From the NCBI GenBank assembly GCA_963723515.1, contig CAVRQT010000002.1:288001-352000 (forward strand): 64,000 nucleotides of DNA, written 5' to 3'. Below the pieces are notes generated by a model. It was not told the origin of the DNA. It saw only the letters and a program-made list of their open reading frames with translations, and did not search any database. A program made the position numbers and the translations under genes. The DNA is from Vulcanimicrobiota bacterium (lineage in GTDB: Bacteria; Vulcanimicrobiota; Vulcanimicrobiia; Vulcanimicrobiales; Vulcanimicrobiaceae). Positions 1 to 64,000 of the stretch are shown in pieces. Numbering within the stretch: position 1 is the stretch's first letter; every line of letters begins with the position of its first letter.

Positions 1-555
1 CTGCGACAAGAATGCCAACGCCGCCTCGGCCTGTCCGGTGATCAAGTTGCGCTGGTGCATGATCAGTGCATCTGAAAAAGCATTGGCGATTGCAGCCGAA
101 GTCTTCGGGTCGCCCCAGCGAGCCGAGAGTTGCAAGATCGACGTATTCGTTACCGGCTTGACGGTAACGCGCGACAGCAGATGCGGCACACTGGTCTTAA
201 GACCTAAACGGTCGATGACGGCTTGGGCGACCGGCGTCTCTTTGATGAGTTCGGCGTACGTCTCAGCTGATTGGGCGCCACCGCTTTGCAGAAGCGCGTT
301 CAGAACGGGAAAGTTCGTCAAAGCCGCGTTATTGTTGCTCGAAGGCGAATTCGAATTGCCGATGATGAGGCGCGCTTGCGTCACGTAGGTCTTTGGAATC
401 GCGACGGCTAGCAGCAGTACGACGGCGGATAAGAGACCGAGGATCGTCCAAAACAATCGTCGCCGCGAAAGCACGCCGCGTAACGATTGCGCGCCAATCC
501 CAAGAGAATTCCGAGTAGCGTCAGGATGCGCAGGGCTAAGGGCTAGATATGACAT
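1..555 (-). CDS. Polysaccharide co-polymerase / chain-length determinant (Wzc/GumC/Wzz family), N-terminal part; runs off window
   Basis: Not in ORF track. Manual translation from ATG at 555: MSYLALSP...RRRLFWTILGLLSAVVLLLAVAIPKTYVTQARLII...AETYAELIKETPVAQAVIDRLGL...VKPVTNTSILQLSARWGDPKTSAAIANAF, a typical Wzz N-terminal TM plus periplasmic segment. GGAG upstream; follows wza. Confidence 0.88.
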   Translation of the reverse strand, partial: MSYLALSPAHPDATRNSLGIGAQSLRGVLSRRRLFWTILGLLSAVVLLLAVAIPKTYVTQARLIIGNSNSPSSNNNAALTNFPVLNALLQSGGAQSAETYAELIKETPVAQAVIDRLGLKTSVPHLLSRVTVKPVTNTSILQLSARWGDPKTSAAIANAFSDALIMHQRNLITGQAEAALAFLSQ

Positions 556-570
556 TTCTTTCTCCGCGGC

Positions 571-1475
571 TTACGGGATCAGCCAGCGTTGCAGCAAGTA
601 AAGCAGCCCGAGGAGCTTCCGGGGCGACGCGACTGCGGGACATAGACGATGTCGCCTTTCTTCAGGGCGGGGTCGTAGCGCAAATCGCCATTTTGCAATG
701 CTTGATAAAGATTGACTTCATGCGATGCTGTTCGGCCGTCGGGTTCCGTGCGCGTAACGAAGATGTGATTGAGGTCCGCGTAGGAGTTGCTGCTCGTGCC
801 TGCCTTTGCGATCGCCGTCGCAAGACGGTCGCCTTCGCGCATTTGGATGTAACCGGGACGATCGACCGCACCGACGACCTCGATATCGAATGACAGCGGC
901 CCCTCGACGTAAACGACGGAGCCCTCGTCCAAAGCGAGGTTTTGCGTTTGATCGCCGTCATTGAGCAGTCTCTGTAGCGAAACGTGCGACAGTGTGCCGT
1001 CGGCCAGAGAGACGCGCGCGTCAGGAAACGCGCCGTTCGTTGGAGCGAGGCCACCCGCTGCAGCGATCGCGTCTGTCAGCCGGCCGCCGGGGCGCAGCGC
1101 GTATTTGCCGGGCGTCTTGACGTCACCCATGACGAGAACATTCGCTTGACCGGCAGTAGCGATGCCGACCGTCACCGCGGGATGACGGATGTACTTTTGG
1201 AGTTGCTTCGCGATCTGTCGCGCAGCCGTTTCCGTCGTTTCGTTCTCGACTTTGACGCGTCCGATCAGCGGTAGCGTGATCGTGCCGTCGGGCAACACGG
1301 TCGGCGGGGTGAGCTGCTTGAAATTGTCATCGCCATAGACTTGAACCGAAAGCTGGTCTCCGCGATGAATCACGTATTGATCGCTCGATCCCGCAATTGC
1401 AGCAGTGCAGCCGAAAGCTGCAACGCCGACGATGAAGATGAGCGATGAAGCCGAATGTTTTACAAATGCGGTCAC
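571..1475 (-). CDS. wza: Polysaccharide export protein, Wza/SLBB-domain (probable frameshift near C-terminus)
   Basis: ORF 579..1514: YVIHRGDQLSVQVYG, VLPDGTITLPLIGRVKV, VMGDVKTPG and VVGAVDRPG SLBB repeats, LKKGDIVYVP. Likely GTG start at 1475. An alternative frame gives ...GLLYLLQRWLIP* ending at 571. Confidence 0.85.
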
Positions 1476-1927
1476 GATGGCAGACCCTTCTGTGGGCTGC
1501 GGTCGGCGTGGCACTCGTTGCGGGATTCTCTTGGGCTGCTACCGACCGTGAAGTATATGAGACGACGTCCCCTCATACGCTCGTCGCCTACGTGTGGTTT
1601 CGAAAAGCGTACAGCGTCGTTGCGTTTGCAATCGTTGGTGCGATCGTTGCTCGATGGATGCCGCGAGCGAGCGCGATCGCTCGAATCCTGTGCAGCGGCG
1701 CCGTCGTTGGCGCGTACAGCGCATTGATCGAAGTAGCGCAGAAGTTGCACGGTTCGACGGAGAGCTGGCGCTGGAACATCTTCGATATTGCGTGCGGTAT
1801 CGTTGGCGGCTTTGCCGGTGCGCTTGCCGCGACTGTGTATCGGCATTACGTTAGCGCTATTGCGGCGGCGCGCCGCTGCAATCGGCCGATTGAACGGCAT
1901 CGACAGGCGGGCACGGCACAGGATTAG
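1466..1927 (+). CDS. VanZ-like membrane protein
   Basis: Four hydrophobic segments with RK..., SALIEVAQ and DIACGIVG motifs typical of the VanZ-like family; ATG at 1466. Confidence 0.6.
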   Translation: MRSRWQTLLWAAVGVALVAGFSWAATDREVYETTSPHTLVAYVWFRKAYSVVAFAIVGAIVARWMPRASAIARILCSGAVVGAYSALIEVAQKLHGSTESWRWNIFDIACGIVGGFAGALAATVYRHYVSAIAAARRCNRPIERHRQAGTAQD

Positions 1928-2601
1928 GCGGTCCCGGAACCGGACCGGGGCCCGGACCAGGGCCTCCACCGCTGCCGATCAACGTTAAGATCAGCCCGCC
2001 GAGCAAAACGAAGATGCCGCCATTGTGATGCGGCGGAGGCGGGAACGGCCTCGGGCGTTGCCGCTGCAGCAACAGGCGCCGGCGCGGGAGGCGGCGTCGC
2101 GGCGGCCGTTTCAATATAGCGCGGCGGTAAAGGCGGTCTGGCTGCGATATGCTGCACGACCGGCGTACGGATCACCGACAAGTTGCCGCAGGTCGCCGGC
2201 ATGAACAAGCGGACGAGCTGGCGCGGTTCGTGCAGATCGACTTCCCAGCCGTGCGAGCCGGCGGGAATGACGACGTTACGCAGCACGTACACGTTGCCGT
2301 TTCGGTGAACGGCGCTCATCGCGTCGAGATGCCGCGGGATTTGCACCCAGGCTGGATGCGCCGTTCTGAACGTATGAAGGAACCGCGTGAACTCGCGCGG
2401 GCTAAGTCCCACTTCCGCGCCGGCCATTGTCAGACGCGATTCATTGGCCGCAATCCGGCGCTCGATGTCCGTCGTCGATGTGCTTTGCCCACCGAGTAGT
2501 TGGTCGCGGTTGAGGGCGTGAATAACCGTCACGCTCGCAAATGCCGGAGCACCCGCCGCAATGACGGCGAGCACAAAGGCCGCTAGCCGAGTTATTATCA
2601 A
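1857..2601 (-). CDS. Secreted/membrane-anchored Pro-rich hypothetical protein (frameshift at about 2030-2100)
   Basis: ORF 1924..2601 has a signal peptide (AFA-S) and AAGGAG SD. ORF 1857..2114 supplies the Pro-rich linker, TM GGIFVLLGGLILTLIG and a GPGPGP tail. Confidence 0.6.
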
Positions 2602-2729
2602 GAAGGGTGGCTCCTTATTTTTCGCGCTGTGCTCTCAGCATAGCCGGTCGAGCAGGATGCCGAACCTTCTGTTCGTAGCGACGCTCGCGGTCGTTCGGCC
2701 CAATAGACTTGGTGCTTACGTCGGCGGCG

Positions 2730-3572
2730 CTAGTAGTGACCGAGCGTGCCATCGATTTTCGAGCGCCGGACGGCCCGCGCGAAGAGATACAGCGATACAG
2801 GCAGCAGGATCAAGGTTGAGGCGGCAAGCCACCAGGCGTCCGGCGCCAGGTCCGTCAGCCGAGCACCGTAGAGGGCGCCCCGAAAACCGTTCAGCGCGTG
2901 GGTGATCGGCAAGCACCAGCCGACCATTTGAAGCGCAACGGGCAGTTTGGACACCGGAATATAAACGCCGCCAAAGAGGTTGGCCGCGCTGGTCATGAAA
3001 AACGCGATCGGCCCGGTTTTCTTGAACGTCATGGTGGCCGCGGCGGCCAGCACGCCGATCGGCGACACCGACGCCACGGTCAACAGCAAGAAGCAGAGGA
3101 ATGTCCAGCCGTTCAAATGCGAGAGCTGCAGCCCGTACAGCATCGCGATACCGAAGTAGGCCACGACCTCGAGCGAGGTTAGCGCAAACGCAAACAAACC
3201 CGACGACAGCACGATTAACGGCAGGCTCGTCGGTGTCGCCAAAATCACTTCCAAGGTGCCCAACGTCTGTCCGTCTCGAACTGCGTCGGCGAAACTCAGC
3301 AACGCGGTCGTTTGAAATTGAACGAACGCGAAACTGACCACCAGATAGTCGAAATAACTGGCGACGTGGCCACCGAAGCCGAAGCGTGCCGACGGCGCAA
3401 TCAACAGCGAGAGAAAGAACGCGATGCTGACCTCGACACCGATCGTGACCCAGCGCAACCAGAAGTACGCACTGTAAGAAAGCGTGATGCGTCGATCGCG
3501 AGCAAATATCGCGCGCATCTTATCGATTGCCGACGCAATCGCACTGTAGCGAAGCGTCGTGACATTAACCAT
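2730..3572 (-). CDS. ABC-2 type exporter permease
   Basis: Six TM segments, GTLEVILATP and LFGGVYIPVSKLP...LPITHAL motifs. ATG at 3572 overlaps the ATPase stop. Confidence 0.9.
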   Translation of the reverse strand: MVNVTTLRYSAIASAIDKMRAIFARDRRITLSYSAYFWLRWVTIGVEVSIAFFLSLLIAPSARFGFGGHVASYFDYLVVSFAFVQFQTTALLSFADAVRDGQTLGTLEVILATPTSLPLIVLSSGLFAFALTSLEVVAYFGIAMLYGLQLSHLNGWTFLCFLLLTVASVSPIGVLAAAATMTFKKTGPIAFFMTSAANLFGGVYIPVSKLPVALQMVGWCLPITHALNGFRGALYGARLTDLAPDAWWLAASTLILLPVSLYLFARAVRRSKIDGTLGHY

Positions 3573-4557
3573 GCACGGCGGCTCCCAGCACGTCTTTAAA
3601 AACGTCAACCGGCGACGGTTCGAGCAACCGCACTTCATGGATTAGGCTGCCGTTTGAACCGAGCGCATTCAGCAAGCTTGTCAGCGAATGCCGCGAACCG
3701 TTGACTGCAGCCGTGACGACGCTCAAGCCGGCGCCGTTTTCCACGGTGAGATCGTTGCAGCCGGTGATCGCTCGTAGCCGCGCTGCGAAATCCGCATGCA
3801 GGCCGCTTAGCACGATCTTGTACCGGCTGGTTCTGCGATGGTGCAACGTCTGCGGTGCGCCGACTTTGATAACCGTACCCGACTGAAGAATCGCGATGCG
3901 ATCGCACAGGCTCCACGCCTCATCGAGCAGGTTCGTCGCAACGATCACGGTTTTGCCTAATTTTCCGACGAGCTCGTCGCGAATTAGTTCTCTCAATTTT
4001 TCGGCGTGCACCGGATCGACGGCGCGGGTCGGTTCATCGAGAAAGAGCACCGCAGGGTCCGCAAGGAGCGCGCGCGCGACCGTCAACCTCTGACGCATGC
4101 CCGACGAATACTCTGCAAACCGCCGGTCTAGGACGTCCTGCAAACCGACGCACTCCGCCACTTCGAAAATCCGCTCGATCAACGCGTGGCCGCGCCAGCC
4201 GGCAAGCGCGCCGAAAAACTCTAAATTCTGGCGTGCCGTTAAGCGGTAATAAAAACTTCTCTCCTCGCTCGTGCAAAGACCGACACGCAACTTCGCTGCC
4301 ATGGGGTGCTGTGCGATATCGATGTCATCGAGCAGGATGCGGCCGGCGTCCGGAATCGTCAGCGTCGCCATGATCTTCAATAGTGTCGTCTTGCCTGCGC
4401 CGTTGGGCCCAACAAGACCGAAGAGCTCGCCGCGCTCGACGACCAGGTTAACGTCGCGAAGCGCAACGCGACGCGGCGGACGACCGGCATATTTGAGCAG
4501 TGACGGAAGGCCAAAAACGGTCGGAAAAGACTTGGTGACGTGTTCAACCGCCAACAT
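3565..4557 (-). CDS. ABC exporter ATP-binding protein
   Basis: Walker A GPNGAGKTT, signature YSSGMRQR, Walker B LFLDEP; likely start MLAVEH at 4557. Confidence 0.93.
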   Translation of the reverse strand: MLAVEHVTKSFPTVFGLPSLLKYAGRPPRRVALRDVNLVVERGELFGLVGPNGAGKTTLLKIMATLTIPDAGRILLDDIDIAQHPMAAKLRVGLCTSEERSFYYRLTARQNLEFFGALAGWRGHALIERIFEVAECVGLQDVLDRRFAEYSSGMRQRLTVARALLADPAVLFLDEPTRAVDPVHAEKLRELIRDELVGKLGKTVIVATNLLDEAWSLCDRIAILQSGTVIKVGAPQTLHHRRTSRYKIVLSGLHADFAARLRAITGCNDLTVENGAGLSVVTAAVNGSRHSLTSLLNALGSNGSLIHEVRLLEPSPVDVFKDVLGAAVHG

Positions 4558-4695
4558 GGGCGTGTCTGGAGTAATGAAAAATCCTCTCGGTGTGAAAGTC
4601 GAGCAGCGTTCAGTGTAAAGCAATACCCGAAGCGAAAGAAGGACTAGAGCGCGCTATTCTATTGACCGAACATCCTAACAAGAGCGCGTGCGAAA

Positions 4696-4711
4696 TAGGG
4701 CGTTTGGCCCC
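4696..4711. promoter_or_regulatory. Putative NarL/DosR-like operator box (copy F)
   Basis: Reverse complement GGGGCCAAACGCCCTA resembles the GGAC-N4-GNCCTA boxes at 18623/18666/18773; lies in a divergent promoter region. Confidence 0.35.
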
Positions 4712-4776
4712 AGGAAATTCTCACCGATTTACAGGACCGTTGTAGCTGCAGGACTTGCTTTAGGAGGCCTCCCCTC

Positions 4777-6552
4777 ATCAGTGGTTTCGTCGCTATCATA
4801 TCGCGGAATGATCAGCATTCGCTTGGCGATGAAATTCGGCGGTTTGCCGATGTTTACGCGTCCATTCGTCATGTGACTGCGCGCGAAGTTGCCTTTGCCG
4901 ACGGACTGGGAGCGGTCGTCAAGCTCGATTCAGCAAGCGGCGATCAGCCCGGCATCGAGCACGGGGGCAGTTCATGGGCCGCATCCGCCGGCGTCGTATT
5001 GTGCGATTCTGCGCTCACTTCTGCCCCGCTTCAAGAACTTGACGGGCAATTCAGCATCATTCGCTACGATGCAACCGCGCATCGTATTGAGCTTATCAGT
5101 GATCCTTTCGGATTGCGTTCGCTGTATATCGCCGAGCGCAACGGCAAATCGTACATCTCGACGTCCGTTTTAGCGCTCGCAAAATTCCTCGAAGCGCCGC
5201 CGGACCGCTATGGACTGTCCTTCTTTTTGCGGACCGGCTATCACATCGGGGCGCTAACGAATTGGCAGGGAATCGCCCGTCTGGATCCGGCAACGATTCT
5301 TTCGTTCACCAAGACCGGATCCGAGACGTACAAATATTTCAATCCGCAGGTCGATCCGTCGGTCGAGCGGCTTGACCTTGCACACACGATCGACCACGCA
5401 CTCGAAGTTCTGCTTGATTCGTACCGGCGCTGGTACACGAATCGTCCTCCTGCCTGGGCGGATTTGACCGGCGGATTCGACTCGCGCCTTGTGGATTCGC
5501 TGCTCGCCGAATGCGGCGTCAAGTTTCGCACGAATACCGTAGGCGCCGAAAGCGAACCGGACGTGCGGTTGGCTCGCGAGGTCGCCCATCGAGCGGGATG
5601 GGAATGGACGCGGTTTTCGCTTCCGCACGACTGGAGCGAAGTGTTACCGCACCGCTTGTTTGAGGCATTGGGGTGGGGCGACGGTCAGCTCGACGTGCTG
5701 CAACTCGCCGAAGTGTTGCAAGGACATTCCGAAAAGAGCATCATCCACCGCTCGCTCTTTGTCGGCGGTGGGAACGAACTGTTCCGAGGCTACGCGTGGC
5801 AACAAGAGTTCTGGGGCGCGGGACGCTCGACTAAAGTGAACTTCAATAGGCTGATGGAAATGCGTTGGTTGCAGCCGCTCAATGCCGCAACGATCTTCGC
5901 TGAAGATCCGACGTCCAGAATTCGTGAAGACCTTCAGGCGCGCGCTCAGCGTTGGGTCGCGCCGTACGAAGGCGCGCTCAACACAACACAACTCGATATC
6001 CTGTACCTGCGTAAGATGCCGACGCACTTCGGCCCATATCAAACCGCGGCCGATGCTTCGATGCGGGCCATCTTGCCGTTCTTTTCACGACCGATTGTCA
6101 ACGCCGCGTTGTCTTCGAATTTCCGTCACCGCAAAGGCCATCGCCTCATGCGGCACATGATCGACCGCATTAACCCTGCGGTCGCAGCGGTTGCGACGGC
6201 GAGCGGCGGACCGGCGCAGCCGACACGCGCGACGAACCTTCATCGCTTTGCACCGTACTACTTCAATCTCGCGCGCAAGGCGTCTTCAAAGCTCGGTCAA
6301 AATTTGACGAAGCGGCGAATGCTCGGCGCCAGAGCGCTGCCGGTCATGTCGCAACGCACCGCCGCTCGCCGGTTCGTGCTGCATCATCTCAATCTTCAGC
6401 CCTCGGCGATGCGGACCGGTTCCCTGTACAATACATCTGCGTTCGAACGTTTCTTGCAACAAGCCGATGACGAGACGTTCGCAGACAGCGCGCTGTTAGG
6501 ACGCGTCATCGCTGCAGAACTTTCACTTCGGGAAACCGGTGCCGAGCTTTAA
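4777..6552 (+). CDS. Asparagine-synthetase-like ATP-dependent amide ligase (Cys1 replaced by Ser)
   Basis: DLTGGFDSR PP-loop-like motif, DGQFS, SDPFGLRSLY, GGGNELFRGY. The frame is open upstream of 4873 to ATC-AGT-GGT-TTC (xSGFVAII) at 4777, 9 nt after AGGAGG. Confidence 0.85.
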   Translation: MSGFVAIISRNDQHSLGDEIRRFADVYASIRHVTAREVAFADGLGAVVKLDSASGDQPGIEHGGSSWAASAGVVLCDSALTSAPLQELDGQFSIIRYDATAHRIELISDPFGLRSLYIAERNGKSYISTSVLALAKFLEAPPDRYGLSFFLRTGYHIGALTNWQGIARLDPATILSFTKTGSETYKYFNPQVDPSVERLDLAHTIDHALEVLLDSYRRWYTNRPPAWADLTGGFDSRLVDSLLAECGVKFRTNTVGAESEPDVRLAREVAHRAGWEWTRFSLPHDWSEVLPHRLFEALGWGDGQLDVLQLAEVLQGHSEKSIIHRSLFVGGGNELFRGYAWQQEFWGAGRSTKVNFNRLMEMRWLQPLNAATIFAEDPTSRIREDLQARAQRWVAPYEGALNTTQLDILYLRKMPTHFGPYQTAADASMRAILPFFSRPIVNAALSSNFRHRKGHRLMRHMIDRINPAVAAVATASGGPAQPTRATNLHRFAPYYFNLARKASSKLGQNLTKRRMLGARALPVMSQRTAARRFVLHHLNLQPSAMRTGSLYNTSAFERFLQQADDETFADSALLGRVIAAELSLRETGAEL

Positions 6553-7729
6553 CGAAGACGGCTTGCATCAGATCCGTGTGATGCACGTTGTGGCGCATCT
6601 CTCGACTTACGGAGCGGAGAATCTCGTCGCCCAGCTCGCGCAGGAGCTCAGCTCGTCGCTTAACGTCGCGGTCTTAACCGTCTCCGATATTCCGCTAGCG
6701 GCGCGCGAAGTCGATTTCGCGGGGCCGATTTTTTGCGCGGCGCGTGAACGCCGTGATGCCTCATTCTTTTTTCGTATGGTCGGGCTGATGCGACTGTGGC
6801 GCCCGACGATCGTCCATAGTCACGTGCATAACGGGAAGTTCTGGGGACGCATGGCAGCCGTCGTCGCCGGCGTACCGCACATCGTACATACGGAACATAA
6901 CAGCGATTTTCGAGCCGGTCTGCTGGAAGGTGCAGCCAATCGATTCCTCCATGCGCGGACCGAACGCTTCGTCGCGTTTTCGAAAACCCACGCGACCGCT
7001 CTGGCTGCGGCGGAGCGCATTCCTAAATCGAAGATGGCAATCATCCCCAACGGCATCCGACAACCGCTCTGCGCCGATCGCCGTGCGGCTCGTATGCGAC
7101 TTGGAGTCGATGATGATACGTGTACGGTATTCGTCGTTGGACGATTCGCAGCTGTCAAGAATCAAGAGCTCGCAATCCGAACGATCTCGCGACTGCGCAG
7201 CGAGATAGCTCAGCATACGAAATTGTTTTTAGCGGGGAACGGTCGCGAAGAACCGCGGTTGCGTGGTATTGTCGCTGACTTGCAGCTAGAGGATCGCGTC
7301 GCGTTCTTGGGATTCAGGCCGGATCTCGAAGAGATCTTGCCGGCAGCGGATGCGCTGTTGGTGACATCCCTCAATGAGGCGATGCCGCTCTCGATCATCG
7401 AGGCAATGAGCGCACGAGTGCCCGTCGTTTCGACCCCGTGGCTCGGCGCGGCCGAGCTTTTGGAAGATGGAGCGTTGGGATTGATTTCGGCCGATTGGAC
7501 GGCTGAGAGCCTGGCGGATTGTCTAACACGCACCTTTAGCGACGTTCTTGGTACGACTGCGCGGACTCGGAGAGCTCAAAGCGCCGCCGTCTCACGCTAC
7601 AACATTCGCACCACGGCGGCAAAACATGAGGCGCTCTATCGAGCGCTATCCGGCGCCGGCGGTCCCGATCATTCCGACGTGCGAGACAAGCTCGTTCATG
7701 ATCCGCAAACGGTCGTAGCGCTTCGTTAA
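6539..7729 (+). CDS. Glycosyltransferase family 4
   Basis: YGAE, IVHSH, HTEH, IIPNGI, VGRFAAVKNQ, EAMPLSIIEAM (EX7E). Confidence 0.92.
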   Translation: MPSFNEDGLHQIRVMHVVAHLSTYGAENLVAQLAQELSSSLNVAVLTVSDIPLAAREVDFAGPIFCAARERRDASFFFRMVGLMRLWRPTIVHSHVHNGKFWGRMAAVVAGVPHIVHTEHNSDFRAGLLEGAANRFLHARTERFVAFSKTHATALAAAERIPKSKMAIIPNGIRQPLCADRRAARMRLGVDDDTCTVFVVGRFAAVKNQELAIRTISRLRSEIAQHTKLFLAGNGREEPRLRGIVADLQLEDRVAFLGFRPDLEEILPAADALLVTSLNEAMPLSIIEAMSARVPVVSTPWLGAAELLEDGALGLISADWTAESLADCLTRTFSDVLGTTARTRRAQSAAVSRYNIRTTAAKHEALYRALSGAGGPDHSDVRDKLVHDPQTVVALR

Positions 7730-8878
7730 GAAACGGCGCGCGCTGTGCCGATACTCGAGCAAGAGGGATCGGTCGGCACGCAGGTGACGTATCGCCTCCG
7801 CCAAGGCGACGGGATCTTCAGGCGCGACGGCCACCCCGCCGCCGGACTCTTGAACGAAACGGCGGGCCTCACCGTCGGCGGCAACAATGACGGGGCATCC
7901 CACGGTGAAGGCATCGAAAATCTTTGTGGGCAGACTGCGCGTCAGCCCCGCACGCAGCGGCACGATGCAGACGTCCGAGTCGGCGAAGGCGCGGACCGCG
8001 CTCTCGCGAGGCAATACGCCGAGAAATGAAACGTTGGCGATCGTCTCCGCCTGAACGCGACGCCGCAGTTCCGGTTCATGCGCTCCACCGCCGACCATGA
8101 TGAATCGAAACGCCGGGTCGTCAAGCAAGAGTTTCGCTGCATCGAGCACGGTATCCAACGAAGCGGCGACGCCCATGTTGCCGACGTAGGCGACCACAAA
8201 ATCTTGGCGCTTTCGGACAAAGAGCGCTTCTTCTGCCAATTCGACCGCATCCGCGCCGTTGGGCGTCACAATCACTTTGGAAGGCGCCACTCCGTGCTCG
8301 AGGATTTCCTTTCTTGCGCCCTCGGTCACGGCGACGATGAGGGCCGCTCGTGCGTAAAGCCAATCGACCAACGCACCCACGGCGCGACTGGTAAAGCCCC
8401 TTTTGCGCCACGTTCCCATGCCAACCGCGACCTCCGGAAAGACGTCACGGATATCGGCGATCAACCGTGCACGCCCGCGCGACGCAGCGGCAATTGCCGG
8501 CACAATCAGTGTGATCGGAGGACTCGAAACAACGACGAGATCGGCTGCTTGTCGTTGCAAGATCACATACAGCAGCATCCCAAACGCGACCGAGAGCCAG
8601 TTCAACGCTCGTTCGACGGCTCTTCCGCCCGGTGAAGCAAACGTCCAGACGCGCTTTACGTTCACTGGACCGTCGCTTTCAGCGACAAAGAATCGCCCCC
8701 GATATGCGCGCGCGACCTTGCCTTGCGGAAACGATGGCATTCCGGTTAAGACCGTGACCTGGTTTCCTGCCGAGGCGAACGCTGCCGCAAGCGCACTGAC
8801 TCTGTTTGCAGCCGCGCACGATTCGGGCTTATAGAATTGCGCGATGATCATCACGCGCTGGTTCTTTCGAAACGTCAT
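7646..8878 (-). CDS. Glycosyltransferase family 4 (WbuB/WcaI-like)
   Basis: QFYKPE, SSPP, DIRDVFPE, YVGNMG, PTKIFDAF. Confidence 0.9.
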   Translation of the reverse strand: MTFRKNQRVMIIAQFYKPESCAAANRVSALAAAFASAGNQVTVLTGMPSFPQGKVARAYRGRFFVAESDGPVNVKRVWTFASPGGRAVERALNWLSVAFGMLLYVILQRQAADLVVVSSPPITLIVPAIAAASRGRARLIADIRDVFPEVAVGMGTWRKRGFTSRAVGALVDWLYARAALIVAVTEGARKEILEHGVAPSKVIVTPNGADAVELAEEALFVRKRQDFVVAYVGNMGVAASLDTVLDAAKLLLDDPAFRFIMVGGGAHEPELRRRVQAETIANVSFLGVLPRESAVRAFADSDVCIVPLRAGLTRSLPTKIFDAFTVGCPVIVAADGEARRFVQESGGGVAVAPEDPVALAEAIRHLRADRSLLLEYRHSARRFLTKRYDRLRIMNELVSHVGMIGTAGAG

Positions 8879-9960
8879 CTCGCGAACGCCTTTTGCGTCC
8901 GCGCGAAAGCGCGCTCAGCCAACAAAACCGCTCGTCGAACACCATTTAAGACCGCGTGACGCGGTCCGCTTCGAGTAACACCGAAGTGACGCGTATAGCG
9001 AACCTCGCAGCCGAAACGAAACTTATACGATTCTGCTCCACGCAGAAAGTCGTACGTTTTGAAACCATGTTCGATCGCGAATTGAATGGCGAACCCCATG
9101 AGCGCGTTACCGGGCGCTAAATCAGCAAAGCGCGGGTTGAAGCCGATTTTATATCCGCAGAAGATGCGGCCACGGCCATCAAGCAGCGCCAAGATCGTCG
9201 CGACCGCTTCCTGCCCGGACCATAAGGTCAACGACCACAGACAGCCAGTCCGAAAACACTCGGTCAGGAGCGCACGCTGCGCCTCTCGATACCGCCGAGA
9301 ATTTCCCCATCGCAACTCCGACATCTCAATGCACCGGTCGATGTGCTGCGCGATATTTGCCGCCGTGCCGATCTCCGTACGAAAATTAGGCAGCGCGGAC
9401 ACGTCACGAATGCTCCTACGCATTTCGTACCGGAAGCGCTTCGAAACGCTATGTAAGTAGTCGTCCCAACTTGAGGGCAGAGCGATGAACGGACACGGAC
9501 TCGTCTCTTTCTTCATAAAGGCGATCGGCCTGAAGGCACCCGGAAGCGATTCAAAGAGCGTCACAAGACGCGGATCGGCGACATCCGTCGCTCGGAATGT
9601 TCCCCAATGCATGGCGCTCAGATGCTGCGCGAGACTCGCGAGCACGGCGGCTTCACAGTCTGGGCGCGCAAGCAGTCCGTTCAAATCGCCCATCGGATTG
9701 CCGGCGAGCAACAGGTCGCGGTCGAGCGACGGCCCCACGCGTGGAAACGCTTGACTTACCAAAGGCAAGAACCCAACGTATTCGTTTTCTACGTCGCGGA
9801 CGGCGAGGATGAACCAGCGTTGGGATGTCACCGTTAGAAGCGCGCGCGTCCAAGCCCATGATAGGAACACTTGTGAATTGGGATCAGCGTCGTAAAGACG
9901 CTCCCACGATGGACGAATGCGATCTAATTCGCCAAGATCTTCAATCCGGTCAACCTGCAT
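8875..9960 (-). CDS. GNAT-family acyltransferase (CelD/BcsL, Acetyltransf_6-like)
   Basis: VFLSWAW, LPSSWDDYL..SKRFR, APGNALM, YDFLRGAESYKFRFG. Confidence 0.88.
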   Translation of the reverse strand: MQVDRIEDLGELDRIRPSWERLYDADPNSQVFLSWAWTRALLTVTSQRWFILAVRDVENEYVGFLPLVSQAFPRVGPSLDRDLLLAGNPMGDLNGLLARPDCEAAVLASLAQHLSAMHWGTFRATDVADPRLVTLFESLPGAFRPIAFMKKETSPCPFIALPSSWDDYLHSVSKRFRYEMRRSIRDVSALPNFRTEIGTAANIAQHIDRCIEMSELRWGNSRRYREAQRALLTECFRTGCLWSLTLWSGQEAVATILALLDGRGRIFCGYKIGFNPRFADLAPGNALMGFAIQFAIEHGFKTYDFLRGAESYKFRFGCEVRYTRHFGVTRSGPRHAVLNGVRRAVLLAERAFARTQKAFAR

Positions 9961-11365
9961 GGCTCGACACCGCCCGATTCCAGAAGCCGCCGACCCGCGT
10001 GCCGGCCGCTGCCACATCACCTACCGGTTTTCTCGCCAACGCCGGATACGTGTGAGCTAACGACCGCAGCTGCGCGATAAAAGCGAACAGCAGCCAAACA
10101 TATTTGTAGGTAAAGAGATCGATAAACAGCGCGGTTATCGACAAGCCGATCAGCGCCGCCATTGCAACGCCGCGCATCTCCCACAGCGCACTGCCTCGCT
10201 CGATGATTGATAGCATTCGAAATTGCGCAATCCAACATGCGACCACCAGGAGCACGCCGATAATGCCAAGTTCAACGGAATAGTGGATCAACAGATTGTG
10301 AGGATCACGGTCCCACCCGACGCTAAAGCGTTGAAAAACGTTCAAATACGACTCATCGTACGCGTTCAAAAAGCTGCCAAGGCCTCCGCCGAAGAGCCAG
10401 TGGGACTTGAACGCTTCGATCCCGACGGCCCAAATTGAGGTGCGGCCAGCGCCTCCCGTTGACGACGCTTCGGCAAAACGCTGCCACATGGCCGGATCAA
10501 AAATGACGCACAAGCCTCCGATCGCCGTGACGCAAAACAACTGCAATCGTTTTCGCGACACGATTATCAAGTAGATGAGGATCGCCAAAAGTCCTAAGAG
10601 CGCTTCGCGAGACTGCGTTTGGTAGAGCGCCGTCAACATGATCGCCAGACCGCCCGCCCACGCAACTTTGACGGCAATCCGGCGTTCGTTGAGCGCAACG
10701 ACAAGCAACGCAGCGATCGGGAGCAGCAACGCATTCGCAAAGTGGTTCACGTCGATTGCGGCCGATTGTCCAAAGCGTATCGCGACGCGTCCAAAGTCAC
10801 GCTGCAACTCCGCTTCGATCGGATTCTGGTTGTGGAAAACGTAGAGTCCAAAGATCGCAGCCGCGATTCCGCCGCATATCGCGCCCCGCAGCAGCCATTT
10901 GAGGTCCTGCGTATCGATCGGTGTGATTGAAATAACCGCGTAAAGCAGCACGACCTGCAGCATCGTTTGAAAATCGCGCATACCATCCGCCGGACTCGAC
11001 GTCCAAAGCAACGATATCGCCATCCAAGCCAGAAGAAGAACCCACAAGATCAGTGAGCTTTGTGGCGCAACAAACCGTCTGCGCCGCAGTGTCCAAAGCA
11101 AAAAGCCGGCGCCCGCCAGCAGTCCAAGCAGTTTTGTGCCCGTACCGAACGACGAGACTGTCAACAGGTTGTCGAACGGCACAAAGAAGGCGTATGCCGC
11201 GTAGGGAAAGAGCATTGGGCGCTTCCATGCGATCAGCAGCGCGATCGGAGCGAGCAAGATAACCGCACCGGCGGCGATCTTTTGTGTAGAACCGCTCATC
11301 ACGGCTGCCAAGATCAACACGCTGACGGCGCAGACCGCTAGAACAACGAGATTACGGAATCGCAT
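9950..11365 (-). CDS. O-antigen ligase / Wzy polymerase family membrane protein
   Basis: About 12 TM segments, DVNHFA, TQSREALLG, GRTSIW, PHNLLIHYSVELGIIG. Confidence 0.9.
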   Translation of the reverse strand: MRFRNLVVLAVCAVSVLILAAVMSGSTQKIAAGAVILLAPIALLIAWKRPMLFPYAAYAFFVPFDNLLTVSSFGTGTKLLGLLAGAGFLLWTLRRRRFVAPQSSLILWVLLLAWMAISLLWTSSPADGMRDFQTMLQVVLLYAVISITPIDTQDLKWLLRGAICGGIAAAIFGLYVFHNQNPIEAELQRDFGRVAIRFGQSAAIDVNHFANALLLPIAALLVVALNERRIAVKVAWAGGLAIMLTALYQTQSREALLGLLAILIYLIIVSRKRLQLFCVTAIGGLCVIFDPAMWQRFAEASSTGGAGRTSIWAVGIEAFKSHWLFGGGLGSFLNAYDESYLNVFQRFSVGWDRDPHNLLIHYSVELGIIGVLLVVACWIAQFRMLSIIERGSALWEMRGVAMAALIGLSITALFIDLFTYKYVWLLFAFIAQLRSLAHTYPALARKPVGDVAAAGTRVGGFWNRAVSSHAG

Positions 11366-12134
11366 GCATCAGCCGCGGTTTTGTTAGCTCGAGCACGATG
11401 ATCCACGCATACTTGCGCAGCCCAGGAAAAAACCTGAATAAGCGAGCGTCCACATCGTTCAGACGCTCGACAAGTTTACCCGAGAACGACTTACCAAGCA
11501 GCGGCAGTGCGAGCAGGGCAGTTAAGTAATAATACGTGATATCGATGCTTGCGAACGCGTCTTGTGCGTACGTCAAATCTTTCTCGAGCAGCGGATGCTC
11601 ATCCGGCGTTCGTTCCGCGGGAGTAATCCGCCGGTAGAGATTGATAAACGGATTGTATCCGAGCGGTTCCAAGAACAGCGCGCGGCCGTCAGGCGCCAGA
11701 ACACGCGCAATCTCTTTGAATGCACGAGTCGTATCCAAGTGGTGCAGGATTGCTCCGCCACAAACGATTTCAAACGAACCATCCGGGAATTCCAGCGTTT
11801 CGGCGTCCATCTGATAGAAACGCGCGTTGTCGATTCCCAGTCGTCGAGCATTAGCTTTCGCTTTCTCGACAGCGACGTCAGATAGGTCGATCCCGGTGAT
11901 GATCGCGCCGTGCTTCGCAAGCTCAAGGACGTTTGCACCGCTGCCGCAACCAATCTCGAGAACCCGTTTGCCGCGACATTCTGCCAAGAGCCGCGAGCGA
12001 TGATACCGGTGTGAACGCCGCGTGATTCCGTAAAAGCGATCGACCCGGCCCCGCGCGGAGTTGTCCGAGGCAAAGCGCTCGTTTTGCAGCTGCCGTTCGC
12101 GGATTTTTCTTTCTTCCATAACTGCTTTCGTCAT
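11352..12134 (-). CDS. Class I SAM-dependent methyltransferase
   Basis: VLEIGCGSG motif I, GIDLS, MDAE, ILHHLD, RVLAPDG. Confidence 0.9.
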   Translation of the reverse strand: MTKAVMEERKIRERQLQNERFASDNSARGRVDRFYGITRRSHRYHRSRLLAECRGKRVLEIGCGSGANVLELAKHGAIITGIDLSDVAVEKAKANARRLGIDNARFYQMDAETLEFPDGSFEIVCGGAILHHLDTTRAFKEIARVLAPDGRALFLEPLGYNPFINLYRRITPAERTPDEHPLLEKDLTYAQDAFASIDITYYYLTALLALPLLGKSFSGKLVERLNDVDARLFRFFPGLRKYAWIIVLELTKPRLMHAIP

Positions 12135-13747
12135 CGGACCGCCTCCCGATCGCGTTTCAACAACCGGCGCGGGCGCGATGCTAATCGCGCTGCCGCCTTC
12201 TCACGTTCACGACGCAACACGTACGGCAGACGCCGCAACGTTAGATACTGTCGCTTTCCATCGATCACGCAGACATCTCGGTCCCATGACAATGTATGCG
12301 TTCCAGCCGTATAGGGGCGCAAATTATGCGGCAGCAACGTCGCAACGATCTCTTCCGCGAAATCGTCAGGCGTCAGTTGCAGGATTCGATTAATGCGCAG
12401 CGCGCCACCGTAAGTAGTCGCGCAGTCCTGAGATGGTCGATACAGCTGCCCTTGATGAAAGAAAGGCTTGCCGGCCGGACGCGCTGATGTGATGTCGCTC
12501 TTGATCGGATTGCGCCCATGGGGTTGCCATACTCCGGTTAGCCTATCTGCATAGAACGCAAAGAGATGCAGATTGGAGTTACTGCTGCTCGAAGTGCAAA
12601 ATAGCCACCATCGACCGTCGTGTCTAAACAGCGTGCTGTCGCAAGCATCAAACCCTTCGATCAGCGTGCACACGCGCGCCCATTCATATGGAAATGACGT
12701 CGCCCGATAAAGCTCAACGCAATTCTTTTCGGCGCTCTCCGGCACGCAATAATAAACATCCGAGTGCTTGAGCAGAAACGGGTACGAGAGGTGGGAGGGC
12801 TCTTGCATAACCGGTCTTTGGTCGCGTGCAACGCCTCCGGAGATCTCAAAGGCGTCAATGTGGCCGCGATTGGCGCGCCGGTCAAGCGATTCGCAAAGGA
12901 CGAACGTCTTGCCGTCGCTTGAGCCGACCATCGGGTCGGCATAAAACGGATGCCGCTCATTCCAATGCAACCAGCGAACCGAGGGCCGGTAGCCGGAAGT
13001 CAGAAAGTCCTCAGGTGTTGCATTCGCGATGATGCCGATGTTCCAATCGACCTCCGCGAACAAATGGCGCACGGCTCGGCGCCAGAGTCGTTGAGTCAGA
13101 CGCGCCGGCGCACTCAACATCGCTCTTAAGGGAAGCGCACGGCGCGCCTCCCACGGAATCGCCGTATCGAACGATTTGCCGGCCCACTCTTGTGCGCTCC
13201 ATGCGGCCCATTGCGCGCAGGCCTGAAGAATCGGATCTAAATCGCGCAGCCGCAGCGGCAGATTGAATCGAGCGGAGCGCAGGACGCGCGCGCTTCCGTT
13301 AGCGAGGCCAACGACAAGCGCGATATCGAGCGTTCGTGCACCGGCCGCAAATTCGCGCCAGGTGATAGAGCGATCGATCGTCTTGGATCCACGTGTTTGA
13401 AACGACCAAATACCTAAAGGGAAACGCTGACCGTCGCCATCGCTCGGACCACCGCTAAAGTCGAGCAGGAAATCGAATTCACCGGCGCCGAGCTCAGTCA
13501 CGGCGGAAAGCTCTTTGACGCCCTCGATTTCAACGAAGCTTAGCGCACCGCTTTTCGGAGCGGCATGCCATGGGACTCTCGCAGCTCGGTCGTGCTTCTT
13601 GCAAAAGAGGGCGACGTTCATTCCCGGCGTCTCAAGCAAGGCGTTGATGCACCGTTCTTGCCAGACGGCTATTTGCGGTCTCTCAACGAGCACGGCGCAA
13701 CGCAATGCGGTCGGCGCGTTCGCTTTAGGCCGCGGATATATCGGCAA
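12131..13747 (-). CDS. Glycosidase-like beta-propeller protein (GINT1 N-terminal-like) with degenerate N-terminal domain
   Basis: FYADP, HLSYPFL, YCVPES, DSTLF, ARPAG, RPSQDC..YG and HTL repeats, typical of five-bladed propeller proteins in EPS clusters. Confidence 0.7.
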   Translation of the reverse strand: MPIYPRPKANAPTALRCAVLVERPQIAVWQERCINALLETPGMNVALFCKKHDRAARVPWHAAPKSGALSFVEIEGVKELSAVTELGAGEFDFLLDFSGGPSDGDGQRFPLGIWSFQTRGSKTIDRSITWREFAAGARTLDIALVVGLANGSARVLRSARFNLPLRLRDLDPILQACAQWAAWSAQEWAGKSFDTAIPWEARRALPLRAMLSAPARLTQRLWRRAVRHLFAEVDWNIGIIANATPEDFLTSGYRPSVRWLHWNERHPFYADPMVGSSDGKTFVLCESLDRRANRGHIDAFEISGGVARDQRPVMQEPSHLSYPFLLKHSDVYYCVPESAEKNCVELYRATSFPYEWARVCTLIEGFDACDSTLFRHDGRWWLFCTSSSSNSNLHLFAFYADRLTGVWQPHGRNPIKSDITSARPAGKPFFHQGQLYRPSQDCATTYGGALRINRILQLTPDDFAEEIVATLLPHNLRPYTAGTHTLSWDRDVCVIDGKRQYLTLRRLPYVLRREREKAAARLASRPRRLLKRDREAVR

Positions 13748-14996
13748 TTTCTTTTCCGTATCCGCGACCGAGGGTATAGCACTCGAAGCCGGCCGCCTGC
13801 CAGAGACGAGCCGAGAAAAAGTTGCGAGTGTCGATCAGGACTCGTGCGCGCATCCGTTTGCCGACATCCAAAGGTGAGAGCGCGCGAAATTCTTCATGAT
13901 CGGTCAGCAAGACGATCGCCGAGGCGTCTTGAACAGCGGCTTGCAACGTCTGAAGCGGCGAAGAGAATCGCGTTGCGATCGGATCGCAAATGGCAACAGA
14001 GTACCCTCGCTCTTGGAGAAGCGAGCAGATTGCGCGCGTCGGCGTTTCACGGGTGTCGTCAACGTTGGCTTTATAGGAAGCCCCAAGTAATGCTATCTTC
14101 GTCCGCGGCGGAGTGAATCGCTCGATCCGCCGCACGACGATGTGCGGCATGCGCTCGTTGATGCGCCGTGCCGTCTGAATGAGTTCCGTTACAAACGGGT
14201 TCGCGTTGGATAGGAAATGCGGGTCGACGGGTATGCAATGGCCGCCGACACCGGGACCAGGGGAAAGGATGTTTACGCGCGGATGTGCATTAGCCAAGCG
14301 GATCGCTTCCCACACGTCAACATCGAGCTCTTCCCCGAGCAATGCAAGTTCGTTCGCGTATGCGATGTTGATATCGCGATAGGTGTTTTCGACGACCTTG
14401 ACGAGCTCCGCAGTCAGACAATCGGTCAGCTCGACATTGCCCCGTACAAACGTCGCATATAGGCGCGCGGCGGCAGCCGCATCGCTTGGTTTACGTCCGC
14501 CGATGACGCGCGGATTCGAACGTAGCTCGTTGATGATATCCCCAGGTATGACACGCTCTGGAGCATGCACGATGCTGACAGTGTCGGGATCTCGTCCCGC
14601 CCGCTGCACCGCGCCGGCAAGAATTCGTTCGGTCGTACCGGGCGGCACCGTCGACTCTAAGACAACGAGATCATCGTCCTTGAGCAGCGATGCAATCGCT
14701 TCGGCTGTTTCTTCAACGTGGCGAAGGTCCGGCTTGCGCTCCCGCGTCGGCGTCGGAACGCAAATGACATAAGCATCCGCGGATTGCAGCATATCAACGA
14801 CTCGCAGCCGGCCGCTCTGCAAGCCTTCTAACGCAATGGCACGCACATCGGGATCCGCCGTGGTGGCGCAATTTTGGCGCAGCGCGCGGCGAACTTCGGG
14901 ATCGGCGTCGTAACCGCTAACTTCAAAACCGGCGCCGGCGAACATGGCCGCCGTTGGTAACCCGATGTAGCCGAGGCCTACGATCGAAATTTTCAC
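13725..14996 (-). CDS. wecC: Nucleotide-sugar dehydrogenase (UDP-ManNAc dehydrogenase-like)
   Basis: GLGYIGLP, CVPTP, ESTVPPGTT, ENTYRDINIA, PGPGVGGHCIPVDP, YKANVDDTRETP. Confidence 0.88.
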   Translation of the reverse strand: MKISIVGLGYIGLPTAAMFAGAGFEVSGYDADPEVRRALRQNCATTADPDVRAIALEGLQSGRLRVVDMLQSADAYVICVPTPTRERKPDLRHVEETAEAIASLLKDDDLVVLESTVPPGTTERILAGAVQRAGRDPDTVSIVHAPERVIPGDIINELRSNPRVIGGRKPSDAAAAARLYATFVRGNVELTDCLTAELVKVVENTYRDINIAYANELALLGEELDVDVWEAIRLANAHPRVNILSPGPGVGGHCIPVDPHFLSNANPFVTELIQTARRINERMPHIVVRRIERFTPPRTKIALLGASYKANVDDTRETPTRAICSLLQERGYSVAICDPIATRFSSPLQTLQAAVQDASAIVLLTDHEEFRALSPLDVGKRMRARVLIDTRNFFSARLWQAAGFECYTLGRGYGKEIADISAA

Positions 14997-14998
14997 GG

Positions 14999-16243
14999 TT
15001 ACGCTTTCATCTCGGCCAGCACGCCGGAACGCTCCTCAAGCATCGCCGGTCGCCGGAGCAGCGCAGAGAGAACCGCCGCCGTTTGACGAGCGTCGTATTG
15101 CTCTGCGACGCGTTGTCGCGCCTGGAGACCCAGCGAAGAGCCGCGATTTGCATCGCGAGCTAACGTAATGATCGCATCCGCAAGTGCGCCGCCGTTACCT
15201 TGCGGAACGACGATGCCACATGATCCGTCGAGCAACTCTGTTACGCTGCCCGAGTTCGTTGCAATACACGGGAGCCCGACGGCCATCGCCTCCATCAGCG
15301 CGACCGGGATGCCTTCCATCTGATCTTCACGCTCGATGCTCGGCAAGACGGCGGCGTCGAACATGCCCGCCTGAAGTTGACGAAGCAGCTCGCGATGCGG
15401 CACCTCCGAGAGGATCGTCACGACCGATGAAAGCCGATGCTTTCGAATCAGCGCTGCGATCGCTGACTTTAACGGCCCGTCACCCGCAAGAAAGCAGCGC
15501 ACCGAATAGCCGGCGTCCCGAACCTGCGCAAGCGCTTCAATTAGAATCTTGTGCCCCTTGATCGGCACGAACGCCGCGGCACACAGCAGCGTAAGCGGCC
15601 GATGGCGCGCTGCCAGCGGATACGCCGCTCGTTCAGGCGGTACGCGAACACCCAGATGTAAAGCGACTGAACGCTCCCAATGGACGACCCCGATCCGCTT
15701 GCGATAGTCGGAAAGTCCACGGCGGGAGATCACGCGGGTGAAGGAAGCAGATTTCGCTTTTGCGTGTGCTAGGTTGTCCTCGTAGATGTCCCAGCGGTGC
15801 GCGGTTGAACTCCACGGCTTACCGGCGAGTTGTGCAGCGATGTATGCGACCGTGGACGGCGTCGAGAGCCAATACGAGTGAATGTGATCGATGTTCTCGC
15901 GACGGACGATGTCAGCCACGGCAAGCGCCTTCGGAAAGATGGCGAGGTTTTTCAGGCGCACAGTGAAGCGCGCTTTGGGCGCGATGATAGAGCGCAGTGC
16001 GCGCAGGACCGCGCGGGGCCGCGAACAGCACATTTGGATCGTGCGGCCGTACGTGCGCAGTGAGATCAGCGGCAAGCGGAAAACTTTCGCCGGCAAATCG
16101 GGATAGCGCGATTGCCGGCGCGGCGGCGACGTTGGAATAATTGTGAGCTCTTCTATGTACTCCGAGAGCGCACGGATTTCGGCTTCCAGATACGGCTCTT
16201 TCGGTCCGAATGGAAACTTTGCGGAGATAATTGCGATCTTCAC
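14999..16243 (-). CDS. Glycosyltransferase family 4 (WcaL-like)
   Basis: IDHIHSYW, TAHRWDI, EGIPVALMEAMAVG. Confidence 0.9.
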   Translation of the reverse strand: MKIAIISAKFPFGPKEPYLEAEIRALSEYIEELTIIPTSPPRRQSRYPDLPAKVFRLPLISLRTYGRTIQMCCSRPRAVLRALRSIIAPKARFTVRLKNLAIFPKALAVADIVRRENIDHIHSYWLSTPSTVAYIAAQLAGKPWSSTAHRWDIYEDNLAHAKAKSASFTRVISRRGLSDYRKRIGVVHWERSVALHLGVRVPPERAAYPLAARHRPLTLLCAAAFVPIKGHKILIEALAQVRDAGYSVRCFLAGDGPLKSAIAALIRKHRLSSVVTILSEVPHRELLRQLQAGMFDAAVLPSIEREDQMEGIPVALMEAMAVGLPCIATNSGSVTELLDGSCGIVVPQGNGGALADAIITLARDANRGSSLGLQARQRVAEQYDARQTAAVLSALLRRPAMLEERSGVLAEMKA

Positions 16244-16274
16244 CTGAGGCGGTCACGAACATCAGCGAAATTCA

Positions 16275-17690
16275 CTATACGGCCCGGTGAAAGAGAAATT
16301 CGGCAGCGGTCTTGCAGATCACCGAGATGTCCATGAAGACCGACCAGTGTTCAACGTAGAACAGATCGAACGCAAGTTTCTCGCCTGCTGCGGATGGCTC
16401 CAGGACCCGTTTCATATGCACCTGAGACCATCCGGTGATGCCGGGCTTGACGACGTGGCGTTCATCGTAGTGCGTCAGCGTCAAGCGAAACATCTCAACG
16501 AAAAACGGTCGCTCGGGTCGTGGACCGACGATCGACATTTCGCCGCGAAGTACGTTGAAGAGTTGAGGCAGCTCGTCCAAACTTGTCCGGCGTAACAGCG
16601 CACCAACGCGCGTGACGCGACCGTCACCGGCCTTTGCCCACGTCGGGCCGCTCGCTTCTTCCGCTTCGCGTCTCATCGAACGAAACTTGAGCATCACAAA
16701 GGAGCGGCCGTTTTGACCGATCCGCTCCTGACGAAACAAGATAGGGCCGCGGTCTTCCAACCATATCGCGGCTGCAATGCAGCCCATGAGCGGCAAAGCA
16801 ATCGCGGTAGTGATTGCAGAAAAACCAAGATCGATCGTCCGCTTGAGGACCCGCGCATGCAACGTGCACGCTCGCTTCGGGCGCGGTACGACAAGCGGCT
16901 GATCACCGATCTGCTCAAGATAGAGCGCGAAACCGTTCGCCGAAACGCGCGGGGCCGCAAAGGCGACGGCAATCTTTGCCCGTCTTGCGAGATCTAAGAT
17001 TGCCGCGATCGAATCTTTTTCGGGAACACCCGCAAAGACGATACGGTCGGCGCCCCAGCGGCGCGCCTCTGCGATCGCAAGCGCCGGCGACGCCTGGTCT
17101 TGGACGCGCAGCGTTTCAACGCGCTCGACGGATCGCAGCGATGCATCAAGAGCGTACGCGTCATCACTCTGTCCTACGACGGCGACACGATGCGGTCGTC
17201 GCAGATGCGGCGCGTCAACCAGCGCGTGCGATATCGCTCGGAATGCACCTACGAGTGGTACCGCAAGAAACAGCGTGATGAGAAGAACGGCGCGCGACGT
17301 CGAGATTGCGGGAAATAACGAGAAAACGGCAACTTGCGGAACGATCGTCAAACAAAGAGCGGTGACGACATAGTAAAACTCGTCCCGCGAGTGCTGAGCA
17401 AAGCTAACGTGGTACAGCCCTAGGCGCGCGAAAATCAGAATACAGACGAAGGCTCCGACGAGAGCAGAGACGAGCACGCGGCCGTAGTTGAGATCTGCAC
17501 TCCAACCGTGGACGACGATGACGCTGGCAAGAAACGTAGCGAAGAGAAACGCCGAAGCGTCGCCAAAGAGCAGCGTCAGGGTCCGTTCAGAGCTGTACAG
17601 AAGCGGCGGCCCTTTGGAACGCATCGTTTGGGGCGCAGCATTGCCAGCCACCGACGATACAGCAGAATCGCCGGGGCGTGAAACATCCAT
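16275..17690 (-). CDS. Priming undecaprenyl-phosphate sugar phosphotransferase (WcaJ/WbaP family)
   Basis: KRTIDL, FRQERIG, KFRSM, RRTSLDELPQLFNVLRGEMSIVGPRP, VKPGITGWSQV; four N-terminal TMs. Confidence 0.93.
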   Translation of the reverse strand: MDVSRPGDSAVSSVAGNAAPQTMRSKGPPLLYSSERTLTLLFGDASAFLFATFLASVIVVHGWSADLNYGRVLVSALVGAFVCILIFARLGLYHVSFAQHSRDEFYYVVTALCLTIVPQVAVFSLFPAISTSRAVLLITLFLAVPLVGAFRAISHALVDAPHLRRPHRVAVVGQSDDAYALDASLRSVERVETLRVQDQASPALAIAEARRWGADRIVFAGVPEKDSIAAILDLARRAKIAVAFAAPRVSANGFALYLEQIGDQPLVVPRPKRACTLHARVLKRTIDLGFSAITTAIALPLMGCIAAAIWLEDRGPILFRQERIGQNGRSFVMLKFRSMRREAEEASGPTWAKAGDGRVTRVGALLRRTSLDELPQLFNVLRGEMSIVGPRPERPFFVEMFRLTLTHYDERHVVKPGITGWSQVHMKRVLEPSAAGEKLAFDLFYVEHWSVFMDISVICKTAAEFLFHRAV

Positions 17691-17767
17691 TGCAACTATC
17701 TTAGAGGGAACAGCCCCCGCGCCAGAAGGGTCGGCGGACCCCCGCTACGGCCCTAGAGTCTCAAGAA

Positions 17768-17783
17768 GTGCCCGAAAGTCCTA
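17768..17783. promoter_or_regulatory. Putative NarL/DosR-like operator box (copy D) upstream of EPS operon
   Basis: Reverse complement TAGGACTTTCGGGCAC, about 80 nt upstream of the priming transferase start. Confidence 0.45.
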
Positions 17784-17815
17784 AGCATCAGGGTAGTTAC
17801 TGACCCTGAGGTGCT
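17784..17815. terminator. Inverted repeat downstream of CAP-domain gene (terminator or operator)
   Basis: TCAGGGT-agttactg-ACCCTGA flanked by AGCA/TGCT, just after the stop at 17819. No strong U tract. Confidence 0.4.
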
Positions 17816-17818
17816 CGA

Positions 17819-18622
17819 TTAAGGATACGCGATGAGTTCTTGATCGTAGTAGTCGGCGGTCGCCCCATTCACAATTGCCAGGCCGGCCCACTTGACCTTC
17901 GGATTCAGCAGATTGGTAGAGTGCGTTGCGAGCCCATCGCGCGCCGCCGGTCCTTCCGCGAGAAACGCGGACTCGATGTCGGACCAATTCGCGCCGTTGG
18001 CGACGGCGATATTCTCATAATCTTGACCGATACCAAAGAAACCGAAATAGCGTTCCCACGGCTCCTTGCCGCGCCGGTCAACGTGTCTAAGATAGCCGTA
18101 TCGCTCCATTTCGGCGGCGTGGTCGCGCGCGGCAAGCAACGCCGCCTCATCCATCGCTACGGGAGCAACATGGTGCGCCTCGCGATCCCGATTGACGCGC
18201 GCAAGCCACTTGTGTTCATCAGCACTCAATTTGCTGAGGGCAATAACGCGTCCGATGTTCCCGAGCGATGTGTCAACGATTCCGTGGAATGCGGCGTAGA
18301 TCGCGTGCGGGCAGTTCACGACCAGCAACACTTGTGCGCGGCCACTTAGAGCGGCGGAATAGGCGCCATCGCGCCGGGTTCGCATTCTTGCAAACGCTGG
18401 CGCGCCATTTTCAGGAAGAGCTTCAACGCTCGCGCCCGCGATTGGGCGTCCGGAATCACGATCCACGATCTTCCCGATAACGGGCACATCAGCCGCGTTC
18501 GCGCATCGCGCGCCGCCGAGGACTGCTGCAGTTAGCACAGTCGCGCAGGCCAGCGCCCGCAACGACGTCAGCCTCCGGGGCCGCCGTGGACGCTCTGCGG
18601 AGCCTTCAGTGCGTACACGCAT
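17819..18622 (-). CDS. Secreted protein: carboxypeptidase-regulatory-like Ig domain + CAP (SCP) domain
   Basis: Signal peptide (ANA-A), GKIVDRDSGRPIAGASV, VNRDR..H, AARDHAAEM, H, ENIA, HSTNLLNP. Confidence 0.8.
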   Translation of the reverse strand: MRVRTEGSAERPRRPRRLTSLRALACATVLTAAVLGGARCANAADVPVIGKIVDRDSGRPIAGASVEALPENGAPAFARMRTRRDGAYSAALSGRAQVLLVVNCPHAIYAAFHGIVDTSLGNIGRVIALSKLSADEHKWLARVNRDREAHHVAPVAMDEAALLAARDHAAEMERYGYLRHVDRRGKEPWERYFGFFGIGQDYENIAVANGANWSDIESAFLAEGPAARDGLATHSTNLLNPKVKWAGLAIVNGATADYYDQELIAYP

Positions 18623-18802
18623 GGGGACTTTTGGCCTAAACCCGTAGGGCATACACAGGGAAGGTTGGGACCTTTGGGCTAAATGCCCTCGCAGATCACC
18701 TTTTCGTTCGTTTCCAATTTTAAGGAAGACGGCAGGAGAACGCCCGCACCGGCGGGCACAGTCGTGGGGTAAAGGGACTAAAGACCTAGTATTTTAGTAC
18801 TT
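18623..18802. promoter_or_regulatory. Cluster of NarL/DosR-like boxes in divergent promoter region
   Basis: GGGGACTTTTGGCCTA (18623-18638), TGGGACCTTTGGGCTA (18666-18681), AGGGACTAAAGACCTA (18773-18788), followed by the imperfect palindrome AGTATTTTAGTACT. Confidence 0.6.
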
Positions 18803-18841
18803 ACCTCGGAGAGTCTAAACCTCGGCAGAAAGGCATTTTTG

Positions 18842-18997
18842 ATGAAGAAGACGCTGGCGCTCGCTACCCTTGCACTCTTGGCTTCAGTCTTCGCAGGCTG
18901 TTCAGGCGGCACAGGGACGTCCATGATTCCGACTGCGCCGCAGCAGGCGCAGGCGCACCAAGGCGATGCGCTGGGGGGACAGCCGGCTCACAGATAG
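18842..18997 (+). CDS. 51-aa small lipoprotein / candidate signalling propeptide
   Basis: Below the ORF-track cutoff. MKKTLALATLALLASVFAG-CSGGTGTSMIPTAPQQAQAHQGDALGGQPAHR*; basic N-terminus, hydrophobic core, lipobox FAG-C, AAAGG SD. Confidence 0.8.
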   Translation: MKKTLALATLALLASVFAGCSGGTGTSMIPTAPQQAQAHQGDALGGQPAHR

Positions 18998-19050
18998 CGC
19001 TGGCGCGCACAGCGCGACCCGGAATTGAACCCGTCGCAAGTCTTTTGCCC

Positions 19051-19091
19051 GAGGCGCCTAGTACGATCGTACCAAGGCGCTTCTTGTATTT
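19051..19091 (+). terminator. Intrinsic terminator after small lipopeptide gene
   Basis: GAGGCGCCT-a-GTAC-gatc-GTAC-ca-AGGCGCTTC followed by TTGTATTT. Confidence 0.6.
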
Positions 19092-19113
19092 GCTGCTAGA
19101 CTAACCGCAGCAT

Positions 19114-20667
19114 ATGCTGCCTCTAACCTTGCTGCCCGAATCGCCCTCGGAAGTCCTTACAGAGGTCCGCAAATCGATGCGTGCCGGAGACTTCTCGTGC
19201 TGTCACGAGATGCTGGACACACTCCCGAATGATCCGTGCACGACACTCCTACGTAGTAGGGTCTTGATTCGCGAAGCGAAACATGCGGCAGCAATCCAAC
19301 ATCTTCTCGAAGTCGAAAGCCAAGTTCAAGATGGCGACCGCGCTCTATGGTGTACTCTGCTCGGAGCAGCGCATGCTTATAGCGGACAGTTTGCTGACGC
19401 TCAAGCCCATTTTGAACGAGCCGCTGCATTGCCGTCAGATGATGACGTCCACCTGGACTTAGTGTACTATCGCGGCACATTAGCCCGATTGCTGCGCGAT
19501 TACGATGCGGCTCTTTCTGCCGCCGCCGTCCTGGAAGCATCAGACGAACACACGTATCGCGGACTCGGCTTCACGCTTCACTCCTGGGTTGAAGTGAATC
19601 GCGGAAACGCCCAAGGCCAGTCGAAGCTACTTGTCCGTGCGCTCGACGCCTTCGAAAAATCGCGCGAACGCGACGAGTACCTGGTGGGCCGCACGTTAAT
19701 GACGCTTGGGGCTCTCTGTCGCGACACCTTTTTGGCCAGCGCCACAAAACGCCTAAAGTCCTCGGCGGAACGAGTTCGGTGGGGGTCGAGCCTGGCGCTG
19801 GACCACTTCCAGGTGACGCGATTTCTCGCTTCGATCGAAGCGCTCGCAGGTAACGAACTTGCGGCTTTTCGTCTGCTCAAGCTCTCCGCCTCGCTAGCAC
19901 CATCGAACGTTTGGAAAGTTCTGCCGTTGCTTGATCGCGCAAAGTTAGCGCGTAGCAATGGCGAAGAAAGTTTCGCCCTTGACCAGCTGTACGAAGCACA
20001 TGCGTTAGCCTCTGAGGTGAACTGGGTTGAAACGCATAACGAAGAGCGCTGTGCGCTTCTCATCCTCGGCGAACTTTTCGCGTCGACTGACCCGCGAATC
20101 GCAACGCAGTATCTTGAAAAGTTTCACGCGCTGCCACCTGTCGATGCGAATCTCGCTTATGCCTCGGATCGGCGCGTCAGCGCCTTCGCCGCGTACTCCG
20201 CCGGCATGGCGCATAAGCAGCTCGGCAATGGCTCCGTCGCGCTGGCCGCGCTTACAGACGCCTGGGATACCTTTGAGGAGTTCGCATATGGCTGGCGGTC
20301 GGCACTCGCCGCTGCAGCGATTTACGAGCTGACCGGTGCCCGCACATGGCTCACCCGCGCACAGCACGCGATTGCGCCGTGGCCGAACAGTTGGATCGCG
20401 CGAAAAGTCGTGCGGCTGGACGCTGAAAAGCCTCCGACTGCTAAACTGACGTCAATGCAGCACCGAATCTACGATTCGCTTCTTGCCGGTCACTCGACGA
20501 AAGAGATTGCTGAAAAGTTGGGACGCAGCCCCAACACGATACGCAATCATATCGCGTCCGTCTTCTTGGCGTTTCGCGTCAAGTCGCGCGCGCAGTTGCT
20601 CTCCACGAGCTTTGCACTTTCCAACGTGAGGTCCGCCGAACAAGCCTACACTCAAGCATCCGCCTAA
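19114..20667 (+). CDS. TPR-like repeat protein with C-terminal LuxR/GerE HTH (transcriptional regulator)
   Basis: Helical repeats such as LLGAAHAYSGQFADAQAHFERA; C-terminal LTSMQHRIYDSLLAGHSTKEIAEKLGRSPNTIRNHIASVFLAFRVKSRAQL. No receiver or ATPase domain. Confidence 0.88.
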   Translation: MLPLTLLPESPSEVLTEVRKSMRAGDFSCCHEMLDTLPNDPCTTLLRSRVLIREAKHAAAIQHLLEVESQVQDGDRALWCTLLGAAHAYSGQFADAQAHFERAAALPSDDDVHLDLVYYRGTLARLLRDYDAALSAAAVLEASDEHTYRGLGFTLHSWVEVNRGNAQGQSKLLVRALDAFEKSRERDEYLVGRTLMTLGALCRDTFLASATKRLKSSAERVRWGSSLALDHFQVTRFLASIEALAGNELAAFRLLKLSASLAPSNVWKVLPLLDRAKLARSNGEESFALDQLYEAHALASEVNWVETHNEERCALLILGELFASTDPRIATQYLEKFHALPPVDANLAYASDRRVSAFAAYSAGMAHKQLGNGSVALAALTDAWDTFEEFAYGWRSALAAAAIYELTGARTWLTRAQHAIAPWPNSWIARKVVRLDAEKPPTAKLTSMQHRIYDSLLAGHSTKEIAEKLGRSPNTIRNHIASVFLAFRVKSRAQLLSTSFALSNVRSAEQAYTQASA

Positions 20668-20676
20668 GGCAAATCT

Positions 20677-21366
20677 TTGAAAATGCTTCCACGTGAGCGC
20701 CTCATCGACACGGGGCAGCTCGATCGTTCGCTCCTGTGCTATCGTCCCGTTGTCGGTTTCTTGCCGCGCGGGCGCTATGAACTTGCGCGTGCGCTGCTGC
20801 CGGCCGAACGCGCTGAACGCGCTCTCGAAATCGGGTACGGCAGCGGCATCTTTATGTCCGAATTGGCTCAACATGCGCGTCAGATCTTCGGCATTGACAT
20901 GCACTCTGAACAGCCCGCGGTTAGGGACGCGCTTGCGCAGGAGCGAATCACCGCGCATCTGGAGTCCGGCAACGGTGCCCACTTGCCGTTCCCGGATAGC
21001 TACTTCGATGTCGCTGTCTCGACGAATGGGTTGGCGTCGGTCTCCGACGTCGGCGCAAGCTGTTTTGAAATCGACCGCGTCCTAAAAGAGGACGGCCGCG
21101 TTATCGTTGTAATTCCGGCGTTCGCGTGGTTCGCTGAAGCGGCATCGCAAGGGGTGTTTGGAAAGAACGTAAGACAACATTCACCCAATAGCCGACAATT
21201 ATTGATGCCGATGCTTCGGCGCCACTTTGAGGTAGAAACCTCGCTGAGTTTTCCCAAATGGCTTTCGAACGCATTGCCGCTCTACCGCGCTCTTCGGCTG
21301 CGAAAACTCGGGTCAAGCACCGCGCCGGACCTGTGGCATGAAGACCCCTTAAGAACGTCCGCTTAG
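20677..21366 (+). CDS. Class I SAM-dependent methyltransferase
   Basis: ALEIGYGSG, GIDMH, LPFPDSYFDV, RVLKEDG. Confidence 0.85.
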   Translation: MKMLPRERLIDTGQLDRSLLCYRPVVGFLPRGRYELARALLPAERAERALEIGYGSGIFMSELAQHARQIFGIDMHSEQPAVRDALAQERITAHLESGNGAHLPFPDSYFDVAVSTNGLASVSDVGASCFEIDRVLKEDGRVIVVIPAFAWFAEAASQGVFGKNVRQHSPNSRQLLMPMLRRHFEVETSLSFPKWLSNALPLYRALRLRKLGSSTAPDLWHEDPLRTSA

Positions 21367-21379
21367 CGGACGCTCCTGT

Positions 21380-22117
21380 TTATGCGGTCAAAGAGGCCCG
21401 GATCCAATAGATCGAGACCGGTGCGCAGGAGTCCCGGCGAAGAACGGCCGCTGCGGCGACATGGCACGCACTGGGACGCGAGATGAAGAATTGCCAGTTC
21501 CCAATGCCGACGGGCCGACCGTTTTCGCGCTGTCCGACCATCAATCGTTCGGGCACGTTCCCCAATCCGTCTCCAAGCGCCTTAACGAACGCCTCCTTCA
21601 AAACCCACTGTTCGAAAAATCGCGCAGCGCGCTGAGGCCGTCCCAAACTTTCAATAAACGCCGCCTCAGGAGCTGTGAGGAAATGTCGTGCGAGCAGCGC
21701 GGTATCAATCGGCCGAGACGTATCTTCGGCATCCACGCCCACTTCGCCGGCTCGACTGACGGCGCAAACGACCAAATTGTCAGTGTGCGTCAGGTTGAAG
21801 CGCAGGGACGCGAAACGCTCCGGCGCGGCGACTGCCGGCTTGCCTTGCGCACCGATCCTAAAACGCCATTCGGAGGGGTTGACGCCTGTGTACCTCGAGA
21901 GCATTGCACGGCATAACGCATGTCCAGCGAGATACTGTTCGCGCATTTCGTCCGTCTCAAACCGCTCGTATTGCGAACGCTCGTCATCTGAAAGCCGAGA
22001 CAACCACGTATTACGCGACGCGCGCGAACGCACTTCGCTTGGCTGCAACTGCCACGCATGCACGGCGCCGAGAAGCGCATCCCACGCACTCGATCTATTC
22101 GAAACTGGCGTCGCCAT
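21380..22117 (-). CDS. Sfp-type 4'-phosphopantetheinyl transferase
   Basis: GKP, FNLTHT, VGVDAE, WVLKEAFVKALGDGL. Confidence 0.93.
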   Translation of the reverse strand: MATPVSNRSSAWDALLGAVHAWQLQPSEVRSRASRNTWLSRLSDDERSQYERFETDEMREQYLAGHALCRAMLSRYTGVNPSEWRFRIGAQGKPAVAAPERFASLRFNLTHTDNLVVCAVSRAGEVGVDAEDTSRPIDTALLARHFLTAPEAAFIESLGRPQRAARFFEQWVLKEAFVKALGDGLGNVPERLMVGQRENGRPVGIGNWQFFISRPSACHVAAAAVLRRDSCAPVSIYWIRASLTA

Positions 22118-23196
22118 CGTACGCTGAAGGATCCCAAAATCGCGATTCGCTTAGCTCAGCCTCGAGCGCCTGATCGCCGGCTCTGTAAAAAAACTTCCAG
22201 TTCTCAAGCTTCTTACGATAGGGCGCGCACGCATCAAGCGCTCGCATCTTGGGGATCCCACGCCCTAGATGTTCGAGAATATACAAATTCTCAGCGGCGC
22301 ATCGCTGTAGCACAGCCCGAAGAAACACTGGCAAGAAATCACCTGCGACGTCGAGGCTTTGGTAGTCGACAAGCCTCATTCCCCGAAGTTCGCGTGTCGC
22401 CATGCGGCAGAGCCGGCAGCCGAAAGGCATGATCTTGGTACGTCAGGGTGCAGTAGGCGCGCAGCTTACCGTTTCGGGAAGCGGTAAACGCCCACAACCT
22501 GCCCTTACGTAACGGTGCGGCAAAATGCCAGGAAAGAGCTTGCGAAGTGCGCTCGGCTAACAACTTCTCAGGTTGCTCGCGCACGAGCTCTTCCCAGAAT
22601 ACATCAAACCGCGAGTCGAAGCGATCTATGCTTTCGATCGTAAAAGGCCCTCGCATCTTTGGAAGCCGTTTGTGGGGAACAGCATCCTTCCAGCACAGCA
22701 TTGCATCCGGATGGAAGCCGGTCACCCAATATGAAATGGTGTCCCATTCCCCTAGCGGGATGCGTTTACAGAATTGGCTGAACGATTCAAGTGCCGGGAC
22801 GCTGACGGCATTGTTGATGAAGAGATCGACGCCTGACTGATTGAGATATTCGTCCATGAGCTGAAGAGCGAATCCCCGATACGCCGCAGTAACGAACCAG
22901 GCACGCGAAACAGCTGAGATCAGATCTTCTCCTCGGAACTTGTACCGTGAGCGAACGGTGCCCATGGTGCCGACAATCTCGCCGTCCGGGAGCTCAAGCA
23001 CCCACCCGATCGGAAAATCGTTGCCCGACTTCGATCGAAGCGGATTGTCGATCCATAGAGTGCTCCAATCCTCGTACTGCGGAACATCCAGCGAATGCGC
23101 TAATCCGAGGCGCCGAATTTCTGAGTAATCCTCAAGGCGCGCGGAACGAAGTGTCGGAGCGGGGCGCGCCGCAACAAGCGGAAGCGACGCATTCAT
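22095..23196 (-). CDS. GNAT-fold-like protein, paralogue 2 (frameshift at about 22390)
   Basis: ORFs 22339..23196 and 22095..22430 together are collinear with 23193..24326 (PIGWVLE, W.V...YRG.ALQL, FD.RFD.FWEEL, VDYQSL, FWDPS..DGDA). Confidence 0.7.
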
Positions 23197-24326
23197 AGCG
23201 TGGCGTCACCATCGAAAAGTGAAGGGTCCCAAAACTGCGGCTGTCGCAGCTCCGCGTCGAGTTTCGCATTCGCTGCACGATAAAAAAATATCGAGTTCGG
23301 GAGCTTTTGGCGATACGGAGCACACTGGTCAAAAGCCCGCATCTTCGGCACACCGACGCCGACGTTTTGCAGTACATAACACCCTTCTGCGGCGCAGCAT
23401 CGAAGTGCCGCGCGAAGAAAAGACGGCAATAGGTCGGCCCCCAGCTCAAGGCTCTGGTAATCCACAACAGACATGCGACAGCCGCCCGCGGTTGGTTGCC
23501 GCCGCAGAACGCAATAGCCGCGTAGCCGTCCGCTGTTCGATGCGGTGAAGATCAACAATCGGTTCCTGCGAATAGCGCCCTCAAAATGCCACATGAGGGC
23601 GCGGCTGCTACGCTCGGCCAACAATTTATCGTAATTTTCGCGCACGAGTTCTTCCCAAAATGTGTCGAACCGGGCGTCGAACGTGTCCGTACGTTCAACG
23701 ACGAGAGAACGCTCGGATTTCGGGAGCGTTTTGCTGGAGAGCGCGTGCTTTAGCCGTAGCGAACCAGCGGCGGGATATGCGAGCAACGGCGCCAGCGGCA
23801 CACGATATTTTTTAAGCGCTCGCTCGGCAAATGAAAGATACCCTGTTATAAAGTACGACATCATGTCCCATCGGCCGAGCGGAATGGGTCCGTACAACTG
23901 GCTGAGCGTCGGGAACGCGGCGCGGCCGACCGTAGTACTGATTAACAGATCGACGGGTTGCTCAAAATACTCCTCGATCAGTTGCAGGGCATATCCCCGA
24001 TACGGAGCTTTGACGCACCACGCAGCGCTGGCACCCGCAACCAGATCGCTTCCCCGCCATTTGTAGCGTATCGGAATCGTCTCCATCGAGCCGACGATCT
24101 CGTGTTTGGCCGTTTCTAATACCCAGCCGATTGGCGAGTCTTTGCCTAACTGCCACCAGATCGGGTTGTCAACCCAACGATGACGCCAGTCCTCGAACGA
24201 TGGAGGTTCGAGCGCATATTCTTGGAGCAGCGTGCGAATGTCTTCGTAATCATCAAAGCGCATCGGACGCAGGTCCGGCGCATGAAGCAACGCATCAATA
24301 TGTCCGCTTACTGCGGGCGAACTCAT
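23193..24326 (-). CDS. GNAT-fold-like protein, paralogue 1
   Basis: EIVGSM..IP, AWCVKAPYRGYALQLI resembles GNAT motif A; translationally coupled to the P450. Confidence 0.7.
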   Translation of the reverse strand: MSSPAVSGHIDALLHAPDLRPMRFDDYEDIRTLLQEYALEPPSFEDWRHRWVDNPIWWQLGKDSPIGWVLETAKHEIVGSMETIPIRYKWRGSDLVAGASAAWCVKAPYRGYALQLIEEYFEQPVDLLISTTVGRAAFPTLSQLYGPIPLGRWDMMSYFITGYLSFAERALKKYRVPLAPLLAYPAAGSLRLKHALSSKTLPKSERSLVVERTDTFDARFDTFWEELVRENYDKLLAERSSRALMWHFEGAIRRNRLLIFTASNSGRLRGYCVLRRQPTAGGCRMSVVDYQSLELGADLLPSFLRAALRCCAAEGCYVLQNVGVGVPKMRAFDQCAPYRQKLPNSIFFYRAANAKLDAELRQPQFWDPSLFDGDATL

Positions 24327-25562
24327 GCGTTCGCTTCGTATAATAGGCGTAGCGACTTTAAGCCGCGCAAGCCCAGGTTCTCACGCCAGTCCAGTTTTTG
24401 ATTCGTGAGCTCAAGCCGCGGGAATCGCGCCAAAAGCGTTTCAAAGGCAATCTGCCCTTCCAAACGCGCCAGCGGCGCTCCGAAACAGAAGTGAGCAGCC
24501 CACCCGAATGCCAAATGTCGATTGTCTGCTCGCTCGAAATCGAGCTCGTCTGGGTCAGAGAATCGCTCGGGGTCGCGATTGCCGGCGGCCATAACCGCAA
24601 TCACCGCGTCGCGCTTACGGATCTGCTTTCCGCCGAGCATGACATCGTTGGGCGCAAGGCGCGCGGTGTGCTGGCTCGGGCTTTCGTAACGCAGTAGCTC
24701 CTCAACGGCCGCCGGTACAAGTGCCAGGCTCTGCGCGCAGTTTTGCAAGATGATCGGGGTTTCGCAACAGCGTGAGAATGCCGTTGCCGATGAGATTTGT
24801 CGTTGTTTCTTGGCCGCCGACCATGGTAACGATGCAATTCGCGATGATCTCTTCATCAGTTAAGCGATCACCGTCGACTTCGCTCGACATCAACGCTTGA
24901 ATTAAGCCGTCGCGAGGAAATTCGCGTTGCTCGCGAATTGCGTTTTCGAAATATGACGTGAGGCGCTCCACCGCGCTCAATACGCCTTCGAGCTGATCCG
25001 GATTGTGCTGAAAATTTCCCAGCATACCGGCAAACGTGGCGGACCAATCCTTGAGTTTGCGATGGTCCTGAACCGGAACGCCGAGCATCTCTGCCGTCAC
25101 GATCGCGGGCAGCGCTTCCGCGAAGTCGCCGAGCAACTCCATTTCGCCCGTTCCACGCAGCACGATGCAATCGAGCAACTGTGTCGCTATTCTTTCGATG
25201 TGGCGCCGCAACTCACGCACACGGGCCGGCATGAACGCCGGAGCGGCAAGCTTGCGTAAGCGAGCGTGCGCCGGTGGGTCCAGAAAGAGCATTTGCTTGA
25301 CCATCACCTTCGCGATCGGGCCGACATGTGGGGCACCCAAGGCCTCAAAAAATTCGGGCGAGGGCGTGCGGTCGGCGGAAAAGCGCGTCAGTACGGTGAT
25401 GACGTCGTCATACCGTGTGACGACCCAGCTATGCAGGTAAGGATCCCAATGCACGGGATCTTCCGTCCGCAATCGACGATAGAGCGGGTAGGGGTCTGCA
25501 AGAACGGCGGGATCGAGCAGATGGTACAGACTCAGCGGAGCTGCCGCCTCGATTGCAGCCAT
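24323..25562 (-). CDS. Cytochrome P450 (frameshift at about 24720)
   Basis: LDPPAHARLRK, I-helix VGGQETT, ExxR (EELLR), heme loop FGWAAHFCFGAPLARLE, split across ORFs 24702..25562 and 24323..24856. Confidence 0.93.
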
Positions 25563-25575
25563 TGATGCGTTCCGG

Positions 25576-27372
25576 TTACCGGGCGCTGATCAGGCCCGCA
25601 ACTTCATTCGCAAGCTCGCGCACGGTTGGCGCGATGAAGATCCGCCGAAGAGGCAATTGCACGCCAAACACTTCGCGAATGCGCGCGACAAGCTGGGCGC
25701 CGAACATCGAATGGCCTCCGATCATAAAGAAGTTTTCATTTGCGCCGATCGACGGGCGACTCATCAGAGAGGCGACCAACTGGCCAATCTCATGCTCAAG
25801 GCCGCTTAACCCACCATTCGTGGCAGAGGCGTCGAGCAACAGGTTCTCAGCGCAAGGAGCGGGCAGCGCCGTCTTGTCCACCTTTCCGTTCCGCATCAAC
25901 GGCAATGCCGCAAGCGAAACAAAAAACGCTGGAATCATGTAGTCCGGCAATTGATCTGCGAGATCTTCGCGCAATTGCTTCTCCGTTAACCGCGCGCCCG
26001 GCGCGGCGACGACATACGCGACCAGCGCGCGTCCCCCCGGAGCGACATCTTTGATTGCAACCGCCGCGGCCAAAACGTTGGAGGATCGGTTCAGGCACGC
26101 CTCGATCTCGCCGAGCTCAATACGGTGTCCGCGGAGTTTCACTTGATCGTCGAAGCGACCCAGAAATTCGATCTCACCGTTATCGAGCAACCGTACGCGA
26201 TCGCCGGTTCGATACAAACGGACCGACTCTCCCGAAGCAGCGATGTAGGTGATAAACTGCTTTGCGGTCAGCTCCGGCATGTTGCAATAGCCACGTCCAA
26301 CCACCGCACCGCCGATGCACAACTCGCCGGGATCGCCTTTTGCTACCGGGCGCAAGGAAGCGTCGAGAATGAAGGCCGTCGCGTTCGTGATGGGAAGGCC
26401 AACGGAGGGCCGCCTTACTTCATTGCCTTCAGGTGCAACGATTCCAGAGGTTGATACGACCGTGCATTCCGACGGACCGTAGTTATTCACGACAGTGAAA
26501 GGCAGTCCGGGGGGCGGGCGCCGTTGGAGCGTATCACCGCCTGTCAACAGCAACCGAAGCGCAGTTTCACGGGGCCAATTGGCGGAAAAGAGTTGCTCGG
26601 CCAGTGCGGTCGCGACAAAAGCAATCGTGATCTGCTCGTCGATGAGCCACGCCTGAAGCGATTCCGAGGAGCGTCGGGTCGATTCATCTGCGATGTGCAG
26701 CGTTGCGCCGGCAGCAAGGTTCGGCCAGATCTCCCAGACGGCCGCGTCGAACCCGAGGCTTGCGAGTTGGCTTGCACGGTCTGCCGGCGTCACGGAAAAC
26801 GCAGACTCATGCCACGTAAGAAGATTGCAGAGGTTTGCATGGGTTATCTTGACGCCTTTGGGCTGGCCCGTCGAACCGGACGTGTAGATAATGTACGCGA
26901 GCGAGTCGTAATCGATCGGAGACTGCACGAACGGCTTCTCAGCGATGCCGTGAACTTGCTCGATTGCGATCAGCGGGCACGGTGCGCCAGCTAGCTCTTC
27001 AGCGAGCGGCGAAGCCGTTATTACGGCCACAGCACCCGCGTCCGTGAAGATCGACAATGCGCGCTTCAGCGGCGTTGAAGGGTCCAACGGCAAGTAAGCC
27101 GCGCCGCTCTTCAGTATCGCCAGCGCGGCAACGACAAACTCAGTGGACCGTTCGAGAAAGATTCCGACGCACCGTTCCGGTTTCGCGCCCGCCTTCTGCA
27201 GCAAAGCAGCAAGGCGGTTCGAGTCGTGTTCGAGATCGCGTCGGGTCAGTCGGCGGTTGACGTCGGCAACCGCGATACGATAAGGATCGGCCGCGGCATG
27301 TGAAGCGATCCGCTCTGGTATCGAATACCGCTTTGCCGTATCAGCGGCCGAGAGCACGCCGATCTCTTTCAT
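25576..27372 (-). CDS. Stand-alone NRPS-like adenylation-thiolation (A-T) didomain, Leu-type pocket
   Basis: YIIYTSGSTGQPKG, FDAAVWE, NNYGPSE, GELCIGG, YRTGD, GRFDDQVKLRGHRIELGEIE, NGKVDK, PCP FFMIGGHS. No C or TE domain. Confidence 0.95.
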   Translation of the reverse strand: MKEIGVLSAADTAKRYSIPERIASHAAADPYRIAVADVNRRLTRRDLEHDSNRLAALLQKAGAKPERCVGIFLERSTEFVVAALAILKSGAAYLPLDPSTPLKRALSIFTDAGAVAVITASPLAEELAGAPCPLIAIEQVHGIAEKPFVQSPIDYDSLAYIIYTSGSTGQPKGVKITHANLCNLLTWHESAFSVTPADRASQLASLGFDAAVWEIWPNLAAGATLHIADESTRRSSESLQAWLIDEQITIAFVATALAEQLFSANWPRETALRLLLTGGDTLQRRPPPGLPFTVVNNYGPSECTVVSTSGIVAPEGNEVRRPSVGLPITNATAFILDASLRPVAKGDPGELCIGGAVVGRGYCNMPELTAKQFITYIAASGESVRLYRTGDRVRLLDNGEIEFLGRFDDQVKLRGHRIELGEIEACLNRSSNVLAAAVAIKDVAPGGRALVAYVVAAPGARLTEKQLREDLADQLPDYMIPAFFVSLAALPLMRNGKVDKTALPAPCAENLLLDASATNGGLSGLEHEIGQLVASLMSRPSIGANENFFMIGGHSMFGAQLVARIREVFGVQLPLRRIFIAPTVRELANEVAGLISAR

Positions 27373-27542
27373 ACCCGCTCGGTCGCAAACAAATGGACGC
27401 ACATACGATCTTTAAAGTCGCACCTTTCCCACGACGCTTCCATTCCGGGCCTCTGCGTGCGTTTCTACGACTCTAAGAGAAAAAGCGCCGGTTGTAACCC
27501 GACGCACCTCCTACACCTTAGGGTAATTGGTAGCTATTGAAC

Positions 27543-27557
27543 TAGGCGAAAGTCCTA
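27543..27557. promoter_or_regulatory. Putative NarL/DosR-like operator box (copy E) upstream of A-T operon
   Basis: TAGGCGAAAGTCCTA, an imperfect palindrome one base shorter than the other copies. Confidence 0.45.
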
Positions 27558-27561
27558 CTGC

Positions 27562-28276
27562 CTATGCGAAGCCGCTCCTTATGGCGTGGACCGCGGCTTG
27601 CGAACGAGCGGAGATGTTCAGCTTTGAGAAAATGCGGCTCACGTGATTCTTAACCGTCTTCTCCGAGAGGGACAATCGAGCGCCGATCTCTTTGTTGGAG
27701 AGTCCCTTCGCGATCAGCGTAACGATCTCGATCTCACGTCTTGAGAGCTCGCACGCGTCGTTGCCGTCGTGCATCGTACGTCTGCGCAGAATACCGCCCG
27801 CAAGACGTGCATCTACGTAGGGATCGCCCTTTGCGACGACCTTAATCGCCTGGCGGAACTCCTGCGGAATGATGTCCTTCATGATATAGCCGCTCGCGCC
27901 GGCGTTGAGACAACGCTGCATCAGTTCGGGCTCGCTGCGGCCCGAAAGAATGCAGACCGCGACGGTCGGCAGCTCCTTGCGGCATTGTGAAACGAGCTCC
28001 GCGACATCCATCAGCGAATATCGGTCCGGCCCGGTGTGCTCGATATCGAGAATGATAACGTCCGGTCGCCGCGCTGCTAAGGCAGCGGAAGCGACAGAAG
28101 GCGCATCGCAGACCACCTGCAAGATCTGGGTCCGCGGCAAGCATCATGCTCAGCGCCTTTGAAAAAAGGCGCTGCGTTTCGATAATCGCCACTTTTACGG
28201 GACGCGCATGCTGGGTGTCCGCGTCGTGTACAAACGACGGAGCGTCGCGGCGCTGGTCAATGAGCGCGGTCGTCAA
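27562..28276 (-). CDS. NarL/FixJ-family response regulator (frameshift at about 28120)
   Basis: VKVAIIETQRLFSKAL joins RPDVIILD...GASGYIMKD...LSRREIEIVTLIAKGLSNKEIGARLSLSEKTVKNHVSRIFSKL. TTG start at 28276 after GGAG. Confidence 0.9.
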
Positions 28277-28400
28277 GAAATATCTCCATTCACAAGCTCG
28301 CACCACGCGCGGCGCGGCCGGTTGGCGGTCACCCTTGGCCCACTGTAAAGGGCGCGACGAAGAACGACCATACCAAGAATTGGGTATTGAGCGTCAGATT

Positions 28401-29564
28401 TCAAAAGCCGGCGACGCCAATCGGTGAGCCAAGCCCGGTATGCGCGTTCGGCAGCACAGGGCTCAAACGCACTGGCATGGCCGTAGGAAAAGCTCGGAGC
28501 GTCTCCGCGGCGATTGAGCGCGTACGCCGCTGCGGCCAGCGGTGCGCCCACGCTTGTTCCACCGGCTTCGACCCAGCCACCGGCGAAAACGCTAAAGATA
28601 CCGACCCCGGTGTTCGGATCGGCGACGGAAGCAATGTCTACCGCTCGCCGAGATGTGCACTGAGAGCCGCTCTGCCACGCAGGCTTAGCGGACATAGGCG
28701 CTGCAGCCGCCGCCGCTGTATAGCCACGGAGCTTGGCTCCAGTGGCCGGCGCCGCCGCTCAGCGTCGTTCCGCCGACGGAAAAAACGTATGGTGAGGCTG
28801 CGGGGTACGAGGGCGCGTGGTGGTCTCCGCTACTCGCGGTAATAGCGATGCCGGGATGGTTGAAATGAAAATCTTCCGCCTGCTCTCCAGACCACTCGGG
28901 CGCATAATAGCTGTTACTAATCGCGATCGGCCGAAAAGTTGCAGCCCGATCCACGGCCGCGCCGAAATCATCGACCGATGCTGAGTGCGCTTCCACCAGC
29001 ACAATGTGACACCGAGGACACGCTGCAGAAACGATCTCTAGGTCCAGCGCCGTCTCTTCCGCCCATCCCGCGTTCAGAGCGGGATAGGAGCCGGCTTGCC
29101 CGCCTGATTCACTTTTCGAAAGCAGCCCGTAAGGCTAAGGCACGGCTGGCAGTCGCAAAGACCAATCGGTATGTGCCATCTCGGCGTCCGCCAGCGGATC
29201 GTCATAAGCATCGACAACCGCAACGTTCCGCCGGGCGCTTGTGAGGCAAACGGTAAACATTCGTCAGGTCGGCGGGATGCAACCCGGCACGAGCGATGCC
29301 GGAAGATCCGCAAGAGGATTCGGCGGGATGTTGATGTTGATCACGAGCGTGCATTGCGTAACTCCTGCCGAAGCGGGGGCGCATGGAAAAATACCACCCG
29401 GTAAGCCGTGTGCGCTTTCGCCCGGATAGTAGTTGATCGAGGCGGTAGAATCGGCCGGCAAACCGGATGACTCGCCGGAACAACGGGTGTCCCAAATTGT
29501 CCGCTTCCGGAGCAACCGCCTAAGAGCTGGCCGAGAGAACGAATATTAGGGCCCGTCTATACAC
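28401..29564 (-). CDS. S53/S8-family serine peptidase, probable lipoprotein (multiple frameshifts)
   Basis: Fragments GCFRKVNQAG, WAEETALDLE, ISNSY, ASSGD, YPAASPYVFSVGGT, DIASVADPNTG, GGTSVGAP, TGLGSP. The 5' end reads MYRRALIFVLSA / LLGG-CSGSG after GGAGGG. Confidence 0.82.
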
Positions 29565-32180
29565 GCGTCCCTCCAACATGGTTGCACACTGCGAATCCAG
29601 CCTGAATGAACGGCGAGGGCCACAGCTTCGCGCCGACCGCTGCAACGAAGTTTGCGGCAGATCGAGCGAATGTGGGTGTCTACGGTCTGGGGACTACGCC
29701 CAGTTTGTCTTGCCACCTCTTTTGAGCTCGCGCCGATCACGATGAGATTCAGGATTGAGCGCTCGGCCTGCGTCAGAAGGGAATACGCGTAAGCCTGCTT
29801 TCTCGGGGAACCGCAATGCCGATCAAACAAGCGTGCGATGCCGCCCATATGTTCGGAACGCAGCCGCTCAAACGCAACACGCAACGCGCCACCGTCGGCT
29901 TGTTCCATCTGAAGCCGGTAAGAACACGCGGACACAGTTAACCAGCGTCTCGAGCGTTGCATTCGTGATCGGCTTCAGTCCGTTCCGCTTCACCGATATG
30001 GCGATGAGCGACCGCATATCGCCCTCGCAGCAGTTCAGCAACGCCCAGATTTAGTCTGGTGCGGACGGTGCGTGGCGACGGGCGCTTCGCATTGGCTTAG
30101 CGCTGTAATGCCGCTGTTCGATCGCGCGTTCGCCTTCCGCATGCAGTCCGGCGGCCATTGCGCGAACGCTGCTTCGGCAGCGCGGTATGCGCGTCGATCC
30201 GGATCGGTATGAAGTTCTCAATGCTCGTCCGCAAGAAGTTCGTATGCCTTGTTGAACTCGACCGGACCAGCCGAGAAGCATCGCTTCAGCCGGCAGAAGC
30301 GCTTCCGTCGCGCTCCTTCAACCGTCACGCGACTGTCAATGAGCTGCTGATGCAGATGGGCGATCGCCGTGTCATTGCCGCGTTCGACTTCAATCCCATA
30401 GGTTGCGATCAGTCCGAAGATCTTCGCTCTGCGTGCTGCCGCCTTTTCGTGCGCACGCGCCGAGCTTGTCGAGAATTGCAAGAACTGCAATCGGATCATC
30501 GCTGTGCTCGTAAGAACCGTGTAAAGGATGCTGTAAGCTCGGGCTGCGACATCGTAGAGCGAGGCGGCCAAAGCGAACTCGACGGCCCGTTCTGCATTGC
30601 CGTCTCGTGCGCTCGCGATCGGTCCCAAACTGGTAGACATATGCGGCCTGTTGATATACGCGCGCTTGAATATCCTGCACCGAGGATGGGATTGAGCTGC
30701 GCCAAGGCGCGTTCGATCGCATCAGTTGCGTCGTTAAACCTTCCCGCTCGGATAAGTGCGGTTGCAAGAGTCCCCAGGATCGGCACGCGAAGGTATGCCG
30801 GCACGTCTCATCTTCAGCGTAGGGCACGAGCAGGTCGATACATTGACGTTCCGTGCGCACCAGCTCCAGAGCGTAACGATACGTCAGTTGGATGCGAAGG
30901 TCGCGATCGTTTGCGGACTCGATTGCGCACATGAGAAGAGCCGTTCGGCAGCCTCGATGTCTCCGCCGTTTGCCGCCAGAACCGCGCTGATGCCGAGCGC
31001 AGTCGCATTTCTTTGTTCTTCCGGAACTGCGTTGATCGCCGCCGCGACGACCTCCGCCTGGCCTCGTTCGACCAACGGAAATCCGTGTCGTGAGATCATT
31101 CGAAGGATCGAGTCCTTCTCTTCCGCGGCGCTGTAGAGCCGAAGCGCGTCGGCGATAGTCGCCGCGAGCATCAAGCAGATCCGCCGCCCGCTGAAGCGTC
31201 TGCTTCCATTCGTGTCGCCAAACGGCGCAGCTGCGTCTCCAAGAACTCACGAAAGAGATCGTGATATCGGAACTGCGTTTCCGAGATTGCGATGATGAAG
31301 CCGCATTGCAGACGCAGATTTGAGAGAAATACGTTGTCTGCCGCCATATGCGCGCGCAATTTCAAAGTCGAATGTCGAAAAGACGCACGTTCGCAAGAGA
31401 AAGGTGCGCTGGTCGTCCGCGAGCCCCGTGTATGCTTGATCGGCCAGAAAACGATAAAGCAATTCGCGCACGCCGCTTGCCGCAGAGCGAACGTCCGATG
31501 GGCGTGCGCGCGAGCGAACCGCAATCGCCAGTGCGACGGCCCAACCGTCGGTCAACTCGTGCAACGCTTTGATTTCCTCGGGGTCCGCATCAATCGAAGC
31601 GGCGTCGACGGCATGCCAACGTCTCATCCAAGGTGAAGCGCAGGTCGTGCTCGTCGACCGGCAGGTCCATCGTTCCGTATCCCAACCATGTTGCGATGGG
31701 AAGCCCAGCATCAGACCGTGTCGCGAGGATCCATTTGATGCGTGATTTCGTGCGGTCCATGAGATCGGCCAAGAACGTGACGGTGGACGGGTCGGATGCT
31801 GCATGGTGCAAATCGTCAATGACGATCGTGCAAACAACTTTTTGCAAATGCTCATCGAGCCAGTTGACGAGTTCTTGCGCCTCCATGGGCGATGCAATGG
31901 CGCGTTGCTGAACGGCGGGAAACGCAGCGGAGGCGGCGGGTGCGAGGGAGCTGAGCGTCTCTACCAAACCGCGCACCAATGCGAGAAGCGTGCGATCCTC
32001 CGGGCGCAGGTCGAGGCGGACGACGTCGAGGCGCGCGCTTCTAATGAAGTCGCGCAATGCGATCGTCTTACCGAAGCCGGCCGGTGCCACGACGACGGTG
32101 ATAGGAAATTGGACCGCCTTCATAAGGCGCTCGTTAATGCGAGCCCGCACAGCCACGCAGTATAGCTCAAGGACTGGCAC
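29546..32180 (-). CDS. MalT-like (LAL) ATP-dependent LuxR regulator (multiple frameshifts)
   Basis: VVAPAGFGKT, IVIDDLHH, ILATRS, DLRFT, TDGWAVAL, FRYHDLFREFL, TPR region, C-terminal LTQAERSIL...SSKEVA...SPQTVDTHIRSICRKL. GTG at 32180 after AAGGAG. Confidence 0.88.
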
Positions 32181-32191
32181 CTTCCTTCTCC

Positions 32192-33640
32192 TTGTGGAAA
32201 CGACCGGTGGCTGCGATCCTTGTCGTGACGGCGATCCGCGTCGTCGTCGCGGCTCGCTACCCATTGACGCCGGACGAGACGTACTACTGGGTGTGGAGCA
32301 AGCATCTCGCCTACGGCTACACGGATCATCCGCCCATGGTGGCCTGGCTCATTGGGCTGACGTCGGTTTTCGGGAAGAGTGCGCTCGCCGTGCGCCTTCC
32401 TTTTATAGCTTGCGAAGCGATCGCGGCGTTCGCAGCCGGCCGCGCCGCACTGACGCTCTCCGAAAAGTCATCGGCGGCAACAGCGGCGACCTTGGCGGTT
32501 CTCTTCATCCCGCAAGGGCGGCTTGCAATTGGTGAGGCGCTTCCGGACGCCCCGTATCTTGCATCTTGGGCGCTCGCGCTCTGGCTGACGGCGGAGTTCA
32601 CTAAGCGCGCCTCGTCGCCTCGAATGGCCATCTCGCTTGGCCTTGCGTTGGCCGGCGCAGTGCTCTCGCGCTTCTTCGGCTGGGCGCTCGTCGCCGGGAT
32701 CATTCTCTATGCACTTGCGCCGGCACGTCGCATGCTGTGGAAGCAAGGGCTTTGGATATCGCTTGCGATCGTCGCGCTGCTCTACGCTCCGTTTATCGCT
32801 TGGAATGCGGCACACCAGTGGTCGAACTTCGCGTTCACGTTCGCAAACCGTCAGCCGATGCACGGATTTTCCACCCAGCGGCTTACGACGATCACGTCGC
32901 TTCGGCTGATCGTCTTCACGGCGCTGTTGTGGATCGTCGCATACTTCACCATCCTGCGTCCACGCTACGCGCTCTTGGGTTGGACCGCGCTGCCGTTTCC
33001 GACGCTCATCGCCGTTCTCTCGTTCTTCCAAACGACGGAATCGTATTACATCTTGGGGCCGCTAATATCGCTGTGTGTCGCGATTGGTATCGCCTACGCG
33101 CGCCAAAGTGCCCTGCGAAGACGCGGCTGGCTGATCGTTTCGCTGATTCCTGCCGCATATACGGTGCTCGCGGCAACATTCGTCGCGCTTCCCGAAGCGG
33201 CACAAGCCTGGGCGTTGCGCACAAACGGTGGTGCACTCAAAGGTCCGTTCTTCTCACAAACGTTTGCCTTTGCGCCGCTCGCGGCTAATGTAAAAGGGAT
33301 CAGCGGTAACTCGGTCGTTCTTACGAATCGTCTCGAGATCGCTTCGGAGCTCGTTTACAACGGCGTTCGCGCTTCGATAGTCGGCGCCGCGCCGCAGGTT
33401 CCGCAATGGACCGCTTGGTACGGCAGCGATACTCGATCGCATGCCTTGTTGGTGACGTTCGATCCGTTATCAACGGATCCGGACTTAGCCGCCGCGCTCA
33501 ACGAATCGTTCGCACGCACAACTCCCGGCCCAACCTTGCGATACCGTTTTGCCGGAATCGACACGGTGCCGTTTTACACGACGTGGCTCGCAACTCCGAA
33601 TGCGCGCGCGCCGTCGTTACTCTTCGGGCATTCTCTTTAG
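32192..33640 (+). CDS. ArnT/PMT-like GT-C membrane glycosyltransferase
   Basis: PDETYYWVWSKHLAYGYTDHPPM, RLP, PDAP, PFIAWN; multiple TMs. Confidence 0.88.
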   Translation: MWKRPVAAILVVTAIRVVVAARYPLTPDETYYWVWSKHLAYGYTDHPPMVAWLIGLTSVFGKSALAVRLPFIACEAIAAFAAGRAALTLSEKSSAATAATLAVLFIPQGRLAIGEALPDAPYLASWALALWLTAEFTKRASSPRMAISLGLALAGAVLSRFFGWALVAGIILYALAPARRMLWKQGLWISLAIVALLYAPFIAWNAAHQWSNFAFTFANRQPMHGFSTQRLTTITSLRLIVFTALLWIVAYFTILRPRYALLGWTALPFPTLIAVLSFFQTTESYYILGPLISLCVAIGIAYARQSALRRRGWLIVSLIPAAYTVLAATFVALPEAAQAWALRTNGGALKGPFFSQTFAFAPLAANVKGISGNSVVLTNRLEIASELVYNGVRASIVGAAPQVPQWTAWYGSDTRSHALLVTFDPLSTDPDLAAALNESFARTTPGPTLRYRFAGIDTVPFYTTWLATPNARAPSLLFGHSL

Positions 33641-34077
33641 CGGTAATCGATCGTCAGTTCGCTTTGGGCAGCGGCGCCCGCGGCGTTTCGCGCGATCACA
33701 TCAATGTTATAGGCGCGCCTGAAGATCGACGGGACGTTCGGTATCCGGTAGGCTGCCTTCGAACTGTCCAAATGTCGCGCGCTTAAGGGGCGCTGATTTT
33801 GGCCCTAGGCGCACCTCGAGACTGGCGACATTTGTGCTCGTCGTCACATGACCGCGCAAAATGTCTCCCGCCGTAACGGTATCGTTTGAGAGCCAAATGC
33901 GAACGATTCGTGGCGGCGCGTTCGGCCGCGCGACCGGTGCGCACGATTTCCCGCGGAAAATGCGATCCGATGACGACGGGTGCCGCTTGGCGTGCCGCGT
34001 TTCGCGCCGCACGAGACAAGCGCGAGGATCAGCAGTGATGCGGCCCAGCGCCGTGCTGCTACCGTTGCATCTTCCAT
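33637..34077 (-). CDS. Hypothetical lipoprotein-like protein (frameshifted)
   Basis: ILALVS-C lipobox-like segment, then APPRIVRIWLSNDTV...TSTNVASLEVR and, in another frame, ...NIDVIARNAAG...TIDYR*. Confidence 0.5.
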
Positions 34078-34415
34078 GCGAAGTAGCCGCCCTTGAGCGA
34101 CACAACGTAACGATACCCGAGGTCCTGGAGCGTCTTGCCGGCAATCAGCGATCGTTTGCCAAACTCGCAGTAGACGACGATCGGCGCTTCTCGTCGCTGC
34201 GTGATTTCTGGCGACGCGTCCTCAGAGCGCGGATCGGCGAGCAATTCGAGGAGGCTTAAGGGCAAGTGCAGCGCGCCCGGGATGTGCCCGCTGTTCCATT
34301 CTTCGATTTCACGAACATCCGCGTACAGCGCACGCGGCATGCTCGTTTCGATGTCGACGGTATGCATCTCGCGCACCGTTTTTCTCGCCTGCTCGATCAG
34401 CTCTTGGAAGTTCAT
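34059..34415 (-). CDS. Rhodanese-like domain protein
   Basis: DVRE..EWNSGHIPGA, VVYCEFGKRS, SLKGGYFAW. Confidence 0.9.
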   Translation of the reverse strand: MNFQELIEQARKTVREMHTVDIETSMPRALYADVREIEEWNSGHIPGALHLPLSLLELLADPRSEDASPEITQRREAPIVVYCEFGKRSLIAGKTLQDLGYRYVVSLKGGYFAWKMQR

Positions 34416-34444
34416 CGGCCGTGTCTTTTCAGCATCGTTCCTCT

Positions 34445-34468
34445 TGTTACCCTGAGCCTGACGAAGCG
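34445..34468 (+). repeat. Short REP-like intergenic repeat (degenerate copy)
   Basis: TGTTACCCTGAGCCTGACGAAGCG resembles TGTCACCCTGAGCTTTCGAAGGGC at 52650. Confidence 0.5.
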
Positions 34469-34507
34469 CCGTGTTTGTGGGTAAAAACTCCCCACGGAGG
34501 TTCGTTC

Positions 34508-34789
34508 ATGGATCATTCGCGCGAAAAACTATCGCGAGCCGACGCACTCAAAGGCATCATCGTTTTGCCTGCTTTGGCGGCGACTTTCGCCGGCTTAACG
34601 CGGGAAGCGGAAGCCGCGAAGCAATCCAAAGCCGCGCTCAAATATCAAAATCACCCCAAAGGTTCTCAGAAATGCGCCGGCTGCCGTTTCTTTATCAAAG
34701 GAAAAACCGCAAACGCAAATGGGGCATGCCAAATCGTTTCGGGCTCGATCAGCCCGAACGGCTGGTGTGTCTCGTGGGCAAAGAAATAG
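34508..34789 (+). CDS. High-potential iron-sulfur protein (HiPIP/Iro-like), exported
   Basis: YQ..P...QKCAGCRFF...C..V.G.I.PNGWC..W four-Cys HiPIP pattern; Tat-like leader SRADALK...AEA; GGAGG SD. Confidence 0.9.
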   Translation: MDHSREKLSRADALKGIIVLPALAATFAGLTREAEAAKQSKAALKYQNHPKGSQKCAGCRFFIKGKTANANGACQIVSGSISPNGWCVSWAKK

Positions 34790-34873
34790 GGCTTGGAGAG
34801 GGCTGCCCTTCGAACTGAAGGACGGGATTAACGGGCGCGACCGATGCTTTCGATCGCGCCTGTCTTCTTATTA

Positions 34874-34976
34874 TTTGCGTTCGACTGCGCCGAACGCTTG
34901 GCGTTCCGCGCGTTTCGGCACGATGCGCCAAAAACGCGCTGCACGCCCCGCCCAAACTATCGCGGGCGGGCCCCCA
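34874..34976 (-). repeat. Structured ~105-nt dispersed repeat, copy 1
   Basis: Its reverse complement aligns with 61686-61793; three stems with compensatory substitutions. Confidence 0.85.
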
Positions 34977-37900
34977 GTATCGCAAGCGGCGGCTGCTGGT
35001 AGGTCAGCGGCGCCGGCGCTTTGATCGGCTGCAACCCAGCGCTGCGCGCTGTGGCATTGAACGCGGGCACATCGTGCGTTACGAAGCCGTTGTATGCGGC
35101 GAGCGCAGTTGCGTAACGCTCATCCGTACGCCGCGCAAAATCGAGCAGCGAGGGAAGCGGCGGCCCCGTCAGTCGCAATAGGCCCTCCACATCTTCTCGC
35201 AGCGCGCCCGGGCGTTGAATCGAGTCTTCGTCGTTCGCGTAGTTCGCCGTTAACGTATCGAAGATGCGGTCGTGCTTTTGGCGCAGATCGGCGATCGCAC
35301 CGGATATCGCGTGCGTCTTCGGCGACTTCTCCATGTTACTGAGTGATTTTTTCACGTCGTCCAACCCGTTGAGCGCGGCGTCGATTTGGCCGTACTCATT
35401 GTTGTAGCGCTTCGAGAACGCGTAATTCTGCGCGTATTGCGTTTGCGTCCATGGCAAACGCGGGTCGGCCTTCACATCGAAGGTCTGCGTCAGCGTCTTG
35501 CCGCTTAAGGAAATTCGCGCGGTGTAGGTTCCGGGAATGACGACCGTTCCCGTCTTGGGACCGCGATACTCTTCACGCAGCGCGCCCATCCACTGCGTCG
35601 GACCATCTTCATGAAAGTCCCACACGACGCGGTTCAAGCCCGTGTCGTTGGTAACGTTGGGAACGTTGCGCGGGCCGACTTTGTGCGTTCCGCTGATACG
35701 CCGTATGAGCGTTGCCGGATGCATCGAGGATCTCGACGACGGCCGCCGTTTTCTGCGGCGCGGACTGGTAGAAACTGAGAATCGCCCCGGCCGGTGGATT
35801 TTGCCCGGCGTAACGCGTGTACAGCCCTTCGTCGTTCGAGTGATATGCGAATTCATACGCCGTGCGCGGCTTGAAGAGCATTACGCCCGCCGCCTGCGCA
35901 TACGGCAGGTCTTGGAGCGGCCGAATGTCGTCAAATATCCATAGCGAACGGCCGTGCGTCGCAATTGCAAGGTCGTTGAACTGGGGTTGCAAGCGGATAT
36001 CGCGCACGGACGCGACGGGCAAGTTCAAATTGAAATTCTGCCAGTGAGCGCCGCGATCGTAGCTGATCCAGATCGCTTCCTCCGTTCCCGCGTAGAGCAG
36101 ATTGCCGTTACGAAGATCGGGGCGAATCGTGCGCGCGTATTGCCATGCCGGCAAACCATTGATAATCGAGCGCCAGGAGCGTCCGAAGTCATCCGTCGCA
36201 AAAACGTACGGATGGCGATCGCCCGAACGATGGCGATCGAAGACCGCATATGCGGTGCCGTCATGCGTGTAGGACGGCGCGACGGTTTCCACGCGCCCGT
36301 ATTGCGGTATGCCGGGCGGCGTGACATTCGTCCACGTTTTTCCGCGGTCGCGCGTCACCTGAACGACTCCGTCGTCCGTGCCGACCCAAATCTCGCCTTG
36401 CGCTAACGGCGAACCCTCGATGTCGAGAATGTTGTCGGAAAACTCCGCCCCGGAGACGTCTTTTGCAAGCGGTCCACCCGCGGGCTGTTGATGCGCTTTG
36501 ATGTTCAGCGTTAAGTCGGGGCTGATCGGCGTCCAATGCGCGCCGCGATCGCGGCTCTCAAAGACGACGTTTCCGCCATACCAGACCGTTCTGGGATCGA
36601 ACGGATCGAGCGCGATCGGCGAGTCCCAATTGAAGCGATAGCGGGCATCGTAAAGCGCGAAATCTTCGCGACGACGGACCGTAATAGGGCCGGATAAATT
36701 GGTTTTGCCCCGTTTTGCGATTGTAAACGCTGACATTTCCGTCTTGCAGATCGCTATAGATGAAATTGGAATCGGAAAGGTCCGGCACCGCCCACATTCC
36801 GTCGCCGCCAATCACGCGCTCCCAGGCTTCATCCGGAATACCGTCGCGATTCAAACTGTTTGACGGGCCGCAAAAGCCGTCGTTGTCTTGCAGCGATGCG
36901 CAAACGGTATACGGAACGTCGTTGCCGAGCCCCACATGGTAGACCTGGCCGATCGCAAGATTGCGAGAGAAGGCCCAATGTTTTCCCCCATCGACCGTTA
37001 ACGCGTAACCGCCGTCTTCTCCGGTGATGATGCGCGCCGGATCGTTGGGCGCGATCCAGATCGCGTGGTAATCGACGTGGACGTCTGAGGCGATCTCTTT
37101 GAACGTTCGGCCGGCGTCTTTGCTTTCGGCCAACATCTCGGAAACCGCGTAGACATGGTTTTGATTGCGCGGATCGACAGCGATGTGCGAGAAATAGAAC
37201 GGGCGCTGATCGACCAGCGTATTTTTCGATACCATCTTCCAGGACGCGCCGCGATCGTCGGAGCGCCAGAGGATGCCGCCGCGCGCTTCGATGACCGCAT
37301 AGATTCGCCGGGGATTGCTCGGCGCGATCGCCAGCCCGATGCGTCCCATCATGCCTGCGGGCAATCCGTGGCCGGTCAGCTTGCGCCAGCTTTTCCCGCC
37401 GTCGGTCGATTTGTACAGGCCATCCGCGGGACCGCCGCTTACAAACGTCCACGGCACGCGACGAAATTGCCAGATGCCGGCATAGAGAATCTGCGGATTT
37501 TGCGGATCGATCGCAAGGTCGCTCACGCCGCTCGCCGGACCAACATAGAGCGTGTGCTGCCAGCTGCGTCCGCCATCGGTTGTGCGGTAGATTCCTCGCG
37601 CGGTGCTGTCCGCAAAGACGTTGCCGAGCGCGCCGACGATAACCGTATTCGGATGCTGCGAGTTGATCGCGATGCGTGAGATGTGCATCGTGTCGCTTAA
37701 GCCGGCGTGCGCAAAATGTTTGCCGCCGTCAGTCGATTTGTAAACACCATCGCCGAACGAAACGTCGTTGCGAGGGTTCGCTTCGCCGGTACCGACCCAA
37801 ACGACGTTCTCATTTGTCGGATCGATAGAAACGGCGCCGATTGCCGCCACGGACGCATGATCCATAACGGGATCCCACGTCAATCCGCCGTTGCCGCTTC

Positions 37901-38105
37901 TCCAAAGTCCGCCTCCGGCCGTTCCGACATAATAGAGGCGCGGGTCGCGCGCAAAACCGGCCACTGCAGCCACGCGTCCGCCGGAAACCGCCGGTCCAAT
38001 CTCACGCCACTTGAGCCGACCGTACGGCGAGGGCGCCGCAAGCACGCTGCCGAGCAACGCAACATTCACCAGCAAAAAGATCAGCGAAGAGCGCAATAAA
38101 TCCAT
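34957..38105 (-). CDS. Large secreted BNR/VPS10 (sortilin-like) beta-propeller protein, glycosyl-hydrolase-like (frameshifts at about 36680 and 35715)
   Basis: WREIGPAVSGGR and many S/T-x-D-x-G-x-x-W Asp boxes across ORFs 36558..38105, 35609..36811 and 34957..35856. Confidence 0.88.
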
Positions 38106-38127
38106 GAAACGTTCAATTCCTCAATTT

Positions 38128-38238
38128 TCATCGGACTTTATTTTCGGCGACAACGTATGCCCATGCGATAAAGCCGACCATGACGATTAGCACGACGCAG
38201 ATCGCAACAATGTAGGTGCGTGGGGGCCGGCCGTTCAT
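38128..38238 (-). CDS. 36-aa single-pass membrane microprotein
   Basis: Manual translation [36 protein letters not shown]; ends 22 nt before the propeller gene start. Confidence 0.55.
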
Positions 38239-38339
38239 TCCCCGCTTTGTTTAGTGGTTGCCCTCATAAAAATCTCCTCAAAAAGTCCTTGTCTTGCTGC
38301 CGCAGGTTTTTGCCGAGAGAGATTCGAACCCGGGGCGCA

Positions 38340-39017
38340 GTGTCGAGAGTCACCGCGGCTATTGCCGTAGTCCTCTTCGTTGTTTGCGGCCTTGCAACTA
38401 TGCAGTCGGCGCAGGCGAATGCGCCCTCAGGCGTTTCCGTCTACGCGCGCGTGCTGCGCAAAATCAATCCGCGCTTACAATTCTGGCAGAGCCGCGATCT
38501 CGCTTCGCACGTTTTGGCGAACTCTGAGCGCTGGCGGATCGATGCAAATCTGCTCGTCGCGCTTGTCACCGTCGAATCGCGTTGGCACCCGGCGGCTCGC
38601 TCGTATGCCGGGGCAATCGGGTTAGGCCAACTGATGCCGGGGACGGCGCGACGGTTGAAAGTCAATCCCCACAATGCCGACCAGAATCTCTCCGGATGCG
38701 CGCGCTATCTCAGCGGCTTGATCGACCGCTACGAGTACCGGCCGAATCGCTACGTTCTGGCATTTGCCGCTTATAACGCAGGACCCAAAGCCGTCGCCCA
38801 ATTTCACGGCGTTCCACCCTATAGTGAGACGCAGCGTTACGTTGTCAAAGTGATGCGCCTGTGGCATCACTTCAAAACGATCGTTCATTTGCCGCTGGCG
38901 ACGATTCTCGCCATAAAAAACGACGGCGCCGTAACGCCGTCGGTCGATCTGTATGGGCCGGCGCCGCTGTCCGACTCGGCTTCAATCGAGCCGGACGCCC
39001 AGCCACCGGCGCCCTAA
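38340..39017 (+). CDS. Lytic transglycosylase (SLT domain)
   Basis: [38 protein letters not shown]. Confidence 0.92.
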
Positions 39018-39036
39018 ATAAAAAACTAGAGCGCGC

Positions 39037-39492
39037 TTAAACGGGCGCCTTCGCCTGCTCTTTCGCTTGTGCGATGCGCGCCCCCAGCTCTTCCAGTTCC
39101 GACTCATCGAAGAGCTCTCGCGCTTCTTTGAACATCACTTTCTCTTCTTCGTCGGCGTGATGCTTGACGAGCTCGATCATCACGTTGAGCTTCGCTTTGT
39201 ACTGCTCCTCGCTTGGCTCGAGGCCCTCAAGTTCTTCGATCAGTTGTTTGACGAGCGCGTGCTCTTCGAACGCTTCGGCCACTTCCTCGCGCTCTTCACT
39301 GTTTTCGGCGTGCTTCTTAAATGCCGGGTAAAAGATCTTTTCCTCGACTTCAGCGTGCAGCCTCAACTCCTCATCGATCTGCTCGAAAAGCCGCTCGCGG
39401 CTCGCCGTCGCACGCTCGCCGAGCGCCTCGACTTCCTTAAAAAGTCCCTTGACTTTGGTATGGTCGTTTTTCAGTAGGGTCAGCGCGTCCAT
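39037..39492 (-). CDS. Hemerythrin-domain protein
   Basis: DH, HAEVEE.IFYP, EEH, HHADEEE. Confidence 0.9.
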   Translation of the reverse strand: MDALTLLKNDHTKVKGLFKEVEALGERATASRERLFEQIDEELRLHAEVEEKIFYPAFKKHAENSEEREEVAEAFEEHALVKQLIEELEGLEPSEEQYKAKLNVMIELVKHHADEEEKVMFKEARELFDESELEELGARIAQAKEQAKAPV

Positions 39493-39550
39493 AACATTCC
39501 TTCCTCTGCCGTTGAAGTTCAGGAAACGTTGTACCCGAGAGCCGCCGCCG

Positions 39551-41275
<1,725 letters not shown>

Positions 41276-41280
41276 GTACC

Positions 41281-41310
41281 AGCGTACGTCCGCAGGTCCC
41301 GCGGTGTCAA
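41281..41310 (-). promoter_or_regulatory. Sigma70-type promoter for riboswitch-thiC
   Basis: TTGACA-N18-TACGCT; places the TSS at the riboswitch 5' end. Confidence 0.7.
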
Positions 41311-41326
41311 CACGCAACTTCGGCGC

Positions 41327-42238
41327 GTGCCGTCGACACGCGCGTTGGGCTTGGTGTTGCTGCTCGGCGCGCAGTTGGCAGTCGGAGCCGCCGCCATCTT
41401 CGCACGGTACGCGCTAGCCGCGGCGCAACCGCTTGCGGTCGCGGCGCTGCGATTGGTCCTCGCGGCGGCGATCTTGCTTCTGATCTCAGCCCTCACGCGG
41501 ACGCTTCGCTCCGGCATGAGCCGCACGTCCGGCATCACGCTCATCTTCGCAGGAATCTTCTTGGCGATCCATTTTGCGGCGTGGATCTGGTCGCTCGAAT
41601 ACACGACGATCGCCATCTCGACGCTGCTCGTGTGCACGACGCCGCTGTGGACTTCCTTATATGATGCGGTGGTGCTCAAACGCAATTTGCCGCCGGCCGT
41701 TTGGATTGCATACACGGGCGGAGCGCTTGGATTATGGCTCGTCGTCGGCGTTGCCGGATCGGCGCCGCCCGTCGCCGGCCATCAACTGTTAGGCGCCGCG
41801 CTGGCGCTCTGCGGAAGCCTCGGCATCGGTGCGTACTTCATTCTCGTGCGCACGGTGCGCGCAAAGCTCGGGACAACCGCGATCGTCACGCGCACCTATG
41901 GCTGGGCAGCGATTGCTCTCGTGATCGGTGCCCTTGCGGCACGGCAACCGCCGCCGGCAATGCACGCGACGGCTGCCTGGCTCGGCATCATTGCCATGGC
42001 GCTCATTTCGCAATTATTGGGGCATACGGCAATGAACGCGTCGTTGCGCTGGTTCTCGCCAAGCGCGGTCGCAATGGCGACCCTGCTGGAACCGATCTTT
42101 GCCGCCTTGCTCGCCGCCGCGATTTTCGGCGAGCGCTTGACCGCGCAGGCGCTGGCCGGCGGTGGCGTCTTGCTCGTAGCAATTGCCGTAGTTCTCATCT
42201 ACGAATCGCCGCCGACGCCGGAATTGAAATTGGATTAG
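41327..42238 (+). CDS. DMT/EamA family transporter
   Basis: Ten TMs, HFAAWIWSLEYTT, QLLGHT, LLEPIFAALLA..IFGE. Confidence 0.9.
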   Translation: MPSTRALGLVLLLGAQLAVGAAAIFARYALAAAQPLAVAALRLVLAAAILLLISALTRTLRSGMSRTSGITLIFAGIFLAIHFAAWIWSLEYTTIAISTLLVCTTPLWTSLYDAVVLKRNLPPAVWIAYTGGALGLWLVVGVAGSAPPVAGHQLLGAALALCGSLGIGAYFILVRTVRAKLGTTAIVTRTYGWAAIALVIGALAARQPPPAMHATAAWLGIIAMALISQLLGHTAMNASLRWFSPSAVAMATLLEPIFAALLAAAIFGERLTAQALAGGGVLLVAIAVVLIYESPPTPELKLD

Positions 42239-42252
42239 CGGAAACCCGTCGT

Positions 42253-44943
42253 ATGGCAACGATGACCACGACACCCACGCTGCCGATTCAGCCCTCCGAC
42301 CCCGATCCGCAAGAAACACAGGAGTGGCTCGATGCGGTCGACGGCGTGCTACGGTCCGAAGGCCCGGCGCGCGCCCAGCAGCTCGTTGAAAAGGTTGTCG
42401 AACGCGCGCAGGCTGGTGGCGCGCACGTCTCGCTCGGCGTGCAAACGCCGTATATCAACACGATCCCGCCACAAGAACAAGCGGCGATGCCTGGCAGCGA
42501 CGAACTGGAAACGCGCATCCGTCATTACGTGCGCTGGAATGCGATGGCGATGGTTATACGCGCCAACCTCAAGAGCTCCGAGCTCGGCGGACACGTCGCC
42601 AGTTTTTCGTCCGCGGCGACGCTGTATGACGTCGGCTTCAATTACTTCTTTCGTGCGCCGTCAGAAGCGCGCGGCGGCGATCTCGTTTTCTTCCAAGGAC
42701 ACTCCTCGCCCGGATTTTACGCGCGCGCGTTCTTAGAAGGCCGCATCACCGAAGAGCAGCTCGACCACTTCCGCCAGGAAGTGAGCGGCAAAGGGCTTTC
42801 ATCGTATCCGCACCCGTGGCTGATGCCGGATTTCTGGCAGTTTCCAACCGTTTCGATGGGCTTAGGCCCGATGATGGCGATCTACCAAGCACGCTTCATG
42901 CGTTATCTGGCGCATCGCGGAATCGCCGACACAACCGGACGTAAGGTTTGGTGTTTTCTCGGCGATGGTGAGGTTGACGAACCGGAATCGCTGGGCGCCA
43001 TCTCCGTCGCCTCGCGCGAGCAGCTCGACAATCTGATCTTCGTGGTCAACTGCAACCTGCAGCGTCTGGACGGCCCGGTTCGCGGTAACGGGAAGATCAT
43101 TCAAGAGCTCGAGCGCGTCTTTCGGGGCTCGGGCTGGAATGTGATCAAAGTGATCTGGGGCAGCAATTGGGATCCGTTGCTCGCGCGCGATCACACCGGA
43201 CGCCTCGTGCAGTTGATGAACGAATGCGTCGATGGCGACTACCAGACGTTCAAAGCGAACAACGGCGCGTTTGTGCGCGAGCATTTCTTCGGTCGTTATC
43301 CCGAGACGCTGGAGCTCGTCGAGCATATGACGGACGAGCAGATCTGGGCGCTGCAGCGCGGCGGCCACGATCCGCGCAAGGTGTACGCCGCGTACGATGC
43401 TGCGGTGAAAGCGCAAGGGCAGCCGACGGTTATCCTCGCGAAAACGATCAAGGGCTATGGTATGGGGGCTTCCGGGGAAGCGCAAAACATCGCGCATCAG
43501 CAGAAGCACATGGAGATCCAATCGATGCGCGCGTTTCGCGACCGCTTTTCGATTCCGATCTCGGATCCGGAGCTCGAAAAAGTTCCGTTTTATAAGCCGC
43601 CCGACGACAGCCCCGAGATGCAATATCTGCAGGAACGGCAACGCGAGCTCGGTGCGGTACCCAAGCGCCGCCGGCGAGCCGGATCGCTCACGCGTTCCGC
43701 AACTTTCCGCGTTTGAAGCGCAAACGCGCGGCACAGGCGACCGCGAGATCTCGACGACGATGGCCTTCGTGCGAATTTTGGCGGCGATCATTCGCGATAA
43801 AGGGATCGGCCATCGCGTCGTGCCGATCGTGGCCGACGAGTCGCGCACCTTCGGCATGGAAGGCATGTTCCGCCAACTCGGCATCTTCTCGCAAGTCGGC
43901 CAGCTGTACAACCCGCAAGACGCGGCCCAATTGATGTACTACCGCGAAGACAAGTCCGGGCAAATTCTTCAGGAAGGCATCAACGAAGCGGGCGCGATCT
44001 CATCGTGGATCGCGGCTGCGACATCGTACTCGACAACAACGAGCAGATGATTCCGTTTTACATCTTCTACTCGATGTTCGGTTTCCAGCGCGTCGGCGAT
44101 CTCGCGTGGGCGGCGGGCGACATGCGAAGCCGCGGCTTTTTGATCGGCGGAACGAGCGGGCGCACGACGCTCAACGGCGAGGGGCTGCAGCACGAGGACG
44201 GCCACAGCCAAGTCTTTGCGTCGTTCATTCCGAACTGCGTCTCCTACGATCCGACGTACAGCTACGAGCTCGCGGTCATCATTCAAGATGGCTTGCGACG
44301 TATGTGCTACGCGCAAGAAGACATCTACTACTACATCACGGTGATGAACGAGAATTACCATCATCCCGATATGCCGCCGGGCGTCGAAAATGGGATCTTG
44401 CGCGGCATGTATTTGCTGCGCGATGCCGGCAAAGGGGAGACAAAGAAAGCGCGCGTGCAACTGCTTGGGTCGGGCGCGATCTTGCGCGAAGTAGTGGCGG
44501 CGGCCGATCTGCTCGCGAACGACTTCGACGTCGCGGCCGACGTCTGGAGCGTGACGAGCTTCAACGAGTTGCGCCGCGACGGGCTTGCGGTGCAACGCTA
44601 CAACTTGCTGCATCCCGAGGAAAAACCGCGCGTTCCATATGTCGAGCAATGCTTGGCGGAACATTCCGGTCCGGTCGTTGCCGCGACGGATTATGTAAAG
44701 ACGTTCGGCGATCAAATCCGTCCCTTCATCAAGCGGCCGTATCACGTGCTCGGTACGGACGGCTATGGCCGCAGCGACTACCGGCGAAGGTTGCGCGAGT
44801 TCTTTGAGGTCGACCGTGAGTTCGTCGCTCTTGCGGCCTTGAAGAAACTTGCGGATGCGGGAACGGTGCCGGTCGCGATGGTGTCGGAAGCGATTCGCAA
44901 ATACGAGATCGACGCGAACAAACCGAATCCGCTAACGGCGTAA
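42253..44943 (+). CDS. aceE: Pyruvate dehydrogenase E1, homodimeric type (frameshifts at about 43690 and 44035)
   Basis: DPDPQETQEWL, FQGHSSPG, TVSMGLGP, GDGEVDEPES, DESRTFGMEG, FYSMFGFQR, GEGLQHEDG. Confidence 0.97.
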
Positions 44944-44956
44944 GGAGCACGCGAGA

Positions 44957-46326
44957 GTGAGCGAAATTGACGTTCGAGTTCCCGATATCGGCGACTTCAA
45001 AGACGTTCCGGTCATCGAGGTTCTCGTCAAGCCGGGCGATCGCATCAATAAGGAAGATCCGCTCATTACGCTTGAGTCTGAGAAGGCGACGATGGAAGTC
45101 CCGGCGCCGGCGAGCGGCGTCGTCAAGGAATTGAAGGTCAATATCAACGACAAGGTGTCGCAAGGCGCTTCGATTCTGACCCTGAGCGTTGCCGATGCCG
45201 CGACCGATGCGCAAACCAAAGCCGACGAAGCGCGCGCCGACGATCAGCGCCCTGACGCGAATGTCGATGAAGGCGAAGAGGTGATGGAAGGCGCGCCGCC
45301 GGTCAACGCCCCCGCCGCGCAAAGCAAAGAGTTTACTCCGCCGCCGAGCGCGCCGCGTGAATCTCCACAGTTTACACCGCCGCCACCGTCGCCAAACGGT
45401 GAAACGGAACGCGACGGCGACGTGCATGCAAGTCCCTCGATCCGCCGTTTCGCACGCGAGCTCGGCGTCGATCTGCGCGCGATTCGCGGTACCGGGCCCA
45501 GCGGCAGAATCACGCGCGAAGACGTTCAGGGATTCATAAAGACCGCCTTACACGAAGGCGTAACGACGGATCAGCCCGCGGCGGCCGGCGCTGCGTTCGG
45601 AGTCGCGCCATGGCCGAAAGTTGATTTCGCGCAGTTCGGCCCGACGGAGCGCCAACCGCTCTCGCGCATCAAGAAGATCGCCGGCCCCGCTCTGCACCGA
45701 AATTGGGTCATGATTCCGCACGTCACCAACAACGAAGATGCGGATGTGACCGACCTCGAGGAGTTTCGCAAGCGCGTGACTGCGGAACGGCAAGCGCAGG
45801 CGTCAAGGTGACGATTCTCGCCTTCTTGATCAAAGCGGTCGTTGCCGCGTTGCAAAAGTATCCGGAATTTAACTCATCGCTTGACGGCGATGAGTTGGTT
45901 CTCAAGCGTTACTACAACATCGGCTTTGCGGCCGACACGCCGCAAGGTCTCGTCGTCCCGGTCGTCAAGAACGCCGATCAGAAAGGCATCGTGCAGATCG
46001 CCGCTGAGACGGCGCAGCTAGCCGCCAAAGCGCGCGATGGAAAACTTGGCCCGAACGACATGTCGGGTGGAACGTTCACGATTTCGAGCTTGGGCGGCAT
46101 CGGCGGAACGTATTTCACGCCGATCATCAATGCGCCGGAGGTTGCGATTCTGGGCGTTTGCCGTGCCGCGTTGCGCCCCGTCTGGATCGGCACGCAGTTC
46201 GTACCGCGGCTGATGCTGCCGCTCTCACTCTCTTACGATCACCGCGTCATCGACGGCGCAGCCGCTGCCCGCTTCAACGTCTATCTTGCGGCGCTGCTCG
46301 GCGACATGCGGCTGGCAATGCTTTAA
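44957..46326 (+). CDS. aceF: Dihydrolipoamide acetyltransferase E2 (frameshift at about 45795)
   Basis: Lipoyl domain [12 protein letters not shown]3-binding [13 protein letters not shown], catalytic SYDHRVIDG. Confidence 0.95.
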
Positions 46327-46340
46327 GAAACGAGGCAGAT

Positions 46341-46703
46341 ATGAGTACGATCAAGGGTATGGATCTCGTCGGTTTCAGCTCGCCGAAGTCGAAGGAGCTG
46401 ATCGCCTTCTATCGCGACGTGCTCGGATTGAAACCGACGACCCACGATGAAGACGGCACCGCAGCGGAGTTTGAACTCTCGGATGGCAGCACGCTCGGCA
46501 TCTGGGATCCTCAGGATCAGAACATGTACCACCCCGGCGCGGCGATCATGTTCTCAGTGCCGGACGCTAAGGCAGCCGTCGAAGAGTTTCGCAAGCGCGG
46601 CGCGCAAATCGCAGACGTCATCGAATCGCCGGTCTGCTTTCTCGCACCCGGTCAAGACCCGGCCGGCAACGCGATCGTCATCCATCAGCGCAAGAAACAG
46701 TAG
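46341..46703 (+). CDS. VOC/glyoxalase family protein
   Basis: FYRDVLGL, FSVPD, DPAGN; ATG at 46341 after GAGG. Confidence 0.88.
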   Translation: MSTIKGMDLVGFSSPKSKELIAFYRDVLGLKPTTHDEDGTAAEFELSDGSTLGIWDPQDQNMYHPGAAIMFSVPDAKAAVEEFRKRGAQIADVIESPVCFLAPGQDPAGNAIVIHQRKKQ

Positions 46704-46784
46704 ACTACGATGGAGCCGCTGTCCGCTGCAACGCTTTGCTTCCGGCGTTGTCGCGAACAAGCGGCTAGCCATCTTTAACTGAGG

Positions 46785-47369
46785 TTAGCTTCGGGCGCCC
46801 GCGTACTCACGTTGTCGGGCTTGCGCAAACACCTCAAGCATTTTCTGATTAAACGCGGGAAGGTCGTCCGGCTTGCGGCTTGTCACGAGGTTATCGTGCA
46901 CGACGACCGGTTCGTCGACCCAATTTGCGCCGGCGTTGCTCAAATCGGTTTTGAGCGACGGCCACGACGTCATGCGTTTGCCGGACACGCCCTCAGCATC
47001 GATCAGCGTCCACGGCCCGTGGCAGATCGCTGCGATGGGTTTGCCGGAGCGGACAAAGGCGCGAACGAACTCGATCGCCTTCGGTTCTAAGCGCAGCTTG
47101 TCAGGGTTCTTCGTCCCACCCGGCAGCAAAAGCGCGTCGTAGTCGTTTGGGTTCGCGCGCTCGAGCGGCACGTCGATCGGGAATGTGTCGCCCTTCTCCT
47201 CGTGGTTCATCCCCTGCACTTTGCCTTTTGCAGGCGAAACGAGCTCCGGCTTCGCGCCGGCTTCTTGCAGCGCGCGCACCGGTTCGGTCATCTCAGCTTG
47301 TTCGAATCCGTCGGTCAGCAGGACCGCGACTCTGGTTCCGTTCAGGTTTTTCGATTGTGACGTTTGCAT
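46785..47369 (-). CDS. PfpI/DJ-1 family protein
   Basis: DGFEQAE, LPGG, AICHGPW, TSRKPDDL. Confidence 0.93.
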   Translation of the reverse strand: MQTSQSKNLNGTRVAVLLTDGFEQAEMTEPVRALQEAGAKPELVSPAKGKVQGMNHEEKGDTFPIDVPLERANPNDYDALLLPGGTKNPDKLRLEPKAIEFVRAFVRSGKPIAAICHGPWTLIDAEGVSGKRMTSWPSLKTDLSNAGANWVDEPVVVHDNLVTSRKPDDLPAFNQKMLEVFAQARQREYAGARS

Positions 47370-47426
47370 AACGAAAAATTTCTACCCGCACGGTAGGCCG
47401 CTAAACAATTGAGCTTGTTTGCAAAC

Positions 47427-48068
47427 TTAGGCGTTGACCGTTCGCTTGCCGATTACGTTTCCGGCGCCACGGCCAACGGCCGCGCCGACGATGATGAAGC
47501 CGACAACGATGAGCATGCCCCAGCTCGGAGCACCCATATCCGTTCCGATCAGCACTCCTATAGCAACGCCAACCGCGGCGCCGACAAGCCGTAAGGCTTG
47601 TACGAAGCCGACGATGCGAACGTCGTCAGTCATATCGCGGCGCGGCCTTAGGACGCCGATGAGATACACGATGCCGAACAACAACAAGACGATTCCAAAG
47701 GTGCCCATGTACAAGCAGAAACTTGGCCAAAAGCTTATGCCGAGGCGCATTGAGTGCAGAAAGAGTTGGAGTGCATAAACGAGCAGCACGATCGCTCCCA
47801 AAACAGCGAAGTTCAGCACGACGTTCAGCGGCGTGGGCACAAAGTAGTGCTCGAACCACTTGTGGTGGCGCAACCAAAGCATGCAAATGATCGCGAAGGT
47901 GATGAGGAAAGCAAAGAAACCGAACGGCTTATAGACTACGTCGGTGACGTGCGGCGGAATCGTTAAGCTCAGGCTCAGTTGCGCCAGACTAAAGCCGATC
48001 ACGATATCGCTAAAAGCTTCCAAGCGGTGTGTGAACCGATCGGGGTCGCCGTAAGGAACGAACCTCAA
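47427..48068 (-). CDS. TMEM175-like K+ channel protein
   Basis: RLEAFSD signature, W..HH..F, six TMs. Confidence 0.8.
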
Positions 48069-50809
48069 GCGCCGGACGCGAGCTGGCGCAAAACGTATTG
48101 CAAGATGCCGCCGTGGCGGTAGTATTCCGCCTCATCCGGCGTATCGATGCGTAGGAGCACCTTGAATGAAAGCGATTGCCGCTGCGCATCGGTTACGCGA
48201 ACATGAAGCGTCATACGGTGCGCGACACCTTGCTCTTCGAGCCCGACGATATCATACGTCTCTTCACCACTGAGCGCGTACGTCGTGCGATCGGCGCCAT
48301 CCATAAACTCGAGCGGCAGAATGCCCATCCCGATCAGGTTGCTCCGGTGGATCCGTTCAAACGATTCCGCGATTATGGCGCGCACGCCGAGCAGCATCGG
48401 GCCTTTTGCGGCCCAATCTCGCGAAGAACCGGAGCCATACTCTTTGCCCGCAAGCACGATCAGCGGCGTCCCGTCGGCCTTATATCGCATCGCAGCATCA
48501 TAGATCGACATGCGCTCGTTGGTCGGAAGATAGCGCGTCACGCCGCCTTCGATGCCTTCGGCTAACACGTTGCGCAGGCGCACGTTTGCAAACGTCCCGC
48601 GCATCATCACTTCATGGTTTCCGCGTCGCGCACCGTAGGAGTTGAAGTCGACGGGATGGACACCGCGATCGACCAGATACTTTGCCGCCGGCGACGTTCG
48701 TGAAATCGCGCCCGCCGGTGAAATGTGATCCGTTGTGACGCTATCTCCCAGCACTGCCAGGGCACGCGCGCCCAGGATGTCGGTGATCACCGGCAGCTCC
48801 ATGCGCATACCGTCGAAGTACGGCGGTTTTTTGACGTACTCGGATTGCGGATCCCATTTGTACCGCTCGCCTTGCGGGATCTCGAGCCTCGACCAGTTGT
48901 CGTCGCCCCGAAAAACGTCCGCATAGCGGCGGCGGAACATCTGTTCTGAAACCGACTCGGCGACGACTCTGTTGACCTCGGCGTCGCTCGGCCAAATATC
49001 TTTTAGATAGACCGGCTCACCATCATGGCCCATCCCCAGCGGCTCCCGCGTGAGATCAACGTCCATGCGGCCGGCAAGCGCATAGGCAACGACAAGCGGC
49101 GGTGAAGCGAGATAATTGGCGTGCACTTGCGGATGGATGCGGCCTTCGAAATTCCGATTGCCGCTCAACACGGCGGCGACGATTGTCTCCTGTTCGGCGA
49201 TGGATTCGGCAATTTCCGGCGGCAGCGGACCGCTGTTGCCGATGCACGTCGTGCAACCATAGCCAACGAGATTGAAGCCGAGCTCGTTGAGCGCGCTCTG
49301 CAATCCCGCATGCTCGAGATAATCCGTGACGACTTGCGAGCCGGGCGCAAGCGACGTCTTCACCCACGGTTTGCGCTGCAATCCCCGCTCGAGGGCCTTC
49401 TTTGCGACCAACCCTGCGGCGATCATGACGGCAGGATTCGAGGTATTCGTGCAACTCGTGATTGCGGCGATAACGACGTCGCCGTCGGAAAGATCGATGC
49501 TGGGCCGCGCAGCAACCGCTGTTCCTCCGCCGCCTTCATTCTCAAGCCGTGCGACGGCGTTCGCCGCCTTTGCATCGCGCATCGCCTGCCACTCGACAAG
49601 CGCTTCCATGAAATTCTCTTTGACCTTTGAGAGCGGCACGCGATCTTGCGGACGGCGCGGACCAGCGAGGTTGGGCTCGACCGTTGTGAGATCCAGTTCG
49701 AGCGTCTGCGTGAAGTGCGGATCAGCAACGCCGTCGGTTCGGAACATGCCTTGCGCTTTCGCGTACGCTTCGACGAGCGCAATTTGCGCTTCGTCGCGGC
49801 CGGTTAGCCGCAAGTATTCGAGCGTCTGTTCGTCGATTGGAAAGATCGCGCATGTCGAACCGTACTCGGGCGACATGTTGCCTATCGTCACGCGGTCCGC
49901 TACGCCGAGATTTGAAAGACCGTCCCCGTAAAATTCGACGAACTTTCCGACGACGCCCAACTTGCGCAGCGTTTCGGTGACGGTCAGCACCAGATCGGTT
50001 GCGGTCACGCCTTCGCGCAACGCGCCGTCCAAACGGAAACCAACGACCTCGGGAACGAGCATCGTGACCGGCTGCCCCAGCATCGCGGCTTCGGCCTCAA
50101 TGCCGCCGACGCCCCACGCCAAGACGCCGAGCCCATTGACCATCGTGGTATGCGAATCGGTGCCGACGAGCGTATCGGGATACGCGAGCGGCTCGCCATC
50201 ACTGTATCCAATGCCGGCGCCGCCCGCCCCGAAGACAACGCGCGCCAAATACTCGATATTTACTTGGTGAACGATTCCGGTATCGGGTGGGACGACGCGG
50301 AAGTTCGAAAGCGCACGCTGTCCCCATTTCAAGAAGGCATAGCGTTCGCGATTGCGTTCAAACTCGAGCGCGGCATTTTGCGCGAATGCGTCCGAGGTTG
50401 CAAAGCGATCGACTTGCACCGAGTGGTCGATCACAAGCTCCGCAGGCTGCAGGGGATTGATCTTCTTCGGATCGCCGCCGAGGTCAGCCATCGCGTCTCG
50501 CATTGCGGCGAGGTCAACGATCGAGGGAACGCCGGTAAAATCTTGCAAGAGCACACGCGCCGGTTGAAAAGAGACTTCAAGCTCGCGCTGCGAGCGGGGA
50601 TTCCATTTCGCGACCCCTTCGATGTCCGAACGCGTGACAGTGCGTTCGTCTTCAAAGCGCAGCAGATTCTCGAGCAGAATCTTGATCGAGAACGGTATCG
50701 CTTCGAGCCGCGCACCGGCATTCTCGAGCGCAGCGAGGCGATAGAAGCGATATTGCCGGCCGGCGACGCTCAGCGTGTCGGCGGCTTGAAAGCTATCCGC
50801 GGATCCCAT
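48065..50809 (-). CDS. acnA: Aconitate hydratase A
   Basis: [62 protein letters not shown]. Confidence 0.97.
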
Positions 50810-51974
50810 GAAAGGTGATTTGTGGAGCGCGCTGTGCGTAGCCTTCGATGCGCAGCGCCTGCTCGCCGCAGAGCAGTTGCCACAGCGGTTCAACGACCAA
50901 TTGCGAGCGCCAGGAACTGATGTCCAAACCGCGCTCGAGGGCGGCTCTCTCGGGCGGCAGTTCGCGCGCGATTCGCTCCAGCGCTGCGCGTGGAACCAGA
51001 AGACTCCCCGGCAAATCGTTCGCGCGCGCAATCGCTGAGACGAGAACGTTCATCGCTGCCACGAGCCCTTCGCGCTGCACGCCGGGCGGCCGCGCCGGCT
51101 TTTGCGGCAAATCGGCTTCCGCGAGTGCTTCGCCGCGCGCAACGGCCGCCAGAATCTCCTTGCCGAGCGTCCGGCGCGCGCCCGCGTCCAGCCGCCGCAG
51201 CTGCATGAGATCGTTTTCCGTTTTCGGCCGCAAGCTCGCCAAACCGGCGAGGACGTCGTCCGCCAACACGTAGCGCAAGGGCACGTCGCGGCGCCGCGCA
51301 ATCGCATCGCGCAATGCCGTCAGTTCGCTCAGCACGCCAAGCTCGCGGCGATTCATCCGATTGGCTCCGGGAATTCGCAGATAGGCGCGATGCGGATCGA
51401 CGCGATACTGCTCGAGCGTTCCGAGCGGCCGGCATTCCTCGATGACCCAGGCCAAACGTTCGCGTGATTCCAGTCGTGAAAGCAGATGCTCGTGCAGGTC
51501 GAGCAGATAGGCAACGTCGTCAACCAAATACTCGAGCTGCATTGCGCTTAAAGGCCGCGCGCTCCAATCGCTGACCGTTTGCGACTTCTTCAAGCGCACG
51601 CCCAGCACGTCGCGCACGAGTTCCACGAGGGAAATGGAAAGACCATAGCCGCAAAACGCCGCAGCGATCTGCGTATCGAAAACGCGCGGCGGAACGCGGT
51701 CGAAGCGGTCGGCAAAAATCTTGAAATCGCCGCTCAGCGCGTGACCGATGACGAGCGTTTCGCTCAACGCTTCGACGACCGTCGAGAGATCGGGGACTGC
51801 CAGCGCATCGACGATCGCGACCTCATCCGCAAATGCGATTTGCATGGCCATCAAGCGCGCGGTGTACGCGCGTTCGTTGTGAAATTCGCTGTCGAAACCA
51901 ACACACGGCGCGCCACGAATCCGCTCGCAGAGCGCCCCAACCTGGCTCCCCTCGGAGATGAGTTGCGCCTTCAC
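50793..51974 (-). CDS. rnd: Ribonuclease D (3'-5' exonuclease + HRDC)
   Basis: [41 protein letters not shown]...VL.D. Confidence 0.9.
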
Positions 51975-52621
51975 GGTGATCCGGTCGGGCTCGGCGTCGG
52001 CCTCGCCCGGAAGAAATGCGGCCGGTGACGCTCGTAAAATTCGTGCACGCGCTGATGCACGCGATGCTCGTAATTATGAACGACGAGCGTCACTTGATTG
52101 CCGAAGATGGCCAACAGCGTACAGACTGGAATCGCAATCGCGCACATCGTCCAAACGTGCACGAAGATCGGAACGCGAAATGTCGCGGCAACGCTCGTGG
52201 CGAGCGTTCCCCCGAGTCCCGGAATCAAGCGCACCGAGAGTAAGAATGGCGGCGATCCGATGCGAAAGCGACGAATCCACGAAGGCAGCCGTTCGAGCGT
52301 GCTTTCGAGATCGAGAAGATGCGAGGCGCGCTTATTCAGATAGTAGCCGAGCAACGCGGCAAAAACGAGACCGACGGCATTCACGACCGAGCCCCAGAGC
52401 GGGCCGAACACGGAGCCGTTCATGACCGCCAGCGCATCGGTCACGGAAAACGGCGCCGAAGCGACGATCGTGAAGATCGCCACGGCAATCGGATATGCGA
52501 GCGGTCCGATCGTCCGAATGTACCGTTCGACCGCGGGCTGATGCCGTATGACGAAAGCGGCCAGCGTGAACGAGACAACGAAAATCGCAATCGCGCTAAG
52601 CCGCCGAGTCAAATTAGTCAA
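51971..52621 (-). CDS. TVP38/TMEM64 (VTT/DedA-like) membrane protein
   Basis: G.VFGPLWG, RLIPG motif, multiple TMs. Confidence 0.8.
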   Translation of the reverse strand: MTNLTRRLSAIAIFVVSFTLAAFVIRHQPAVERYIRTIGPLAYPIAVAIFTIVASAPFSVTDALAVMNGSVFGPLWGSVVNAVGLVFAALLGYYLNKRASHLLDLESTLERLPSWIRRFRIGSPPFLLSVRLIPGLGGTLATSVAATFRVPIFVHVWTMCAIAIPVCTLLAIFGNQVTLVVHNYEHRVHQRVHEFYERHRPHFFRARPTPSPTGSP

Positions 52622-52644
52622 GCGGGCGCGTTTTCGCGCCCGCT
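52621..52644. terminator. GC-rich hairpin downstream of 52699-53313 gene
   Basis: Perfect 10-bp stem AGCGGGCGCG-TTTT-CGCGCCCGCT. Confidence 0.55.
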
Positions 52645-52649
52645 GCTTC

Positions 52650-52673
52650 TGTCACCCTGAGCTTTCGAAGGGC
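52650..52673 (+). repeat. Short REP-like intergenic repeat
   Basis: TGTCACCCTGAGCTTTCGAAGGGC; related copy at 34445. Confidence 0.5.
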
Positions 52674-52698
52674 AACCGTAATCGAGATAGGTTGGGGT

Positions 52699-53313
52699 CT
52701 ACATTGCTTTCATTTTGCCGTTCGCGTCGAGGTGATACGCGCTAGCAAGATCCGCTAAGGCGGTCAGCAAGATCACATGGTATTGCGCGTCGGCTGCAAC
52801 GCCATACTTGCCGTCGATGTCCTTCATGATCTGGTCGTGCAACGGATGCCCGACGAGGTGATCGAGGCCCACTTCAACGTTGTGCTTGTCATCGCCGATC
52901 GAGGAGGCGCCCCACAGAATGCCGGCGAGCGCTTCGCCATTCTTCGGATCGACCGCCGGTTGCGACGGAAGACTGATGTGCTTTACGGTGACGTAATGCA
53001 GTGCGTCGCCGATGATAAAGTCGAACGTCTTGACGAATTGCCCAACGGCCGCTTTGCCGTAGGTCTTGGAAAGTTTCGCAACCTCCGCGTTCGTCTTGTC
53101 GCCGGCCAACGTTTTGAGCAGCGTCATCGTGCTGTAGTTCTTCGGCCCACCGCCCGCGATTACGACGGCCAGCGTGGCACCAAGAACCGGCGGGCCAGTG
53201 TACACGCCGGGACCACCGAAGCGGGAATTCATATTGAGGTTTACGTCAGGCGGGGCCGCGGCAAGCAACAACGCTCCAGCCATCGTCGCGCCTAGTAACC
53301 GAGAGATCTGCAT
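52699..53313 (-). CDS. Secreted all-helical hypothetical protein
   Basis: Signal peptide, AAGGA SD, coherent codon usage; no family recognised. Confidence 0.75.
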   Translation of the reverse strand: MQISRLLGATMAGALLLAAAPPDVNLNMNSRFGGPGVYTGPPVLGATLAVVIAGGGPKNYSTMTLLKTLAGDKTNAEVAKLSKTYGKAAVGQFVKTFDFIIGDALHYVTVKHISLPSQPAVDPKNGEALAGILWGASSIGDDKHNVEVGLDHLVGHPLHDQIMKDIDGKYGVAADAQYHVILLTALADLASAYHLDANGKMKAM

Positions 53314-53419
53314 AGCGTCCTTTCTTTTACTTCTAACGGGTAAGAAGACGAGCTCGCCTTCTTATCAAGCACAACGGCGCGCCGTCCACTTTGGATTGCG
53401 GTAGGGTGGTGCTCAAAAC

Positions 53420-54340
53420 ATGACGCACTATGGCCAGATGGAGCCGCTGAAACCGCCGTCACGAATCGGCATCGTCGGTACTGGTCGTATGGGCGCGAAC
53501 ATCGCGCTGCGTCTCAACGATCGAGGCTGGAACGTTGAGGCGCTCTACGACGCCAACCCGAGCTCGAGCAATCTTCTCTCCGAACAAGTGGGCGCAGTGA
53601 TCGCCGCAACGCTCGCCGACGTTACGGATCTCTGCGAGGCGATCATCACGGTCATCAGTGATGATGCGGCGATGCTTTCCATCTTCGCGGAAAACGGTGA
53701 TTCATTGCTCAGCGGTGCGGCGGGCAAACTCTTCATCAATTGTGCGACGCTGACGCCGAAGGTGCACGCCGAAGCGCAACGCCGCGCAAAAGCAAAGGGA
53801 GCGCAAGCCATTGAGGCTTGCATGGCAGGCTCGATCCCCCAGGCGAGATCAGGCACGCTGTTCTTGATGTGTGCCGGCGATACGGAAGACTTTGAACGCG
53901 CTCGTCCATTGCTTGAAGTCATCGGCTCGCAAATCGAATATCTGGGCGCGGCCGGAAAGGCGGCGCAGTGCAAAGCGCTCGTCAACATGCTAATGAACAT
54001 CAACACGGCCGGATTGGCCGAAGGATTGGGACTCGGCGAGGCGCTCGGCCTTCGTCTTGCACAGCTGCGCGAAATCTTCTCAAAGACCGGCGCGGCATCG
54101 CGCGTGCTCGAGACAGATGGCGCCGATATGGAAGCGCGCGACCACGAAACGTATTTTTCCGGTTCACACGCGGCGAAGGACTCGAACATCGCGCTTCAAC
54201 TGGCGCGCGACGTCGGATTGAACGTACCGCTCGCTGCCGCGGCCGCGGCTCAATACGATCGGATGGTGAAGGAGGGATTCGGCGATCTTGATAAGTCGGG
54301 AATCGCGGAGCTAACGTTTAAGTCGCGCCACGCGCGCTAG
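53420..54340 (+). CDS. NAD(P)-dependent oxidoreductase, 3-hydroxyisobutyrate dehydrogenase family
   Basis: GTGRMG, KALVN, KDSNIA; the start may be at 53438. Confidence 0.9.
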   Translation: MTHYGQMEPLKPPSRIGIVGTGRMGANIALRLNDRGWNVEALYDANPSSSNLLSEQVGAVIAATLADVTDLCEAIITVISDDAAMLSIFAENGDSLLSGAAGKLFINCATLTPKVHAEAQRRAKAKGAQAIEACMAGSIPQARSGTLFLMCAGDTEDFERARPLLEVIGSQIEYLGAAGKAAQCKALVNMLMNINTAGLAEGLGLGEALGLRLAQLREIFSKTGAASRVLETDGADMEARDHETYFSGSHAAKDSNIALQLARDVGLNVPLAAAAAAQYDRMVKEGFGDLDKSGIAELTFKSRHAR

Positions 54341-54358
54341 CGCCGCCCTACGCGATTT

Positions 54359-54796
54359 TCAGTCCGCGGTCTTGGTCTCTATATCCTCAATCATGGCCTG
54401 ATATTTCGGATCGTCCGTCGGGGTCTCGGCGAGCCACGCATCGAGGATCTCTTCGCCCAGCGGCAGTGACGTGGCGCGCAAACTGAGCGCCAGAACGTTC
54501 GCGTCGTTCCATTTTCGCGCGCCGGACGCCGTTTGCGCGTCTTGGCAGAGCGCAGCACGAATGCCGGGCACTTTGTTAGCCGCTATCGACGCACCCGTTC
54601 CCGTCCAACAGCAGACGACGCCCGAATCGGCCTCGCGTCTTGCAACCGCTTGCGCGACGCCGCGCGCAGCGTGCGTCCAGGAATCGTCCTCGGATGCAAG
54701 CGCACCATACAGCGAAACGTCATGACCGCGCTCGCGCAACATGCGCTGCAGTCCGTCGGTCAATTCATTCGGCATGTCGCTTCCGAGTGCAATCGC
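54359..54796 (-). CDS. RpiB/LacAB-family sugar-phosphate isomerase
   Basis: CWTGTGASIAANKVPGIRAA, WNDANVL. The frame extends upstream of the ORF-track ATG as (A)IALGSD. Confidence 0.85.
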   Translation of the reverse strand, partial: AIALGSDMPNELTDGLQRMLRERGHDVSLYGALASEDDSWTHAARGVAQAVARREADSGVVCCWTGTGASIAANKVPGIRAALCQDAQTASGARKWNDANVLALSLRATSLPLGEEILDAWLAETPTDDPKYQAMIEDIETKTAD

Positions 54797-54871
54797 TGCC
54801 TAATAGTAAGATTCCGGTGGGCTTCGATCCTTGCCGCTCAGGACAGTGAGCTCGCGTGCGGGCGATTCCGC

Positions 54872-55273
54872 TTAGTACAGCGTGATGACGTTAGCGTTCA
54901 GCGAGCCGTCGGCGTTCATCTGTCCCTGAACGTCGACGCGGCTGCCCGCTCCGATCGTTGCGCCGCGCGGGTTGATCACGGTGCCCTGATGCAGATGTAT
55001 GTCACGGTAGGTGCCGTTCGCGAAACGAACCTGCATATCGTAGCGGCGGAAGTACGTGACGACGCCACGGGCGCGGTTGGGCTCCCAGCCATAGTCCGCC
55101 TTAACGCGTTGCGCGAGTGCGTCGATCACCGATTGCAAGATCGGGTTGACTCCCGGAGGCATCGTCGGCAACGCGACCGGCGTCGGAGCCGGAGCGCTCG
55201 TTTGCGCTGCAACCGGCGCGCCGGTCAATGCGAACAGGACGGCCGCGGCGGCCGACAAAAATCGCGATTTCAT
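54872..55273 (-). CDS. Secreted hypothetical protein with OB-fold-like (DUF5666-like) C-terminus
   Basis: Signal peptide, Pro-rich linker, IHLHQGTVINPRG...V.VQG....G...AN.I. Confidence 0.65.
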   Translation of the reverse strand: MKSRFLSAAAAVLFALTGAPVAAQTSAPAPTPVALPTMPPGVNPILQSVIDALAQRVKADYGWEPNRARGVVTYFRRYDMQVRFANGTYRDIHLHQGTVINPRGATIGAGSRVDVQGQMNADGSLNANVITLY

Positions 55274-55300
55274 ACCCGAACAACGCGAGCGTTTCACCTG

Positions 55301-56104
55301 ATGGTTCCCGCAATCCGGCCGGCGTCGACCGTCATGCTGCTGCGCGCATCCGACCGTCCGCCTTCCTTTAGAGTATTGATGCTGCGGCGCAGCGCGCAGA
55401 GCGCGTTCGCCCCGGATGCCTATGCATTTCCGGGAGGGGCGGTCGAGCCGGCGGATTACGTGGATCGAGGCGCAGCCAGAATCAACGGTCTCGATCGCCC
55501 GCGTTTGGCCGCGATGTTTCGCGTTGAAGCCACGGACGCTCTCGATGCTCCGAAGCTCGCCGAGCTGGACGACTCCGATCGCGCGGCGCTGGTCGTGGCG
55601 GCGTTGCGCGAGCTCTTTGAAGAAGGCGGCGTTTTCCTAGGAAGTTCTTCCAACGAGTCGCTCGACGAGCATCTCTTGAAGGAGGCACGCAGCGCTTTGT
55701 GGCGCCCCGGCGCAAACTTCGCCACGATCCTCGAACAGCATGGCCTCATGCTCGATGCATCCGGGCTGGAGCTCTTCTCGGTGTGGGTTACGCCGCCGCA
55801 TGAAGCGCGGCGCTTCCACGCTCACTTCTTCGTTGCGCGCGCCGACGGCCAGGTGGCAGCCGCAGACCGTTTTGAGACGCATGACGAGCTTTGGATCGAG
55901 CCGCAAGCGGCGCTCAACGAACATGCAGCCGGGCGTCTCGCGATGGTGTATCCGACGATCAAGCATATCGAACGCCTGGCGACCTTCACAACAATCGATG
56001 AAGTGATGGCGTTCGCCCGCCAAAAACCGATCGTTCGCATCATGCCGAATACCACCGCGGAACATGGTTTCTCACTTCCGCCGGAGCTCGAAAACGCGTG
56101 GTAG
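55301..56104 (+). CDS. NUDIX hydrolase (NUDT19-like)
   Basis: PASTVMLLR, FPGGAVE...AALRELFEEGG, WVTP, RRF...FF. Confidence 0.88.
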   Translation: MVPAIRPASTVMLLRASDRPPSFRVLMLRRSAQSAFAPDAYAFPGGAVEPADYVDRGAARINGLDRPRLAAMFRVEATDALDAPKLAELDDSDRAALVVAALRELFEEGGVFLGSSSNESLDEHLLKEARSALWRPGANFATILEQHGLMLDASGLELFSVWVTPPHEARRFHAHFFVARADGQVAAADRFETHDELWIEPQAALNEHAAGRLAMVYPTIKHIERLATFTTIDEVMAFARQKPIVRIMPNTTAEHGFSLPPELENAW

Positions 56105-57123
56105 AGGGCTCGCGAATCACACTCGTGCGTGCTCCGAACCCGTCGCCGCTGACCTTATCCGGAACAAATTCCTATCTGATCGACGGCGCCAACGGAGAAG
56201 CGGCGTGCATCGATCCGGGCCCGCTGATCGAGCGGCATATCGACGCTCTGGTGGAGACGGCGACGGCAAAACGATTGCGTATCGCCTGGATTCTGATCAC
56301 GCACGGTCATCCCGATCATGCGCCGGCGGCCGTACCGTTGGCCAAGCGCACCGGCGCAAGAATTGCTGCGCATCGCAATTCAAAGGTACGGTACGACCGA
56401 GCGCTTCGCGATCGTGAGACGCTGCGTATCGGGGATGTCGAATTGCTCGCAATCGACGCGCCCGGCCATACGTTCGATCATCTGGTCTTTTACTACAGCG
56501 GCGAACGAGCGCTCTTCACCGGTGATGTGGTGCTCGGCGAAGGAACGGTCGTGATCGCACCGCCGGGCGGAGCAATGCGTCCGTATCAAGCGACGCTCGC
56601 CCGCCTGTTGGCAGACTTTCCGGAGCTGCAGCGCATCTATGGCGGTCACGGTGAACCGATTGGGGACGCTCGAGCGAAGCTGCGCGAGTACATCGCGCAT
56701 CGGCATCTGCGGGAACAGCAGCTGATCGGCGAATTGGAAACCGGGCCGCGAACGATTCCGGAACTGATTACTGCGATTTACGCGCAGACCGATGCGCGAC
56801 TCTGGCCTGCGGCCGCGCGGCAGATGCTTGCGCATTTGCTTGCCTTAGAAGACGAACGGAAAGTTCGCTCTCGCGTGCTCGATCGGGCGATGACCGCTGA
56901 AGAAAGAGCGATCCTCTCGCCCGATTGGTCCGGCAGCGCTGCGGATGATGCCGAGGTCGTACGTGCCGAGCTTGGCACCGAGGAGACCCCGGAGCTGCGA
57001 ATCTACGAGCTTGCCGGCGCTGATCCGCAACACGACTTTGCCGAATTGATCCGCATGTTCGAGGCGCTCGGCAGCCGCGACGATCTCGTCGAGCTCGAAA
57101 ATTCGATCGACGACCGGATGTAA
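56098..57123 (+). CDS. MBL-fold metallo-hydrolase (LACTB2-like)
   Basis: APNPSPLTL.GTN, THGHPDH, PGHT.DH, TGD, GHG. The 3' end is uncertain. Confidence 0.9.
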   Translation: MVEGSRITLVRAPNPSPLTLSGTNSYLIDGANGEAACIDPGPLIERHIDALVETATAKRLRIAWILITHGHPDHAPAAVPLAKRTGARIAAHRNSKVRYDRALRDRETLRIGDVELLAIDAPGHTFDHLVFYYSGERALFTGDVVLGEGTVVIAPPGGAMRPYQATLARLLADFPELQRIYGGHGEPIGDARAKLREYIAHRHLREQQLIGELETGPRTIPELITAIYAQTDARLWPAAARQMLAHLLALEDERKVRSRVLDRAMTAEERAILSPDWSGSAADDAEVVRAELGTEETPELRIYELAGADPQHDFAELIRMFEALGSRDDLVELENSIDDRM

Positions 57124-58014
57124 GCCGCCCTCAAAGAGTTGCAGCATCGCTTCGAAATCTTGCGGGCTGCCCATCGAGGTGCCTAGCACATCTTTGTGAT
57201 TCCAAAAGATTGAAAACGGCCGTATCTTCGCATCGCCTGTCGTGCCGCCATACGTAACGATGCGGCCACCCGGTTTGACGACATCTATGGCGCGCGCCAG
57301 CGCTTCGCCGCCCGCGGAATCGATCGCAATATCAATGCCGATCTTGCGCGCCGCTTTGTACCACTCCGGATCGCTCCGATAGTTAAACGCCTCATCGGCG
57401 CCGAGCGCTTTGGCGCGCTGCAATTTTTCGTCATGCGATGAGGTGACAACGACGCGCGCGCCGGCGTGTTTGCAAAAGAGCAGCACGAACGTTTGAACGC
57501 CGCCGCCAACGCCGGTGATCAGCACCGTGTCTGCGCTCGTGACGTTGCCGCGCGTAAACGTCGCACGGTATGCGGTCAGGCCGCCCAGCGGAATCGCAGC
57601 TGCTTCTTCATCCGAGAGTGGACCCGGCTTGGGCGCAACGTTTTGCGCCGGTACGCTGACATACTCGGCAAACGTTCCCGCGCGCGGCATGCCGAGGATC
57701 GTCGCGCGTGAGCTCCACACGCGCGGATCATCGCCCCAATCCAGCATCGGATCGATCACGACCGAATCGCCGGCAGCCGGACTCTGCACGCCGTCGCCCA
57801 GAGCGGCCACAATGCCGGCGCCATCCGATCCCAATATGACGGGCAATTCGATTCCCGGATAGAGGCCTTGCGTGATGAAAACATCCCGGTGGTTTAACGC
57901 GGCGGCATGGAGTCGCACGAGTACTTCACCGGGCGCCGGCTTTGGCTCAGGAATCTGGTCGACTTGCAGATTCTGAACTCCGCCCAATTCGTGCAGACGT
58001 ACGGCTTTCATCAT
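56845..58014 (-). CDS. MDR-family zinc-binding dehydrogenase / quinone oxidoreductase
   Basis: ALNHRD, LGSDGAG, GTFAEY, GVGGGV, GKVVL. The 3' end is uncertain. Confidence 0.9.
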   Translation of the reverse strand: MMKAVRLHELGGVQNLQVDQIPEPKPAPGEVLVRLHAAALNHRDVFITQGLYPGIELPVILGSDGAGIVAALGDGVQSPAAGDSVVIDPMLDWGDDPRVWSSRATILGMPRAGTFAEYVSVPAQNVAPKPGPLSDEEAAAIPLGGLTAYRATFTRGNVTSADTVLITGVGGGVQTFVLLFCKHAGARVVVTSSHDEKLQRAKALGADEAFNYRSDPEWYKAARKIGIDIAIDSAGGEALARAIDVVKPGGRIVTYGGTTGDAKIRPFSIFWNHKDVLGTSMGSPQDFEAMLQLFEGGLHPVVDRIFELDEIVAAAERLEHADQFGKVVLRISAGKLVDSQLRGLLGAKLGTYDLGIIRSAAGPIGREDRSFFSGHRPIEHARANFPFVF

Positions 58015-58017
58015 CTG

Positions 58018-60287
58018 TTAGTGCCGCATCGTAAAGATCAGTCGCGCGCTGAACGGCTCGATGAAAAACCGGTCCGTCGGCAGCAGCATCAATCCCGCCG
58101 GGCCATTTCCCAAGTATGGAACGCCTGCCCCCAGCAGCGGTGAATGGACCGCTGACGGCGTTCGTAATGTTCGTGAGCGCTAGCGTAAGGTCCGCATTTC
58201 CAAAGCGCCGGCCGAGCGCGCCGTTGACGATCGCATAAGGGCCTTGATTAAGCTCGTTGTTCTTGCCGCGAAATTGCGCATCGATAGCCGCGTGCCATGG
58301 AGCATTCCCCCAGGAGAGTTGCATCGAGCCCACTTGCTGCGGAATGCCCAAGAACTGCTCGCCGGAAACTAAGAAGCCGCCGGAAGTCGGATTTGTGACC
58401 GTTGCGGGAAGGTTGAGCGGATAGGCAACGTTCAGTCCGTACTGCGCCGTAAACGTCAACTTCTTAAAACGCCGCAAGAAGCGAATCGCGCCACCTTCGT
58501 AGACGACGTTGCCGGCATTGATCGGATAGGAGTAGTTGACGTTCGGACACGTATTGCCAGGGTAGAACGTTTCGATCGGATCGCGCAGATTCGTTCGGTA
58601 GGCGGAGACGTCCAACGTTGCAACGCTTGAAAATCGTTGGGCGTATCCCAATTCATATTCCGTTGCATGCTCCGCTCGCTCGTTTGGATTTCCTTGGCCA
58701 ACGATGACGCAATCGGCATTCGGCGGTGGCAGCGCATCGTTGGGAAAAAGGTAGCGCTCAATGAGCAGCGGCGCTCGAAATCCGGTGCCGACGGAGAATC
58801 GGACGACGCTCGAATCGGTCAGATCGTAACTGACGCCGAAACGCCCGTTGACCGATCCGCCGAACGTCGTGTAGTTGGATGAGTAGAGCGCTCCTGCGAC
58901 ACGCAGTTTGACGGTGGGCCGCAAGGTCGCGCGTACGAAATAGGACGCAATCCGCTGTCCCTGAGGCGCAGCAACGTTCGTTTCGGCGAGCGATTCGTTT
59001 TCAATGTAACCGCCGAATAGCATATTCCGAACGCTCGAAGACCCTCTGCCAGCCGAGTGAGACGGTGTTGCGCTTGTCCTGATGCGAAATGTCATAGGGA
59101 GAAATTCCAGCCGGCGCAAGCTGCAGCGCGATCGTATTATTGGAAGCGGAAAAATCGGTGGTCAGCGTGCCGGCACCGAGCGGATTGCGCGTGCGAAGAT
59201 CGTAGGCGCGAACGGTTTGCCCAACTTCGATCGGCCCGGGGCCGATGAATCCGCCGGGCACAGCGCCCGACGGATCGGGCGCGTTCATGGCCGCACTTTC
59301 ATCGCGCTGATCGCCTAATGAAAAGATTCTCAACGCGAGGTCCGCTCGCGGCGAAAATGACCACGTCAAATTCGCAAGTGCAGAATGGCTGTTAACCGCT
59401 GAACCAAGGTGGATCGGCGTCGCCTGCCCGGCGACACAGGGATTGCTTTGGCAGAACAACGCCTGTTGATTGACATAGCCGGACTCATTCGCGTTGTCTA
59501 GAGCTAGCGCGTACCCAAAGCGATCTCGCATTGCGGTGGCGTTGATCCACTCCTCCGATCGGCCGAACGATCCGGCGCTGAGCGAAAATGCATCGTGCGG
59601 CTGCTGCGTTGGATGCAGCGAAACGATGTTGACCGCGCCGCCGATCGTGTTCGATCCCTCGAGGTCTGCGGGGCCAAGACCTTCGGTCACGTCGATCGCC
59701 GCAAACGCTGCAACGGGAAATCGCGAGAGATCAAGATCGCCGGTGTTCGCGTCATTGAGGAGCTGGCCGTCCAGCGTGATAAGCGTTTCCGACGGATCGG
59801 GCCCGCGCAGGGCGACGACTTCGGGCGCAGTGGATGAACCACCATCGGGTCGAGGTAAGGTTACGGATGGGATTTGCGGCAATGCATTGACGATCCGGTC
59901 GTAGCCCACGCTCTCCAGTTGCGAGTGTGAAATTTGCACGCTCGGCACCGGACTGTGTGAAAGCGTCAGTTCGCCATTCACGGTCACCTCGCCGATCGGC
60001 CGCAGATGCTGCGAATCGGCCGGTTCGAGCGCGACATCGACCGTTGAATCGTTGCGGACTTCAATCGGGCCGACGTCTGCAATCGCATAACCGTTCGCAC
60101 GGGCGATCAAGATGTACGATCCGGGAGCAACCTGAATCGAGAAGCGCCCGTCCTGCTTCGTGCGCGTTGTCGTGGTAGAAGAATTGTGTTGCAGCGTGAT
60201 CGACGCGTTCGCTACCGGCGCGCCGCTCGGGCCATGCACGATGCCGCCGATCGTGCAGCAAGCGAGCACGGCCCCCAAGTAAAGCAT
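58018..60287 (-). CDS. TonB-dependent receptor with N-terminal carboxypeptidase-regulatory-like domain (frameshifts at about 59010 and 58125)
   Basis: Plug LRGPDPSETLITLDG, IGGAVNI, GTGFRAP, NPNERAEH...YELG, NITN; terminal strand ...ARLIFTMRH*. Confidence 0.88.
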
Positions 60288-60376
60288 CGCGCCAGGCCGT
60301 TGGCGGGGCACCAATCTCCATCCTTTGGCGACGAAACCGCTAGGACGAGGCCGCCTTTAACCGATACAATACCTTC

Positions 60377-60607
60377 ATGAATTTAAAGGCGCTTTCGCGA
60401 CTGGTCCGCGGTTTCAAAATTGAAATCGGTGATCTGCGCGCCGAGGGACCGCCGGCAATGGTCGTGGCGTTCGGCGGACTCGTGCTCGCGGCGGGGCTCG
60501 TCCGATTGCTCAATCAAAATGCGGCCGTTTTACCCGAAACGCTGCGCGAAGCGAAGAGTCTCGTCGACTCTTTGCGCGGCGATTCCCGAGCGCGACTGCC
60601 CTCATGA
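60377..60607 (+). CDS. Small membrane protein
   Basis: One TM; TACAAT-N6-ATG leaderless arrangement; ATGA overlap with bolA. Confidence 0.7.
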   Translation: MNLKALSRLVRGFKIEIGDLRAEGPPAMVVAFGGLVLAAGLVRLLNQNAAVLPETLREAKSLVDSLRGDSRARLPS

Positions 60608-60850
60608 TCGACAACGAGTCGATCCGCGCACTGATTGCTAAAGCGATTCCCGACGCCCATGTTGAGATATTCGACCGAACCGGAACGATGGATCATTTCA
60701 ACATCAGCGTGACGTCGAGCGGAATTCACGCAGAAGTCGCTGATCGAGCAGCACCAAATGGTTTATTCCGCGCTGCGCCCGGCGCTCAAAGACGGCCGTC
60801 TGCATGCCGTCGAACTGAAAACTCACGCCTTGGAGAGGTCCGCTTCATGA
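60604..60850 (+). CDS. bolA: BolA/IbaG family protein (frameshift at about 60722)
   Basis: DHFNISVTS, then in the alternative frame F..KSLIEQHQMVYSAL...RLHAVELKT...*; stop overlaps the grx ATG. Confidence 0.85.
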
Positions 60851-61197
60851 CACAAGATCTGCGCGCCGAAATTGACCGCGAAATCGCGGCGAATAAAATT
60901 CTGATCTACGGGAAAGGCACGAAGACGATGCCGCGCTGCGGCTTCACGCTCGAAACGATCGAGTTTTTCAATCGTTTCAGCTACCCGTTCGAGGTGATCG
61001 ACGTTCTCGAAAATCTCGAGAAGCGCGAGGTACTCTCCGAGATGACGAACTGGCCGACCTTACCGAAGGTCTTCATCAACGGCAAGTTCTACGGCGACAC
61101 CGACATCTTAGGACCGATGGACGCGAGTGGCGAGCTTGGCGAGGTTCTGAGCCAGACGTTCGGCACCGCGCCGCGTCCCACGATTCAGTTGCATTAA
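60847..61197 (+). CDS. Monothiol glutaredoxin (Grx4-like, CGFT)
   Basis: KGTKTMPRCGFT, WPTLPKVFING.F.GD.DI. Confidence 0.9.
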   Translation: MTQDLRAEIDREIAANKILIYGKGTKTMPRCGFTLETIEFFNRFSYPFEVIDVLENLEKREVLSEMTNWPTLPKVFINGKFYGDTDILGPMDASGELGEVLSQTFGTAPRPTIQLH

Positions 61198-61209
61198 ACA
61201 CAGGTCCGG

Positions 61210-61681
61210 ATGCTAACGCTTTGGGCGTCCGGTCAGGAGCGCGCCTGGCTGAACTCATTCCGCATGCGCACGCCGTTTCAACCGCGCTATTGCGAGATCG
61301 ATACCTACGGTCACGTGAGCGTCGTGATGTACGACGCGTATTTAGAGCAAGGCCGAATGGAGTATTTTGCGGCGATCGGCGATCCGTCGTCCGGCGATCC
61401 GTTTCCGTTCGCGACACGTCATCGCCGAACAGAGCATACGCTACATCGCAAGCTGCTATTTCCGCGAAGATTTGGCGGTGCTGACGAAGATTACGGAGTT
61501 AGGCCGCTCGAGCGCGACGGTCGAACAAGCGATCGTCGATCCGCGGGGCGCATTGCGCGCGATTTCGAGCACGGTGATCGTGCATCATGACGGCAAGCAG
61601 AATCTTCCCTGGACGGCCGAGCAGCGGGAAGCGATTGCAAAATTTGAAGGCTTTTTGACGTCGTCGGTCAGGGAGTATTGA
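61210..61681 (+). CDS. Acyl-CoA thioesterase (4HBT/YbgC hotdog; frameshift at about 61415)
   Basis: EIDTYGHV...Y..YLEQGR, then VIAEQSIRY...LGRSS. Confidence 0.82.
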
Positions 61682-61685
61682 GCAA

Positions 61686-61793
61686 TGGGGTCCCGCCCGC
61701 GTTAGTTTGGGCGGGGGCGCGCAGGCCGGTTTTCAGCGCATCGTGCTGAAAGCCGGACGGAGCGCCAAGCAAGCGCGCGAAGTGCGTTGCTAA
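61686..61793 (+). repeat. Structured ~105-nt dispersed repeat, copy 2
   Basis: Fills the thioesterase-EVE spacer; homologous to the reverse complement of 34874-34976. Confidence 0.85.
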
Positions 61794-61798
61794 ACTAG

Positions 61799-62245
61799 AT
61801 GCGCTATTGGCTGTTCAAGACCGAGCCCACCGCCTACAGTCTTGACGATCTCGAGCGCGACGGCACGACGCCGTGGAGCGGCGTGCGCAATTTTCAAGCG
61901 CGCAACAATATGCTCGAAATGAAGATCGGAGATCAGGGTCTCTTCTATCACAGCAGCATCGCAGAGCCCGCCGCAATTGGGATCTGCGAAGTCGCGCGTG
62001 AGGCGTATCCTGACTTCACGGCCTTCGATTCAAAGAGCGAATACTTTGACCGCAAGAGCAAGCCGGACAAGCCGATCTGGCAGATGGTGGACGTCAAGTT
62101 CGTCGAGCGCTTTTCACATGCCGTAACGCTTGCGCAGATGCGCGCCGACCCGCGGCTGGTCGGGATGGCGCTGTTGCGCCGCGGACAACGTCTTTCCGTG
62201 CAGCCGGTCACACCGCACGAATGGAAGATAATTCTTAGAGCTTAG
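61799..62245 (+). CDS. EVE domain protein
   Basis: YWLFKTEP, WSGVRNFQARN, FYHS, RLSVQPVT..EW. Confidence 0.95.
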   Translation: MRYWLFKTEPTAYSLDDLERDGTTPWSGVRNFQARNNMLEMKIGDQGLFYHSSIAEPAAIGICEVAREAYPDFTAFDSKSEYFDRKSKPDKPIWQMVDVKFVERFSHAVTLAQMRADPRLVGMALLRRGQRLSVQPVTPHEWKIILRA

Positions 62246-62288
62246 CCGAGGCTAACGTAAATGGGTCTGCCCGCATGAGGATTGGCGC

Positions 62289-64000
62289 TTAATTCAAAAT
62301 ATGGGCTTGCGTTAAGAAGACGTGCTGCGCGTCGACCGGTAATTCGTCCGGCCTGGGATGCAGACGCCGATACGAACCATCTGAAAGCAGCTCGCGCGTC
62401 TTCATATTGTCCGCGTACAGAACATCAAGGATTTGCGATCGAATCGTTTGCGCAAGCAGCGGATCGAGCACCGGCGCGACCGTCTCAAAGCGCCGGCTGA
62501 GGTTGCGCCCCATCCAATCCGCACTGCCGATGAACGTCTGTGGGTCGCCGCCGTTCTCGAAGATGAAGATGCGCGAGTGTTCCAAGAATCGCCCGACGAT
62601 GCTGCGGATGCGAATCGTTTCGCTAATGCCGGGTACGCCTGGACGCACCACGCACATTCCGCGCACAAGGAGATCGATCGGCACGCCGGCCTGCGAAGCG
62701 CGATACAGTGCCCGCACAACTTCGGCGTCGGTGATCGCGTTGAGTTTGCCGCGAACCCCTGACGGTCGCCCGGCGCGCGCATGTTCCGTTTCGCGGTCGA
62801 TCAGCGCGAGCAGTTCGCGACGTAAGTTGACGGGCGCAACCAGGAGCTCTTCGTAGTCGCTGATTTTCGAGAACCCCGTGAGTGCGTTAAAGAGCTGCGT
62901 CACATCGGAGCCGAGCTCCGCACGACACGTGAAGAGGCTCAAGTCCGTGTAGAGCTTCGCGGTCTTCTCGTTGTAGTTGCCGGTTCCGAAGTGCATGTAC
63001 CGCCGAATGCCGTCGGTCTCTTGCCGTACGATCAGCGTCACTTTCGCATGGGTCTTCAATTCCGGAAAACCGTAGACGACATGGACGCCGGCACGCTCTA
63101 AACGCCGCGCCCAATCGATGTTGTTCTCTTCATCGAAGCGAGCCTTGAGCTCGATGAGGACCGCGACTTGCTTTTCATTTTCCGCGGCCTCGAGCAGCGC
63201 GGCGACGATAGGCGAGTTGCGCCCGGAGGTTCGGTAGAGCGTCTGCTTGATCGCGAGGACCTGCGGATCTTCAGCAGCCTCCTGAATGAATTGCACGACG
63301 GGGTCAAACGACTCGTACGGGTGATGCAGCAAGATATCGCCTTCGCGAATGGCCGCGAAGAGATCGGTGACGCCGACGAGCCGCTTCGGTATCGCCGGCG
63401 TAAACGGCGGATCGTGCAGCTGCTTGTGGTCAGGAAGCGTCGCAATCGCCATCACGTCGTTGACGGCGAGCATTCCCTCGGTCTCGTAGCAGTCAACGGT
63501 TCCGAGCGAGAGCTCCTCGAGCAGCCAATCGCGCATGTATTCCGGCATCCCGTGCTCGATCTCTAAGCGAACCGGCTCGCCAAACCGGCGCCGCTGCAGT
63601 TCGGATTCGATCGCCGCGAGCAGATCGTCCGCCTCGTCTTCCTGCAAGTCGAGATCCGCATCCCGCGTGACGCGAAAACAGTACGAATCCCGAATCGCCA
63701 TGCCGGGAAAGAGTGCATCAAGGTGATGCGCGACGAGATCTTCGAGCATGATGTAGCGGCGCTCCGATTCCGGCGCCTCTTCAACCGGAACGAAACGCGG
63801 AAGCGTCGGCGGAATCTTGACGCGCGCAAAGTGGAAATCCGTTCCTTCGGCCTTTGTTTCTTCGAGCTCGACTGCGAGCGAGAGCGACAGATTCGAAATG
63901 TATGGGAACGGATGGCCGCTGTCGATCGCTAGCGGCGTCAAGACCGGAAAGACGCGCTCCTCAAATACGCGTTCGAAACGCTCTTGCTCCGCGGCGCTCA
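62289..64000 (-). CDS. ppk1: Polyphosphate kinase 1 (5' end outside window)
   Basis: HPFPYISNLSL, LHHPYESF, IKQTLYRT, ELKARFDEENN, KTHAK, GTGNYN, GRFLEHSR, SADWM.RN. Confidence 0.97.
   Translation of the reverse strand, partial: SAAEQERFERVFEERVFPVLTPLAIDSGHPFPYISNLSLSLAVELEETKAEGTDFHFARVKIPPTLPRFVPVEEAPESERRYIMLEDLVAHHLDALFPGMAIRDSYCFRVTRDADLDLQEDEADDLLAAIESELQRRRFGEPVRLEIEHGMPEYMRDWLLEELSLGTVDCYETEGMLAVNDVMAIATLPDHKQLHDPPFTPAIPKRLVGVTDLFAAIREGDILLHHPYESFDPVVQFIQEAAEDPQVLAIKQTLYRTSGRNSPIVAALLEAAENEKQVAVLIELKARFDEENNIDWARRLERAGVHVVYGFPELKTHAKVTLIVRQETDGIRRYMHFGTGNYNEKTAKLYTDLSLFTCRAELGSDVTQLFNALTGFSKISDYEELLVAPVNLRRELLALIDRETEHARAGRPSGVRGKLNAITDAEVVRALYRASQAGVPIDLLVRGMCVVRPGVPGISETIRIRSIVGRFLEHSRIFIFENGGDPQTFIGSADWMGRNLSRRFETVAPVLDPLLAQTIRSQILDVLYADNMKTRELLSDGSYRRLHPRPDELPVDAQHVFLTQAHILN

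Follow-up and report, generated by a model that had tools for sequence, protein, structure and literature searches.

We identified two adjacent genes on the + strand whose most likely reading is a peptide-signal/receptor cassette, i.e., a pair resembling the RRNPP pheromones and their receptors that would have arisen independently in a diderm bacterium; we favour this reading with modest confidence. The genes lie in a 64,000-nt stretch of DNA (the window), positions 288,001-352,000 of the forward strand of contig CAVRQT010000002.1 in the Vulcanimicrobiota bacterium assembly GCA_963723515.1, a genome of 2.11 Mb that is 88% complete. Counting for the cassette are the recurrent pairing of the two genes, the poly-precursors, the match of core types to receptor clades, the multiplicity of cassettes, the in-frame pN/pS, the boxes ahead of both genes, the Opp-type and LspA capability and the precedent of the RRNPP systems. 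Counting against it, the host is a diderm, so that a released peptide must pass the outer membrane twice.

The first gene (18842..18997, +) encodes a 51-aa precursor composed of a leader, MKKTLALATLALLASVFAGC (residues 1-20, nt 18842-18901), a spacer, SGGTGTSMIPTAPQQAQAHQG (residues 21-41), and a single copy of the core DALGGQPAHR (residues 42-51, nt 18965-18994), which is followed by the stop codon. GDALGGQPAHR is a longer peptide form ending in this core, and HQGDALGGQPAHR has also been named as a longer form. The leader is hydrophobic (mean KD 2.21 across 15 aa) and ends in a lipobox-like FAGC that contains Cys20 (..ASVFAG-C20), the F at -3 being atypical for a lipobox. A Shine-Dalgarno-like GAAAGG (18829..18834, +) stands 7 nt 5' of the ATG and is nearly invariant at this site among the 32 sister-clade leaders that were aligned. 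Over precursor codons 1-23, comparison of the window with the orthologue L072 gave a pN/pS of 0.18 in frame, with values of 0.90 and 1.70 for the two alternative frames, which indicates that the precursor frame is under purifying selection. The first-pass annotation had proposed this ORF with its leader, spacer, DALGGQPAHR tail and own Shine-Dalgarno sequence; all of these are present, and the in-frame pN/pS backs the coding assignment. We also considered that the 51-aa gene might be a spurious ORF, a reading that was ruled out by the in-frame pN/pS together with the recurrence counts across homologous loci. A search for word-sharing relatives of 28-90 aa in a set of 5.8 billion proteins returned only the protein itself.

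The second gene (19114..20667, +), separated from the first by a gap of 116 nt, encodes a regulator of 517 aa with a TPR-like superhelix and a C-terminal LuxR/GerE HTH. A Pfam search revealed a GerE match at residues 445-496 (E 1.9e-8, above cutoff) and a TPR_1 match below its cutoff, and found no receiver, ATPase or autoinducer-binding domain. The regulator family profile matched consensus TPR proteins (E 3e-40) and GerE (1fse, E 4.5e-16) in the PDB. The AF2 model is all-helical (pLDDT 94.5, pTM 0.88), with TPR-like repeats at about residues 11-420, whose helices start at once, and the HTH helices at 427-516. No TM-like segment was found in the regulator (maximum KD19 = 1.15), which is a soluble TPR and HTH protein. 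Pfam, the profile and the AF2 model therefore agree with what had been read initially from the letters, namely TPR-like helices and a C-terminal LuxR HTH with neither receiver nor ATPase. With Foldseek alone, the top ranks for the regulator model went to generic TPR superhelices only, such as OGT, SPY and APC; structural matches to RRNPP receptors and MalT surfaced only with VIA-align, and no sequence similarity to RRNPP receptors was detected with the family profile. The start codon of the regulator is uncertain: no Shine-Dalgarno sequence lies ahead of 19114, the orthologues align from about residue 15 on, and a second in-frame ATG (M22) is found at 19177.

The pairing of the two genes recurs across homologous loci. 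Our pairing rule asked for an ORF 5' of the regulator gene and on the same strand that combines a hydrophobic leader with either the strict motif [DE]x1-2GGx0-2P or a 6-mer repeated exactly in tandem. In a first set of 85 homologous regulators, each with 400 bp or more of 5' sequence, such an ORF was found in 44/85 cases, against 0/85 in the antisense and 1/77 in the downstream control; the motif part of the rule was written after the first loci had been seen, a bias on these counts that the tandem-repeat criterion and a second set lessen and do not abolish. About 10 further precursors in the first set were seen by eye or with a wider scan. With the rule unchanged, the second set, drawn from species genomes and sharing four precursors with the first, gave 67/77, against 4/77 antisense and 0/76 downstream, one of the 67 positives (L193) looking like a wrong-frame call. 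In the genome that contains the window (G000), 19 of 3,202 small ORFs with a hydrophobic N-terminus satisfy the rule, and only that of the window is convincing. The pairing of precursor and regulator is not due to chance. The scan for adjacent micro-ORFs that had been proposed as a check on the signalling idea was in this way positive, and the anticipated core of D-x-x-G-G-x-P type does recur beside homologous regulators. About one-third of the regulator homologues, whole clades among them, have no detectable precursor.

A metagenome scan that used the single protein as query found nothing; the scan with the family alignment, which was also used for the genome contigs, succeeded. Among 1.84 billion proteins, the regulator family comprises 845 representatives at 50% identity (E up to 1e-30). 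The cassette family is large and, within Eremiobacterota, lineage-restricted, being essentially the window's own family, which is publicly labelled Baltobacteraceae or 'Candidatus Cybelea'. Its precursors belong to no Pfam family and are annotated as 'hypothetical proteins'; NCBIfam likewise returned nothing over its cutoffs for three precursors or for the regulator.

The precursors are mostly poly-precursors. Among 106 distinct precursors, 89 carry at least two core copies (range 1-19, median 4), and many exceed 80 aa; the single short tail described in the first-pass annotation is true of the window but is not the rule in the family. The orthologues L072 and L076 have kept the leader and carry four to five tandem DT[LI]GGxP[IL]HK units. 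The family core, of about 8-11 residues, has the consensus H-x-[LM]-D-S-V-G-G-G-[PL]-[PV]; in its logo, D at -3 is found in 232/273 units and is followed by S, V, GG, G, P/L and P/V. The accessible text of PMC11343458 describes Rap-Phr propeptides in which the pheromone is duplicated in tandem. The core types are clade-specific and follow the receptor clades on the receptor tree; as adjacent genes are inherited together, clade-specific cores alone are no proof of recognition. One genome (G032) holds five cassettes with five different cores.

These features also bear on another explanation, which we consider rather unlikely, that the pair is a local regulator and its target. The product of the small gene would then be a repeat protein rich in Gly, Pro and His that is exported, is often lipid-anchored and serves a structural, surface or metal-binding purpose; the TPR-LuxR protein would control its expression via another ligand, which might, as in MalT, be a small molecule. 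The histidine-rich precursors with 10-19 copies would fit structural or metal-binding repeat lipoproteins just as well. However, the alignment of five orthologous precursors, with invariant columns amounting to 78% in the core, 70% in the signal peptide and 32% in the spacers, indicates that selection acts on the 8-residue core rather than on the spacers or the whole unit. The number of units is free to vary from 1 to 19, and the precursor in the window ends in a lone core. It is not obvious why a structural repeat protein should need its own paralogous regulator for every variant, yet five cassettes occur in one genome. In addition, the clades of L027 and L058 have lost the GG core and still retain the leader followed by short tandem units.

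Both genes of the proposed signalling cassette are preceded by a candidate cis element, CTAGTA-N4-5-GTAC. Just two matches to this pattern occur in the 2.11-Mb genome, one ahead of each gene, and the same two are the only ones in the 64-kb window (mean of shuffles 0.48). Box 1, CTAGTATTTTAGTAC (18786..18800, +), lies 5' of the peptide gene as a candidate operator or core-promoter element. An equivalent box, TAGTATATTCGTAC, is located about 60-70 bp ahead of the peptide ATG in 65/66 cassettes of the sister clade, with 2 matches in the 252,877 bp that make up the remainder of those loci. The conserved box is also written TAGTATATTC. Box 2, CTAGTACGATCGTAC (19058..19072, +), with the palindrome GTACGATCGTAC, lies 5' of the regulator gene, and its sequence is kept in L072 (CCTAGTACAAAAGGACC) and L076 (CCCAGTACAAAAGTACTA). 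Sister-clade intergenic regions contain the strict, Box 2-related TAGTAC-N4-GTACTA in 5/66 cases and GTAC-N4-12-GTAC in 16/66, the latter against 10 matches across 253 kb elsewhere. The cis boxes are thus conserved.

Box 2 falls within a predicted terminator- or attenuator-like hairpin (19051..19083, +), which is followed by the U-rich tract UUGUAUUUG; the full 121-nt stretch has a z of -2.27. A terminator had been assigned here after the small ORF, and the predicted RNA fold is consistent with it, but a simple terminator scan did not list this hairpin, which contains the conserved palindromic box. The box-bearing hairpin may be an operator, in place of or besides a terminator. The regulator had further been credited with its own extended -10; the letters TGCTAGACT are indeed found at 19094-19102, but a sigma-70 scan gave no + strand promoter at this position. 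As to the leaders, RNAalifold on 32 aligned sequences yielded a weak consensus (-2.09 kcal/mol, 6 pairs), so that the idea of a leader hairpin draws on single-sequence folds, and the leader in the window itself does not bear it out (z +0.24).

In the mechanism that we propose, the small gene would give rise to an exported precursor with a Sec-type leader, usually ending in a lipobox cysteine, and the functional part would be the short core, here the single DALGGQPAHR. Core peptides would be freed by extracytoplasmic proteases and re-imported, e.g., via one of many Opp-type transporters, and would then bind the TPR superhelix of the cytoplasmic regulator. Occupancy of the CTAGTA-N4-5-GTAC boxes ahead of both genes by the LuxR-type HTH would change as a consequence, and the outcome would be an autoregulatory, quorum-sensing-like loop. 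In this scheme we infer how the precursor is exported, its lipidation and where it is cleaved, as well as re-import and binding of the peptide, the sign of the regulation and the genes that form the output. The genome has 14 SBP_bac_5 (OppA-type) matches. Searches of the genome (88% complete) turned up neither LspA nor Lgt; LspA was found in 22/25 relatives. A lipobox-like motif, sought with a regular expression, is found in 90/106 distinct precursors; [LVI][ASTVIG][GAS]C fits 83/106, and the sister clade has LLGG-C. The lipobox-like leader end originally suggested is therefore common in the family but not universal, several clades having only a short hydrophobic N-terminus without a lipobox.

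The same envelope features raise the alternative of a cell-autonomous relay, in which the precursor would report extracytoplasmic protease activity or peptide-uptake capacity and the peptide would return to the same cell without leaving the periplasm, so that the circuit would sense the state of the envelope and not population density. The host is a diderm, as Omp85/BamA is present, and a lipobox would hold the precursor membrane-anchored in the periplasm. A scan of 40 flanking proteins gave no sign of a dedicated outer-membrane exporter beside the cassettes, and the gene of an S41 C-terminal processing protease adjoins one cassette (L039). We nevertheless regard such a relay as improbable: several orthogonal cores per genome and rapid diversification of the cores are the pattern expected of pherotypes acting between cells, and the protease neighbour was seen only once among the 40 flanking proteins.

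Beyond the two genes, a class I SAM methyltransferase gene (20677..21366, +; Methyltransf_11, E 5e-16) begins 10 nt past the regulator stop. It is possibly co-transcribed with the regulator, its membership in the unit being uncertain: at L072, the closest orthologous locus, a methyltransferase gene likewise lies 3' of the regulator and overlaps its stop, and this adjacency is not conserved in other clades. PPTase, P450 and A-T didomain genes are located near the window cassette. With the methyltransferase next to the regulator, such a neighbourhood would suit small ORFs that encode modified or antimicrobial multi-core precursors (RiPP or bacteriocin-like), with the regulator as the transcription factor of the cluster. 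Multi-core precursors are known among RiPPs, and GG motifs recall double-glycine processing sites. This explanation is very improbable in our view, because no modifying enzyme or transporter is conserved beside the cassettes, the regulator being the sole constant partner, and because the leaders are of Sec/lipobox type rather than RiPP recognition leaders. The annotations of the 40 flanking proteins are heterogeneous, and the neighbours vary between cassettes. Further boxes were sought in the window and in the genome and none was found, in a search that degenerate sites would escape. The suggestion in the first-pass annotation that the system gates the flanking EPS and A-T/P450 operons is therefore unsupported, there being no other box in the genome and no constancy of neighbours.

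The proposed cassette shares with RRNPP(A) systems the TPR-type receptor repeats and a small propeptide gene directly adjoining the receptor gene. Four of the five RRNPP signature criteria given in the accessible text of PMC10075063 apply to it, and the fifth nearly does, with 517 aa against the stated ~250-500. An N-terminal effector domain of RRNPP(A) type is absent, and the sole DNA-binding domain is the C-terminal GerE/LuxR HTH. In RRNPP proteins the effector domain is N-terminal to the TPRs and is either an XRE-type HTH or the 3-helix bundle of Rap; the HTHs of NprR-NprX, PlcR-PapR and AimR-AimP are N-terminal and XRE-type, whereas that of the cassette is C-terminal and of GerE/LuxR type, with no detectable sequence relationship to NprR, PlcR or AimR. 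Nor was sequence similarity detected to Rap-Phr of Bacillus and phages. Rap proteins, which lack a DNA-binding domain, target response regulators, and the phr gene lies 3' of rap; in the cassette, by contrast, the receptor bears a C-terminal LuxR HTH, the peptide gene comes first, the leaders are mostly of lipobox type, there are up to 19 copies, and the host is a diderm rather than a member of the Bacillota.

The regulator resembles MalT and other LAL proteins in that a superhelical sensor domain precedes the LuxR HTH. However, it lacks the N-terminal P-loop STAND/AAA ATPase module of the latter, as judged from Pfam and the AF2 model, and the effectors of MalT are ATP and maltotriose, not a peptide encoded by a neighbouring gene. 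Like AHL-type LuxR receptors, it has a GerE/LuxR HTH at the C-terminus, and the gene of the putative signal is likewise preceded by a palindromic box, the layout of autoinduction, but it has no autoinducer-binding domain, and the putative signal would be ribosomally encoded. Enterococcal sex pheromones, which are cut from lipoprotein precursors and sensed by a cytoplasmic RRNPP receptor, offer a likeness in the source of the peptide, putatively a lipoprotein precursor here as well. In enterococci, the pheromone comes from within the signal peptide, and the lipoprotein gene is unlinked, whereas the conserved units of the cassette belong to the mature C-terminal portion of a precursor whose gene adjoins that of the receptor.

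Quorum sensing through imported peptides and cytoplasmic TPR receptors is regarded as a speciality of the Firmicutes. The RRNPP surveys, according to the accessible text of PMC10075063, took in Firmicutes and viruses only, and our literature search found no such system described for any diderm or for Eremiobacterota. The wider proposal, which we hold tentatively and at slightly less than even confidence, is that of an independently evolved peptide 'language' in a diderm candidate phylum. It would comprise hundreds of orthogonal cassettes, with as many as five or more in a single genome, each made of a lipoprotein poly-precursor that holds up to 19 copies of the pheromone and of a receptor derived from a MalT-like sensor joined to a LuxR module. 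No RRNPP-type quorum sensing would have been known before outside the Bacillota and their mobile elements. About 2 kb of DNA yields the cognate peptide, the receptor and a candidate operator, so that tests in vitro or in E. coli would need no culture of the host. If the cassette reading is true, peptide/TPR signalling arose at least twice and has a second receptor architecture, in which the sensor repeat is followed by a LuxR HTH, and testable peptide-receptor pairs would become available for a globally common but barely cultured phylum of soil and peat.

The small gene and its neighbouring regulator gene lie on the forward strand of the window (G000:C2:288001-352000; G000 is a 2.11-Mb genome in 4 contigs, 88% complete). 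The first (18842..18997) encodes 51 residues, MKKTLALATLALLASVFAGC-SGGTGTSMIPTAPQQAQAHQG-DALGGQPAHR, with a strongly hydrophobic leader (mean KD 2.21 over 15 aa) ending in a lipobox-like FAG-C and a single core unit at the C-terminus. GAAAGG can be read 7 nt 5' of its ATG. The regulator gene (19114..20667; 517 aa) follows after 116 nt. Comparison of leader codons 1-23 with those of L072, one of the two closest orthologue loci, gave a pN/pS of 0.18 in frame versus 0.90 and 1.70 for the two alternative frames, so that, judged by sequence, the precursor reading frame is real. Both genes paired in the first-pass annotation are therefore present, and their pairing is conserved across homologous loci.

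Regulator loci were collected from 60 relatives searched with the regulator (six unpublished genomes included), from extra regions of these, from JGI metagenome contigs and from one-genome-per-species contigs. A precursor was called when a same-strand ORF of 25-260 aa ended no more than 480 nt before the regulator start and combined a hydrophobic stretch near the N-terminus with a tail that matched [DE]-x(1-2)-G-G-x(0-2)-P or contained some exact 6-mer two or more times. The first set comprised 85 regulators with 400 bp or more of upstream sequence, a length that 16 others did not reach; left out were L017 and L031 (unpublished genomes), the duplicates L068 and L071, matches spanning <200 query residues and duplicate starts. 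The rule found a precursor upstream of 44 of the 85, compared with 0/85 in the same regions read antisense and 1/77 in equally long downstream regions. About ten further precursors, found by eye or by a wider scan, are not counted among the 44: L008 (convergent, downstream), L012 (assembly gap), L019 (frameshifted), L032, L045, L046, L053, L067, L105 and L107. At L019 (G016:C1), the precursor seems frameshifted, its leader with a lipobox-like cysteine occupying one frame and its three GLGGMPGG units being divided between the other two; the precursor of its paralogue in the same genome, L048, is intact.

The rule was written after the first loci had been seen, and a motif-free tandem criterion and a second set of loci served as safeguards. 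The tandem criterion was positive at 29/85 loci of the first set versus 0/85 and 1/77 in the controls. In the second set, with three loci too short, the unchanged rule was positive at 67 of 77, every one with a lipobox-like motif; one of them, L193, is probably a wrong-frame call. Downstream controls gave 0/76 and antisense controls 4/77, the latter being expected because repeat DNA yields repeats in any frame. G000 as a whole has 3,202 small ORFs whose N-terminus is hydrophobic; 19 of them passed the rule, and only that of the window looks genuine. Micro-ORFs with a D-x-x-G-G-x-P tail had been anticipated beside homologous regulators, and they recur in both sets against 0-4 in the controls. 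Taken together, the pN/pS, recurrence, controls and genomic background confirm the original observation of a small ORF paired with a TPR-LuxR protein: the two genes form a genuine cassette that is conserved and specific to the lineage. Precursors were missing in three clades (L006/L089/L101; L021/L050/L051; L028/L029/L052/L054/L059/L064). In the clade of L021 (1-1383), L050 and L051, another gene ends 15-31 bp before the regulator start; its product, of >330 aa, has a carboxypeptidase-regulatory-like region towards the C-terminus and ends in a conserved tail, G-[TV]-[ILV]-[QN]-D, and might serve as a different partner or source of peptide.

Four identical precursors occur in both sets, which together hold 106 distinct ones; 89 of the 106 contain at least two units (median 4, maximum 19). 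The short single-tail peptide described initially thus suits the window's precursor but not these multi-copy ones. Similarly, a lipobox-like motif, as proposed, is found in 90 of the 106 but not in distant clades, whose precursors have a short hydrophobic N-terminus without a cysteine and cores of the DTPGGPIP, ADSIGGPLT, DSMGGIPVG and xxxxPPY types. At the closest orthologue loci, L072 and L076, where the regulators share 62% and 56% identity with that of the window, the leaders are kept (MKKTLALVTLALFASIFAGC and MKRFLALVGLLAMAGAFAGC), the precursors having four DTLGGGPIHK units and five DT[IV]GGxPL[HQ]K-type units, respectively. In the sister clade, whose regulators share ~40% identity with that of the window, the leaders are of the LLGG-C type and the precursors contain 2-19 units of (H-x-L)-D-S-V-G-G-G-[PL]-[PV]. 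In a logo of 273 distinct units, D occupies position -3 in 232, S -2 in 186 and V -1 in 176, followed by G-G, G in 223, P/L and P/V, with H at -6 in 132. Across five orthologous precursors, invariant columns make up 78% of the cores, 70% of the signal peptide and 32% elsewhere, with spacers varying in sequence and length. Because cores are kept while spacers differ, the pattern is, to judge from these alignments, that of a poly-precursor whose functional unit would be the short core. Public sets list the precursors under no name other than 'hypothetical protein' and assign them to no Pfam family.

Two sister cassettes of genome G031, L027 and L058, carry long arrays without GG (ETAGHISTL and SPAGINPI, ~14 copies each), and the layout of leader, tandem short units and regulator is retained despite the replaced motif. 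At L071 (G005:C1:1630000-1639000), three tandem regulator paralogues follow a single precursor, which contains seven NAGPLGGSGIGxHT units. The Bacteroidota O-glycosylation sequon has the form D-[ST]-[VLIAT], and most cores start in the same way; this start is not universal, the window having D-A-L and other cassettes D-V-V or E-V-V.

In a FastTree phylogeny of 92 regulators (SH-like support only), the window's regulator grouped with its five closest protein hits, L072 and L076 (8 rows, support 100), as sister to the DSVGGG clade (30 rows, support 100). Throughout the tree, core types were specific to clades: DSGG[AV]M[TP]G in L011, L014 and L015; ...PPY in L016, L020 and L022; DT[LV]GGGPV in L012, L013, L103 and L108; and AD.GG..P in L030, L033 and L070. 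Cores also switch between close receptors (NLVNGPAPGD at L082 beside LDSVGFGPV at L087); one genome, G032, has five cassettes with five different cores, and a single contig carries the L185 and L223 cassettes with DSVGGGPPL and DVLGGGPVH units. Clade-specific cores would favour peptide-receptor recognition, as supportive evidence rather than proof, because co-inheritance of neighbouring genes would give them too. The main rival explanation is that a local regulator controls a repeat lipoprotein while its TPR domain senses another ligand, which we consider rather unlikely.

Pfam placed a GerE/LuxR HTH at the C-terminus of the 517-aa regulator (residues 445-496, E 1.9e-8) and found no receiver, ATPase or autoinducer-binding domain, the first two absences having been noted in the first-pass annotation. 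A profile from 92 family members matched consensus TPR proteins over residues 8-187 (E 3e-40) and GerE (1fse) over residues 447-509 (E 4.5e-16), and no TM-like segment was found (maximum KD19 1.15). The AF2 model (92-sequence alignment; pLDDT 94.5, pTM 0.88) was all helical, with ~22 repeat helices and then the HTH. The top Foldseek ranks were generic TPR superhelices, e.g., OGT and SPY, and fold comparison gave Z values of 19.2 for phi105 Rap with peptide, 18.5 for the OGT TPR, 18.2 for AimR, 17.0 for NprR-NprX and 13.0 for PlcR-PapR, differences of 2-3 not being decisive for helical repeats. The modelled sensor domain resembles both RRNPP receptors and the MalT sensor domain that precedes its LuxR HTH. 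Long LuxR proteins of MalT/LAL type are abundant in these genomes, and a MalT/LAL-type regulator minus its ATPase module is the most economical origin.

Alignment of the window, L072 and L076 revealed box 1 (18786-18800, CTAGTATTTTAGTAC) before the peptide gene and box 2 (19058-19072, CTAGTACGATCGTAC) before the regulator gene. CTAGTA-N4-5-GTAC has exactly 2 matches in the 2.11-Mb genome, both of them these boxes (4.5 expected from base composition), and a relaxed pattern gave nothing further in the window. Of 66 sister-clade cassettes, 65 have TAGTATATTCGTAC ahead of the peptide ATG, at a distance of 56-87 bp except in L187, where it lies 22 bp before an ATG probably called too far upstream; elsewhere in sister-clade locus DNA it has 2 matches in 252,877 bp. 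GTAC half-sites lie on either side of this box, and a -10-like TATATT lies within it. Its overlap with the likely -10 would be compatible with either activation or repression by the regulator. Box 2 forms the core of a hairpin (19051-19083) first taken for the small ORF's terminator; the hairpin is indeed predicted, but the orthologues conserve the box sequence with weaker hairpin potential. In many cassettes, a short GC-rich hairpin with differing stems lies just 5' of the GAAAGG RBS (e.g., L230:861-944, L009, L011, L015 and L030). Among 109 precursor-gene leaders, the median fold z was -1.73, with z < -2 in 47; the outer stem pairs with the SD in some folds, RNAalifold on aligned leaders gave a weak consensus, and the window's own leader has no such hairpin (z +0.24).

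The surroundings match their first description. On the reverse strand lie an EPS/O-antigen-type cluster (7646-17690) and, divergent from the cassette, a secreted CAP-domain protein with a weak CarboxypepD_reg match (17819-18652). Downstream are a methyltransferase (20677-21366, forward) and, on the reverse strand, a PPTase (21380-22117), an A-T didomain gene (25576-27402) and a P450 (24323-25562). The overlapping P450 ORFs 24323..24856 and 24702..25562 match profile positions 316-433 and 81-303, and the gene looks frameshift-split, either a pseudogene or an assembly error. Pattern scans of window and genome found no further box close to either the EPS or the A-T/P450 genes and thus lend no support to the suggested gating of these operons. 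Two further reverse-strand LuxR/GerE proteins near the A-T/P450 genes (27562-28140 and 29546-29962), one a receiver plus GerE response regulator and one short and GerE-only, are more obvious candidates than the cassette for local control of that cluster. Other flanking genes were heterogeneous (40 proteins scanned), with polysaccharide genes near three cassettes (L011, L044, L047) and the methyltransferase conserved only in L072. G000 has 14 matches to OppA-type (SBP_bac_5) binding proteins. Neither LspA (Pfam Peptidase_A8) nor Lgt was detected in this genome, which is 88% complete; LspA was found in 22 of 25 relatives, same genus included (one unpublished genome in the tally).

Homologues carry the public names 'Candidatus Eremiobacteraeota bacterium', 'Candidatus Cybelea sp.', 'Vulcanimicrobiota' and 'Baltobacteraceae'. 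Among 200 genomes sampled across the phylum (one unpublished), full-length-type regulator matches (E up to 1e-15) occurred in 96/113 genomes of the window's family, in 1/3 and 1/15 of two neighbouring families and in 0/69 of 18 others. Of 1.84 billion representative proteins, 845 matched the family profile at E up to 1e-30. Unpublished genomes enter only the 60-relative search, the LspA survey and the phylum sample, and no sequence-level claim uses them. Omp85/BamA is present in G000, consistent with a diderm organism. As described for RRNPP_detector, RRNPP systems are defined by five criteria (a propeptide that is small, its secretion by Sec, a receptor of ~250-500 aa, TPRs in the receptor, and adjacency of the two genes), and the tool is presented as applied to Firmicutes and viruses only (PMC10075063); RRNPPA is likewise treated as a Firmicutes family in the account of PMC9765709, and tandemly duplicated pheromones are described in phage Rap-Phr propeptides (PMC11343458). 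The open-access literature searched gave no account of such a system in Eremiobacterota or any diderm. The best reading, and a fairly probable one, is that the small gene encodes a secreted, often lipoprotein-type (poly-)pheromone precursor, that the adjacent cytoplasmic TPR-LuxR protein would be its receptor and that the candidate box may be autoregulatory. If the regulator did arise from the MalT/LAL type, the system would act like RRNPP and yet stand outside the RRNPP family.
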